Shown: positions 1-64,000 of the stretch, piece after piece
Layout of the letters: each line of letters opens with the position of its first letter
How positions within the stretch are numbered: position 1 is the first letter of the stretch
Assembly: GCA_965153355.1 (NCBI GenBank)
Contig: OZ231126.1
Coordinates: 40,052,001-40,116,000 of the forward strand
Length of the DNA stretch: 64,000 nt
Origin: Flaccisagitta enflata
Lineage: Eukaryota
Direction of reading: 5' to 3'
Made by a program: the position numbers and the translations under genes
The notes under the pieces: generated by a model
What the model saw: only the letters and a program-made list of their open reading frames with translations
The model's database searches: none
What the model was told of the DNA's origin: nothing

Positions 1-109
1 ATGGTACGCGATCAAGGATAGGTGGAATTGTAAGCGTAATCGTATTTGCTCATGTGGTAACGTACGCGGAATCGTAATCGCTCTAAAAAGCATCACGTTG
101 CCATCGCTG

Positions 110-352
110 GCTCAAACAAACAAACATAAATACGTTCCTTTACTGATCCTGCTTAAAATCATAATAAATTGAAAAAAAAAATCAATTTGAATTTTTTGTA
201 AATAAATTTTCAAAAAATCATAACGCTAAAAATATTTGTTTAAGGGCTTGTGCGATCAATGGAGATTCTCAACTTCCCCATTAGAAAATCAAAACCATGT
301 TTCTCTCCAATATGTCAAAAAGTCGAAGACTGACTTCGACTTTTTTCCCGAT
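110..352 (-). mobile_element. Partial copy of a dispersed repeat family (Helentron-associated-like), same family as 44371-45210 and 56349-57125
   Basis: Contains the reverse complement of the palindromic end AAAAAGTCGAAGTCAGTCTTCGACTTTTTGACATAT seen near 44375 and, diverged, near 56355. Boundaries approximate. Confidence 0.55.
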
Positions 353-429
353 CATGGAAAGATAGCCTTTGTTATAGCCATTGTGATAGTCATGAATGGT
401 AAAGAACTTTTTAATGAGTAAAAATGGTA

Positions 430-960
430 CAGTAGATCTTACTAGACTTGAGGTAACGGGGGCAAGCATTATGGAAAAACCAATGAAGCTAGGGGAGTGA
501 TATTTTGAATATAAACTAATAAAAAAATAATTCATTCCACATAATAGTTGGTTGCAATGGGAACACATTTCTATGTATTCCTGCTATAATAACAATATTC
601 TAAGAGATTTTTTGAGGGAACATTGCTTAAAATTAAATTTGCTACAGCTTTCCCATAATATCGCTGGTTTGGCCGTTGCTAGGGAGTGTATCTATGTGTG
701 ACAGCCCCTAGCAATGGCAAAACAAGCGACATTCTTTTGGAACATATCATAGGAAAGTTGTAGCAAATTTAATTTTAAGCAATGTTCCCTCAAATATTTC
801 TCAAAATATTGATATTGTTGCAGGAATACATGTAAATGTGTTTCCATGGCAACCAACTATTATGGGTAATGAATATTTTTTTTTCAAATATCAGTCCTCT
901 TAATTTATTTGTTTTTCCATATTCTTGCCCCCGGTATCTCAAGTCTAGTAAGATCTACTG
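430..960. mobile_element. Foldback MITE, Tc1/mariner-type
   Basis: Ends CAGTAGATCTTACTAGACTTGAG...CTCAAGTCTAGTAAGATCTACTG, with TA at 428-429 and 961-962. The two halves are imperfect inverted copies over most of the length. No ORF. Confidence 0.85.
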
Positions 961-1358
961 TACCATTTTAAAAAAAGGAAAACAAGCTAAGAAACAGAAA
1001 TTGAACTAAATAAACTTTTACTCATTTAGCTTCTAGTCATCCGTCGTTGACCTGTACCCTATCTGAACTTTGTCACTTATGTGGCTCAGAGATGGTTACC
1101 AGGTTACCTAATGTCGCCACCAAACAACATCAACTAGTAAACCTCCAGTCAAGTTTATAGAGCATGGTGGAAGTGGAACACAGGAATATCGGGTTTCAAA
1201 GTTTAGGCTGCCCATGAATCTCCCAACAACTTATGATGTTGGCTGGAGGGAAACTTTCTTCACAATCCGAGAGTTTATAAATATTCTAAGGCAAAAGAAG
1301 CAGGAAACGACAACCACATCGGAAAATCCATTTATAATTTCCAACGCAAATTCTTGAT

Positions 1359-1415
<57 letters not shown>

Positions 1416-2755
1416 AGACAGACATGTAGTAAGAGGCAAAGAGGCGAACAAAAAGTGAGGCAGGACAAATAACGTAGAGTTGCGATATCCGCGCGGTTAG
1501 GGGCATGGGCAAAATGCGCTTTTTTCGATTTTTTACTCGAGAATTACGGACCGATAGACGGATGGGCGAACGCATGGACGGACAAAGTCTTTTTATACAC
1601 TGTATAATATACAGTCAGGAGTGTGCGACAAAAAACTCTTTGAAAGACTGACAAAGTGACCGGTGATAGAAAGAGACAGTCACAAAAAGGCGGATAGACA
1701 CGGTAACAGACACACACACAGACCGAAAATTTGTGAGGGCAAAGTCTCCTTGTTCCCTTCTCGGCTTTAAATCATTTCCATGAACCATTCCCAAAAGTTT
1801 ATTCAGTGTAATTATCATATTCGAGGTTTTATTGTCTTTCCTCCCAATTTTTCTTAATTTCTTCCCAAAACCTTGGGCCTCTATTTTCCTAACCAGACGC
1901 CTCCTGAGCCAATTCCGTCAAGAGGAAAAGGGAGAGACAGACGAGATTACGGGAAATGAGACATGGTTAGATAAAGACTAACGAAGAAACGCGCAGCTGG
2001 ACTAATTCATCACTTTTATGTACAGAACTAATGTTCCATCAAGAAAAAACACGTTGTTGAATTCGACCTTGTAATCGTGTTACTTATTGTCAATATTTAG
2101 CCTTAGACTAAGACTTAAACTAATTTTGAATGCCCAATTGCCCAGCGAAGCTTTCAATACACGAGTTGAGTGTGGAGCGATCATGTGCGATCATGTGCAG
2201 TACATATTCATCTTTACATGCGGAGTAGAAAAATCAAGGTCAAGTAGGCCGATATGTGCGCCGGGTTGATCGTCAAACGTTTGCGTGACAGACAGACAGA
2301 CCGAGCAACCGACCGACCAACCAAACCGACAGACAGACAGACAGCCAGACAGACTGACAGACAGACAGACACGACCAAATGTGGAGGTGTGTAGGCGCAC
2401 CTGAAAAATCTGTGGTCTGACATTGCACGACTGAAATGATAATGAAATGCGATACTTCACTGAAATCTAAACGAAACTTAAAAGGTAACGTTTGTTATTT
2501 GCACGATCTTTTATGACTATCTCAAAACAATTTCATAGGTACAAGTTATATACCTGCTTGTGATGAATGAGATAGTCATTAGTTACAGCCATTTTCCACG
2601 TGCCTTTACTGCGTGTCTCTCTCTTGGTGGTAGTAATTATTATGCTATGAATTTGCCTTCATTCTTGAATGGTCACCTTCATAAATGAAAAAAATCCGGA
2701 TGAGTTGTCTCAGAATTACAAGATTAATTCCGAACGCCGTGTTTGTGAGTTCGAA

Positions 2756-2802
<47 letters not shown>

Positions 2803-3375
2803 CGGATAGATATGGCGTCTTAATTATTCATGAAATCATCATGAAGCGCAATAAAATGTCATGTATCTCATTTCTCATTTTCCATTACCACGCGAATCAC
2901 AATAAGAAAGAATGAGACGCACCTTTGTATTGCTTGATTTAACAGAGAATAAAATCATTCAAACTTGTTTTTGTTTTTACCATGTCCACTATCCGTATCG
3001 TTCCTCAGAGGAATGATTCTGTGACTTTGTCAGAGAAAACAAGCCCATGTTGTGGCCAATATGTACGCCTTCGCTGATTAAGAATTTGTGAATGGACGTT
3101 TTGAATGAATAAATGATTGGATAAATGGATGAATGGATGAATGGATGAATGGATGAATGGATGAATGGATGAATGGATGAATGAATAGATGATAGGAATG
3201 AAGAAAGACAACAGAATCGGCCGTATTGAGCATTTTAAACGTTTTCGTGACCGACTGACCAACGGACATGACCTTTTACGGATGTTCGAGGTCGCACATG
3301 AAAAACAGATAACAGAATAAAAGGTGAGACACAAACACACAAAACTCTTCAAAACAAACAATCAGTTGATAAAAA

Positions 3376-3578
3376 AACAAGGCCGGATACACAGCTACAG
3401 AAGTCGCGTGCGGGTGGGCAGGGGCCATATTTGAGGTCACCAGACCATTTGGGCAGGAGCAATGAGGTCAAAGAAATAAAACCATAAAAAAAAGTAAAGT
3501 GTGACCAACCGACAGACCGACCGACCGACCAACCGACGGGAAATGCGGGTTGTAGAGTCGCGTGCACGCGACTAAAAA
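3376..3578 (-). mobile_element. HINE/DINE-1-like non-autonomous Helentron-associated element (family A)
   Basis: Terminal palindrome AGTCGCGTGCACGCGACT next to an A/T run, internal (GACC)n microsatellite, other end AACAAGGCCGGATACAC. Related copies at ~3911-4078, 6791-6947, 7175-7318, 11919-12101, 33800-34005, 34435-34610, 39645-39838, 43511-43725, 47514-47721, 50947-51086 and 51156-51317. Superfamily assigned by structural analogy only. Confidence 0.65.
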
Positions 3579-5130
3579 GAACCTAGGAAACTAATAAGTG
3601 GAAATTCTATGAGGTGAGAAACGAGAAATCAAAATAGAAGAGATGTGTCGCTTTGGAAGCTTCGGAAGCAGTCAGATGGTCACGCGGCCCACGCACGCAA
3701 TCAAACGGTGGAATGATAGAATATAAAGGTAAAAAAAAAAGACAATAACAAATACAAAACGGCAGACAAAAAGGAAAACTCTGCCTTTTGATTCCTGGCG
3801 TTTTCATATCCTATGATAAATGGGTTCTCTCTTCCAGAATGGCTCTGTTGTTAGTTTATTTTCCCGTAGTCTGGAAGGTTGTGATTTTCCCCTTTGCAAT
3901 AGCTCTTGTATTTTTAGTTGCGGACACGCAACTCTATAAGAGGCTTTGTCCGTCCGTCGGTCGGTCGGTTGGTCGGTCGGTCGGTTGGTCCGTCACGCTC
4001 GAATTAAAAAGTGGGAAAACGCGCATTTCCGCCCCTGCCCACCCGTCCGCAACTGGTGGCCGTGTATCCTGCCTTGTTCACTTTAGCGCGATAGTCTGGT
4101 TTTGGAAACTCTTCTTCCATATGAGCTCTATATACTGCCATTTCCCTGAAATTCGTCGGGTTTTAAGAATCCCCAACACGAATGCTCAAGCTGTCTTGCT
4201 GTCTTGCAGTATTTTGGCAGTTTGGCAGAAGGATCCTTCCTTCTAAATGGATCTGTTGGGTGTTCAATAGCAAGGCCAACCCAGAAGCTGGGTGCGAAAC
4301 TTAGACAAACCTTTTAACCTATTTTAAACTCTTTTAACCCTCTTTAATCCTTTTAAACCTTTTACAATTCTTTTTAAACTTTTTTGACATTTTTAACGCT
4401 TTTAAACACTCCCTTACAATCTCTAACACCTTGAGCACTTTAAAGAAACTTTTAACGGCATTGGCAGGAGCAGTAACACGAGTATCACCTGTAAGCACCA
4501 AAAAAAGCGTAGTGTTACCAATGGACCGACTAACCGAAATAACGGGTTGTAGATACGCGTAGCAGGCGATTGAATATATGTCATGTAAAGTTAGTTCCTT
4601 AATAGTAAGCAGTATTTTCTGGTTGTCTGGCAGGTTGGGTAATTCCTCTCTAAAACGGAAGCGAAGTTAGAGAAACATCGCATATAAGTTTACCACCCGT
4701 CTACCATGTTACATTTGGGTGCTTCACATCTTGTCCTTATTCTAACCTTTTGGTTGTAATAAACACTAATAAGAGCTCCTAAGGCTCTTGTCCTTATTCC
4801 AATTTTTTTTTGTAATGTAATGTTGTCCTACACACATAGCGAATGTTGGTTATTTCTTTTCATCCTCTTTACCTGATGTGGAATGACCAATTTCAGGACC
4901 CGTAGCAAATTGTTTTTGAGCTAAATTTAATAATGCAGTGACAAAAAACAATATGCTGACATTCTTTGAATTAGCTTTTACTAATTTTGACTCATTAAAG
5001 CATTGTTAATCTACTTTTTAGTAAGCTCTTTCATATCTTATGTCTCTCTCTGACTCTCTCTGACTCTCTCTGACTCTCTGACTCTCTCTCTCTCTGACTC
5101 TCTCTCTGACTCTCTCTCTCTCTGACTCTC

Positions 5131-5221
<91 letters not shown>

Positions 5222-5640
5222 AGTTTTTTTTGCTTTTTCCCATTTTTGTTGTCTTCAGCCTTGGCTTTTGTTGGGGTTTTTTGAGTGAGAAAAGACAGAA
5301 GAGAAAGAAGAAAAAAAAACTTCATGAGAAATTTAAAACTCATTTTGAGGAGTAGTAGGAAAAAAATATAATAATAAAAACTCCGTTCCAAGGATCTGTC
5401 GATTAATTTCTATAACATGAAGAATCCCATCGTTCTAATTTCTTTTCGCTTTTTAAATCCTTTCTTTTTAAATCCTTTGAGATGACTTTTATTTTATTTT
5501 TTTAAAACTCGCCGTTGCAGTGCAGTGATGAATTATTCATCGGCGAAGCGACTAGCAAGGTAAGTAAAGAGTCAGTTCTTCGATACCGATGCCGCCTCGT
5601 CTCTCCGTTAATGACATGAATTGGGTTTTGTCTGTCATAC

Positions 5641-5650
5641 NNNNNNNNNN
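5641..5650. other. Assembly gap (10 N)
   Basis: Run of n characters. Confidence 1.
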
Positions 5651-5810
5651 AGTCATATTGCAATAATTTTCAAAAAATGGAGAGATGGTTCAAAAATGGA
5701 GAGATGATTAGTCATATAGCAGGTATTTTCAATAAATGGAGAGATGGTTCAAAAATGGAGAGATGATTAGTCATATTGAAGGTATTTTCAAAAAATGGAG
5801 AGATGAACCC
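5651..5810. repeat. 59-bp tandem repeat, ~2.7 copies, abutting the gap
   Basis: AGTCATAT...TTTTCAAAAAATGGAGAGATG units start at 5651, 5710 and 5769. Confidence 0.8.
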
Positions 5811-5994
5811 AATGGATAGATAGACACAAGGAATTAGCAATATGATGTCCTTAAGGTTTTTTTCAAAAAAGGGATAGATGTGAATGGAGAGTTAAAAAAC
5901 CTCTGCCTCTTTTTTCGTTCTTGAGAATAAAGATGCATCTACCACTTTCTTCTACTTCTCCGACTTCTCGTCCAATTCTTCCTTGGTCTGGATT

Positions 5995-6061
<67 letters not shown>

Positions 6062-6490
6062 GGCTGTTGTTGATGTTTTTGTTGTTGTTGTTTCTATTGT
6101 AGTTATTGTTAATTTTTCTTCTTCTTTTTCTTTTTCTTTTTCTTTTTCTTTTTCTTCTTTTTCTTCTTTCTCCTCTAGAGGAAAAAAGCTTTTTCTTTTT
6201 CTCCCTGCTTTTTTCTAGTTTTTTTTTAGCCCTCCTTCCTCTGTTTTTGTTATCTCCGTTTTTCCATTCCTTCATATACTTTAACTTTTCCGCTGTTTTT
6301 CGTCAAACGTCATCATCTATTCCCCTTCTTATTCTTCCCTCCTTATCATCGTCTTCTTTATAGGCATCTCTCCTTTTCCCTTTACTTTTTACTACCTCTT
6401 TCCATGTCCCCCCCCCCTAAGCTTCAACGTTAAGTCATTTTCCATCTTCAATGGAAGTTCTGACTCCGCGTAAAAAAATCCAGCCACCAG

Positions 6491-6566
<76 letters not shown>

Positions 6567-7847
6567 AAAAAGACAACCTGAGACATTTAACATAAAGATT
6601 TTTTTACATAAGAACACATATATCCTGATGTTTTATGTGTGATGTTAACGCTACTATTATTTACTGATGCACAAGTGAATCCAGCTCTTGGTAGATGTTT
6701 TTAGATGCGTCCTCGCATCTCTATGATAGGCTGTGTCCGTTGGTTGGTTGGTCGGTTGTTAATGCATTCATTAAAAACAACAAATCATTCATTTTTAGTC
6801 GCGGACACGCGACTCTACACCTTGCCGTGTCGGTCGGTATGTCGGTAGGTCGGTAGGTCCGTCACATTTTTGAATTCCAAGCGGTTTTTGCAATACTGCT
6901 CCCGCCCAACCGTCCGCGACTGGATTGTCGTGTATCCGGCCTTGTTTCAACAGAAAAGTGGTCCTAACCCAGTAAAAGTAGCATACCTCTAGCAATTCAT
7001 TCATTCATAAATGACATTCATTCATAAAAAACATTCATTCATAAAAAACATTCATTCATAAAAAAACATTCCTTCATAAAAAACATTCATTCATAAAAAA
7101 CATTCATTCATAAAAAACATTCATTCAAAGAGTTGGCCTACTTGGCCTTGTTAACAAGCAAGAAGCATACCATTTCTAGTCGCGACGACGCGCCTATCAA
7201 ACCCACTTTCTGGTTGGTCTGTCCCTCCGTCGGTCTGTACGTCAAAATTTCGCACTAATAGTTTTCCGCTCCTGCCCGCCTGTTCGCAACTAAGGTTGCC
7301 ATGTATCCTGCCTTGTTCAACCAGCCGTGCTAAACGTTAATTCAGGTTCTTTGATTAACGTTATTTGGGCCATCACATTCCAAGTCAAGATTGGCGCCTT
7401 ACCTTGTCTAAGGATTAATGTAGCAACTACGAAGATTGTTGCAGTTTCGTTTGCGGATCGATAATGGTAGTAAGAGGTAAGCCCTGGAACAGTTTACAAA
7501 AGCTTACTAATCAGTGTATTTTATTCCACTATGCTCCATGTCAAATAGGGAATTGTGTCGCGCATTTTCAGCTCTGCCTTTTCATCCGCTGTGCCTATCG
7601 TACATTTTAGTAGAAATGATGGATTAATTTTGGTGAGTTAGTGATAAAATGAGGGTAGGTTGTGTTACTTAGAATCTGAGTGGTGAGAATTTTGAAATTC
7701 TCATCATTCAGATTCTCAGTGATGAGAATTATATTCTCATAACTCAGATTGTCTATCTTTCTATCTTTTTCTCATGACTCAGAATCTAAGTTATGAGAAT
7801 TTTTTTTATCATTTCATTCATTCTTTTTTTACCTGTTTGTCTGTTTG

Positions 7848-7919
<72 letters not shown>

Positions 7920-8397
7920 GTTCGAGCGCTTAGCGAGGTCGGACGTAAATTCTAAATCTCCAGTTATTTCTTATTTACTGAAAACATTTTTTAACTTTTT
8001 CCTTTTATTTCAAACGTAACCTTGTGTATTAGTGATTCTGTAGATTTAGGTAAACGCTTAATTCAAGTTTGTTGATCAAGCGAGATGCTGAAATTGAAGG
8101 AAAACGATTTTGCTGCCTCCAAGACGCGAACATGCTTCCGGGTGCCTGCGCCTCTTTGCCAAGACGCCCTTGCACCTTACAAAAGGGTTACGACTACTAA
8201 AGATTGAAAAATTGTCATTGAGCATCGTCTCATCGCCCAAGACTTCGGTGGAAGATGTCGCAGTTGAAGGAGAAGCATTGCGATTTCTTCAGTAGCAGCT
8301 AAATGCGATACGGCACAATTGAAGATGGCGGCAACAACAGAAACAACAACAACAACAACAACAACAACAGAAACAACAACAGCAACAACAAAAACAG

Positions 8398-8468
<71 letters not shown>

Positions 8469-8793
8469 AACATCCTTTTGCAGCGCTGTCAAGAAGTCGG
8501 AGTGTAGGCGGAACATGCAAACGTGGAAGATGCAGCCAAAACGGTCCTCCGGACAAATCGCCTGGACGTTCGAGGACCTTACAATGATGAAGTACGACGA
8601 AAAGGAGAAATCATGTCACCGGGCTGAGGCTCACTTTTCATCAATTCGGTTGGAGATGTAGCCGTTGTAGAAGACATGTTGAAGATCTGCCCCACGACAA
8701 CTTAGCGACAGAAGACGGCAAAGGCGAAATAAAAAGCTGATACCATCAGGCTTACATATTCATATATTCACTATCCTATCAGTTCGAGTTGAA

Positions 8794-8947
<154 letters not shown>

Positions 8948-9450
8948 GTTATTCTCTTCTCTGCACTTATGCAAAATAGCAAAATAAAAAGAAATTATTT
9001 TTCTTTGGAGGTAGAATTCTGTCTTGCAAGAATCCCCCTAATGCTTGCCCATTGGTTAATTGATTAGTATTCCTGACGGAGCTAACAACTAGCTCATTGA
9101 CCCACTGTCACCAATAGCTTAGCTCTGTCAACCAAGGTAAAATCACATTTTGTAATTGTGGAGTACATAGAATGGACACAGAGCCGATGTTTTGAAAAAC
9201 ACAGGAGTGAACTGTTATATATGTCCCTGCTCTGACCGAGATATGTCATGCCTCAAAACCGTGGCGCGATTTGGGGCCATATTTTGGTGCGAGTTCTGGC
9301 CCTAATTACCATTCCCCTTCGTAGTGATGAGCCAGATCTGGCTTTAAAAACAACAGCACAATTTGGGAGGGAATATGGAGCCAGATCGCGCGTGTTGTTC
9401 TTACTCCTGTGAAACCTCTCTCACAATTTTTTTTTCTCTCTCTCTTTCTT

Positions 9451-9485
<35 letters not shown>

Positions 9486-11026
9486 TCTCTCCTTTTCCTC
9501 CAAAATCTCCCCCCTTTTTTCTCTTCTTCCTCCTCTTTTTTTTTCACCTTCTTCTTTTTCTTCTTTTTTTTTCTTCTTCTGCTCTTTCTTCTTTTTCTTC
9601 TTCTGCTCTTTTTTCTTCTTCTTCTTCTTCTTCTTCTTCTTCTTCTTCTTCTTCTTCTTCTTCTTCTTCTTCTTCTTCGTCTTTTTCTTCTTCCTCTTTG
9701 TTTTTTTTCTTCTTTATCTTTTGCTTCTTCTTCTTTATAGTTGTGGACACACAAATCTAAAGACTCTATAAGAGGCAAAAGTCAAAAAGTGGGAAAATGA
9801 GTGTAGCCCTGAGGATGGGGGGGGACAAACAGATGGATGAATGGATGGATGGACGGACAGATTCCCCCTGTGTTCTACAGGACTTTGTCCCCTTTGGGGC
9901 CGCTGGCCTGCTCCCCCTCAACTTGAATCACACACTCCTCAAGCAGGGCACGGGTACCGCTGACCACTTACTGCCTTTGGGCTGCTATTTCTAAGTGCAA
10001 CCATTCATAAATCTGGTATTGATTTTCTCTATAAGTATTAAAAGTATTTAGAACCATAGCACAAGTGACATAGGGTCAAAGTATTGTTGCAGATGGGTGG
10101 GCAGGGGCATCCAACCCCTATAAACCACAACCTCCTTATCCTAGATTTATTCTTCAAACTTGACTAAATACATTTATGCAATCTGAACCACAACCTGCCT
10201 CCTTTTCCATAATAACATATAGGAAGGAAAAAGAGCCAAATTACCATTTTGCATTATCTAATGGGTCTTAAATTCTATAGGGGATGTTTTCTACCATCAA
10301 ATGGTGCCCATAGCTAGCAAACATAAAGGATCAAGCATATCAAGTCAAAAGCCCCTAAGCTGGAGGTTGGATGCCCATCCACAATAATATTGTGACTCTG
10401 CATCACTAGTTCCACCTTTTTGGGCAGCGTCCCCAAAAGGCCAATCTCCTGTAGAAGACAGGGGAGGATTTCCAGATGTCAGTCTGTACTTCCATCCATT
10501 CATCCTTCCGTCCATCTGTCTGTCCTTCCTTCCATCCTTGTGTACTTCCTACCCCCCTCCCCCAATGACCATCAAGGCCTCAAATTTGTCCTCCCAGCCC
10601 TCAATTTAGCCCTCCAGACCTTCACTTAGCCCTCCAAGCATCAAACCAGCCCTCTGTGACTTAAATTTGCTCTCAAATTCTCATATCTTCTCTCCAAGCC
10701 TTAATTCTGCCCTCCAGCCTTCAAATACGCCTTTAGTGGCCTACATCAGTCATCTGATTCTAAGGCCTGAAATATGCCCCTTCAGGACATCTGGAAATTC
10801 CCCCTGTGTTCTACAGGATATGGGCTCTGCTCTCACTCCACTTTTTTACTGGATCACCCCCAACAGAGCATCGGGTACCGCTAACCATGTGCCATCTTTA
10901 CTTACTTAATCATGAAAAGTGGATGAACGGACCAATGGATGAAAAAAGCCTCTTGTAGCGTTGACATGTACTGTACATATGCGAAGAAAACTTACTCTCA
11001 TGGGCGTGTGTGTATATGTGTGTTTG

Positions 11027-11105
<79 letters not shown>

Positions 11106-11308
11106 CACATTTGTGTGTTTGAGTCTGTGAATTTTTACCAACTTTTTTTGATACCTTCACCTTTAAAAATGATTCATTCAAAAAATTATGTGTGTCTTGG
11201 TAATTGTATAGATTGTAAGTTAAGTCTAACATATGCTTTCTATAAAGAGTGACCCTGAGTTTTTTTGGAAACAGAAAGAATAAAAAGAGAAAGAAACAGG
11301 AAAGAGAG

Positions 11309-11430
<122 letters not shown>

Positions 11431-11730
11431 AAAAGAGAGAGAGAGAGAGAGTTAGAGTATGATTCCATCTGAATAAGGACCGGGATCTGGGGCGATTTTT
11501 AGTCCTCCATCCAGTACTGTTGTCTTCATAGAAGATGGAGTGAATAAAGATGAAAAGAGATCTGGCTTGCTTTTCATGGTCCAGATCTCTTAACCCAGAT
11601 ATAGCACCAAAATATGGGGCCAAATCGCGGGGCTGTTTTAAAGAAGGATATACCTGCTCTGACCTCACTACCCTAAAACAGCAATGAAGTAGAGCAATAG
11701 ATACTGATAACCATCTGCAATCCATGGATG

Positions 11731-12904
11731 CAGGCCCGGCCAGGGGGGGGTCACCCCATCTGAAATAGGAGGCCCGGGCAACAGTGGGACCTGTGAGAGC
11801 CTCTGTGATACAAAAAAAAGAAAAAAAAAGAAAAAAAGAAAGAAAAAAGGAAAAAAAGAAAAAGAAAAAGAAAGAGAGAAATCAAGAATGAAAAAAAGAG
11901 GGAAATTAAAACAAAAGAAGGCAGGATACATGGCTACCCAAGTTGCATGCGGGTGGGTAAGGGCCATATTTAAGGTCACTAGACCATTTAGGCAGGAGCG
12001 GTGAGGTCCAAACATAAAAATCATGAAAAAAGTATAGTGTGACTGACAGACCGACCGACGGACCAACAAAATGGGGTGTAGAGTCGTGTAGCACGCGACT
12101 ACTATCTAGAGCAAAAGTATGGCAACACCATGCGATTTTATTTATCTATTCAATAAATAGAACATAATATGATTCCAAAATATGTTGACTACTTGGCGTT
12201 CCCTCCTTGGGCATCAATGACTGCCTTCATAGGTCTCAGCATGTATTTGTAAAGAAGTTTTAGGCAAGTTGGCAAGATCTACCTCCAGACTTTGAGAGAG
12301 ATTCTTTTAAGCCTTGCTATGCAACCTAAGTCGCATGTCCCTTGCTTAGTGGTGGCTTTGTTTGAGACCACAGCGGGGGTTGAGATTTGGGCTGTCCCCT
12401 AGCCAACCACCAGAAAGTTTAACAGTGTTTTTTGTGTGCCATTGCTTCTTTGTAACAGCGCAATGTATCAGAGTGCCACATCTCAATAATTAACTGCAAT
12501 TTTTTTGCCATTTTTTATTTGTTGTGGCAATCTTGTTTTGTCTGTCATTTCTAAATGCTTTGACTTAGATGAATGCGGTTGGCGCCATTAGCTCAGAAAT
12601 TTTATCTAATTTCAGAATCTCACTGATTTTTATATAGATTTTTTCTTTTAAACAAAGATATTGTTCTAAATATCTGTTGCCATACTTTTGCTCTAGATAG
12701 TAATAAGATAAGGGAGTGAAAAAAAAGGTTCTATCCAAATTACAAGTTCTGGAGGCTGAAGTTTCAGCACTGGAACAAACTTTAAGGCAGTAAAAAAATA
12801 TTGCAAAAGTCGAAATATTAAGAGTAAAGGAGGGGGCTGAAGGGGGAGGGGAGCCCAACCAAGGGAGCCAGCAGAGGGGCCCACCATTTTTCTGGCCGGG
12901 TCTG
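11731..12904. mobile_element. hAT-type MITE carrying nested insertions
   Basis: TIR CAGGCCCGGCCAG / CTGGCCGGGTCTG (12/13). The flanking 8-mers CATGGATG and CTTGGATA match 6/8, consistent with a decayed 8-bp TSD. Confidence 0.65.
12102..12700 (-). mobile_element. Internally deleted Tc1-family transposon
   Basis: Perfect 26-bp TIR CTATCTAGAGCAAAAGTATGGCAACA and TA TSD. The minus strand at ~12190-12260 encodes ...MLRPMKAVIDAQGGNAK*, matching the typical Tc1 transposase C-terminus (MPRRxxAVIxAxGGxTKY). Confidence 0.85.
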
Positions 12905-13000
12905 CTTGGATAACTTGCCAGCGTACTGTAAGACTCAATCAATGGAGCGAAAAAATTATTAGAGACACAAATTTACACACACACACACGCACACGCACAT

Positions 13001-13062
<62 letters not shown>

Positions 13063-13088
13063 ACAAACACGGGGGAAGAAAAAAAAGA

Positions 13089-13243
<155 letters not shown>

Positions 13244-13499
13244 CAAAGAGCTACAAAAACACTGAATTTAGAGAAAAATCTAAGTTATGAGAAAAAGATA
13301 GAAAGACAGACAATCTGAGTTATGAGAAATAACAAAATTGTCAAATTCTCATAACATAGAATCTGAGTTATGAGAAAAGTGCTAAATTCTAAGTAACGCG
13401 ACTTAGAAAAATCTGAATAACGAGATTTTCCCATAAAAGGATGCCCTACTGGCTACTCTAACATCATTCTGCAATTGGGGCCATGTGGTTGGATATTTA

Positions 13500-13975
13500 G
13501 CCTCAAAGCTGGAATCTGGGCTTTGAGGCTCGATTCTGAGCCTTGAGGCTAAATTTTAGGCTTTGAGGCTGGAATCTGAGGCTTGAAGCTGGAATATGAG
13601 CCTTCAGGCCGGAATTTGAGCCTCGAGGCTGGATTTTTGGCTTAAAGTCCAGATTTGAGGGTCGAGGGGGTGGACAGAGGAGGAGTAGAGGGACGAGAAG
13701 TGGAGAGACTGGATTCTGGGCTTTGAGGCTCAATTTGAGCCTTGAGGCTGAATTCTAAGCTTCGAGGCTGAAATTTGAGGCTAGTAGCTGGAATTTGAGC
13801 CTCAAGGCTGGAATTTGAGCCTCAAGGCTAATAATTGAGCCTCGAGGCTAGATTTTGGGCTTTAGGGCTGGTCGAGGGGGTGGACGGAGAAGGAGGAGAA
13901 GAAGGAGGAGGAGAAATTTCCCATATGTGTGAAAGCATAGGTCATCGGCACCTTCGGGGCCGCTGCCCAAAAAGG
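13500..13975. mobile_element. Dispersed element family B (GGGCAGCGGCCCCGAAGG end) with an internal ~20-bp GGCTGGAATTTGAGCCTCGA-type tandem array
   Basis: Ends CTTCGGGGCCGCTGCCCAAAAA. Relatives at ~9820-9990, 10420-10900, 32121-32927, 42150-42290, 52020-52265 and 52400-52935. Confidence 0.6.
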
Positions 13976-14189
13976 GAACATTTTCTTTTGCTAGTTTCTG
14001 CTTAACTATGGACCTGAACCATAGAAAATCTATGACCATTTTAAAGCTCTGCAAAAAAATCTGAACAGTATCTGGGTCCGCGACGGAAGGGGGTTACAGA
14101 TCACCAATTCCATAAGATCGCTATGACCAAAAGATCGCTAACTCTGTAAGTTCGCTGAAACTAAAAATCTTTACATTAGAGCCTCCTCC

Positions 14190-15140
14190 AAGTTTCATGC
14201 AAATCCGTTTAAAAATTGTAAAGTTAAACGTTTTCACTTTTAAGCTAGGAGTAGGGTGGTTGGGTGGTAGGCTGGTTTGGATAAATAGTGTGCAAATGTT
14301 GAGTTCTTCCATTTAGAGACTCCATATCAAGTTTCAACCAAATTGGTTGAAAAATGTCAATTTTATGCAAGTTTTTCACTTTTAGACCGGTAAGAAAGTG
14401 TGGTTGGGTGGTAGGTCAGTTTGGCCAGTTGGCATGCTCAAACATAAATATATCACATACATGTGTAGTCTTTCCATTTAGAACCATGCAAATTTCAACC
14501 AAATTGGTTGAAAAACATAAATTATGCATTTTTTACTTTTAGGCTGGTAGGCTGGTTGGGTGGTAGGCTGGTTTAGATAAATAGTTAGTGTATGTTGAGT
14601 TCTTCCATTTAGAGACTCCATGTAAGTTTCAGCAAATCCAGTTGAAAAATGACAGAGTTACGCAAGTTTTTCACTTTTAGGCCGGGTGTGGTTGGGGTGG
14701 TAGGTTACGGTTTGGCCGGTTAACATGCTCAAATGCATATAAATCATATGCATATGTTGAGGCCTTCCATTTAGAGACTCCATGCCAAATTTCAGCCAAA
14801 TCGGTTGAAAAATGCCAAAGTTATGCACCGTTTTCACTTTTAGGCTGTTAGGCTGGTTGGGTGGTAGGCTGGTTTAACAGGATAAATAATTTGCATATGC
14901 TGAGTCCTTCCATTTAGAGACTCCATACTAAGTTTCAACCAAATCAGTTGAAAAATGACAAAGTTACGCAAGTTTTTCACTTTTAGGCCGGTTGGCTGGT
15001 TGGGTGGTAGGTCAGTTTGGCCAGTTAGCATGCTCAAATGCATATAAATCATATACATATGTTGAGCCTTCCATTTAGAACTCCATACCAAATTTCAGCC
15101 AAATCGGTTGAAAAATGCCAGGTATGCCGTTTTTTCATGC
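14190..15140. repeat. Tandem repeat with alternating ~142/~159-bp monomers (~300-bp dimer)
   Basis: TTTTCACTTTTA-like motif recurs at ~14231, 14373, 14531, 14668, 14831 and 14974. The first ~33 aa of ORF 15038 are derived from this repeat. Confidence 0.8.
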
Positions 15141-16510
15141 CTATTAGAGAAGAAAATAAAAGATCAGACGAAGATAACGGAGAAATAGAGGCTCAAGATT
15201 TGCCATCTCGATCTAGGCCTCATGGTATTAATCCCTTACCACCAATACCATTTGAGATCCATCTAGACGAATCTACAACTGAAGCAAGAGCATCTGCTTC
15301 GGCGTCTCAGCTCCAACAAGGAGCGAAGCCAAAATCGGGAATGATGCTGGGTAGTTACGCTGCTCAGTCGTCACGTGGTGAGAAGCCTGAAGAACGAGCG
15401 CACGTTTCCTCTGTGGATAAAGTGGGCGACAATCGTGGTCTCAATTTCGACGACGATACCGGGAACGTTTCGGCGAATGAAGCGGGAGGCGATAATGTGG
15501 CTACCGCTGACGACAATCCAGAAGAGAAAACGTCATCACTTGGGAGAAAAATAAAGTCTCTTTTTACGAAGAAGGAGCGGCCTCCGTCTTCCTCATCTCG
15601 ATTGGCCACCGGGTTGAACGAATTCGACGCAAGCTCCATTACAACTTCAACGCCAAAGATTACAACGGTAAATGGAAAGAGACTGAAGGGAATGGCGCAT
15701 ATTTTTCAAATAAGAAATCACCATGGATACCGTCTGAAGGATTTTCAAAATCGAATTAGTGCTTACATACCTTGGAGAGGTTTTACCGAAGACATTGATA
15801 GAAAATTTACTAAATTTGATTCACCAGACACTGAAAAATTGAACTTTGTTTATAGTAAATTGGGTGACTTAGCCTCACCCATTGATGAGAATGGTGAATA
15901 CTATATTTTTGCCGTAAAACAATATTTAAAGGTATCAATGTGTGAAACGTGTAAAAAGGATAAAAAATGCCAAGAAGATCACCACTTGCAAGCTCTTATA
16001 AATAACATTGATTTTTGTAAAAACATTGATAGAGAGATCACTACTCGTGACATTGATATCACTCGTGATTTTCACTTAGTATGTACGAATCCACTACCTA
16101 TTTTCAATAAACATAATCAAAGTAATGAAAATTTAGTAGTGCCTAATCTGATTGTTGTACCAAGTCACGATAGCACGGCACGAGTGCTTACATTTACAAA
16201 GATGAATCTGGATGATGAATCTTTTCATGCAATGAATAAGAACTTTTTTCCGTTGGGAGAATTAACTGGTGACCCAACCAATGGATTTCAATTTAGACTT
16301 TTAGAAAAAGCCCCTGAAGGCTCCGTGATTATTCGAATCTGTCTCATTCTTAATCATTTAGAAACTGACATTTTTCAAGCTTTAGAATCACTTATGACCT
16401 CTGGTGAACCAAGAGAGATAATATCTGATGGCGTTTTGGTTCAAACTGTTCGACATTCTACTTATTCTGTTTATTTAAAAATCTTAGACTTAAGAGAAAT
16501 GTTGAACTAG
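15137..16510 (+). CDS. Upstream ORF or N-terminal segment of the retroelement polyprotein, unknown function (~457 aa)
   Basis: Long non-repetitive ORF: disordered N-terminal half, then a globular-looking half with CETCKKDKKCQEDHH. Overlaps the open -1 frame that continues into ORF 16540. The true start is uncertain because the 5' side abuts the tandem repeat. Confidence 0.65.
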   Translation: MPIREENKRSDEDNGEIEAQDLPSRSRPHGINPLPPIPFEIHLDESTTEARASASASQLQQGAKPKSGMMLGSYAAQSSRGEKPEERAHVSSVDKVGDNRGLNFDDDTGNVSANEAGGDNVATADDNPEEKTSSLGRKIKSLFTKKERPPSSSSRLATGLNEFDASSITTSTPKITTVNGKRLKGMAHIFQIRNHHGYRLKDFQNRISAYIPWRGFTEDIDRKFTKFDSPDTEKLNFVYSKLGDLASPIDENGEYYIFAVKQYLKVSMCETCKKDKKCQEDHHLQALINNIDFCKNIDREITTRDIDITRDFHLVCTNPLPIFNKHNQSNENLVVPNLIVVPSHDSTARVLTFTKMNLDDESFHAMNKNFFPLGELTGDPTNGFQFRLLEKAPEGSVIIRICLILNHLETDIFQALESLMTSGEPREIISDGVLVQTVRHSTYSVYLKILDLREMLN

Positions 16511-16539
16511 ATTCCGTCTTTGAATTTCGTCATTTAAGC

Positions 16540-17520
16540 ATGAAATTTTTCAGTGGTGATGAATTAGGAAGAGTTAAAAGCTCACTTATCCCCTTTGGGT
16601 TAATAGCCATGTTTGTAAGACTTCACGTTGAGTCTCAGATTGATTTTGCAAAATTAAGATTAATTAATATAATCACAGAAAAACCAAACGAAGAGTTGGT
16701 TTTGGAAGGAAGTAACATATTCTTAAAAAATGATGAAAATCGCAGTCTCGTCAGGCTGGTGAACAGTGTTCATTTTCCTCCTCTGAACATGGAGATTAAC
16801 TCGGTTTTGGGTGAATTCTATTTGAATATTTCCAAAGTTCTAAATACGTTGAAAACGTCAGATTTGGTTGAAATGGGTTTGCCCAATGATGTTTGTCATC
16901 GTTTAAACGTGTTGGTTCAGTCTGAGGAAGACCAGTTTTTGAGAGACCGTGGTTTGTTCATAAATGAAACTGACTCCGTTCAGGAAATGGTACTTGATAT
17001 GTTTCGCGATAAAAAAACAGAAGAATTTGTCTGTCCGACTCCTTTACCCTTTAACATTTTTCATGATTCTCAAAGGGACCGTAATTTTGATGGAAGCTTT
17101 GAATTGCCAGATTTTGAAATAAAAAGAATAAACAAAGTAGACCAAAATATACAAAAGGGCGATTCTGGGGGTGTAAATAAACATGTGTCTCAGTTAAATG
17201 TGATTGCGCCTGCTTCAATTGCGCCTGCTTCAGTTGTAAATGAGGGGTCAAACGTGAGACAAAATGAAGATGTTTACCCTGTTAAACAGAAAAGGGTTGG
17301 GTTGAAAGAAAGAGTGATGACTGGTCAGGCTGAATTAACGCTACCTCCACCTTCACTGCCTGCAACCACTCAGTCAAGCAGCCTGCCTCCAGTCAGCAAT
17401 GTAAATTCAACCTCACATTTCAGTCATGCACCTCACTCACATTTTTCTAAACCAATGCCTCAATGTGATTTGTCGGATTCAAATAAAAGTGAATCAAGGC
17501 TGAATGATGAGCCACCCATA
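16540..17520 (+). CDS. Polyprotein segment 2 (N-terminal extension)
   Basis: The TAA at 17524-17526 lies inside the inserted element. Joining 17520 to 18100 gives the in-frame ...EPPI|YSSPAKDSS.... Confidence 0.8.
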
Positions 17521-18094
17521 CACTAAGGGCGTTTTTTTAGTAATATGGCGAATAAACAATGAATTTTTTATTTCAATTTTTGATTGATAGATCTATAGAT
17601 AGGTCTTATGGAAAGTGATCCCACCAGTTTTGAACAATTCTTTATCTTGTATTGCCCAGAAAGTTACTTTAAGTAATGTTTTTCTTACATCATTACTGAG
17701 ACAGAAAAATCCATTGCCGCCTTTTGCCATGGAAAGACTAGGCTCTATCTGTAGCCATGGCTATAACGATTCTAGGTTCAAAATCTGAAGATACACTTTT
17801 ATCACTTTAGGAGTTATAGCACATGGAAAATAGTTGCAATATCTGCTCATTGCATTATGGAAATCCATCATCGCATCTTTCATCGATTTTTTCCCTTAAA
17901 ACGGGACCAAAATGCAGCTGAGGAACAGCAGAGACAGCTGAGAGGCAGGAGAAGCTGCAGGGGAGTGAGAGTTTTTTGTTTTCATTGCACTTTTTGGCAA
18001 TCAGAAGAGGCGGCCTCTTTGTGTGTAAACCATTGCTCTCACAGACTCCAGACAGATGGTACAGACGGGTAAGCATGCCCTATTTTCCAGTGTG
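17521..18094. mobile_element. Non-autonomous Transib-like DNA element (574 bp)
   Basis: Starts CACTAAGGGC and ends GCCCTATTTTCCAGTGTG. Exact 5-bp TSD CCATA at 17516-17520 and 18095-18099. Excision restores the host ORF. CAC termini with a 5-bp TSD are Transib hallmarks. Confidence 0.75.
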
Positions 18095-18099
18095 CCATA

Positions 18100-19352
18100 T
18101 ATTCTTCACCAGCAAAAGATTCATCAAATGATGCTCCTGTTAATAATGAGATCAAAGGCAAGGTCAAAATATCGTTGCCACCAACGGAGCATTTGATTGA
18201 AAAGGTTTCAAGTATGACAGGTGAAGGAGAATGTAACGATTTTGATAAAAATCGAAATTTGGGTGAGAAATTGAAGGATCAAGGACAATTTGGTGATAAA
18301 AACAACATGTCCAAGGACAACATTGATCCATCAACTCGAGGTGCTCACTACATATCCCCTGCTCAGTTGAGATCAAACGCGATTTTCGAGTTCAAGGATC
18401 TTGATAAAAACGCAAGTAAATTAAAAGGACAGGGGGCGCGTCAGAAAGATAAAAACAAGAGTCATAGCAAAACATGTCAAGGAGGCATACTTAGAAATAA
18501 GAAAGACATCCATCCAAATTACGACGATCTGAATGGGATAATTGATAGCAAGAACAAAATTAAAAATGATAAAGAGTTCTTGAATACTACTTTCACTAAG
18601 GGTGATGAACGGAGGACCAGATATAACAAGGCCATTGATGATAAAAAGTCAAAAATCACGATGGACCGTGAACTTAGGAACGCGATGCGTCCTAGTGACA
18701 ATCTCCCAATCTATGATAAAAGCAAAAAGTCAGAACTTTCAAAGATTGAAAAAAGTTTTAAAACGCATACAAATGATCTTTATTCCATCTGTAAAGAAAA
18801 CAAGCAAAGTACAAAAACGAATTTTGATCATTCCATAAATAAAGATATACGTGATAGAAACATGACTTATGCAAATCAGATCAATCATCGCCGCAGCTCT
18901 AGCCAGAACATGGTGTTTGGCAGTGGCCTTTGCCCTAATAACCATCAATTGAAACCTGATCATGGGCCATTTGACTGCAATCTTTGTCACAAGCATTTTG
19001 ATAATCACAAATGTTACATTTGTGAAAGTTGTGGCTATGAATTATGTTCATCTTGTTATGAGCCATTGAATTCTGGAAAAAAGTGGAAACCACGTGATAA
19101 TGGCTCGAAACGCGCTCAGAGACGCCGGAAAAGCTCAAGTGAAGAAGATTCTGAAGATGACAAACAAAAGGGGCACAAACGTCACCATGGTAACCGACGT
19201 CGAAAAAATCGTAAGAATGACGGTGATGATGGTGATAGCAGTGACAATGGTGACAGTGACAGTCATAATGGAGATGACAGAGGTCAAAACGGTGATAATA
19301 GAACCAGAAGAGCAGAGAGGAATGATGATGATGATGATGACGACCATCATGG

Positions 19353-19384
<32 letters not shown>

Positions 19385-20659
19385 GTGACGGTGATAGTAG
19401 TTATGATTATTACCGTGATAGTGACTCAGATAATGGGCAGAGAAAAAGAAGAAATCGTGGTTACAATGCTGCCTTTAGCCGTCGTGTGCGCAGAAAGCAA
19501 AACAAGTTGAAGCAGAGAAAAAATCTTCTTGAATATCGTCAGCGCCTGATGGGACCACTGAAAAAGTACAGTGTTACTGATGATTTTCAAATTTTCTATG
19601 ACGACTTTCTGTTAAGAGTCAAATTCTTTCAACTACAGCCGTATGAAGCACGCATCTATCTTATCACGCACATTCAAGACGAATTCATCAAGTCACAAAT
19701 TCAACACATATTAAAAAATCATCCCGGAGCGTCACTTGACACACTTGGCACCCACATTTGCATCGCACTAGGTGTGAAAAGTAAAGAATTGGTCTCAGCC
19801 GAGGGAGCTGGAATATCGCGCAAGACAAATGAAAACATATTCTCTTATGCCTTAAGAACTAAGGATTATAAGAATAAAGAAGTAATGGGTTATGATAACC
19901 CTGAGCAAATAATTAACACTGATTATTTTGCCATGGACATCTTACGCACATTCCAACGCGGTTTGCGTTCAAAATGGATGGTGTCTCAAATCGAAAAGAA
20001 GTCGTGCAAAAATCTGGATGAAGCACTTATTGTCCTCAATAGCAGTATGGCAAAACAATTGAGAATTGATCAGCTCACAGGAAAGGACGAAATTTCTCTA
20101 GAGACGGATAAAAATCTGTTTGTCAACCCAAAGTCGTCCCAATATTATGCAAATAACATCAATGAAGGCGACTTGGATTGGGATGGGAATCCTCTAAATG
20201 GAGAGGTCAATGCCATTAGTGGCATGTGTCCTAACTGTGGAAATTCCACAGATAGCCATATACAGGGGAAGTGCAAAGCATATGGAGTTAAGTGTCACAA
20301 ATGTGGACAATATAACCATTTCTCGAGATGCTGCCCAAAAAAGGTGAAAATGGTCACCCAAACTACACCTGCCCAAATGAGATATGCCAAAAAATCGGCA
20401 AGACGGCGTGAATTGGATAAAAAAATGGTCAATGCTGCCATAGAGGAATCTGACAATGAATCAAGTGCATCTGATGATGGAATTGAAGGAAGCGTGAAGA
20501 ATTGTGCGCCACTAAATGACACTGAAAGTGATTCCGATCCTGAAATTGTCAATGCCATCAGGAGACTGAGAAAAAAATTTGGTGCAAAGAAGTTTGAAAA
20601 GGAGCTCAGGAGAATAAATGTCATTGAAGAGTCAATTAACTCAATCGCGTCATTGCCTT
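18100..20659 (+). CDS. gag: Gag-containing polyprotein segment: Cys/His zinc finger, acidic/basic low-complexity tract, capsid-like region, two zinc knuckles
   Basis: CPNNH...CNLC...CESCGYELCSSCY at 18931-19059. CPNCGNSTDSHIQGKC and CKAYGVKCHKCGQYNHFSRC at 20227-20331 resemble the double knuckle of Mag-group gypsy elements. The last 20 aa of the ORF-track call come from the inserted LTR. Confidence 0.85.
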
Positions 20660-21178
20660 TGTGCCCGCTCGCTCCCTTTCTCCTAACCGGAGTTACAGTG
20701 ACGACGCAATTAACGGTCTGAAATAATTTATTAGCAATCATTAGTAATCAGTGGTAACTTAGGCAATGAGCAGTAATAATTAGTGGCAATCATAAGTACA
20801 CCAATTTACATCTTTACAAGGCTTAGTACCTGAAACTTCAACTCATTTCGGCATTCAGGGAACCAGAGGGTAAGTAATGCTAATCAATTCATCATTAATC
20901 TGCAAAAGATGGAAAAAAAGTAACATTAGTAGGCTTATTTACTCCTAATCGCGAATAAACAATGAGAGCGAAGGAATAAAGACGAGCGAATGGACTAAAC
21001 AGCAGGTAAACGCTCTTATAAGGAAATTCTCATGGCATGTATCATGAATCCCAGCTCAGCTTCCGTTCAATTCGAAGCGGTGAACTACTAATAGAGGGCG
21101 TTGCTAAAAGGGTAAGTTTTAAGGGCAAAGTAAGGTCTTAAAACAAATGAACAGTGCTTGCTCACGCGAGCCCGCACA
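20660..21178 (-). repeat. 3' LTR of nested element
   Basis: TGTGCCCGCTCGC...GCGAGCCCGCACA (11/13 terminal inverted repeat). Identical by eye to 25575-26093. Confidence 0.95.
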
Positions 21179-21191
21179 CCCCCCACCTGGA
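21179..21191 (-). promoter_or_regulatory. Polypurine tract of nested element
   Basis: Minus strand TCCAGGTGGGGGG directly abuts the LTR. Confidence 0.7.
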
Positions 21192-21258
21192 CTGTAAAAC
21201 ATGTCCAGCACAAGCATGAGAAATCGTAAGCGCAAGCTTGAAAAATTGTAAGCGTAAG

Positions 21259-21921
21259 CTTGAAAGCGTGAAAGCCAAAGGCCAACCTTGAAAGCGTGAA
21301 AGCCAAAGGCCAAACTTGAAAGCTGAGTTGCCACAAACTTAAAGCATGAGCTACAGGTCAAACTTAAAGCGTGAAAGCAAAAGGCCAAACTTGAAAGCGT
21401 GAAAGCAAAGGCCAAACTTGAAAGCGTGAAAGCAAAAGGCCAAACTTGAAAGGAAAGCAAAAAGGCCAAACTTGAAAGCATGAAAGCAAAGGCCAAACTT
21501 GAAAGCATGAAAGCAAAAGGCCAAACTTGAAAGCATGAAAGCAAAAGGCCAAACTTGAAAACATGAAAGCAGGCCAAACTTGAAAGCGTGAAAGCAAAAG
21601 GCCAAACTTGAAAGCGTGAAAGCAAAAGGCCAAACTTGAAAACATGAAAGCAAAAGGCCAAACTTGAAAGCATGAAAGCAAAAGGCCAAACTTGAAAGCG
21701 TGAAAGCAAAAGGCCAAACTTAAAGCGTGGAAGCAAAAGGCCAAACTTGAAAGCATGAAAACAAAAGGCCAAACTTGAAAGCATGAAAGCAAAAGGCCAA
21801 ACTTGAAAGCATGAAAGCAAAAGGCCAAACTTGAAAGCATGAATGCAAAAGGCCAAACTTGAAGCCATGAATGCAAAAGGCTAAACTTGAAAGCATGAAT
21901 GCAAAAGGCCAAACTTGAAAG
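21259..21921. repeat. 28-bp tandem array (~23 copies) in the 3' UTR of the nested element
   Basis: Unit GCCAAACTTGAAAGCRTGAAAGCAAAAG (e.g. 21601 and 21629). No unique spacers. Confidence 0.95.
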
Positions 21922-22917
21922 CTAGAGCATCGCAATGCCTGAAATAACTCTCTTTATCTTATCAAATGTTTTGGGGAATTAATTACCCATCCTACTTAAA
22001 AATGAAAAGATCGCGAGGAAAAGATTGGGGCAGTCACGATATTAAAGAGGGGAAAATTCCGTTCAAACAAAAGAGAATTAACCAAATCAAAATCTTATAC
22101 TTTAAAGTAGTTGACTCAAACTATGTCAACAAGGAAAAGATGAATGTAAGCATCGTAAACTTGAGGGTAGTTGCTGACGCAAACTCTTTGTCAACAAGAG
22201 AGAATGTACATGAAATCTTAACTTGCTTATTTTCATGAACGTAAGAAAAGCTTACAAGCATCATTAACTTCAAGGTGGTTGTTGATGCGCAAATCAACAA
22301 TGGAAAAAAGCAATCGCAAATTAAATGTAGAAAATTTAAGCACCTCTAACTTCATTGTGTAGTAGATGCAAAGAAAATGCTTGAAACTTAAAAATGGAAA
22401 AAGTAAGCGTCATTAATCGCAATATAATTGTTAACGCAAACAAAAACTTTTTCCCCTCCCACCCCCCACGTCCTTCATTCCATGTAAATCTAACCCAAAG
22501 AACCAATGCCCGACGGCGAGTTGCAGTTGGAGAGAGTAGGAAAAGGTCGTAGGAGCGGAGGTGTAGCAGAATCGTTGACGTGTAAACTCGTTCAAGAGCA
22601 GCGTGCAGGAGCGTCGAATTGTATCTTATCACAGGGGCTTATCACTGAAGCCATATTTCTTATCATAGAGGGCGGGCTCTTCCATCACTAGAGCAACTTT
22701 CATTGAGACTTGACGCACTTTTACCGTCGGCAAATTGAAAGAAGGAAAAATGCAAAATCAATGAGAGCATAAACTAACTGACGAGAAAGAGCTAAAAAGA
22801 GTGAGAGTATAAAGAGCAACAATGAAAATGTTATCACTAAAATGCCGTCTTCTCTTCGTCGAATTGAGCGAAGCTGCCTAAGATAAGCATTGAACTCATT
22901 CTCACTTTTTCTTCCCT

Positions 22918-25506
22918 TCATGATGACGTAGCGTTGGTAACGTAATCGGAAGGCCCGTGACATCGTTGCGCGGGAAAAGGCTTGGGGTGGCGGCCGGGAA
23001 TCTTAGGGTGGCGGCCGGCCGGGAATCTGTGGTGGGCCGAATCTCTGGGTGGGCGGAATCCCAGGTGGCGGCCGGGAATCGGTAGCGGCCGAGAATAGAA
23101 GCGTAGCGGCCGAGAATATCGTAGCGTGGCGGCCGAGAATCGTGTGCGTAGCGGCCGAGAATATCGTAGCGTAGCGGCCGAGAATATCGTAGCGTAGCGG
23201 CCGAGAATATCGTAGCGTAGCGGCCGAGAATATCGTAGCGTAGCGGCCGAGAATATCGTAGCGTAGCGGCCGGGAATCTCGTGATTGTGGCCCGTAGAAG
23301 CATGGTTGTGGCCCGTAGAAGCGTGGTTGTGGCCCGTAGAAGCGTGGTTGATTTTCGAGTGGAGACGGAGAATTCTTTTCTTTCTTCTTTTCCTCCTTCT
23401 GGACTCGAACTCGTAGCGTCGAAGACGTGGCTTTATTCTTCGTCCTCTTACGAAGAAAAGTTGAGGGGGAAAAAATCTTTTCTTTTTCCGCTTTTTTGCC
23501 CTCGCGTAAATCTTCTCGTCGCAAAGTTCCCGACGAGTGGTCCCTCGGAAAAAAGGGAGAAAAGGAGAGGCTTTGTAGTTTCCAGATGACGACGGACTGC
23601 CGTCAGATGGATCCTTGCCGTCTGCAGATGAATCTTGGTAGTCTGCAGATGAATCTTGATAGACTGCAGATGAATCTTGGTGGTCTGCAGATGTTCGACG
23701 ATCGATAGAGGAAGCTTGGCAGTCTGTAGATGATGTCAACAGATGACTGACGGAGGCTTGGCAGTCTACAGATAACGACCGAAGATCGAAGGTGAAGGCC
23801 CGTTCATTCACAGATGATACTTGGTGGTCTTCAGATGATGACTGAAGATGAAAAGAAGAGACATGGATGTCTTCAGATGACGACGGGCAATCGTCAGATG
23901 ATTCTTGAGGGTCTGCAGACGATGACTGACGGTCGACAGAATAAGCTTGGCGGTCTGTAGATGTGGTCAACGGATGATTGACTGAAGAAGCTTGGTAGTC
24001 TACAGATGATGACCGACGATCGAAAGTTAAGGCTTGTTTGTCCACAGATGATACTTGGTGGTCTTCAGATGATGACTGAAGATGGAAAAAAGATATGTGG
24101 ATGTCTCCAGATGACGACGGGCGGCCGTCAGATGATTCTTGGTGGTCTGCAGATGATGACCGACGGTCGACAGAATAAACTTGGCGGTCTGTAGATAATG
24201 CCAATGGACGATTGACTGAAGAAGCTTGGTGGTCTACAGATGATGTCGACGGACGTAGACGGTCGATCAAAGAGGCTTGATACTCTGCAGATGTATCCGT
24301 AACAGATGTTGGCGGAATCGTAGCAGGTGCCGGTTGAATCTTGGCAGGTGCCGGCGTAATCTTGGCAGGTGCCGGCTGGATCTTGGCAGTTGCCGGCAAA
24401 TTTGTGAGAGATGCCGACAAATTCAAAAACGTAGATGAAGAAGATGAATCGTAAAGAGGAGGCTCGTCAGAATGATGAACAGGACGTGAAGGAAGAGAAA
24501 AGTTAGTGGCAGTGAGAGGATGATTTTCTTCGTTGATCGATGGACATGGGACTGGAGGCACTTCCGGTTGTGAGGCGGTTGTACTCTCTTTTACTCCAGA
24601 TCTTTCTTTTCCCTCTCTTTCCATCGCCAACATGAATTCGTTCATCTCCTCCTTTATCTTGATTATAATGTTGCCAATTTTCTCACTATCTCCGTCCATC
24701 ATGGCTTCGTAGATAGCGTCCAGTTCATTTTCTGTTGCCTCTTCCAATTCCACTTTTTTCATCGTAAAACGGAATTTCATTTCTTCATCCAATTTCATAA
24801 TTTCTTTTATTTTTCTTTCAAGTTTTTGCAACAACGACTCTTTTCTTTCTTGATCGTCGTCGTTGAGATTGGATTCCAAGTGAGTAGCAAGGAGATCCAA
24901 ATGAGGAGGAAGATGATGATTCTCCGTCGATGCCTTGTGCGCGACTCGGCAATCGACATCATCACCGCCTCCAACGCCGCCACCAAACTTGCCGCCTCCA
25001 CCATTGAGAACGCCGTCGCCGCCACTTTCTCTTGAATTGATGTCAACACCGCCTCCACTTTCATCCCCTTCTTGTCTGCTAATCTTCGTTGTGGCGTCAG
25101 ACTCTTGCTGGGCGCCGGAAGCAGGATTGAGGAAAAGCGTTGGCAAATACATCAAAAATGGCGACTGTCCATATATGAATAGGCGTGTCTCTTCCAGTAG
25201 GAGACGATAAGGCTCGATGATGACGTAGAAATATTCCCACAATTGGTAGGAAATGTCTTGTAATTTCAGCGTTACAACGGCATAGCTGACGGCGTTGTTA
25301 GCAGCACAGAATAGATCATAAATTTGTTGGGTAGTCTCCGCGGAACGCGTCGTAACGGAGATGAGAGAATCGTAGAGGTTTTGATAGATGACTGGAAGCT
25401 GGAGTCGATCCATCACTTGGAAGACGTAACTCTTGACGTCCATTATTGCGTCGGCGGGAATCGGTTCCGACGTTGAAATTCCGAGGACGTGTCTCTTGAC
25501 GTCCAT
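22918..25506 (-). CDS. Orphan ~862-aa protein of the nested LTR element
   Basis: Open frame; the first ATG outside the LTR is at 25506 (MDVKRHVLG; the track start 25656 lies within the LTR). Hydrophobic N-terminal region, Gly-rich linker, E/K/M-rich predicted coiled coil, Ser-rich repeats, Arg/Lys-rich segment, repeat-derived tail. No CCHC, DSG/DTG, YxDD or DDE motif seen. Confidence 0.75.
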   Translation of the reverse strand: MDVKRHVLGISTSEPIPADAIMDVKSYVFQVMDRLQLPVIYQNLYDSLISVTTRSAETTQQIYDLFCAANNAVSYAVVTLKLQDISYQLWEYFYVIIEPYRLLLEETRLFIYGQSPFLMYLPTLFLNPASGAQQESDATTKISRQEGDESGGGVDINSRESGGDGVLNGGGGKFGGGVGGGDDVDCRVAHKASTENHHLPPHLDLLATHLESNLNDDDQERKESLLQKLERKIKEIMKLDEEMKFRFTMKKVELEEATENELDAIYEAMMDGDSEKIGNIIIKIKEEMNEFMLAMEREGKERSGVKESTTASQPEVPPVPCPSINEENHPLTATNFSLPSRPVHHSDEPPLYDSSSSSTFLNLSASLTNLPATAKIQPAPAKITPAPAKIQPAPATIPPTSVTDTSAEYQASLIDRLRPSTSSVDHQASSVNRPLALSTDRQVYSVDRRSSSADHQESSDGRPSSSGDIHISFFHLQSSSEDHQVSSVDKQALTFDRRSSSVDYQASSVNHPLTTSTDRQAYSVDRQSSSADPQESSDDCPSSSEDIHVSSFHLQSSSEDHQVSSVNERAFTFDLRSLSVDCQASVSHLLTSSTDCQASSIDRRTSADHQDSSAVYQDSSADYQDSSADGKDPSDGSPSSSGNYKASPFLPFFRGTTRRELCDEKIYARAKKRKKKRFFPPQLFFVRGRRIKPRLRRYEFESRRRKRRKKRILRLHSKINHASTGHNHASTGHNHASTGHNHEIPGRYATIFSAATLRYSRPLRYDILGRYATIFSAATLRYSRPLRTRFSAATLRYSRPLRFYSRPLPIPGRHLGFRPPRDSAHHRFPAGRHPKIPGRHPKPFPAQRCHGPSDYVTNATSS

Positions 25507-25561
25507 CGTAACATCGCCACCAATGACGTCAGCGGGGCGCGGCGCCGACGAGGATGACGTT

Positions 25562-25574
25562 ATGAGTTGAAGCT
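25562..25574 (-). promoter_or_regulatory. Putative non-tRNA primer-binding site
   Basis: The minus strand after the 5' LTR reads AGCTTCAACTCAT (no TGG). It is complementary to ATGAGTTGAAGTT within the LTR (plus 25749-25761). Confidence 0.55.
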
Positions 25575-26093
25575 TGTGCCCGCTCGCTCCCTTTCTCCTA
25601 ACCGGAGTTACAGTGACGACGCAATTAACGGTCTGAAATAATTTATTAGCAATCATTAGTAATCAGTGGTAACTTAGGCAATGAGCAGTAATAATTAGTG
25701 GCAATCATAAGTACACCAATTTACATCTTTACAAGGCTTAGTACCTGAAACTTCAACTCATTTCGGCATTCAGGGAACCAGAGGGTAAGTAATGCTAATC
25801 AATTCATCATTAATCTGCAAAAGATGGAAAAAAAGTAACATTAGTAGGCTTATTTACTCCTAATCGCGAATAAACAATGAGAGCGAAGGAATAAAGACGA
25901 GCGAATGGACTAAACAGCAGGTAAACGCTCTTATAAGGAAATTCTCATGGCATGTATCATGAATCCCAGCTCAGCTTCCGTTCAATTCGAAGCGGTGAAC
26001 TACTAATAGAGGGCGTTGCTAAAAGGGTAAGTTTTAAGGGCAAAGTAAGGTCTTAAAACAAATGAACAGTGCTTGCTCACGCGAGCCCGCACA
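25575..26093 (-). repeat. 5' LTR of nested element
   Basis: 519 bp, TG...CA. On the minus strand TTATAA (25931-25936) precedes AATAAA (25642-25647), the expected U3-R-U5 order. Confidence 0.95.
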
Positions 26094-26098
26094 GCCTT

Positions 26099-29000
26099 TC
26101 CTTCATGCGAAATTAATCGACAAGTCAGGAAATATGGCTAATTGTAAGGTCCTCTATGACTCCGGTAGCTCCTGTAGCATTGTGAGCAAAAACTATTTGG
26201 AGAAAAATAGCCTTATTTTTGATCCTATTGAATACAGTTCAACGCTTCAGGGCTTTCAAGGCTCAAAGATTCAGGCTCATGTAAAGGGAAAATTTTTGAT
26301 GGATGTAAAATCAGGATTGAACATTGAACTTGAGTTAATTGTTATTCATGAGAAAGCCCTGGCCTACGATGTTATTTTTGGTTTTAATGAAATATTGCAA
26401 AACAAGTTCTCATTGAATCATGAAAAAGATCCACCTTGTTTTCATCACAACGGAAAAGACATACCAATCTATCAAATGAAGGACAAATTTGATGAGGAAT
26501 ATGAGAATGAAGATGGCGTTCTAACAGTAGAACAGACAAAAGAGCAACAAACCATCTACTGCACCACGGGTATAACATTGATGGGAAGTGACGTTTATTT
26601 TCTGCCAGTTCAAATTACGTCCGATGCTGCTGGCTTGTATGAGGTCAGTTTGGATGAAGAATTAAGCTCTAAAGGACTCAAGCTTGAAGGGCCATCTAAG
26701 GTGGCATTCATCAAATCAGGTCGAAATAAAAACCTGATTTCTGGCGTTTTACATGTCAGGTTTGATCGGAAAAAGAATGTGATGCTCAGCTTACCTGTTT
26801 TAAGTTGCGTGGGGGTGTGCCAATGGGCTGAAGACAACAACTTAAAAATTCAGGTGGAAAGTGCCAACTTTGCTGAAGTAAAAGTAAAGGAAGAAAAAAA
26901 TCGAATCTACATTCACCCTGTCAAGATCATTCCAACAAAAAAGCAATTAAAAGCAGTGAAATTAGCCCAAGAAAAGAGAAAATCTAAGTGGACTGTTGAA
27001 CTTTTAAAACATGAGTCTCAAGAATGGCTTTCCAACGTGCCTGAGAGATATAAAGGTGATGTTCTAAGTTTGTTACAAGAATATGCTACGGTTCTCTTAC
27101 ATGATTTTTCTGATCTAGAACACGGTGTGATTGACTTTGAACTAAGAGGCACAATTCCAAAAGATCTATTTATAGCCTGTCACTACAGATCACCTCCACT
27201 TATAATGAAAAATCTATATGCACGAATGCAAACATACATGATGGAGATTGGACTAGCAGAACCATGTTTAAGACCAGCTGTAGTTAATCCGTATCAATTA
27301 GTGGTTAAGAAAAACTGCAAATTACCGACTGATCAAGAAAGTCTTAACAAGCTATCAAATCAAGACCTGGTTTCCCAATTTAGAATTGTTCAAGACTGCT
27401 CTGCAGTAAACACATTCTGTGTTGGAGGATCTGCTGGATATGTAGTTGGGATCTCCGAGCTTATAAATGAAGTAAGAGAAAATTCTCTTGTGTCCTTGTG
27501 GGACTTGTCAAATTCATTCCACCAAATAAATCTTTCGAGTCAATTGGATGAAAATGGAAGATGTCTAAAAGACTTATTTGCATGTTATTGTTATGCACAA
27601 GGTCAATACATGAGAGCCAATAAAATGGTTCAAGGCTTTACGGCAGCCTCAGATTTGGCATCTTTAATTTTCAAGGACATTGAAGAACCCATAAGCTCAG
27701 TGCCACTAAATTGCAGTGTGGAGGAATACAAGAAACATGTTGAAAGCTACGACAATGGAGATTTAATCACCTGCACAGACCCATTGTACTCAGGTCAGAT
27801 CCATTCATATATAGATGATGCCATTTCTCAGACACCGGGAATCTATGGTGAATTGAGTACTTACAATCTAAAAAAGTCTTCTTTCTACAAAGTCCCAAAA
27901 ACACAGATGGATCACTTGGTCTATCTCCATCTCAATGTGCTTGCCAAGATTTTTACAAATCTAGAAAAACACAATCTTTTGATTCAACCATCAAAAATGG
28001 CTTTGCTGACGCAAAATTCATTCACTTTTTTAGGACTAAAGTTTCTGAGAGTAAACGGAATGCTTCAAGTTACTATGCCTGACAAAAAAATCAAGGCCTT
28101 GCTCGACTTTGAACCCCCAAAGTCAATTTTGGAAGCTCATAAGCTAATTGGCTTTATATCATTCTTTGCCATACTATTGGAAAATAGCAAAGTGCTACTT
28201 GAGCCAATTCTACGCCTAATTAGAAAAGGGACCAAGTTTCAATGGGGAGAATATGAACAAAAGTGCCTAGATCTGATTAAAGAAAAGTTGACAGCAAGTG
28301 TGTTAGAAGGATATTGTCGTTTGACTGATTCTAATACCTTCTATGAGTGTCACATATATGTGGACTGGTCTAAATTAGCGTCCTGTGCTAGTGCCATAGT
28401 TTATATCAAAAGCTACAAGGACCAAACTCTGAAACTCGCTATGTTTTGGTCACGCCTACTTAGTGCTACCTTTTCCAAGCGTGCGCCATACATTTGTGAG
28501 GCTGCGGCTATTGCACTTTTCCTCGTTTCAAACAAGGCATTGCTTGGAGGAAGATGTTTAAATACATATTGTGATAATCTAGTAGCTTGCTACCTGCTCA
28601 GAAAAGGAGTGGGAAATGTCGACTCCTTCTCTGATGGAGTAACTCATCGCTTGTTGCTCTCAATCGCGAATATACCCGCAAAATTTGTCTATACACCAAC
28701 GTCAAATAATCCTAGTGATTATTTGTCAAGATACAGTGGTGATAGAGCTGATGAAGCAGATGAATTGTGTCTTGAAAGCACAAGTGTTTCTGATCTGACG
28801 CTTATGGATTCGAAAACTTTCAAGCCTCAAGAAACACTAGATTCATATCTTGAGAATAGCAAGAAAAATGTGGAAAAAATGAGGCAGCTTGCTTCCACAC
28901 ATTGGGACATTAATCTAGTCAAAAAGAGATTCAAGAATACACACATATTCAGTGATAATGTTCATCACAATGATGATGTGATCGCCATCTGTCAAAATAA

Positions 29001-29808
29001 GGAAGTTCCTGACGTCCTCAATGTAGAGAGCCCCTCTGATGTCATGGCAACAGACATCAAAACTTGGATTCAACCAGACACGTCAGATCATACATTTACA
29101 TTAATTGAGAAGCCCTACGTGAATGTATGTGCAGACTTATTTCAAAAAGAACACACAGATACTCAATATGAGAATTTCTTTAAATCATCTAATGGAGGAG
29201 ATCTCATTGATTTGTTGGTGAGAGAATCAAAGTTGAACCCATATACAGAAAAGTTCATGAAAGAACTAAGAGACGACAGTCATTTCATTGCATCCAACAG
29301 AATGCTATCAGCCCATACTTTCAACTCACAAGAAGGTATTATTGATAATGAACTATATAGCGATCGTGTTCATTTGTCTTTGACTCTTCAAGAAATGTTT
29401 GTCATCAGCGACACTAATAAACAAAAGGGGATCGACCTGGATGCGGCGCCGATCTTCTCATCCATAAAAGAGATCAAACACAGTGTTGCCAAGTACGAGT
29501 TGAGTGCACAAGCTAAGTCACGATTCAGCTACTTTTCTGAAATCCAAAACAGATCTTTGGATATATCCTTAATGAAGGATTATTTGCAAGGCATGGCTAA
29601 TGAAGAAAGAATGGAGCTAAGAAAGAAAGGATCTGCCTTGTTCCGTTTCATGTTCAACAACAAAGATGCAATTTTTGAGGAAAATGGCTTATTGTTTCTG
29701 ATAAAAATACCCAAGTCAGGAGAACATCACTCATTTGCATTACTGATGGAAAAAGTTGACGGAGAGCGCCAGATGATTAAAATCCATGCAAAATCCCACA
29801 GAAAATAA
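26099..29808 (+). CDS. pol: Pol: aspartic protease, reverse transcriptase, RNase H, start of integrase
   Basis: PR: LYDSGSS (26158). RT: FRIVQD, WDLSNSFHQI, MVQGF, YIDD (27808-27819), FLG. RNase H: YVDWS, CEAAA, YCDN, NPSDYLSR. In frame with gag once the nested element is removed (SIASLP|FLHAKL). Confidence 0.95.
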
Positions 29809-31362
29809 ATGTATGTTTATGCAGTTTTCAGCAAAAGATTCTTTTGCATAAATGCTCTTAGCTTGGCCATATCAGTATGCAACAAATGCACTCAGTGCGC
29901 ACAGATGGAATATCGAAAAAAATTAAAATGTGAGAGAATTAACTACACTGGCCGTGATTCAGTAATTTGCTGCGATCATAAAGGACCATGTTATGACAAA
30001 GGTGGAAAGCCTGGATACATTTTAGCTATAACTGAGCTAAAATTCAAGCTCTGCAATTTCACATTTGTGAAGACTACATCAGCTACTGAGACAGCAGAGG
30101 CTATCTTCAGCAACTACTTTGTGAATTACGGTGCAAACTGCACCATAGTTACAGACCGCTCAACTGCATTTGTCAATGAGCTAAGCAAATGTTTATACAA
30201 ATTGGGTTCAATTTCCCATAGAGTGGTATCTGCTTACCATCCTCAAGCAAGCTTGGCTGAATCAATCAGTGTCAGACCATTCAGCAAAAGTCTAAGAAGT
30301 GTCATGTTTGGAAGAGATGCTTCAGAAATAAAAAGAAATGTAAAATATTGCCAGTTCATTGTAAACAATCTAACCATACATGAACTAGGTAAAACTCCTT
30401 TTGAACTACTTACTGGATCCACAAACAGCTTTTATCACCCCATTTTGGAATTGAAGGATCAAACACTGGATTATCCATCCTTTTTGAAGAAAAAGATTGA
30501 GTTTCTTCAACAAATAACTGACTTCTATTTGAATAAGTACGATTTGTATCTTTCACAAAAACGTCCATGCAATCATACTGTGTCCTCACTAGGACTGGAA
30601 GTTGGCCAGAAAGTGTGGGTGAGAATTTTCAAATATGGAAAAAATCTCAAATATCTGAAAAGTATTCTGCCTAAAGCAAAACTAGCTGAAATTACACATA
30701 TCAATGGAGCTACATCTCTCATCCTCAGAGATGAAGAAACTGGAAGGGTAATTTCAAGACATCTTAGTGATGTATTCTTGGTGGAATTTACTGGCAATTT
30801 CTCTTACTTATATAAAGATTCTTTAACTAGTCAAAAGGAAGAATATCTAGAGATTGAAGAGAGCCCAATAATTGACTCCAGAGGTGCTGACTTGATACTA
30901 CTGGAAAATCAGAAAAGACTAAACAGGTCATCGCCAAGTCAAATTCAAGCAGAAGCTATTTCGCCAGATGGCGCAAAAACGATCTCGCCAGATGGCGCCA
31001 AAACGATTTCGCCAGATGGCGTTACGAAAAAAAGAGCATCGGCGATAGGTGGCGCTGTGAGCAATGGCGCTGGTTCTATGATACCAATAATTGGTGAGAC
31101 TGAACAAAATTCGCCCCTGGCTGATAACGCAGCTGAGAACACGCGGCTAGGTGGCAAAAACAAAAGTAAAACGCCCTCAGATGGCGCTAAACACGAAATC
31201 GATTTGCCTAACTCGAAATTACGGTCTAGAAAGGACTCTCAACGCAAATCAAGAATTGTGACGTCATCCTCCAGTGACAAGGAAAGTTCAGATGAGGAAA
31301 TACGCGATCACGGAAGCAGAATGAAACTGAGGCCCAGGAGGCATATTAATTATAAAGTGTAA
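29809..31362 (+). CDS. Integrase (same frame as pol, separated by one TAA)
   Basis: H-X3-H-X29-C-X2-C spans the stop. Core CCDHKGP / VTDRSTAF / YHPQASLAE (D-X34-E). C-terminal LEVGQKVWVR SH3-like region and three ISPDG repeats. Confidence 0.93.
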   Translation: MYVYAVFSKRFFCINALSLAISVCNKCTQCAQMEYRKKLKCERINYTGRDSVICCDHKGPCYDKGGKPGYILAITELKFKLCNFTFVKTTSATETAEAIFSNYFVNYGANCTIVTDRSTAFVNELSKCLYKLGSISHRVVSAYHPQASLAESISVRPFSKSLRSVMFGRDASEIKRNVKYCQFIVNNLTIHELGKTPFELLTGSTNSFYHPILELKDQTLDYPSFLKKKIEFLQQITDFYLNKYDLYLSQKRPCNHTVSSLGLEVGQKVWVRIFKYGKNLKYLKSILPKAKLAEITHINGATSLILRDEETGRVISRHLSDVFLVEFTGNFSYLYKDSLTSQKEEYLEIEESPIIDSRGADLILLENQKRLNRSSPSQIQAEAISPDGAKTISPDGAKTISPDGVTKKRASAIGGAVSNGAGSMIPIIGETEQNSPLADNAAENTRLGGKNKSKTPSDGAKHEIDLPNSKLRSRKDSQRKSRIVTSSSSDKESSDEEIRDHGSRMKLRPRRHINYKV

Positions 31363-31388
31363 AGTCTTAATACGTAGTGAAGGGGGCA

Positions 31389-31528
31389 TAGTGCATACTG
31401 TTGTAAATAAAACTATACAGCATAAATAAAATTCAAATCGTTTTTTGTTTATTGTCTTAAAACAATAAACAAAAAACGATTTGAATTTTATTTATGCTAT
31501 ATAGTTTTATTTACAACAGTATGCACTA
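31389..31528. repeat. 140-bp near-perfect palindrome
   Basis: TAGTGCATACTGTTG...CAACAGTATGCACTA; 70-bp arms, two mismatched pairs, no loop spacer. Confidence 0.95.
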
Positions 31529-31550
31529 GAAGGTCACTAGGGCATCTGGG

Positions 31551-32068
31551 CTGGGTTGGCACGCTAATTTTAGTCACTTGAAAAAAGCCGGATTAAACCG
31601 GCTGGATTAAATCGGCTTTTTTCAAACAATTTTTGAAAAAAGCTGGCTAAAATTGGCTTTTTTCAAAAACTTTTTTATAAAATCACCAAAAATCCAAAAA
31701 TTTCCCAAAAACTTAGTTTCTCAAAGAATATTCTTTTTTGCCTGACATCGATGATGACTCTCAGGCGCTTTTGGAAAATCCCAAGGATGAAACGATGACT
31801 TAGGAGTGATCAGGTGAGAAACATCAAAAGGTGACTGCAGCTCCAACTGTTATTGATTCCATTGCCAACAAGGTCAAGTATAGCTGTTTTTCTCATCTTG
31901 CACTATATATCAACATTATTTTATTATTTTTATACTGATTGCTACTACTTTCACGCATTTTTGAAAAAAATCCGGCGTTTGAAAAACACAGGATTTTAGC
32001 CGATTTAATCCATTTTAGCTGGCTAAAAGTGTTTTTTTTTTTTTAAAGTGGCTTTTTTGCCAACCCAG
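31551..32068. mobile_element. hAT-type MITE (518 bp)
   Basis: TIR CTGGGTTGGCA / TGCCAACCCAG. Exact 8-bp TSD CATCTGGG at 31543-31550 and 32069-32076. Confidence 0.9.
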
Positions 32069-32120
32069 CATCTGGGCAGGAGCCGTATGCTCAAACAGCT
32101 CAAAACGCTGAAAAAGTAAT

Positions 32121-32927
32121 AGCAGCCCAAAGGCAGTAAGTGGTCAGCGGTACCCGTGCCCTGCTTGAGTAGTATGTGATTTAGGTTGAGGGGGAGCAGG
32201 GCAGCGGCCCCGAAGGGGACGAAGTCCTGTAGAACACAGGGGGAATCTGTCCGTCCGTCCATCCGTCCGTCCGTCCTTCTCTCAGCCTTCCTTTTGTCAA
32301 GGAAGCCGCTTATTCAAACTCTCTTTGCATAACATGGAGAAATGACAAAAGGCACTATATGGACAAGGGTACCCCTGCTCCTCTTGAGAAGTTTGTTATT
32401 TAAGTTGAGGGGGGAGCAGGCTGGGATTTGGGTCTCTGAGGCCAGAATCTGGGTCTCAGAGACCAATTTCTTGGTCTCAGAGGCCAGGGTTTGAGTCTCT
32501 GAGGCCAGGATTTGGGTCTCTGAGGCCAGGATTTGGGTCTCTGAGGCCAGGATCTAGGGCCTTGAGGCCAGATCCTGGGTCTTGGAGGCCAGAATCTGGG
32601 TCACAGAGATCAAGATCTAGATCTCTGAGGCTAGGATTAGGGTTTTAGAGGCCAGAATCTGGGTATTAGAAACCAGGATCTAGATCTTAGGGGCCAAAAT
32701 AATAGAATTTTGACTAAAATTTCAGTTTTCTAGCCAGATTTTAGCCATTTTGCTTGGATTTGGGTCATTTTGCTTAGATTTGGGCCATTTTGCTTGGATT
32801 TGGGCCCCAAAGGAGACGAAGCCCTGAGAATGGGGCGGGGGGGGGGGGGGGACGTACGGACGGACGGACGGACAGATTCCCCCTGTGTTCTACAGGACTT
32901 CGTCCCCTTCGGGGCCGCTGCCCAAAA
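32121..32927. mobile_element. Full-length family B element with ~60-bp subterminal inverted repeats and an internal ~21-bp array
   Basis: GGGCAGCGGCCCCGAAGGGGACGAAGTCCTGTAGAACACAGGGGGAATCTGTCCGTCC from 32199 is inverted, ending at 32923. Inserted within a family A copy. Confidence 0.75.
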
Positions 32928-33016
32928 AGGGGACCGACCGACCAACCGACCGACATAGCGGGTCGTAAAGTCGCGAGCACGCGACTAAAAACGAAGAGTA
33001 AGAAAAAGTAAAAGTA

Positions 33017-36000
33017 CAGTGCGGCTCAAAAAAAAGTTTTAGGCAGTTTTTAATTCTATCTTATAGCAATAGACATAACTTTTTAACGATTTTTTCTTTA
33101 TCATCTATAATTTAGACTACAATAACAATGGCCAAAAAAAAACCGGACGCTGTTTTTTCATCAAGGATTGCTCAGAAACTAAGAAAGATAAACCCTTAAA
33201 ATCCATAATGGTTTCAAATAGCTTCAAAATATCTTTTATTTGAGCTCTCAAAGAACATTGTAGCTTCAGAACTTTAGAAGTTATGATGCTTTAAAGATCA
33301 CCACTCAGAAATCTCGAATCTGGAATCAATCTTTTTAGGGTAACCAACTTTGAATTAATATAGCTTGTAAACGAAGAAGAATCATGATTTCTGCTTGATT
33401 CCATCTTGTAGAGAATTAAAGTAGCGGGGGGACCGTGGAGCCCCAAAGGGGTAAATAAGAGAGATACACCACTCAGTAGGCGACCAATGTCTGGTGGAAC
33501 ATCCCTCTTAACAATCTGAAACATCAGATGGACTCAAAAATGTTGAAAAAATCGCCCTCATCTAGCATCTTTTTCATCTATGTAAATTATCAAAATTCCC
33601 ATTAAAGTTGCTGCATTTTTAGGGCTTTTGGCCACAAAAAATTTCAATTCCTGATCACTTTCAACAATGACAAGCGTTTTTTATGTGATTGCTGATATTG
33701 TATGTAACAGGTGATTGATTAATAAAACAAAACTCATAATTGCTGCAAGTTGCTGCAAGTTGCAGCATGTTGCTGCAGGCATCGTAGTAATTTAAGCCAA
33801 ACAAGGGTGGATACATGGATACCCAAGCCACGTGCGGGAGGGCAGGGGCCCTAATTGAAGTCACTTGATCATTTGGGCAGGAGCAGTGAGGCCAAAGACC
33901 GCAAAAAGCAAAACAAGTAAAAGATGACAGACCAACGGATGGACCAACAGACAGACCTACGGACCAACAAAGCGGGGTGTAGAGTCGCACAGCACGAGAC
34001 TAAAAGTGTTGCAAATCTGAGAACACAATGATAGGCAATCGAGTCCTATAGTTTTAAACTAGCAACTCTATCAGGAGCTTTATCCATCTGTCAGTCTATC
34101 TTTTGGACACTTTGACTGTCCATCCATTCATCCATCAGCATATCTGTCCATCTGTCCCTCCATCCCTTCATTTACAATACACTCAATCATCGGTAAGTAA
34201 TTATCTACTTCTAGTTCAAAAGTTTTAAATTGGTCATTTCTGCCCCTGCCAGTGTTCTTGTAACACGTTGAAATGGCCAATGTAGGTCCTTCAAGTGTAA
34301 ACTTGCGACTGGCCCTTGCATCTGTCTGTCTGTCTGTCTGCCTGTCTGTTAATCCAACTGTCCATCCAACCCTTTGTCCATTCAACCATTCACCTATTAC
34401 ATCCAGATCCGTAAGCATCGTTTAAAAACAATCATGACCGGTTACACGGCTACCCTAGTCGCGCGTGGGTAGGCAGGGTCAGTGATTTAAAAGGGTCACT
34501 TGAGCAAAAGATGCCCAAAAACGCTGAAAAAGCTAATGGTATCAGACCAACCAACAGACCGATCAACCGACATAGCGGGTTATTGAGTTGTGGTGTAGCA
34601 TGCGACTACAAATTGCAGTTTGTTTGTCCATTTCCAGGCAAAATACTGCTGCTTGTGCATTAACCCAGCCCAGTTGTATGAGTCAGTTGCATTTTGAAGG
34701 GTTCCCCTCCCAACAGACAGCACGACTAAGTGGCATATAGAATTGCGTGGATGCAACTGATAATAGCATTCTAAGCTCATTAATCTGCTCCTTACCTTAG
34801 GTCTTTTTAAGCAAGACTCTTGGTCGAAAACTTATTTTTGCTGCATATCGATTTCAAGATTATTTCAACTGTCACGATTGATCATCTGGTGGAGAGCAAG
34901 CCCAGCAGTATCAGTCTTACAAGGCCCTAAACATGCAACCTTGGTTGTGGACAGGTGCGGGATTGGAAAACCCTGAAAAGCAACTTTGTGACAGATTGAA
35001 GGACCAATGGACCAATGAACATAAAAGTGACTTATAGAGTTGCATGTCCGCGACAAAAAAATTAGAATAGCCCTATGATTGACTATGTATCAGACTCTCT
35101 ATCACCACTGATAATTCAAATCAGTACAGTCAAATACCACAATGACGGATGCCAAGGGACTAAAAAGTTTTATCCATAATAGACAAATTTCTGTCATTAC
35201 AAAGGGGAATATGTGGTCAGCGGTTTCCAATGACTAACCACGCACAATTGTGATAGCGAGTGTGATAAGGCGATGCAACCACCCTGAGGGGGATGAAGTC
35301 CTGTACAACACGGAGGACCTTTGTTCATACTGCCATATTTGCGGTCACTAGAGCATTAGAGCAGGAGCAGTGAGGCCGATGTACACAGAAACATGGAAGA
35401 AAGAAAAAAAAGTGACAGACCGACCAATGAATGGACAGACAGTGGTGTATACCATTGCGTAGCACATGACTAAGACCCATCTTACTGAGAACAAGCCTCT
35501 AATTGTATTGTATCATATTTTTTGTCAAATCCCCTGGTATTAATCCCTCTGCACCTTTTTATCTACAGATGGAACCAATGACAGACTCACTTAGCTAATA
35601 AAAGAGTTGCATAGCACGCATCTGAAAATTGCAATGATTAAAATTTTTTGCTTGAGTGTTCCTTTTCAAGAACAGGCCCAATACACTAATGACTAATGGC
35701 AATACACTAATGACTTATATGGAGAGACATATAGACAAACAGACATATCAAATGACAGAGTAGAAAAGAGACTCTCAAACCATGTTTGTTGATTTTTTTT
35801 TCTAGTGAATGATCTCACTGTGGCTAAAGAAAGCCAAGAAGTAGTTTTTACACAGGTGAAACGAACAGACGGAAGGAACTGACGAACGGATATCCTGTTG
35901 AGATGCATTCCTGAAGGACGCACCTAAAAAGATATAATCCTGATTGCAGCAACTTTTTAAGTTTTTCAAATCCATTTTCAGTCACATGCTACGCGACTCT

Positions 36001-38460
36001 ACAACCCACTATGTCAGTCTGTTGGTTGGTCAGTCAGTTGATCAGTTGGTCTGTCAGGCGATCTTGACTGACCTCAAATATTGCCCATGCCCACCCACAC
36101 GTTAATGGGGAAGCATTCTTTTTAAATTGATTACAGTTTCAGTTGATGGCATTTTCCATTTTTGTCTGTCCGTCAATTGCCTGTCAGTCGATAATGATTG
36201 CCCAGGAATGTGTGAGTGTGTGGGGAGGGGGCGAAGTATATGCCCCGGTACTAATGTATGTTTGCTGTAAAGGTTATGAAATAAGATATCCCGAACCACT
36301 TGCCTTATGTTTCCCTGTGTCAATCTGTAGCAAGGGAACAATATTCCATGCAGCTAACTTGCTGTAGCTTGCAGCAGCTTGCAACAGCTTGTAGCAGCTT
36401 GCAGCATCTTGCATCAGCTTGCAGGAGCATGCAACAAAAGAAAATGTTTCCAGCAGACAATCAACAAGTTAAAACTGACTTAAATATGATTTTGGACCAA
36501 ATTTTCAAAAGCAATGAGAGCTGGAATGGTGAAATATCACAAGGAGCTTGCTTGCTTGCTGCAACTTACTGCAGCTTTCTGCACACTAACTGAAGCTTGC
36601 TACAGCTTGCTACAAAGGTAAAATATACCCAGTTGTAATAGATTTACAAAATTCTAACTGAGATCATTCAGTAAATCATGTCCACTATATTGTGGTCACG
36701 ATCATCTTTGTGATCAAATTTTCAAAATCTACGGGACAATTAGGACATTGCTGCAAACCAGAGAAGTTTCAGCAGCTTATTCTCTTGCTGCAGGTAGGGC
36801 TTGCTTTCCTAAACAAGTGTCAATTCACAAAAAAAAAAAAAACTGCAATCACTCAGGAAATCATTCTCTTAAATTGTTCTGCATTGCATTTTTCATCAAA
36901 TTCTCAAACAACAAACTTGCTGTAATTGATCACCCAAAGTGCAGCAATTTGCAGCAACCACTGTATTCTTTACTGTTTCACTGTCTTTTGCACACAGCTA
37001 CACCAAGCAGCATTACCAACTATCTTTTAGTGTTACAACCAAAGCATCTATCATGTAACGTGAGACTCAGAGGATCAAAGAGACATGACAAACTTGAGTT
37101 TTGGCCACAAATTCTTAGGTCTTATATAGATAACAAACTTAGTGGGTGAGGGCGATTTTTTCAGCAACTTTGGGCACAGGAAATGATGCAGATCGTTCAG
37201 GATGATACTTCTGCAGAGTTTAGTCGCCTACTGGGAAAGAAATTGGTTCTCTCCCGTCCCTAATTAAAGATACTTCAATTTTACCATGAATTTCATTCCA
37301 TTTATTTGATTTCTTTATTGTACACAATATGTAAAACAAAAAGTGTCTTATTGTCAGGCACAGTAATTTGCTTCAAAGAAAATGGGTGTTGAATTTCAAT
37401 CTTATGTCATTTCAAAACGACTTAAGTTAGAAGTTTCTGCTTGGTCTAGATTTGTAGAGTTTTTGAAGCTCTTTAAAATGCTCATGGATTTTAAGTAAAA
37501 AGTATGTGCAGTATTCAGTCAATCATAAAAAACTGAGCGTCCGGTTTTTATTTTGACCACTGTTACTTGAATGAACCTTCACAGTTTGACTAGAAAGTGA
37601 AAAATGGTGCAGTATCAAAAAAAAAAAAAAAAAAAAACAAGTTGCAAGGGTGTTTTTGAGGTTTCATCCCTAAATGCCTTAAAGTGCATTAATAGCAAGC
37701 ACTAAACTGCCTAACTGTGGGCGAGAACCATAAAAAATCCATGACCCTTTGAAAGCTCTGCGAGAAATCTTCCAAATGGGATGTTGCTGGTCACTGTAGC
37801 TTTATTCGTTTAGAAATGGCAAAGGTTTGAAGAAAAAAATCACTGATTGAAAAAATGCTCATTTCATATTTTTCCAATGAACAATTTTAGTCTTTCCATT
37901 TTTGACAATGATGCAGCACAAGATTATCTTAGCCACTCTTTATCCATGAGCAAATTTAAGAGCTTCAAATTTTCTTCAAAATGGCGCCAATAACAAATTT
38001 TTAACTCAATGCGTTTAACTTTTATGTTAGAATAAAGATAAGCGATGAACATCACATAGTAGATTTCCAAATTATTTACCACTTGTCTTCATCCTAACGC
38101 CATTTCTAAACGGATAGAGCTAGGACATCCAGCAAGGTCTCATTTGAATGGTCTTTTGCAGAGCTTCAAAATAGTCATGGATTTTGTTATGTTTTTCTCA
38201 TTGCTTGGATGTGAAACACTGACAAACAAGCAGTTCGACTTTTTTTGTTGCCAAAGTTAGCTTTTTCCCCAACAGATTTTTGGTACATCAACTTCACACT
38301 TCTGTTACTTTCAAATCGTTTGACCGACATAATTGTGCTTGGAGGAATATGCTTCATTTTTTGAAACTCTTTAATTCTATCATGGATTTTTTTTAGATCT
38401 ATCAATAAATACCTGCAATATAACATGTAAAAGACCTAAAACTTTTTTTGAGCTGCACTG
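33017..38460. mobile_element. Large non-autonomous Tc1/mariner-type element with long degenerate inverted arms and many nested repeats
   Basis: TIR CAGTGCGGCTCAAAAAAAAGTTTTAGG / CCTAAAACTTTTTTTGAGCTGCACTG with TA on both sides. Internal inverted matches, e.g. AAAAACCGGACGCT at ~33140 versus AGCGTCCGGTTTTT at ~37536. No transposase ORF. Confidence 0.75.
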
Positions 38461-40267
38461 TAGGCTGAAAATAATGTGGAGAGAGAAAGGAAGAAAAGAT
38501 AGTTCAAAGAAAGTGAGAAGGAAGAAATTTTCCAAGAAAACTCCATAAGACATGATGAAGAAGAGAGTGAGGAGAACAAGAATGAAATGGGGGAGGCAGC
38601 AGAAAAAGGATCAAGAAAACGTTTGATGCAGACTGAAATTGTGAAATGGGTAAAACAAAAAGAACAAGGCCAAGTTTTGTGCGCCTCACTGATTAAGAAG
38701 ATGTGAGTTAACGTTTTGGCCTGATGAATAAATAAATGAGTAAATGAATGAATGATTGAATAAATGAATGAATCAATGAATGAACCAATGGATAAATGAA
38801 TGAATGAATGAATGAATGAATGAATGAATGAATGAATGAATGAATGAATGAATAAACGACTAAATGGAATTAAATTTTGGAAGGCAGGTGATGTTACAGG
38901 AATGAAGGACGTCGGAATCAGCAGTATTTGGCAGTTAGTGTGACAGCAAAAAAATAAGGTGCCAGTATTTATTTTCGTTGTTGGTGGATTTCCGTTACGC
39001 GGGTCCATGCGCGTGTTGTTGGGACTACGAAACAGGATACTGAAAGTTAAGCTAAGGCTTCGCGAAATGATTAATTACTGGTGTAAATCACGCCGCTACA
39101 AAGTGAAATTCAAAAGAGATCAAGCCACGGTTTGGTTCTTTCTCTCTGCAATGAAAAATGTAATTTCCAAGTCAAATTCTTGGCTCTCTAAATAACAGAA
39201 ATTTTTTTGAAAAAACGCTTTTGTAAAATTAACCAAACGGCTAGATCAGTATTCCTTTAGTTACTAAAACAAAGCATCGCAGATAGCTTCAGATCATTTG
39301 AATTAGGCTTAACTGCCTATAGTGCCTAGGTACTGAAAAGATTTCAACTGAAAAAGAACATTGATTTAAAGGAAAATAGAAAACTGAAAAATTCTTGTTT
39401 TGAGCTGTGCTAATTTGACTTTATGATCTCTATCGAAACGATTTAAAGCAATTCCTGTAATTTGACTAGGAAAGCCAGTATCATTTACTAGTACAGGTTT
39501 GTTTTGATTAAGATTTTAGCATTAAATTAAAATGATCATGAATTACGCTTTAAGCTTTCGCTCATAAACTCTCCCAAGTCTCCCATCCATCGGCCATCCA
39601 ATTCATCCACAAGTGCTGTGTAGCAATCTACGTGACACTCTTCAGTCACGTGCAAGCGACTCTATAACCCGCTTGGTCGGCCAGTCGGTTGGTCAGAGGG
39701 CCAGTCCGTCAGTCGGTGACACATTGCTTATTCGGCCTTTGCACGTGTATTTTCCATGACAGTTCATGCCCAAATGCTGTCTTTTTACTGCCCCCGCCCA
39801 CTCTCGCGCGATTTGGGTAGTAATTTACCGGCCTTGTTGGTTCTTTTGTTTTATTTTCATGTAGTCCTGAGTTTTACCAGAGTAAGAGCGTGCCCAGGCT
39901 GAGATTCAATTTTGGCTATTTTTTGTTTCGTATCGTATTACAATTAATTAAAATCATTCGGATTCTTCCAAAAAATTGGTAGTTTTTTTTCTTGAAAACA
40001 GCTTTGTTTATGGTTTTCCTAGGAAATTTGGTATCATAATGAATAATATTGAACAAGTTTTTAACTTTCAATGCAAGTAATACTACTGATTGATGTATTT
40101 GTACAATAATGTGCATCCATACGTCTAGGAAATTAGGTTCAATTTTAGAGAACTTGAGTATCGAAACGGCCAAGAATTCATTTCAGTTGTATTGTAATAA
40201 CAAAGAAGAATGCATACGATTAGTCACTAAATGTGCTGCAATTAAGAAGTCATCATCGATCCTTGTA

Positions 40268-40538
40268 CAGTTAAGCTTCACTAGAAGGCATCTCAAGGGA
40301 CCAGTGGATTTCATGCCTTCAAGGCGGGGTGCCTTATAGCCAAGCATGAACATTTCTGCACCATACTGAATACATAAGGCTCAAATATGCGCTATAGTGA
40401 AATTTGCCTTATAGGCGGGTGCCTTATATGCGGGGCTTTTCAACAAAGGGATTAAAAGACAAAAGTTGGGACTTTTCTGATCATGCCTTGATGCGAGGGA
40501 TGCCTTATTAGCGGGTGCGCTCTAGTGAAGCTTGACTG
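40268..40538. mobile_element. pogo/Tc1-type MITE (271 bp)
   Basis: TIR CAGTTAAGCTTCACTAGA / TCTAGTGAAGCTTGACTG, TA TSD. Confidence 0.85.
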
Positions 40539-41639
40539 TATGTACCTTAGCTTAGGCGGAAGTGAATGATTTTGATTAATATTAACTTTTCTGCGTTTAT
40601 GTAAACGTTGACTGCTGCAATTAACTTCTTTTTCTGGTCACGGATACGACTGTCTATAACCTAGTCCGTTGGTTTGTCGAATCGTTAATGGGTCGGTCAG
40701 TTAGCCAATCTGTCCGTCAGTGTCCGTCGTTCCGCCAGTCAGTCAGTTGTGACCTGGTCCGTCGGTTTTTCAAATCGTTAATGGGTCGGTCTGTTAGCAT
40801 GTCTGTCCGTCAGTGTCCGTCGTTCCGTCAGTCAGTCAGTCCGTCCGTGTCCATCAGTCCGTTGGTCACAAAGTTTCTTTTTGAAGTTTTCCGCACCTGC
40901 CTACCCTTCGGCGATTAATGTTGCAGTGTATCCGTCCTTGTTAGATGCGTCTTTCAGGAACGCATCTCTATAAGAGGGTCTGTCCGTCCGTCGGTCCGTC
41001 CGTCCGTCCGTATGTCCGTTACGCAAGTGCAAAAACCGCGTTTCTCGCTTGTTTTTGGCCACAGTGAGATCCTATACTGAAACAAATGATCGACTAACAT
41101 GTTTTGAGAGCCTCGTTTCACCCGTCTGTTTGTCCATCTATCTCTCCATATATGTCACATGATCAATACACGCAGAGACACAGCCCGGACGCATCGTTGC
41201 CCGGTCGGGCTTGTTTCATATACAAACTGAAGGCAACTTGGCATATTTACTCGTGGGGATGGTTCCACTTATGCTAATGGTGGCCATTTTAAGCAGGAAA
41301 AAACCTCCAAGAAAGAAAACGTATTCTATATGAAATGAGAAAGATAGAATAAAAGAAGAAAAGCGATGAGGAAGTTTGAAGCAACAGAAACGAATTTTCT
41401 TGATATGAATGATCTTTTATTCGTCAGAATATGACAGAGGCATACAACATACACACATAACTAAAAAACTAAAAAACTAAATCCGCAACATGATATGTTT
41501 TAATATAACGAGTCATCTACCATCATGTAATTGCAATTGAAAGGTTTCTTTACTCTATCCAAATTTTCCATCGAATGAATGTAATCATAAGAGACTACAA
41601 GGAAAAGCACCAATTGCTGAAATGATAAGAAGGTAAGGA

Positions 41640-42130
41640 ATAATGAAAAAGGCGAAGAAAGTAGTAAAGAGGGAGAAGAGGAAGAAGAAGAAGAAAAAAG
41701 GAGAAAAAGAAGAAAAAGAAGAAGGTGAAGATGAAAAAGAAGAAAGAGAAGAAGAAGAAAGAGAAGAAGAAGAAAAGGAAAAAGAAGAAGAAGAAGAAGA
41801 AGAAGAAGAAGAAGAAGAAGAAGAAGAAGAAGAAGAAGAAGAAGAAGAAGGAGAAGAAGAAAGAAGAAGAAGAAGAAGAAGAAGAAGAAGAAGAAGAAGA
41901 AGAAGAAGAAGAAGAAGAAGAAGAAGAAGAAGAAGAAGAATACATAGAAGAAGATGAAGAAGAAGTAGAAGTAAGAGAAAAGAGAAAAAGAAGAATAAGA
42001 AGAAGAAGGAGAAGAAGAAGAAGAAGTAAAAGAAAAAGAAGAAGAATACATAGAAGAAGATGAAGAAGAAGTAGAAGTAAGAGAAGAAGAATAAGAAGAA
42101 TAAGAAGAGAAAACAAAGTACGAGAAGAAG
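41640..42130. repeat. (GAA)n-based compound microsatellite, representative of many SSRs
   Basis: Direct reading. Other long SSRs include (GA/TC)n at ~5140, 8797, 11313, 13093 and 42355, (CAA/TTG)n at 5995, 8332, 46826 and 55218, and (CAT)n at 60766. Confidence 0.95.
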
Positions 42131-42351
42131 CAGAACGGAATACAGAACTCAAAGCTGGGATTTGAGCATCAGGCGTGGTATTTGATGGTATTTAGCGCAC
42201 AAGGGGGGGGGGGCCCGATGAAGAAGAAGGAGAAGAAATGTCTAGGTATGTTAAAGCATAGTTCACTGGCCACTTCGGGGCCGCTGCCCAGAAGAAAGAA
42301 AGGCTTGGGTGGAAGTGATGAAAAAGAAGTGAATTGTCGGCGATCCTTTTA

Positions 42352-42449
<98 letters not shown>

Positions 42450-42568
42450 AGGGAAAACGGCGGCGCTTCCTTCAGATCAATCACGACTTTTCTTCTTGCC
42501 ATCCATTAAAAGAAACGGAGAGGAAACACAAAATGAGAAACACAGGAGGAAAGGGAAAAGAAAAGGAT

Positions 42569-42646
<78 letters not shown>

Positions 42647-43726
42647 GAAAGAAATAGAGGCGGGCAGATTGTCAAACAAACAGGACGGCCAAGAGCACGT
42701 TGTAAACAGATTCGTGAATTACATGAAGGAATGATTGGAGGACTGAAAAAAAACTTTCGGTAAGAGGATATGTCATTCAACCGAGTATACTGAATTTATT
42801 CCATTCCTTGTTGATCGATATTTACCATTGAAAGCTTGCTGGTCAAGGCCGTTATATATTAGCTCCAGAACATCAATACAAATAACGGCGGGACTGTTAT
42901 ATTACAATCTTTCAGAAACTTCTCGCATGTATCACAATATTGAGGTTTACAGACTTTTATGACCAAATTGACATTAGAACATAACTACATAATCTTAGTA
43001 GAACCATCACACGTATACCCTCCCTCTAATTACCATACTTTTCAATGGCAGCTTCATTAAATGATGACGTCCTTGTTAAACATAAGAGTATACATAATTG
43101 GTGCCTTGGAGTGGAGCTAAACAATGATATAATCATTTTGATTTCCATGGCTAGTACACACCCGTGTGATTGGGTAAGGGCATGCAGTGATGCGAAAAAC
43201 GCCCACAAACTCTCTAGGAGCAAAGTGACACATGGACCGAGAGACAAAACGTTGCCTACGTTGCGTGCGTTACAGGCGCGCGACTTAAACAAACGCGGAT
43301 GAAAGACTAGTGAGAAATTAAGAGTAATTAAAGGAACCATTTTCTTCTTTCTTCGTCCATCTCGCTTGGCTGATTTTTCCGACCACAATCCGAACTGAAC
43401 TGCGCCTCTTCCGATTGGCTTCCGAATTAAGCTGAGTCTTCCGACGGGCTTCCGAAATTCCCTAATGTCCTCTTAAATGAGAAGGCAAACACTTTTTTCT
43501 TTTTCCTTCTTTTTTAGTCGCGTGCACGCGACTCTACACCCCGCTTTGTCCGTCCGTCGGTTGGTCGGTTGGTTGGTTGGTCGGTCTGTCAGTCCATCAC
43601 ACTTTTACTTTTTTTTCAATTTTATTTCTTTAAGTCATTTGAAGTCATTTAAGAGTATGCTGAGTCATTCTAAGTCATTCTGTCAATCTTGTCCTGCACG
43701 CGACTTATGGGTGTTGGCCTTGTTTT

Positions 43727-43786
<60 letters not shown>

Positions 43787-44370
43787 AGCGTCCTCTCAAT
43801 GTCAGCCAGGAAAACATGTTTCTAAGCAACGAACATAAAAGGGAACAAAAGAGTCACATGATTCCACCCTTACTACAACTTAACTTTCTAGCTGTCTTTC
43901 TTTCGGTCTTTTTATTTGGCTGTCTTTCCACATGTATGTCTGTCTATCTGTCTGTCTGTCTGTCTGTCGATCTGTCTGTCTTTCTGCGTGCATGTCTCTC
44001 TATCTGTCCACATTTCTGTCTATCTGTCTGTCTGACTGTGTCTGTCCCTCTGTCTGACATTATGTCCTCCTTACAACCACAAAAGCAATATTCTCAGAGT
44101 TTTTCCATTTATCCTTTTTTTTCTTGCTTCACTTTTTTTTTCAATTCAATTCTGTATTATTCTCTCTTTTAACCTGTGTTTACATTCCTTCCATCTTTTT
44201 TCCCTTTCCATTTTTACATCTCTTCATTTGTACAAGAAACAAGACCGGCTAAATGGCTACTCCAGTTGCGTGCGGGTGTGCAGGGGCAGTATTTGAGTCA
44301 CTAGTGGAGATTGAGTCTACCCTCTTCAGTATATCAACCTAAGAGTGAAACTTTAGTGAATATCAATTGT

Positions 44371-45210
44371 CAGGAAAAAAGTCGAAGTCAGTCTTCGACT
44401 TTTTGACATATTTGAAAGAAATATGGTTTTCATTTTCTTACAAAAAAGTTGAGGCTCTCGTATGGCTGATTGGTCCCTCAAAAAAATTGATAGGGTAAGT
44501 AAATTTGATAATTCTCTTTCATTTGGCGCCAAGCAGAGTGCTCTACAACAAATATTTTTTGCTTTATGATTTTTTAAAGATTTATTTACGAAAAATTGAA
44601 ATTGATTTTTTTCAATTTTTTATGAATTTCTGTAGGATCGATAAAGGAGTGTATCTAAGTTTGTTTGAGCATGCAAATACAAGAAAAAATGTTTATGAGC
44701 ATAGCTGCTCATCTGTGAGGGCGATTTTGAGCATTCTAGCTCATTTAGCTCATTTAGCTCATTTTTTAAAATTTCAAATGCAATAAATGAATAAATATAT
44801 TGATACATGTTTAACCAAGCAAATACAAGAAAGCTTGTCAGCGAGCAGAGCTGCTCATCTGTCAGGGTGTTTTTAAGTATACTAGCTCATTTAGCTCATT
44901 TTCCTCGCTCTTTTTTTCTGATTTTATAACAAATAAATAATTGAATGTTTTGATTTAAACATGCAAATACAAGCAAGCATGTCAGTGAGCATAGCTAGTT
45001 GTCTGGTTGCGTGATTTTGAATATTTTAGCTCATCTAGCACATTAGGCTCAGTCCTATTTTTCTCTGATTTTCAGTGCAATCATTGTATTCAATAGCTCT
45101 TGATTTGATCTAACAAATACAAAGAATTGCAGTGACTGAAGACAAAAGCTTGGTGAAAAGTGAACAACGCTTACAACTTTTTTCCCCACGGCGACAGCCG
45201 CCATTACTGG
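44371..45210 (+). mobile_element. Dispersed repeat (Helentron-associated-like) with internal ~130-bp repeats
   Basis: Colinear with 56349-57125; palindromic 5' end. Confidence 0.65.
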
Positions 45211-46099
45211 TATATTCTTTAGTGGATCAACCTAAAAGTGAAACATTACTGGAGATTCACTGCTTCCTCTTTAGTGGATCAACCCAAGAATGAAGCCTCA
45301 AATAAAAGTAGTAATGTAAATCTATTTAACATTTTTATTCAAAGCTTACATATTGTACCATACTCGGCAAGAGAATAGTTTTAGCTTTCTTTTGATATAT
45401 CACATGATATGATTAAAGTAATAGGTGCACTACAATTAACTATGATTGATGAGGATATCTCTAGACGTCTCTGTCACGTTTTTGGCCCAACACCATCACT
45501 TCTCTCTCTGAAAATAGAAGTTTTCTGAGATCTTCTTTTATTTTCCATATAAATAACATGCAGTTTCTTTGGCTCATCGCGTCAAGCCGCGTGGTCGTAG
45601 AGATAAAATGAAAACAGATTTGAATTTGTCATGTTTTGGAGATTTTAAGTGTAGCTCGCCTTAACTCAACGCGGCTTGGTTAGGCCACAACTGCCTTTTG
45701 TTTAAAGCTTCAACAACTATAGAATTTATTGGACAATTTTTTTCAAAAAAAAAAAATATGTTGTGATGATGATAGGTATTAATAAAAAAAATTCCTCGTA
45801 CTAGAACATTTTCATGCCCTTGTCATGGCTTGGGCGTGCAAGGAGTCAAAGAAGTCATTTCCGACACAGTATGTTTCTTGCAAGCTCCATGAAACTTAAC
45901 TAATGTTACGTTTCTAATAAAAGAACTATATCCTGTTTGGACTTAAGTAGATCAACTCGAGAGTGAAGCCACAATAGAGATCAGTTATATCTTCCATAGA
46001 GGATCATCTCAGCAGTGAAAGCTCAATTTATGAGCTTTGACCCGCAAGGTATAACAGACTCATTTCGTAGCATCTGCGAGATAACTCATGGCCATAGTC

Positions 46100-46735
46100 A
46101 TAACGGAAACGACTATTGCCGGCCTCACCATGTCGACCGACTAAACCAGAGCCATCTATGCCATAGACGACTTGAGATGGCCGGAGGAACAGAATCATCT
46201 ATGCCATAGTCGGCTTCTGATGGCCGGCCAGACTGTCTTGAAAATTCTTTCAGGTCAAATACTAGAAAATAACTTGCCGGCTCATTTCACTGAATCGTCT
46301 ATGCCATCAACACTGCTACTAACTGGTCTTATAAGAGCCATCTATGGCATAAATTATGGGGCCCTCCCGTCTCAAAAGAGCCATCTACGGCAAAGAATTT
46401 GAATTGGCCGTTCTCACCAGATCTATCCATGGTATTGGCGAGTTGTAACAGAGCCGTTAATGAAAAAGACTATAGTATCGGCTGATCTTACCAGAGCCAT
46501 CTATGGCACAAACTATGGTGCTGCAGGATTGGACAAAAGACATCTATGGTGTAGATCATAATGCCAGCCGATCATACCCAAGTCATCTATGATGTAAACT
46601 GTGGTGCTGGCCGATCTTACCTAGGTCATCTGTGGCATATGCTATGGTGCCGGCCGATCTTACCTAAGTCATCTGTGGCATATACTATGGTGCCGGCCGA
46701 TCTTACCAGAGCCATCTATGGTACGGACGATGGTG
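46100..46735. repeat. Degenerate ~43-bp tandem repeat
   Basis: Recurring CCGATCTTACCAGAGCCATCTATGGCA-like units. Confidence 0.7.
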
Positions 46736-46915
46736 CGTTTCATGGAGCAAATGGAATGATGAAGAGGCGATAGAAACAAAGATGGCCATAAACGAAGGCG
46801 ATGACGGTTATTCACAACCCTCTGACAACAACAACAAAAACAACAAAAACAACAAAAACAACAACAAAAACAACAACAACAAAAACAACAAAAACAACAA
46901 CAACAAAAACAACAA

Positions 46916-46966
<51 letters not shown>

Positions 46967-46970
46967 AACG

Positions 46971-47093
<123 letters not shown>

Positions 47094-47179
47094 ACGACAA
47101 CAGCAGAAACGACAACAGCAGCAACGACAACAGCAGCAACGACAACAGCGACAACAACAACAACAACAACAACAACAGC

Positions 47180-47310
<131 letters not shown>

Positions 47311-48715
47311 GAGCAAATAGAAACAAGAAAGATATCCATCAACGCAGGCGATGATGTTATTCACAGCCGTTCTATGATTAAAGCAGGTTAGGGAGAAGAG
47401 ATGAAAAATGATCAAGTCGATTCTAAAAGCCGAGCCGTTTGGTCGTCGGTTGTTCCATGGGTTGGTCACTGTCAGCTTTTTCGGGATTCGCAGTTCTTTA
47501 AATGCGCGTATATTTTTAGTCGCGTGCTACGCGACTCTACATCCCGCTTTGTCGATCCATTGGTCCGTTGGTCCGTTGGTCCGTCGGTCCGTCCGTCACA
47601 CTTTACTTTTTTGGGGTTTTTGCAGTCTTTGGCCTCACTGCTCCTGCCCAAATGATGAAGTGACCTCAAATATAGCCCCTGCCCACCCGCACGCGACTGG
47701 GGTAGCCGTGTATCCGGCCTTTTCTTCCTTTTGGCATCAAAATAGCCTCCGTCTCGTTACCCCTGCGGCAGGGGCCCTCCCCAACCACAGCGGCACAGCC
47801 TATCATGGTCTTTGACTTGTTCCTGGTTAACCTGCCGAGCCTCCATGAGGACTCTATCCCCAAAACAGAAGCCACAGAAATTCTGAGTTTGGCGGAAGAT
47901 AACCCACATGTTTTCCCCAGTTGCCTGCATTATCTATTTTTAGCAGCATCGCATGAAAGAATCAATGGAAAAAAAGGAATTTCGATGGAAAAACGGTTTG
48001 ACATAGTGACATACAGACGGTATAAAACTACTTTTACTCTCAGTCGCCAGGATTCGATTCGTCTAAACGAGAAGAGAGTGCTGGAGAAAACTGAGACAAA
48101 GAAGATCTCTCCATTAATCAAGATGCATTTTTATCTTTTCATCTTTTAAGAGCTAATGCAACTCAACAATCATTTTTCTCATTTCTAGAGTCTCTCTTAC
48201 TCTCTCTCATCATTTTTTTTTCGTTTGTATCTTTTTCTTTTTTTCTTTTTTCCTTTGTATGTGTTACTCTTTTTTCTTTGTTTCTTTGTTTCTTTGGTTC
48301 ATAACCGCGGAAAGCTAAACTTTGCTACTTTGTTTCTTTGTTTCTTTGTTTCTTTGTTTCTTTGTTTCTTTGTTTCTTTGTTTCTTTGTTTCTTTATTTC
48401 TTTGTTCTTTTGTTTTTTTTTTCTTCTTCTTCTTCTTCATCTTCTTCTTCTTCTTCTTCTTCTTCTTCTTCTTCTTCTTCTTCTTCTTCTTCTTCTCCCT
48501 CTCTCTACGTAGCAGGTAAATAAAGATGATGACTTAATAATAAAAAAAATTAAAAAAAGATAGTAACATAAAATCCTCGAATGAATAAGGTCAGATGGTG
48601 GTTCTGGATGAATGAAATAAAGAGGTGCATGAAATGAAAAATGAGTAATGATGTTTCTTTTTTATTGATAGCAGCATCTCACATTACATTTACGATGAGG
48701 TCAAATTGAACTCAC

Positions 48716-48960
48716 CCAAATTTGACGAAGTTGACGAGAAGTTTGGATGCGGCGTCGGAAGCAGATTTGTCCGTCGGCGTCGAATTCCATTCAGGACGTC
48801 GAGGAAATGCGAAGAAGAGCAAAGACGCGTCGACTCCCAAGGATGAGGATGAAGAGGAGGAAGAGGAGGAGGCGGAGGAGGAGGAGGAAGGTCGATAGTT
48901 CCAATTGTTGGAGGAGGAGGAAACGTAACTCGGATGATGACTCAACTCCCAAAGATAAGC
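48716..48960 (-). CDS. Internal exon of a carboxylesterase/cholinesterase-family (alpha/beta-hydrolase) gene, probably non-catalytic
   Basis: Acceptor TTCCTTCTTTTAG, donor GG|GTGAGT. Translates to AYLWELSHHPS...LGVDASLLFFAFP...TPTDKSASDAASKLLVNFVKFG, matching the family C-terminal pattern YLYEFSHRPS / GVxHxDELxYxF / DxxxSxxxxxxWxNFAKxG. Confidence 0.75.
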
Positions 48961-49884
48961 CTAAAAGAAGGAAACAGGAATTGACTTTAACAAAAGCTTA
49001 AATGAAAAATTGACATGATCACACGAATAGCTCTTACTCGAAAATATGAAAATTGACATGGGCGGAAAGGACAAGTTTGGAGTGTTCTGCAACACTTTCA
49101 AGTACAGGCCGTGAAAAAAGAGTTTGTAGTTATATCTATATTGACAACAAGGCCGCTGCTCTATATACAAGGTGTTATTGTAATAGAGCCTCTAGCGAAG
49201 CTCATCGGTAATTGAAAACTCTCAATGGTACCCAACCAAGCACCACTTTGATACAGCAGTTTTGGAAATCACCTGTGGTGTGCCAACATACACCACTTTC
49301 CTCCTTGCTTTACCCCGCACTTTTTGTACATCAAGTTTGATCAGACGGTAGTGATCTTTCCTTAACTTAATTTACAAAGCAATATCATCCCCGCGAGCAG
49401 GAGACCTTGAATAAGGAAGTTAAGGAATGAAAAAAAACTAATGCGTGTTATATCTTTTTATTTTCATTTTAGAGATGCAAGAAGAGAGCGAAAGGTAAAT
49501 TTAGCTATCTTCAAATTTTTAAGGTATATGAGTGGATTTTAAGGGACCGACAAGTTGTATCACAAGGAAAAGATCTAATAGAGAAAAAGGGAAAAAAGAA
49601 CAACGGTTTAAGAGACCAAGGTATTGCATTTTGCAAATTGGGATAATTGACATTCCTTCTGCTCGGAGATATCATCTGGGCCAAATACCACAAGATATAA
49701 CACCGTGCGCCGCATCTTGCTATCGCTTGCATGCAGCCATCAAAAGCATTTTGCTTACATTTTTATCTTCTTTAGGACAAAGCATTTATATCTTCATGCA
49801 TAGAACCAGTTATAACTTGATGTCTTCATGCTTGCGCTCGCTGCGCATTTATGCGGTTTGATCGCAGCATATCGACTGACCAGA

Positions 49885-49923
<39 letters not shown>

Positions 49924-49940
49924 TTTCTTTCTCTTTCTCT

Positions 49941-50032
<92 letters not shown>

Positions 50033-50419
50033 TTTTAAATTGATAAACAAATTGAAGCTAATATTTCGACTCTCTCAGTTGATTGCCGCCAATGCCGTGG
50101 GTTTGACCAACCAACTATGCGCCAAAATGACACAAAATTCACTGTAGGCTCAGAAGCATCATGTAAATATAAGATAAAAGATAATATTTTTTTTAAAAAA
50201 ATTTATAAAAAAATCATGTTTTTTTTATTATTCTACTAATATTCTAAACATTGAAAAATGTGTTAAAGGTATGAGAGTGTCAAAAAAAAGTTTATGATTT
50301 TCTTGCAAAAACACGAAAATAGTTACATTGTTTTTTAAATCATAAAAAGTCTTTTATGAAATAATTTGTTTTGAACCTTGAGAATTTTTGAAATAGAAAA
50401 AAAATTGAACAAAAAAAAA

Positions 50420-50942
50420 TTTTAAAATAATAATTTTTGAAGTGAAGATTTTTTAAAGAAAGATTTTTTAAGTGAAAATAAAAAGGCAAAGAAAATTTGA
50501 ATAAAAAATTTTTCTTTTTTAAAAATAAAAGTTCTTGAAGTGAAAATTTATAAAATGAAAAATTCAGAAAAATACAATTTAAGTGAACAAAATTTTTGTG
50601 AAGAAGATTTTTTTCATGAAAATTTTTGAAATCAAATTTTTTTCAAAAACTTTTGTAATGAAAATTTTTGAAATAAAAATTTTAGTAATGTAAATTTTTG
50701 ATGTAAAAATTTTTAAAGTGAAAATGAAAAAAATTTTTGTTTTAAAGATTTGAAAAGCAAAAATTTCTGAAGTGAGCATTTTTCAGTGAAAAATTTTTAA
50801 GTGAAAATTTTTGAAAGGGAAATTTTCAAAATGAAAATCTGATAAATGAATATTTATGAAGTAGAAATTTTTTTAGTGAAAAGTTTTTTAAATGAAAATT
50901 TTTGAAGTGAAAATTTAAGAAATGAGAATTTTTAAAGTGAAA
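50420..50942. repeat. AT-rich degenerate ~15-bp tandem repeat
   Basis: Recurring TTTTTGAAGTGAAAA-like units. Confidence 0.7.
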
Positions 50943-53607
50943 AATCCAGTCGCGGACGGTTGGGCAGGAGCAATAATGCAAAAACCGCTCGCAATTCAAA
51001 AATGTGAATGATCTACCGACCTACCGACCTACCGACCAACCGACCGACACAGCAAGGTGTAGAGTCGCGTGTCCGCGACTAAAAATTGAGGCATAAAAAA
51101 TCTAATAAGCCGTTGTCGCGTAGCCTGCAAATAAGAAAACATCTAACCAATCATAAACAAGGCCGGATACACGGCAATCTAGTCGCGGACAATTGGGCAG
51201 GAGCAGTAATGCGAAAACCGTTCGGAATTCGAAAATGTGACGGACCAATGGACCGACATACCGACCGACCTACCGACCGACACGGCAAGGTGTAGAGTCG
51301 TGTGTCCACGACTAAAAATGAGGCACTGCAAAATTTATAATGCGAAAAAAATCATGATAAATTCACCTATTAAAATCAAGATATAAATGATTTTGATTTT
51401 ATTTCTATTTTTTTAATTTATGTTGCATTTTCTTACACTTTGGCCCATAGTGTATTTTGGTCTCAGACAACCCACTGTGCAGCGTCTACAAGGCTGGTGG
51501 GCGAATCTTGTGTTCATGCAGACATATAAGGACATGGAAGAACAGAATGAGAGTAGGACAGACCGACGGACACAACAAGGTGTAGAGTCGCGTGTAAGCA
51601 ACTTAAAACAAAAAAAGCGCTTTTGACTTAAGGAGACGAATGATTGGGTTGTTATCTGTTAAATGAAAACATAAGGCACTTTTCCGCAATTCTTTGAAAC
51701 GTGACGCGCATCACTATCACTAGAAGACTTAAAGGAGAGAGAATAAATGCCCATCACTCCAAAGACCCCAGACAAACGTGATCAAAGCAATCTAAGTTTC
51801 ATTTTTTTTGTAAGAGACCAGTTTATGAAAGACATGAGCCTGAGATTCAATTTTGAAACTTTTTTAAGAAAATATTTCAAGAATCTTATCAAATTGCAGG
51901 ACAATTATTCAAATTTTTCAGAAAAATTGATAGTTTTTAAAAAAAAAGCCCTCGAAGAATGTTTTCTTTAATGGTTTTGCCTGTCAAATTAAGCAAGATA
52001 TTCAATGTTCTATAAAAATGATTTGAGCCTGGAGCCTGGGATTTGAGCCTGGAGCCTGGGATTTGAGCCTGGAGCCTGGGATTTGAGCCTGGAGCCTGGG
52101 ATTTGAGCCTGGAGCCTGGGATTTGAGCCTTGAGCCTGGGATTTGAGCCTCAAGCCTGGGATTTGAGCCTTGAAGCTGGGGGGGTATGCTGGAGGAGAAG
52201 GAGAAATTTCCCCCTGTGTGAAAGCATAGGTCATCGGCCCCTTTTGGGCCGCTGCCCAAAAAGGGGACCGACCGACCAACCAACCAACCAACCAACTGAC
52301 CAACCGACTGACCAACTGACTGACCGACCAACCGACATAGCGGGTTGTAGAGTCGCGTAGCATGCGACTAAAACAAAAGATGATAATGGAAAAGCGTTAC
52401 ATGGTCAGCGGTACCCGATGCCCCTAAGTCAGTGTATGTGGGAATCAGATTATGAGAGGGGCAGCGGCCCCGGAGGGGCCAATGACCTTAACCTATGATT
52501 CCACATAGGACAATTTTCTCCGGTTTGAGAAGCTGAGGGCTGAGAGGCCTGATTTTGGATCTGAAAGGTCTGATTTAGGGTTTGGAGTTTAACAGGCTTG
52601 ATTTGGGGTCTAAAAGGCCTGATTTGGGTCTGAGGATTGATATGGGTCTGAGAGGCCTAATATGGGGTCTGAGAAGTCTGATCTTGGGTTTGGGAGGCCT
52701 GATTTGGGGGCTAAGAGGCCTGATTTTAGGCTGAGAGGCCTGATTTAGGGTCCGGGAGGCCTGATTCGGGGTCTGAGAGGCCTGATTTGGGGTTTAAAAG
52801 TCTGATTTGGGGTCTGAAATGCCTGATTTAGGGTCTGACAGGCCTTATTTGAGGGGGGGGACGTACGGAAAATGGAAACTAGAGAAAATTGCCCTATGTA
52901 GAATCATGGGTCATCGGCCCCTCCCTCCCAAAAAGGGCACAAAACGTAGAATATGCATCTTCATGATTCTTAAATCAGAGACAAGATTCAATCAATAAAT
53001 AATGAAATAAATGAATCTTGTGGTTATACTTTTTAGCAAGATAGGAAAATCCATTCTTGGTGACAACTTGAGCGTGACGGACCAATGGACCAACGGACCA
53101 ATGGACCCACGGACCAATGGACGGACAAAGCCTCTCATTTGGAAGTCAAAGAGACGAAGTCCCTTCGGTCTCTTTGAGTCCTGCAGAGTTATTTGGATTT
53201 TCCTTTTTCTCATGAGGCGTTTGAGAAAGTTGGTAAGCTTTTGGGGCTAAATGATACTACGCATGAAATTACTAGCTAAGAAAGAGCTAAATCTCCTCTT
53301 TCAGATGACGCCAAGCAAAATTCTGTGCAATCGATAGTTTAGGAGCTATGATTTTTTAAATCTTTTTAGTCACGTGCACGCGACTCTACAACCCGCTCCG
53401 TCGCACAGTGGTTTGTTACCAGGACAAACCAACATGTGCATAACTTGTCTCGTAATGTCGTATGGTACCATTTTCATAGTTTTCTTAAAACGTTAGCCAA
53501 CGTTAGCTACTTACGAGTCTCACAGTTACAAAAATGGCGTCTTTGAATGAATATCTAAAAGTCTACTGTGGGGATTGCTCGCGAAATTCTTACATTTGAT
53601 TTTATAA

Positions 53608-53850
53608 ATGGAAAAAGATGATTCTGCATTATGCAAATTAAGCGACTTCCTCGAAAGAAAAAAGACAGCGAACAGAAACCTAAACATCCTTTTCTTGACT
53701 CGAGTCAATCGGTGCTTATGTTTGTTGTCACGTAACCTTGGTTACGCCATTCAGAAAATCGTTTTAGTGCTGGTTTGTGCGTTATGTGTAGTAGGGCTAT
53801 GACAGTATTCATTATGCGACGTTACAACTGTACCTCCCATAGAAGTTTTA
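53608..53850 (+). CDS. Candidate first exon (cytoplasmic tail plus TM anchor) of the fucosyltransferase-like gene; contains an in-frame TGA at 53800
   Basis: MEKDDS...QKIVLVLVCALCVVGL looks like a type II anchor. Phase-0 donors are possible at 53791 (GTAGGG) or 53851 (GTTAGT). Weak support. Confidence 0.3.
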
Positions 53851-53884
53851 GTTAGTTTCAATTATAAACAGGCCTGGCAAATTC

Positions 53885-54235
53885 AAAAACATAAACATTC
53901 GATATTAAAACATAAACATTCGATATAAAAACATAAACATTCGATATTAAAACATAAACATTCGATATTAAAACATAAACATTCGATATTTAAACATAAA
54001 CATTCGATATCAAAACATAAACATTCGATATTAAAACATAAATATTCGATATTAAAACATAAACATTCGATATCAAAACATAAACATTCGATATTTAAAC
54101 ATAAACATTCGATATTAAAACATAAACATTCGATATTAAAGATAAACATTCGATATTAAAACATAAACATTCGATAATAAAAAATAAACATTCGATATTA
54201 AAAAATAAACATTCGATATTAAGACATAAACATTC

Positions 54236-54237
<2 letters not shown>
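53885..54237. repeat. 21-bp minisatellite (~17 copies)
   Basis: Unit AAAACATAAACATTCGATATT followed by (CA)n. A decayed relative lies at ~55860-55955. Confidence 0.95.
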
Positions 54238-54331
<94 letters not shown>

Positions 54332-54416
54332 CGCGCGCACGCACGTCGATACGGTAACCAGTGCAGTGTTTACAAAATAATGCAGATACACGTTATAAAG
54401 AGCCGAGTCTCTGTAG

Positions 54417-54430
54417 ACACCACCACCATC

Positions 54431-54512
<82 letters not shown>

Positions 54513-54558
54513 GCAACAACAACAGCAACAACAACAACAGTCAGTTCAACTATCGTTG
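54417..54558 (+). CDS. Candidate Thr-rich stem exon of the fucosyltransferase-like gene
   Basis: CTGTAG|ACA... to ...GTTG|GTAACA; reads TPPPS(T)n...VSSTIV. The phase-1 end is compatible with the exon at 60600. Confidence 0.4.
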
Positions 54559-55217
54559 GTAACACCCATATTCTTTTAGGGGGGATTTCAAATTTTTGGT
54601 CCATTTTTTTGCATCTTTGGAACGACGAATAGACAACACATAAAGACCCACGAAACTAGTTCCCCACCCAATTTCACGGGCCTAATAGGTCGCGACGACC
54701 AAAAACGCGTTTGTTCCCAAAGGACGCGTTTTCAGTGTGAATACATATTCAGGAATTTCAGCCATAACACCTGGGAGTGAGGGAAGAGAGTGAGCGAACC
54801 CGTAAATGGAGCAAAGTGCAAAGTGGACTGCAGCGGAGCGAGTGAGGAGTGAGCGGAGCAAGCGATCGAGGGCCTGTTTCTAGTCATGACAAGAGCCACT
54901 CGGTCGCTCGCTACGTTCGTTTGCTCGCACCGCTCACTCTGCTCACTCACTCTGCAGCGCTACGCTCGCTTCGCTCGCTCGCTCCGTTCACGGGCTCGCT
55001 CACATATACAAATACTACTTCTTTCTTAACTCGATTTCTTTGTCAAAAAAGAAAAAATAATGAAATCTTTTTGGTCCAAATTATGTTTTCGTTCGACGGA
55101 AATCTTGTTAAGTTTTATTTGATCAGAAGTTTTGATAAAATGCTCAGAGTTAATCATTGATCAATCGATCGATCGGTCTCGGAGAATCCTTGATCTCATG
55201 TCATGGCTGATTTCGCG

Positions 55218-55249
<32 letters not shown>

Positions 55250-55262
55250 ATTGTTGTTGTGG

Positions 55263-55296
<34 letters not shown>

Positions 55297-55391
55297 GGTT
55301 GTTGTTGTGGTTGTTGTTGTTGTGGTTGTTGTTGTTGTGGTTGTTGTTGTTGTGGTTGTTGTTGTGGTTGTTGTTGTGGTTGTTGTTGTTG

Positions 55392-55434
<43 letters not shown>

Positions 55435-55952
55435 CATTGCCCTACTCGATGATGGCCGCGCAATCAGCTAACATGGCAATTTGGGTTGTCAAAGACAAAG
55501 GATTCTGTATCATGGATCGATCGAGGGGGGATTTAAACCCATATTAAAAATTTGCACAATTTTTACAATTTAGATACAATGCTTGTGGAAACTTGAAAGT
55601 GAGGGTTAACGCTAGACAAGTGTTTTCATTTTTGTCATTATTTTCACTATTACTGTAACAATCAATGATCTGTAAGATTTGCTGCCAAAATGATTTCTCA
55701 TCGGCCCTCCTTTCTCCAATGACAAATACCGATGAATACCGCTGATGACCGCGGCCACAGGATCAGCTGACGGCGAGTCAGTTTGTCGTGTTCAACGGAT
55801 TCTGCAGCAAAGTGGCGCCATGAGTTCCATTCAATATCAAGGATAAAAATTCCTTATGAAAACATGAACATGCGGTATCCAGACATAAACATGCGATAAC
55901 AAAACAGAAACACGCAATAACAAAACAAAAACATGAAATATAAAAAAAACAT

Positions 55953-56040
<88 letters not shown>

Positions 56041-56251
56041 TCAGTGTGAATGCATAGTCAGGAATTTCAGCCATCCCACGAAAGATTGAACATAGTGAGT
56101 GAAAGAGCCCAAGGATGGATCGAGCTAGCATAGCGAAGTGGAGTGCAGCGGAGTGAGTGAGCGCAGTGAGCGGTGTGAACAAACGAACGTAGCAAGCAAA
56201 CGAGTGGCTCATTAAAATCGCGATTGTCATGAGTAGAGACAGGCCCATGAT

Positions 56252-56302
<51 letters not shown>

Positions 56303-56348
56303 ATTCGATATTAAAACAATTGTCATCTAATTTTTTATGCTTTAGTAA

Positions 56349-57125
56349 TCAGGAAAAAAGTGGAAGTCAGTCTTTGACTTTTTGACATATCTGAGAGAAA
56401 TATGGTTTTCATTTTCTTATTAAGAAGTTGTGAATCTCATTTGGCTGAATGAGCCCTCCAATTAAATTGATAGGGTAAGTAAATTTGATAATTCTCTTTC
56501 ATTTGGCACCAAGTAGAATGCTCAAACAGATGTTATTCGAGTTATGAATTTTTCAATCTTTTTTTTTTTTTTAAATTCAAATAAAATTTTATTCAATTTA
56601 TTACAATGTTATGTAGGATCAATAAAGAAGTATATTGATGTTTATTTGAGCATGCAAATACAAAAAAACATGTTCCTGAGTGTAGCTGTTCATCGTTGAG
56701 GGTGGTTTTGAGTCTGCTAGCTCATTTAGCTTATTTAGCTCAATTTTTTTCTGATTTTAATTTGGAAAAATGAATAGATGTTTTGATACTTTTTTGAGCA
56801 TGCAAATATAAGAAAGCATAGCAGTGAGCATAACTGCTCATCTGTGAGGTAAATGTTTTGATACCTGTCTGAGCATGCAAATACAAGAATATGTCAGTGA
56901 GCATAACTGGTCATCTGGGTGAGTGATTTTGAGTATTTTAGCTCATCGAGCTCATTTGGCTCAATCCTATTTTTCTCTGATTTTTCAGTGCATTAAATAC
57001 ATACAATTGCTCATGATTCAATCTAACAAACTAAAGAATTTGCAGTGACTGAAGATAAAAGCATTCTGAAAAATGACCAATGCTTATGACGTTTTTCCTC
57101 ATAGCGATAGCTGTCATTGCTGATA
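56349..57125 (+). mobile_element. Second copy of the 44371-45210 family
   Basis: Shared TTGATAGGGTAAGTAAATTTGATAATTCTCTTTCATTTGGC and downstream repeats. Confidence 0.65.
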
Positions 57126-57398
57126 TTTGCATATTATCGATATCACCGGCAACACCGTTTTTAGGGTTACAAACTGATCTTTTACCATTCTCCAAATATC
57201 TATTCCATCTAAATTCTACCTTGCTATGTAACCTATTAAAAAAAGAAGAAGTTTGAGGAAGGGCTGATGTATAAACAGAGCGTCAGAATTAAAGCACACG
57301 TGACATCAGTTCAATTGCAAATAATCTATGATAAAGAAAACAAAATTTGGTGGAGGGTGGGATGGCGGCAAAGGGCAGGAAGACTGCAACTTGGTGGT

Positions 57399-59838
57399 GG
57401 AATAGGGTGTCTGGGTGGTGATAGGTGGTTTGGGTCGGTAAGTGCTGCTGGGTGGTGATTTCAGCCCAGTGTGATAGGGGAATAGGGTGTCTGGGTGGTG
57501 ATAGGTGGTTTGGGTCGGTAAGTGCTGCTGGGTGGTGATTTCAGCCCAGTGTGATAGGGGAATAGGGTGTCTGGGTGGTGATAGGTGGTTTGGGTCGGTA
57601 AGTGCTGCTGGGTGGTGATTTCAGCCCAGTGTGATAGGGGAATAGGGTGTCTGGGTGGTGATAGGTGGTTTGGGTCGGTAAGTGCTGCTGGGTGGTGATT
57701 TCAGCCCAGTGTGATAGGGGAATAGGGTGTCTGGGTGGTGATAGGTGGTTTGGGTCGGTAAGTGCTGCTGGGTGGTGATTTCAGCCCAGTGTGATAGGGG
57801 AATAGGGTGTCTGGGTGGTGATAGGTGGTTTGGGTCGGTAAGTGCTGCTGGGTGGTGATTTCAGCCCAGTGTGATAGGGGAATAGGGTGTCTGGGTGGTG
57901 ATAGGTGGTTTGGGTCGGCGTGTCTGGGTGGGTGGTGATCTTCCGATCTGTGATAGGGGAATAGGGTGTCTGGGTGGTGATAGGTGGTTTGGGTCGGTAA
58001 GTGCTGCTGGGTGGTGATTTCAGCCCAGTGTGATAGGGGAATAGGGTGTCTGGGTGGTGATAGGTGGTTTGGGTCGGTAAGTGCTGCTGGGTGGTGATTT
58101 CAGCCCAGTGTGATAGGGGAATAGGGTGTCTGGGTGGTGATAGGTGGTTTGGGTCGGTAAGTGCTGCTGGGTGGTGATTTCAGCCCAGTGATAGGGGGAA
58201 TAGGGGTGGCGGTGGTTACAGGTGGCGGTGGTTACAGGTGGCGGTGGTTACAGGTGGCGGCGGTTGCAGGTGGCGGAGGTTACAGATGGTGGTGGTGGCG
58301 GGGGCGGAGGCAGTGAGAAGTGGCGGCGGTTACAGGTGGCGGCAGTGGTGTTGACGGCGGCGGTGTCGGGTAGTTGCGGTGACTGGTGGCGGCAGTGATT
58401 CTGATGGCGATGAATGGTGGCGGTGCTCAAAGTGGGTAGTAGTGAGAGGTGGCGGCCATGACAAGGGGTAATGGTTAGAGGTGGCAGCAGTGGTGTTGAC
58501 GGCAGTGGTGTGAGCCGGTGTCAGGTGGTGGCGGTTACAGGTGGCGGCATATAGCATATAGGGGAATAGGGTGTCTGGGTGGCGATTGGTGGTTATGGCC
58601 GGTAAGTCCTGCTGGGTGGTGATTTCAGCTCAATGTGATAGGGGAATAGGCTGTCTGGGCGGTAATCTGTGGTTATGGCCAGTTAGCCCGACTGGGTGGT
58701 GATTTCAGACCAGTTTGATAGGGGAAAAGGCTGTCTGGGCAGTAATCTGTGGTTATGGCTAGTTAGTCCTACTGGGTGGTGATTTCAGCCCAGTGCATAG
58801 GGGAATAAGGAGTCGGGGTGGTGATTGGTGGTAATGGCCGGTTAGTACTGCTGGGTGGTGATTTCAGCCCAGTGTGCGACAGTGGTGGTGGTGGTGGCGA
58901 TGAGAGCTTGGTGATAGGTGGTTTGGGTCGGTAAGTGCTGCTGGGTGGTGATTTCAGCCCAGTGTGATAGGGGAATAGGGTGTCTGGGTGGTGATAGGTG
59001 GTTTGGGTCGGTAAGTGCTGCTGGGTGGTGATTTCAGCCCAGTGTAGGGGGAAGAAGTTCGGGTGGTGATAGGTGGTTTGCCTAAGTGCTGCTGGGTGGT
59101 GATTTCAGCCCATGTGATAGGGAATAGGGTGTCTGGGTGGTGATAGGTGGTTTAATGGTGGGTGCGGCTGGGTGGTGATTTCAGCTCAGTGTGATAGGGG
59201 GAATAGGGTGTCTGGGTGGTGATAGGGTGGTTTGGGTCGGTAAGTGCTGCTGGGTGGTGATTTCAGCCCAGTGTGATAGGGGAATAGGGTGTCTGGGTGG
59301 TGATAGGTGGTTTGGGTCGGTAAGTGCTGCTGGGTGGTGATTTCAGCCCAGTGTGATAGGGGAATAGGTGTCTAAGTGGTGATATAGGTGGTTTGTCGAG
59401 TAAGGCTGCTGGGTGGTGATTTCAGCCCAGCGTGATAGGGGAATAGGGTGTCTGGGTGGTGATTGGTGGTTTAAGTCGGTAAGTGCTGCTGGGTGGTGAT
59501 TTCCCAGCCCAGTGATAGGGGGAAGAGGGTGTCTGGGTGGTGATAGGTGGTTTGGGTCGGTAAGTGCTGCTGGGTGGTGATTTCAGCCCAGTGTGATAGG
59601 GGAATAGGGTGTCTGGGTGGTGATAGGTGGTTTGGGTCTGTGGTGCTGCCCCACGGTTGGTGATTTCAGCCCAGTGTGATAGGGGAATAGGGTGTCTGGG
59701 TGGTGATAGGTGGTTTGGGTCGGTAAGTGCTGCTGGGTGGTGATTTCAGCCCAGTGTGATAGGGGAATAGGGTGTCTGGGTGGTGATAGGTGGTTTGGGT
59801 CGGTAAGTGCTGCTGGGTGGTGATTTCAGCCCAGTGTG
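57399..59838. repeat. G-rich 80-bp satellite array
   Basis: Unit GGGGAATAGGGTGTCTGGGTGGTGATAGGTGGTTTGGGTCGGTAAGTGCTGCTGGGTGGTGATTTCAGCCCAGTGTGATA (57481, 57561, 57641...). Interrupted at ~58200-58560 by GGTGGCGGTGGTTACA repeats; runs into a HINE-like (GTCG)n core. Confidence 0.95.
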
Positions 59839-60489
59839 CGTCGGTCGGTCTGTCCGTCGGTCCGTCGGTCGGTAACACTTAGCTTTTTTGTGTCATTTAT
59901 GGTCATTTTGGGTTGTCTGGAGTCATTTTGAGTCATTTTTTGTTGCTTTAGGTCATTTTTGATTGTTTTAAATAATTTTAGGTCATTTTTGATCATTTTT
60001 GATCATTTTTGATCACATCTCGCTTTTTCAGTCGTACGTTTTTAGCTGAATTTAGCTTCATTTCTGAGGTCAGATCCTTTTCTCTTCTAGCTTGTATTTT
60101 GGAACAGGAATGTGGAAAATATCTTGGCATTAATTTGCGCAAATATTTTAGTTACCAAAAATAGGCAACATTTAGGAAGTTTTGAGTTTCATTTCACCAT
60201 GCAAATGTTTGAAAAAAAAACGTCAAATGGAGAAGTATGGCAATTCTCAAGTGGTTCGGAGTAAGCTTTTACAAGCTCATCAATAAGAAGGTTTTTTTCT
60301 TTCATCATCTGACTGACTGAAAGAGGTTCAAAAAGCAAATACAGAGAAAAAAGGATCGTAATATCTGACCAAAAGACGAATTACAGAATTACAAATGACT
60401 ACTACTGCTTCATGAGTCATGACCGATTACGATTTTAAATTTGTTTTAATCCTCCACGTCTCATCCCATTTATATCTTCCGCTCAGCAG

Positions 60490-60543
60490 ATAACAGTGTT
60501 GCTTATCAGCCTATCAAATTCAAGAGTCAATATGACGACAAAT
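60490..60543 (+). pseudogene. Diverged partial duplicate of the fucosyltransferase exon 5' end
   Basis: CTCAGCAG|ATAACAGT... encodes DNSVAYQPIKFKSQYDDK versus DNSVSYQPVKFKNPYEGK in the full exon. No convincing donor; reading on ends at TAG 60597-60599. Confidence 0.7.
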
Positions 60544-60599
60544 TTTTTCTTACAATATGCAACATTATAACCTGTCTATTTGTATCTTTTCCTCTTTAG

Positions 60600-60760
60600 A
60601 TAATAGCGTGTCTTATCAGCCAGTGAAATTCAAGAATCCATACGAGGGCAAACAATTGATTCATCTTCATTCGGCTGTCGAATGGAATTTGCCACTCGGC
60701 AAAGATGTCTTCGTCAAGGAAGGATGTCAAGTAGATGCCTGCGTTCTTGTAGATGATCAG
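60600..60760 (+). CDS. Exon of an alpha-1,3-fucosyltransferase (GT10, FucTA-like) gene, N-terminal part of the catalytic domain
   Basis: Acceptor TCTTTTCCTCTTTAG, donor CAG|GTAAAT. WNLPLGKDVFVKEGCQVDACVL resembles the WxxxxGxxxFxxxxCPVxxCxL motif I recall from arthropod core alpha-1,3-FucT. Confidence 0.8.
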
Positions 60761-60787
60761 GTAAATCATCATCATCATCATCATTAG

Positions 60788-60821
<34 letters not shown>

Positions 60822-60846
60822 GTCATCGTCATCATCATCGTCATCG

Positions 60847-60957
<111 letters not shown>

Positions 60958-60972
60958 ACAACATCATCATCA

Positions 60973-61007
<35 letters not shown>

Positions 61008-61134
61008 ATCAACAACTTGAACGCATGAAAGCAGGAGTATTTGGTGTCGGAATCAATTTTGTGAGGAGAATGAAATTTTTGTGCCATCGGTTTCCCATTG
61101 GAAGGCAGGCGCTAAAAACAGCTGCGCGCCCTAT

Positions 61135-61190
<56 letters not shown>

Positions 61191-61223
61191 AGAGCGTTAA
61201 GGGAGAATGATGAGAAGGGGAAA

Positions 61224-61304
<81 letters not shown>

Positions 61305-61306
<2 letters not shown>

Positions 61307-64000
61307 ACACAGTGCCCGGATCCCACCACCACCAAAAATACACTCGCTCACCCCCTCATCACCCCCTATCACCACCAATTCACTCTACACAGTGCCCCGG
61401 ATCCCACCACCACGAAAATTAAGTACCCATCACCCCCTATCACCCCCTATCACCACCAATTCACCTACACAGTGCTCCGGATCCCACCACCACCAAAAAT
61501 AAGTACCCGTCACCCCCCTATCACCCCCCTATCACCACCAATTCACCTACACAGTGCTCCTGATCCCACCACCACCAAAAATAAGTACCCATCACCCTCC
61601 TACCACCACCTAATCACCACCACTTCATTTACACAGTGCTCCGGATCCCACCACCACCAAAAAGGCACCACACCCTCTATCACCACCACACCACCACCAA
61701 TTCACCCACATGCTCCGATCCCACCACCACCAAAAAATAAGTACCCGAGCCACCCCCTATCACCCCCTATCACCACCAATTCACCTACACAGTGCTCCGG
61801 ATCCCACCACCACCAAAAAATAAGTAAATTCACACCCCCTCTATCACCACCAATTCACCACAACACCACCTACACAGTGCTCCGGATCCCACCACCAATA
61901 AAAATAAGTACCCGTCACCCCCTATCACCCCCTATCACCACCACCCACCTACACAGTGCTCCCGGATCCCACCACCACAAAAATAAGTACCCGCTCACCC
62001 CCTTATCACTCCCTATCACTACCAATTCACCTACACAGTGCCTCGGATCCCACCACCACAAAAATAAGCAATTCACACCCCCATCACCCCCCTATCACCA
62101 CTCAATTCACCTACACAGTGCCCGGATCCCACCACCACAAAAAAATAAGCACCACCCCTATCACCCCCCTATCACAACTCTCAATTCATCCTACACAGTG
62201 CTCCGGATCCCACCACCACAAAAAATAAGTACCCACCACCCCTATCACCCCCTATCACTCACCAATTCACTCTACACAGTGCCCGGATCCCACCATCACG
62301 AAAAATAAGTACCCGTCACCCCCTATCACCCCCCCCATCACCACCCATTCACCTACACAGTGCTCCGGATCCCACCACCACAAAAAATAAGTACCCGTCA
62401 CCCCCTATCACCCCTATCACCACCAATTCACTTCCACACAGTGCTCCTTGATCCCACCACCACAAAGGTCAGCACCGTCACCCCCCTATCACCCCCCTAT
62501 CACTACCAATTCACCTACACAGTGCCCGGATCCCACCACCACAAAAAATAAGTACCCGTCACCCCTATCACCCCCCGTAAGATGATCGATATCTGGGAAT
62601 CCTTAAACTATACCACAGTGCTCCTGATCCCACCACCACAAAAATAAGTACCCGTCACCCCCTATCACCCCCTATCACCACCAATTCACCCACACAGTGC
62701 CCCGGCTGATCCCACCACCACAAAAAAAAGGTACCCGTCACCTCTATCACCCCCTATCACCACCAATTCACCTACACAGTGCTCCGGATCCCACCACCAC
62801 AAAAAATAAGTGCCCGGGCTACCCCCTATCACCCCCGCACGGCTCACTCAATTCACCTCCACAGTGCCCGGATCCCACCACTACAAAAAATAAGTACCCG
62901 CCACCCCCCCTATCACCTCTCTATCACTGACTAATTCACCTACACAGTGCTCCCGGATCCCACCACCACAAAAATAAGTAACCTCACACCCCCCTATCAC
63001 CCCCCTATCACCACCAATTCACTCACAGTGCTCCGGATCCCACCACCACAAAATAACATAAATACTAACTTTTGCAAATCTGCCTCTGTCAAAACGCCCT
63101 GCCCCCTCTCACCCCACAGTGCTCCGGATCCCACCACCACAAAAATAAGTACCCGTCACCCCCTATCACCCCCCTATCACCACTAATTTCCACACAGTGC
63201 TCCGGATCCCACCACCACAAAAATAAGTACCCGTCACCCCCTCTCAACCCCCTTATCACCACCAATTCAATTTCCACACAGTGCGTCCGGACCCACCACC
63301 ACAAAATAAGCACCACACCCCTATCACCTCTCTCTATCACCACCAATTCACCTACACAGTGCCTCCGATCCCACCACCACAAAAAAAAAGTACCCGTCAC
63401 CCTCTATCACCCCCAAATCACCACCCATACACTCACACAGTGCTCCTGATCCCACCACCACAAAAATAAGTACCCGTCACCCCTATCACCCTCTCCCTAT
63501 CACCACTCAATTCACCCACAGTGCTCCGGATCCCACCACCACAAAAATAAGTACCCGTCACTCTCTATCACCCCCCTATCACCACCAATTCACCTACACA
63601 GTGCCCGGATCCCACCACCACAAAAAATAAGTACCGCTACCCCCTATCACCCCCTATCACCACCACACCCACACAGTGCTCCGGATCCCACCACCACAAA
63701 AATAAGTACCCGGCCACCCCCTATCACCCCCCTATCACCACCAATTCACCTACACAGTGCCCGGATCCCACCACCACAAAAATAAGTACCCGTCACCCCC
63801 TATCACTCCCCCTACACCACGCAATTCCGATCTACAGTGCTCCGGATCCCACCACCACAAAAATAAAAATGTGACTTTTGTACCGACCGACACGGCAAGG
63901 TGTAGCCCACACAGTGCTCCTTGATCCCACCACCACAAAAATAGAGCTTCTCTTTGCAAGGCTATACCCCCTAATCCCTCTGAGATACACACCCACAGTG
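61305..64000. repeat. C-rich ~80-bp satellite array, running off the window end
   Basis: Unit CACAGTGCTCCGGATCCCACCACCACAAAAATAAGTACCCGTCACCCCCTATCACCCCCTATCACCACCAATTCACCTA. Many small indels, possibly consensus errors. Confidence 0.95.

Follow-up and report, generated by a model that had tools for sequence, protein, structure and literature searches.

A candidate self-primer in the long terminal repeat of a nested, non-autonomous retrotransposon from a marine eukaryote

Self-priming of reverse transcription has been shown experimentally for Tf1 and Tf2 of S. pombe and has been proposed for Tj1 of S. japonicus (PMC7175516, PMC5341516, PMC4600332). The Tf1 primer consists of 11 bases and is released by a cut between bases 11 and 12 (PMC7175516). 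By sequence alone, self-priming has further been predicted for the Tf1/sushi group 'from fungi to vertebrates', for the plant Tcn1 chromoviruses and for the TAR lineage of Ty1/copia (Houba, Osr-1). The published criterion asks for a stretch that begins 0-5 bp after the 5' LTR and is complementary to it over at least 10 bp (PMC6317226). Self-priming frees an LTR element from host tRNAs and, presumably, also from defences in which 3' tRNA fragments target tRNA-type primer-binding sites (PMC7472051). Our literature searches found no report of self-priming in an invertebrate LTR element, which is not proof of absence.

Here we describe an LTR retrotransposon, nested within a gag-pol element in a 64-kb stretch of DNA (hereafter, the window), whose LTR contains an exact complement of the sequence at its own priming position. 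We cautiously favor a reading in which part of the element's own RNA, and not a tRNA, would prime minus-strand DNA synthesis.

The nested element and its surroundings

As delimited by strand reading and by alignment of its two repeats, the nested LTR retrotransposon occupies 5,434 bp of the minus strand, from 26093 to 20660. Its 5' LTR (25575..26093, minus strand) is 519 bp long, has TG...CA ends and an imperfect terminal inverted repeat that agrees at 11/15 positions, and is 100% identical to the 3' LTR (20660..21178, minus strand) by blastn and repeat search. The blastn match between the LTRs, at 100% identity, is 520 nt long: A25574 happens to be the same as the first base of the target-site duplication and adds one chance base to the 519 nt of the LTR. 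This duplication reads AAGGC on the element strand, with the upstream copy at 26094..26098 and the downstream copy directly after the 3' LTR at 20655..20659. A polypurine tract, AGGTGGGGGG (21179..21188, minus strand), adjoins the 3' LTR, and their junction is also present in one RNA contig and in DNA contigs. The locus has the complete anatomy of a functional, recent insertion; we found no further copies within the window. A tandem array with a period of about 28 nt (window 21223-21975) lies directly upstream of the polypurine tract.

The frame list, Pfam and protein searches point to a single long ORF in the nested element, which runs from its first ATG across 22918..25506 on the minus strand. 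Pfam assigned the 914-aa frame to no family at E up to 0.01, and we therefore call the element non-autonomous: the LTRs, target duplication and polypurine tract are all present, and protease, reverse transcriptase, RNase H and integrase are absent. An earlier, sequence-only reading of this DNA had described a nested, non-autonomous element with an LTR, and we agree, finding it inside a gag-pol element and without pol domains of its own. Nor did we see a zinc knuckle or other Gag mark in the ORF. An N-terminal domain of about 110 aa is kept in relatives down to 36% identity, and the sequence beyond it is low-complexity and repetitive. Exhaustive search of 1.84 billion representatives recovered 7 proteins related to this domain. 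Their identities span 87% to 36%, which argues that the ORF is a real conserved gene and that diverged sister families exist. All seven are short fragments or consist of the ORF only, and none carries pol. Among proteins of similar or greater length the ORF had no relatives, and it had no Atlas neighbours. Neither the protein relatives nor the window yielded an autonomous partner with the same LTR or primer-binding site.

Two internal repeats were seen within the ORF. Its start (window 25029-25506, minus strand) contains a short repeated unit, MDVK.HVLG..SEPI.AD.., in 2 copies here and 3 in a related copy, and the domain of about 110 aa follows (P0004, P0005, P0010). In the serine-rich part, a 234-bp unit is repeated twice, with the two units 86% alike (window 23667-24251).

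The nested element sits inside a gag-pol element on the plus strand. By frame reading, the outer element comprises a gag-like frame (18073-20659), a frame for protease and reverse transcriptase (26094 to 29808) and an integrase-like frame (29809-31362), with a single in-frame stop (29806-29808) between the RT/RH part and the integrase part. Its best solved relatives are the Ty3 reverse transcriptase (E = 2e-6) and the Ty3 Gag-Pol polyprotein (E = 6.5e-4). Pfam gave weak RVP_2 and RVT_1 matches only, the integrase is recognisable only against Ty3 (E = 6.5e-4), and the outer element had no match to a chromodomain. Relatives were scarce, numbering 2 among 8,000 scored candidates. Overall, the outer gag-pol is Ty3-like and very divergent. 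Counted along the coordinates, the insertion together with one copy of the duplication amounts to 5,439 nt, or 3 x 1,813; the outer gag and pol halves stand in the same phase across the insertion, which was therefore precise. We found no LTRs of the outer element anywhere in the window, and no link between it and the LTRs of the nested element. A repeat pair at 44370/56349 was considered as an LTR pair and rejected, as it lacks TG..CA ends.

Several other repeats mark the window. Four copies of a dispersed repeat of about 200 bp, one of them inverted, lie at 3375-3578, 11904-12101, 33789-34005 and 47513-47721 and are 72-82% alike; this family may be SINE- or MITE-like. Satellite DNA with a unit of about 80 bp forms two long arrays, at 57310-59934 and 61305-63880, many shorter arrays with periods of 8-15 nt are scattered throughout, and a run of 10 N lies at 5641-5650.

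Matches to the nested element came from contigs of marine metagenome runs and of runs coded 'organism A'. Two DNA and two RNA runs were aligned at a likeness of at least 85%; these are assembled contigs, which cannot show where transcripts start or end. In the DNA runs, 515 and 289 contigs aligned, and the copies are 85-100% alike, ranging from below 90% to above 99%. Summed contig depth in the organism-A run reached thousands for the nested family, versus 234 for the flanking gag-pol element. The nested family is very abundant, and apparently active. The nested element is a young, high-copy, non-autonomous LTR retrotransposon. The contigs also show at least two versions of the sequence just upstream of the family's 3' LTRs, one with the G-run polypurine tract of the present copy and one different, so subfamilies differ in the region of the plus-strand primer.

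Short-motif searches elsewhere were unproductive. A 17-mer from the LTR end matched two identical, unrelated viral contigs and no relatives; a 20-mer matched one GC-rich bacterial contig among metagenome contigs, a chance match; and a 21-mer had no matches among genome contigs and viral contigs. Protein-profile searches of the genome and viral contig collections returned 89 and 141 pattern matches, none of which was confirmed.

A primer-binding site without TGG and its complement in the LTR

The 5' LTR ends in ...GGGCACA at 25575, and the sequence after the CA reads AGCTTCAACTCAT. The usual mark of a tRNA-type primer-binding site, TGG adjoining the LTR, is missing: none occurs within 5 nt after the 5' LTR, as self-priming would require of positions 0-5, and the nearest downstream TGG, at a distance of about 50 nt, is too remote to account for the observed LTR end. 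The terminal CA (25576-25575) is followed by a 2-nt spacer, AG (25573..25574), and then by the 11-nt primer-binding site CTTCAACTCAT (25562..25572, minus strand). Inside the LTR, ATGAGTTGAAG at 25761-25751 is the exact reverse complement of these 11 nt. The helix extends past 11 bp through U25750-G25573, U25749-A25574 and U25748-A25575, giving 14 bp with one G-U pair and reaching the last base of the LTR (A25575). We refer to the 14-nt LTR segment (25748..25761, minus strand), which was evaluated by motif count, shuffles and pair probabilities, as the candidate self-primer. Direct reading of the strand thus confirmed two observations of the sequence-only reading, namely that the priming position lacks TGG and consists of AG and then the 11-mer, and that an exact 11-nt complement at 25751-25761 extends to 14 bp, with one G-U, up to the LTR edge.

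In the retroviral model, CA is followed by two bases that integrase later trims, and then by the primer-binding site. The exact complement here begins 2 nt after the CA and matches this usual arrangement of CA, 2 nt and primer-binding site. The geometry of the 2-nt spacer is also consistent with RNase H cleavage after base 11 and extension from there. Set against the published criterion for self-priming, the element has 11 nt of exact complement at offset 2, or 14 bp with one G-U (PMC6317226).

Identity between the LTRs ends at the CA at 25575, and minus-strand synthesis in the parent element must therefore have begun within a few nucleotides of 25574. A start near 25574 means that the 3' end of the primer was ...GAAG, ...GAAGC or ...GAAGCU. 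As this end is not CCA, the 3' end of a mature tRNA is excluded by the sequence itself. We identified no candidate host RNA. The 64-kb window has no tRNA genes, an Rfam search of the nested element matched no family, and the motif is absent from the supplementary files of PMC13524379, including the primer-binding-site tables of a metazoan Ty3/gypsy survey. In a literature search, the motif occurred only as unrelated PCR primers.

Could the complementarity be fortuitous? At up to one mismatch, the window contains only three sites for the 11-mer: the primer-binding site, 25761-25751 and a second LTR copy at 20846-20836 in the 3' LTR. This number is not unusual, being 3 versus 2.38 expected, with 43/100 shuffles reaching 3. 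We then considered position. In dinucleotide shuffles of the LTR, a complement of at least 11 nt to a k-mer starting 0-5 nt after the LTR arose in only 32/20,000. Across all start positions in the 4,396-nt internal region, the primer-binding site alone has an LTR complement of at least 10 nt, and the runners-up, in four places, reach 9 nt. What is unusual is the position of the 11-mer, not its number in the window, and the complementarity between LTR and primer-binding site is real and unlikely to be due to chance.

Transcript start, RNA folding and the origin of the primer

The LTR has one TATAA (25931..25935, minus strand; motif scan). An initiator-like CCATTC lies at 25903..25908, minus strand, and places A25906 29 nt after the first T of the TATAA. 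These canonical signals predict a transcript start near 25906, about 145 nt upstream of the candidate primer segment. The caveat of the sequence-only reading, that the TATA box at 25931-25936 predicts a start about 140 nt upstream, is therefore well founded on both sequence and motif scan. With a start near 25906, the segment would lie about 145 nt inside R and not at its 5' end. At 25761 itself such signals are missing: no TATA-like box lies some 30 nt before it, and 25762/25761 is not a pyrimidine-purine step. Under the standard model, a primer with a 145-nt 5' extension would leave plus-strand strong-stop synthesis without a natural stop. For Tf1-type self-priming, one would therefore expect transcription to start at 25761 or close by. 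Whether a Tf2 RNA includes the self-primer depends on which start site is used (PMC5341516), so where the RNA of the nested element starts is biologically meaningful.

In two RNA libraries of one study, contigs extend over most of the LTR and over the primer-binding site and the junction of polypurine tract and LTR. One of them spans 26046 through the primer-binding site to 25485; as it could reflect assembly through R, read-through or DNA, it does not place the start. At the other end of the transcript, the only AATAAA in the LTR (25642..25647, minus strand; motif scan) is downstream of the candidate primer. Self-priming needs the primer to lie in the transcribed repeat, and 25761-25748 is indeed upstream of 25647-25642. 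Transcription would therefore include the 3' LTR copy, which could restore the segment after the first jump.

Self-priming also needs an RNA structure that brings primer and primer-binding site together, and such a structure is predicted. The 14-bp helix is present in the minimum-free-energy and centroid folds of RNAs that start at 25761 or 25906, and its pairs have probabilities of 0.70-1.00 when the 5' end is set at 25761, 25764 or 25906, whichever of the two 3' ends is used. In a read-through RNA from 26093, the probabilities drop to 0.16-0.22 if the 3' end is short and come to 0.68-0.98 if it is longer. The 11-bp duplex has a predicted energy of -13.7 kcal/mol and the 14-bp duplex one of -17.2 kcal/mol. 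The total folding energy is unremarkable, with z = -1.15 (28/200 shuffles fold as well) and z = -1.23 (11/100). A second predicted stem beside the helix pairs approximately 25688-25677 with 25592-25581, a place where other copies carry deletions.

We propose the following sequence of events. In the genomic RNA, the LTR segment 25761-25751 would fold back onto 25572-25562, which begin 2 nt beyond the LTR. A partner element would supply the reverse transcriptase, and the RNase H of this enzyme would make its cut behind the 11th base (G25751). Synthesis would proceed from the 3' OH so exposed, first across AG and then across U5. The primer segment is upstream of the only AATAAA, and the 3' LTR copy would therefore restore it once the first strand transfer has taken place. 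The plus strand would then copy the RNA primer, re-making the primer-binding site in each cycle, such that the two 11-mers would be kept identical. Of this, the analysis establishes the anatomy of the element, the complementarity, its improbability by chance and its predicted stability. We infer that cleavage and priming take place, where the transcript starts and that there is a partner element. The sequence-only reading had likewise arrived at self-priming, and it is supported in part: there is no tRNA-type primer-binding site, and an improbable complement occupies the priming position and agrees with the published criterion.

Self-priming could take two forms here, which carry similar weight and are about equally open: a strict Tf1 form, in which the segment is the 5' end of the RNA, and one that relies on internal cleavage. 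In the latter, transcription would start near 25906 and the partner's RNase H would cut an RNA-RNA duplex about 155 nt from the cap, so that the primer would be a capped RNA of about 155 nt and not the first 11 bases. Taken as a specific proposal, internal cleavage is unlikely. If true, it would be a variant of self-priming not described for Tf1, in a high-copy non-autonomous family that is marine and probably animal, and it would imply an unseen autonomous self-priming lineage outside fungi, vertebrates and plants.

Of 219 substitution sites among the copies, the 40 best supported include none within the two 11-mers, where about half a site is expected, which makes this uninformative. The 12 of 31 indels that were listed include three directly 3' of the primer-binding 11-mer, at 25550, 25554 and 25560-61, and none inside 25562-25575, which is weak evidence for self-priming. 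In one organism-A DNA contig, of depth 86 and with a shorter side of 30 nt, 25633 is joined to 25786. Here 19 other letters stand in place of 152 nt, and both the candidate primer and the only AATAAA are lost, while the deletion stops short of the primer-binding region. This variant counts against self-priming, but it is probably a defective deletion derivative.

Among the alternatives, the one that survives best is that the primer is a fragment of a host RNA ending in ...UUGAAG(CU), such as a tRNA half, an internal tRNA fragment or another small RNA, and that the LTR complement merely occludes or regulates the primer-binding site. Primer-binding sites of the half-tRNA or internal-tRNA type, which lack TGG, do occur in Ty1/copia lineages (PMC6317226, PMC5445492), and the promoter signals at this locus do not place the segment at the 5' end of the RNA. 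However, this explanation comes without a candidate RNA, as Rfam, the supplementary files of PMC13524379 and the literature gave no match. A 14-bp helix covering the whole primer-binding site would compete with an external primer, and a coincidence seen in 32/20,000 shuffles would then have to serve a second function. On balance, we consider a host fragment possible but doubtful.

Alternatively, the helix may be a purely structural, long-range stem of the 5' UTR, serving packaging, dimerisation, translation control or strand transfer, with priming achieved otherwise. Long-range 5' UTR pairings around the primer-binding site exist in retroviruses and Ty1, and the helix at this locus is predicted whatever the 5' end, including the TATA-predicted 25906. 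In the fungal GalEa elements, moreover, a conserved hairpin replaces the primer-binding site and no primer is known (PMC5445492). Yet a purely structural role would leave the element without a primer, although its identical LTRs show that reverse transcription began exactly here. The exact pairing also begins 2 nt after the CA, which is the geometry of priming and is needless for a stem. We regard this explanation as quite improbable.

Finally, chance complementarity, or the relic of an inverted-repeat (MITE-like) insertion at 25761-25562 with 14-bp inverted ends, is very improbable: AA flanks the 14-bp arms on both sides and the count of the 11-mer in the window is not above expectation, but only 32/20,000 shuffles do as well, the positional control agrees, and the LTR boundary at 25575 falls inside the putative unit, of which the 3' LTR has only the left part, identical in sequence, so the unit was not inserted after the element formed and the MITE relic is rejected.

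Collectively, we continue to favor self-priming, with the caution stated at the outset. If true, it would extend the range of self-priming to an abundant, apparently active family of a marine organism, and there would have to be a partner reverse transcriptase with an RNase H able to cleave double-stranded RNA. The known picture of LTR-element replication is unchanged by the nested element.

Comparison with known systems

The nested element resembles the self-primed Ty3/gypsy elements Tf1, Tf2 and Tj1 in having no tRNA primer-binding site (PMC7175516, PMC5341516, PMC4600332). As in Tf1, the complement comprises 11 bases (PMC7175516), and, in common with these elements, the segment belongs to the transcribed portion of the LTR and precedes the poly(A) signal. 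The mRNA of Tf1 begins with its 11 bases, and cleavage by RNase H has been shown experimentally, whereas in the nested element canonical signals predict a start about 145 nt upstream of the segment. Unlike Tf1, the nested element has no pol with which to place it in a tree or to check for a chromodomain, and its host is a marine eukaryote, while Tf1, Tf2 and Tj1 are fungal.

With the lineages in which self-priming was predicted by sequence, the nested element shares the mode of inference, having been judged by the same criterion of at least 10 bp starting 0-5 bp after the LTR. Those lineages are autonomous and were placed by RT/RH/INT trees, whereas the nested element is non-autonomous and belongs to another host group.

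The Conserved Hairpin Site of the GalEa copia elements offers another parallel, as pairing is likewise found at the position of the primer-binding site with no match to a tRNA (PMC5445492). The GalEa hairpin, however, is local and palindromic, with two arms of 9 nt that are separated by 12-41 nt and both lie beyond the LTR (PMC5445492). In the nested element, by contrast, one arm is 189 nt upstream, inside the LTR.

In its overall build, the nested element is like LARD-like elements and TRIMs, with LTRs, a target duplication, a primer-binding position and a polypurine tract, and without protease, reverse transcriptase or integrase. The TRIMs that have been described have primer-binding sites complementary to tRNA (PMC6934838), which the nested element does not. 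It further differs from both TRIMs and LARD-like elements in carrying a conserved ORF of its own.
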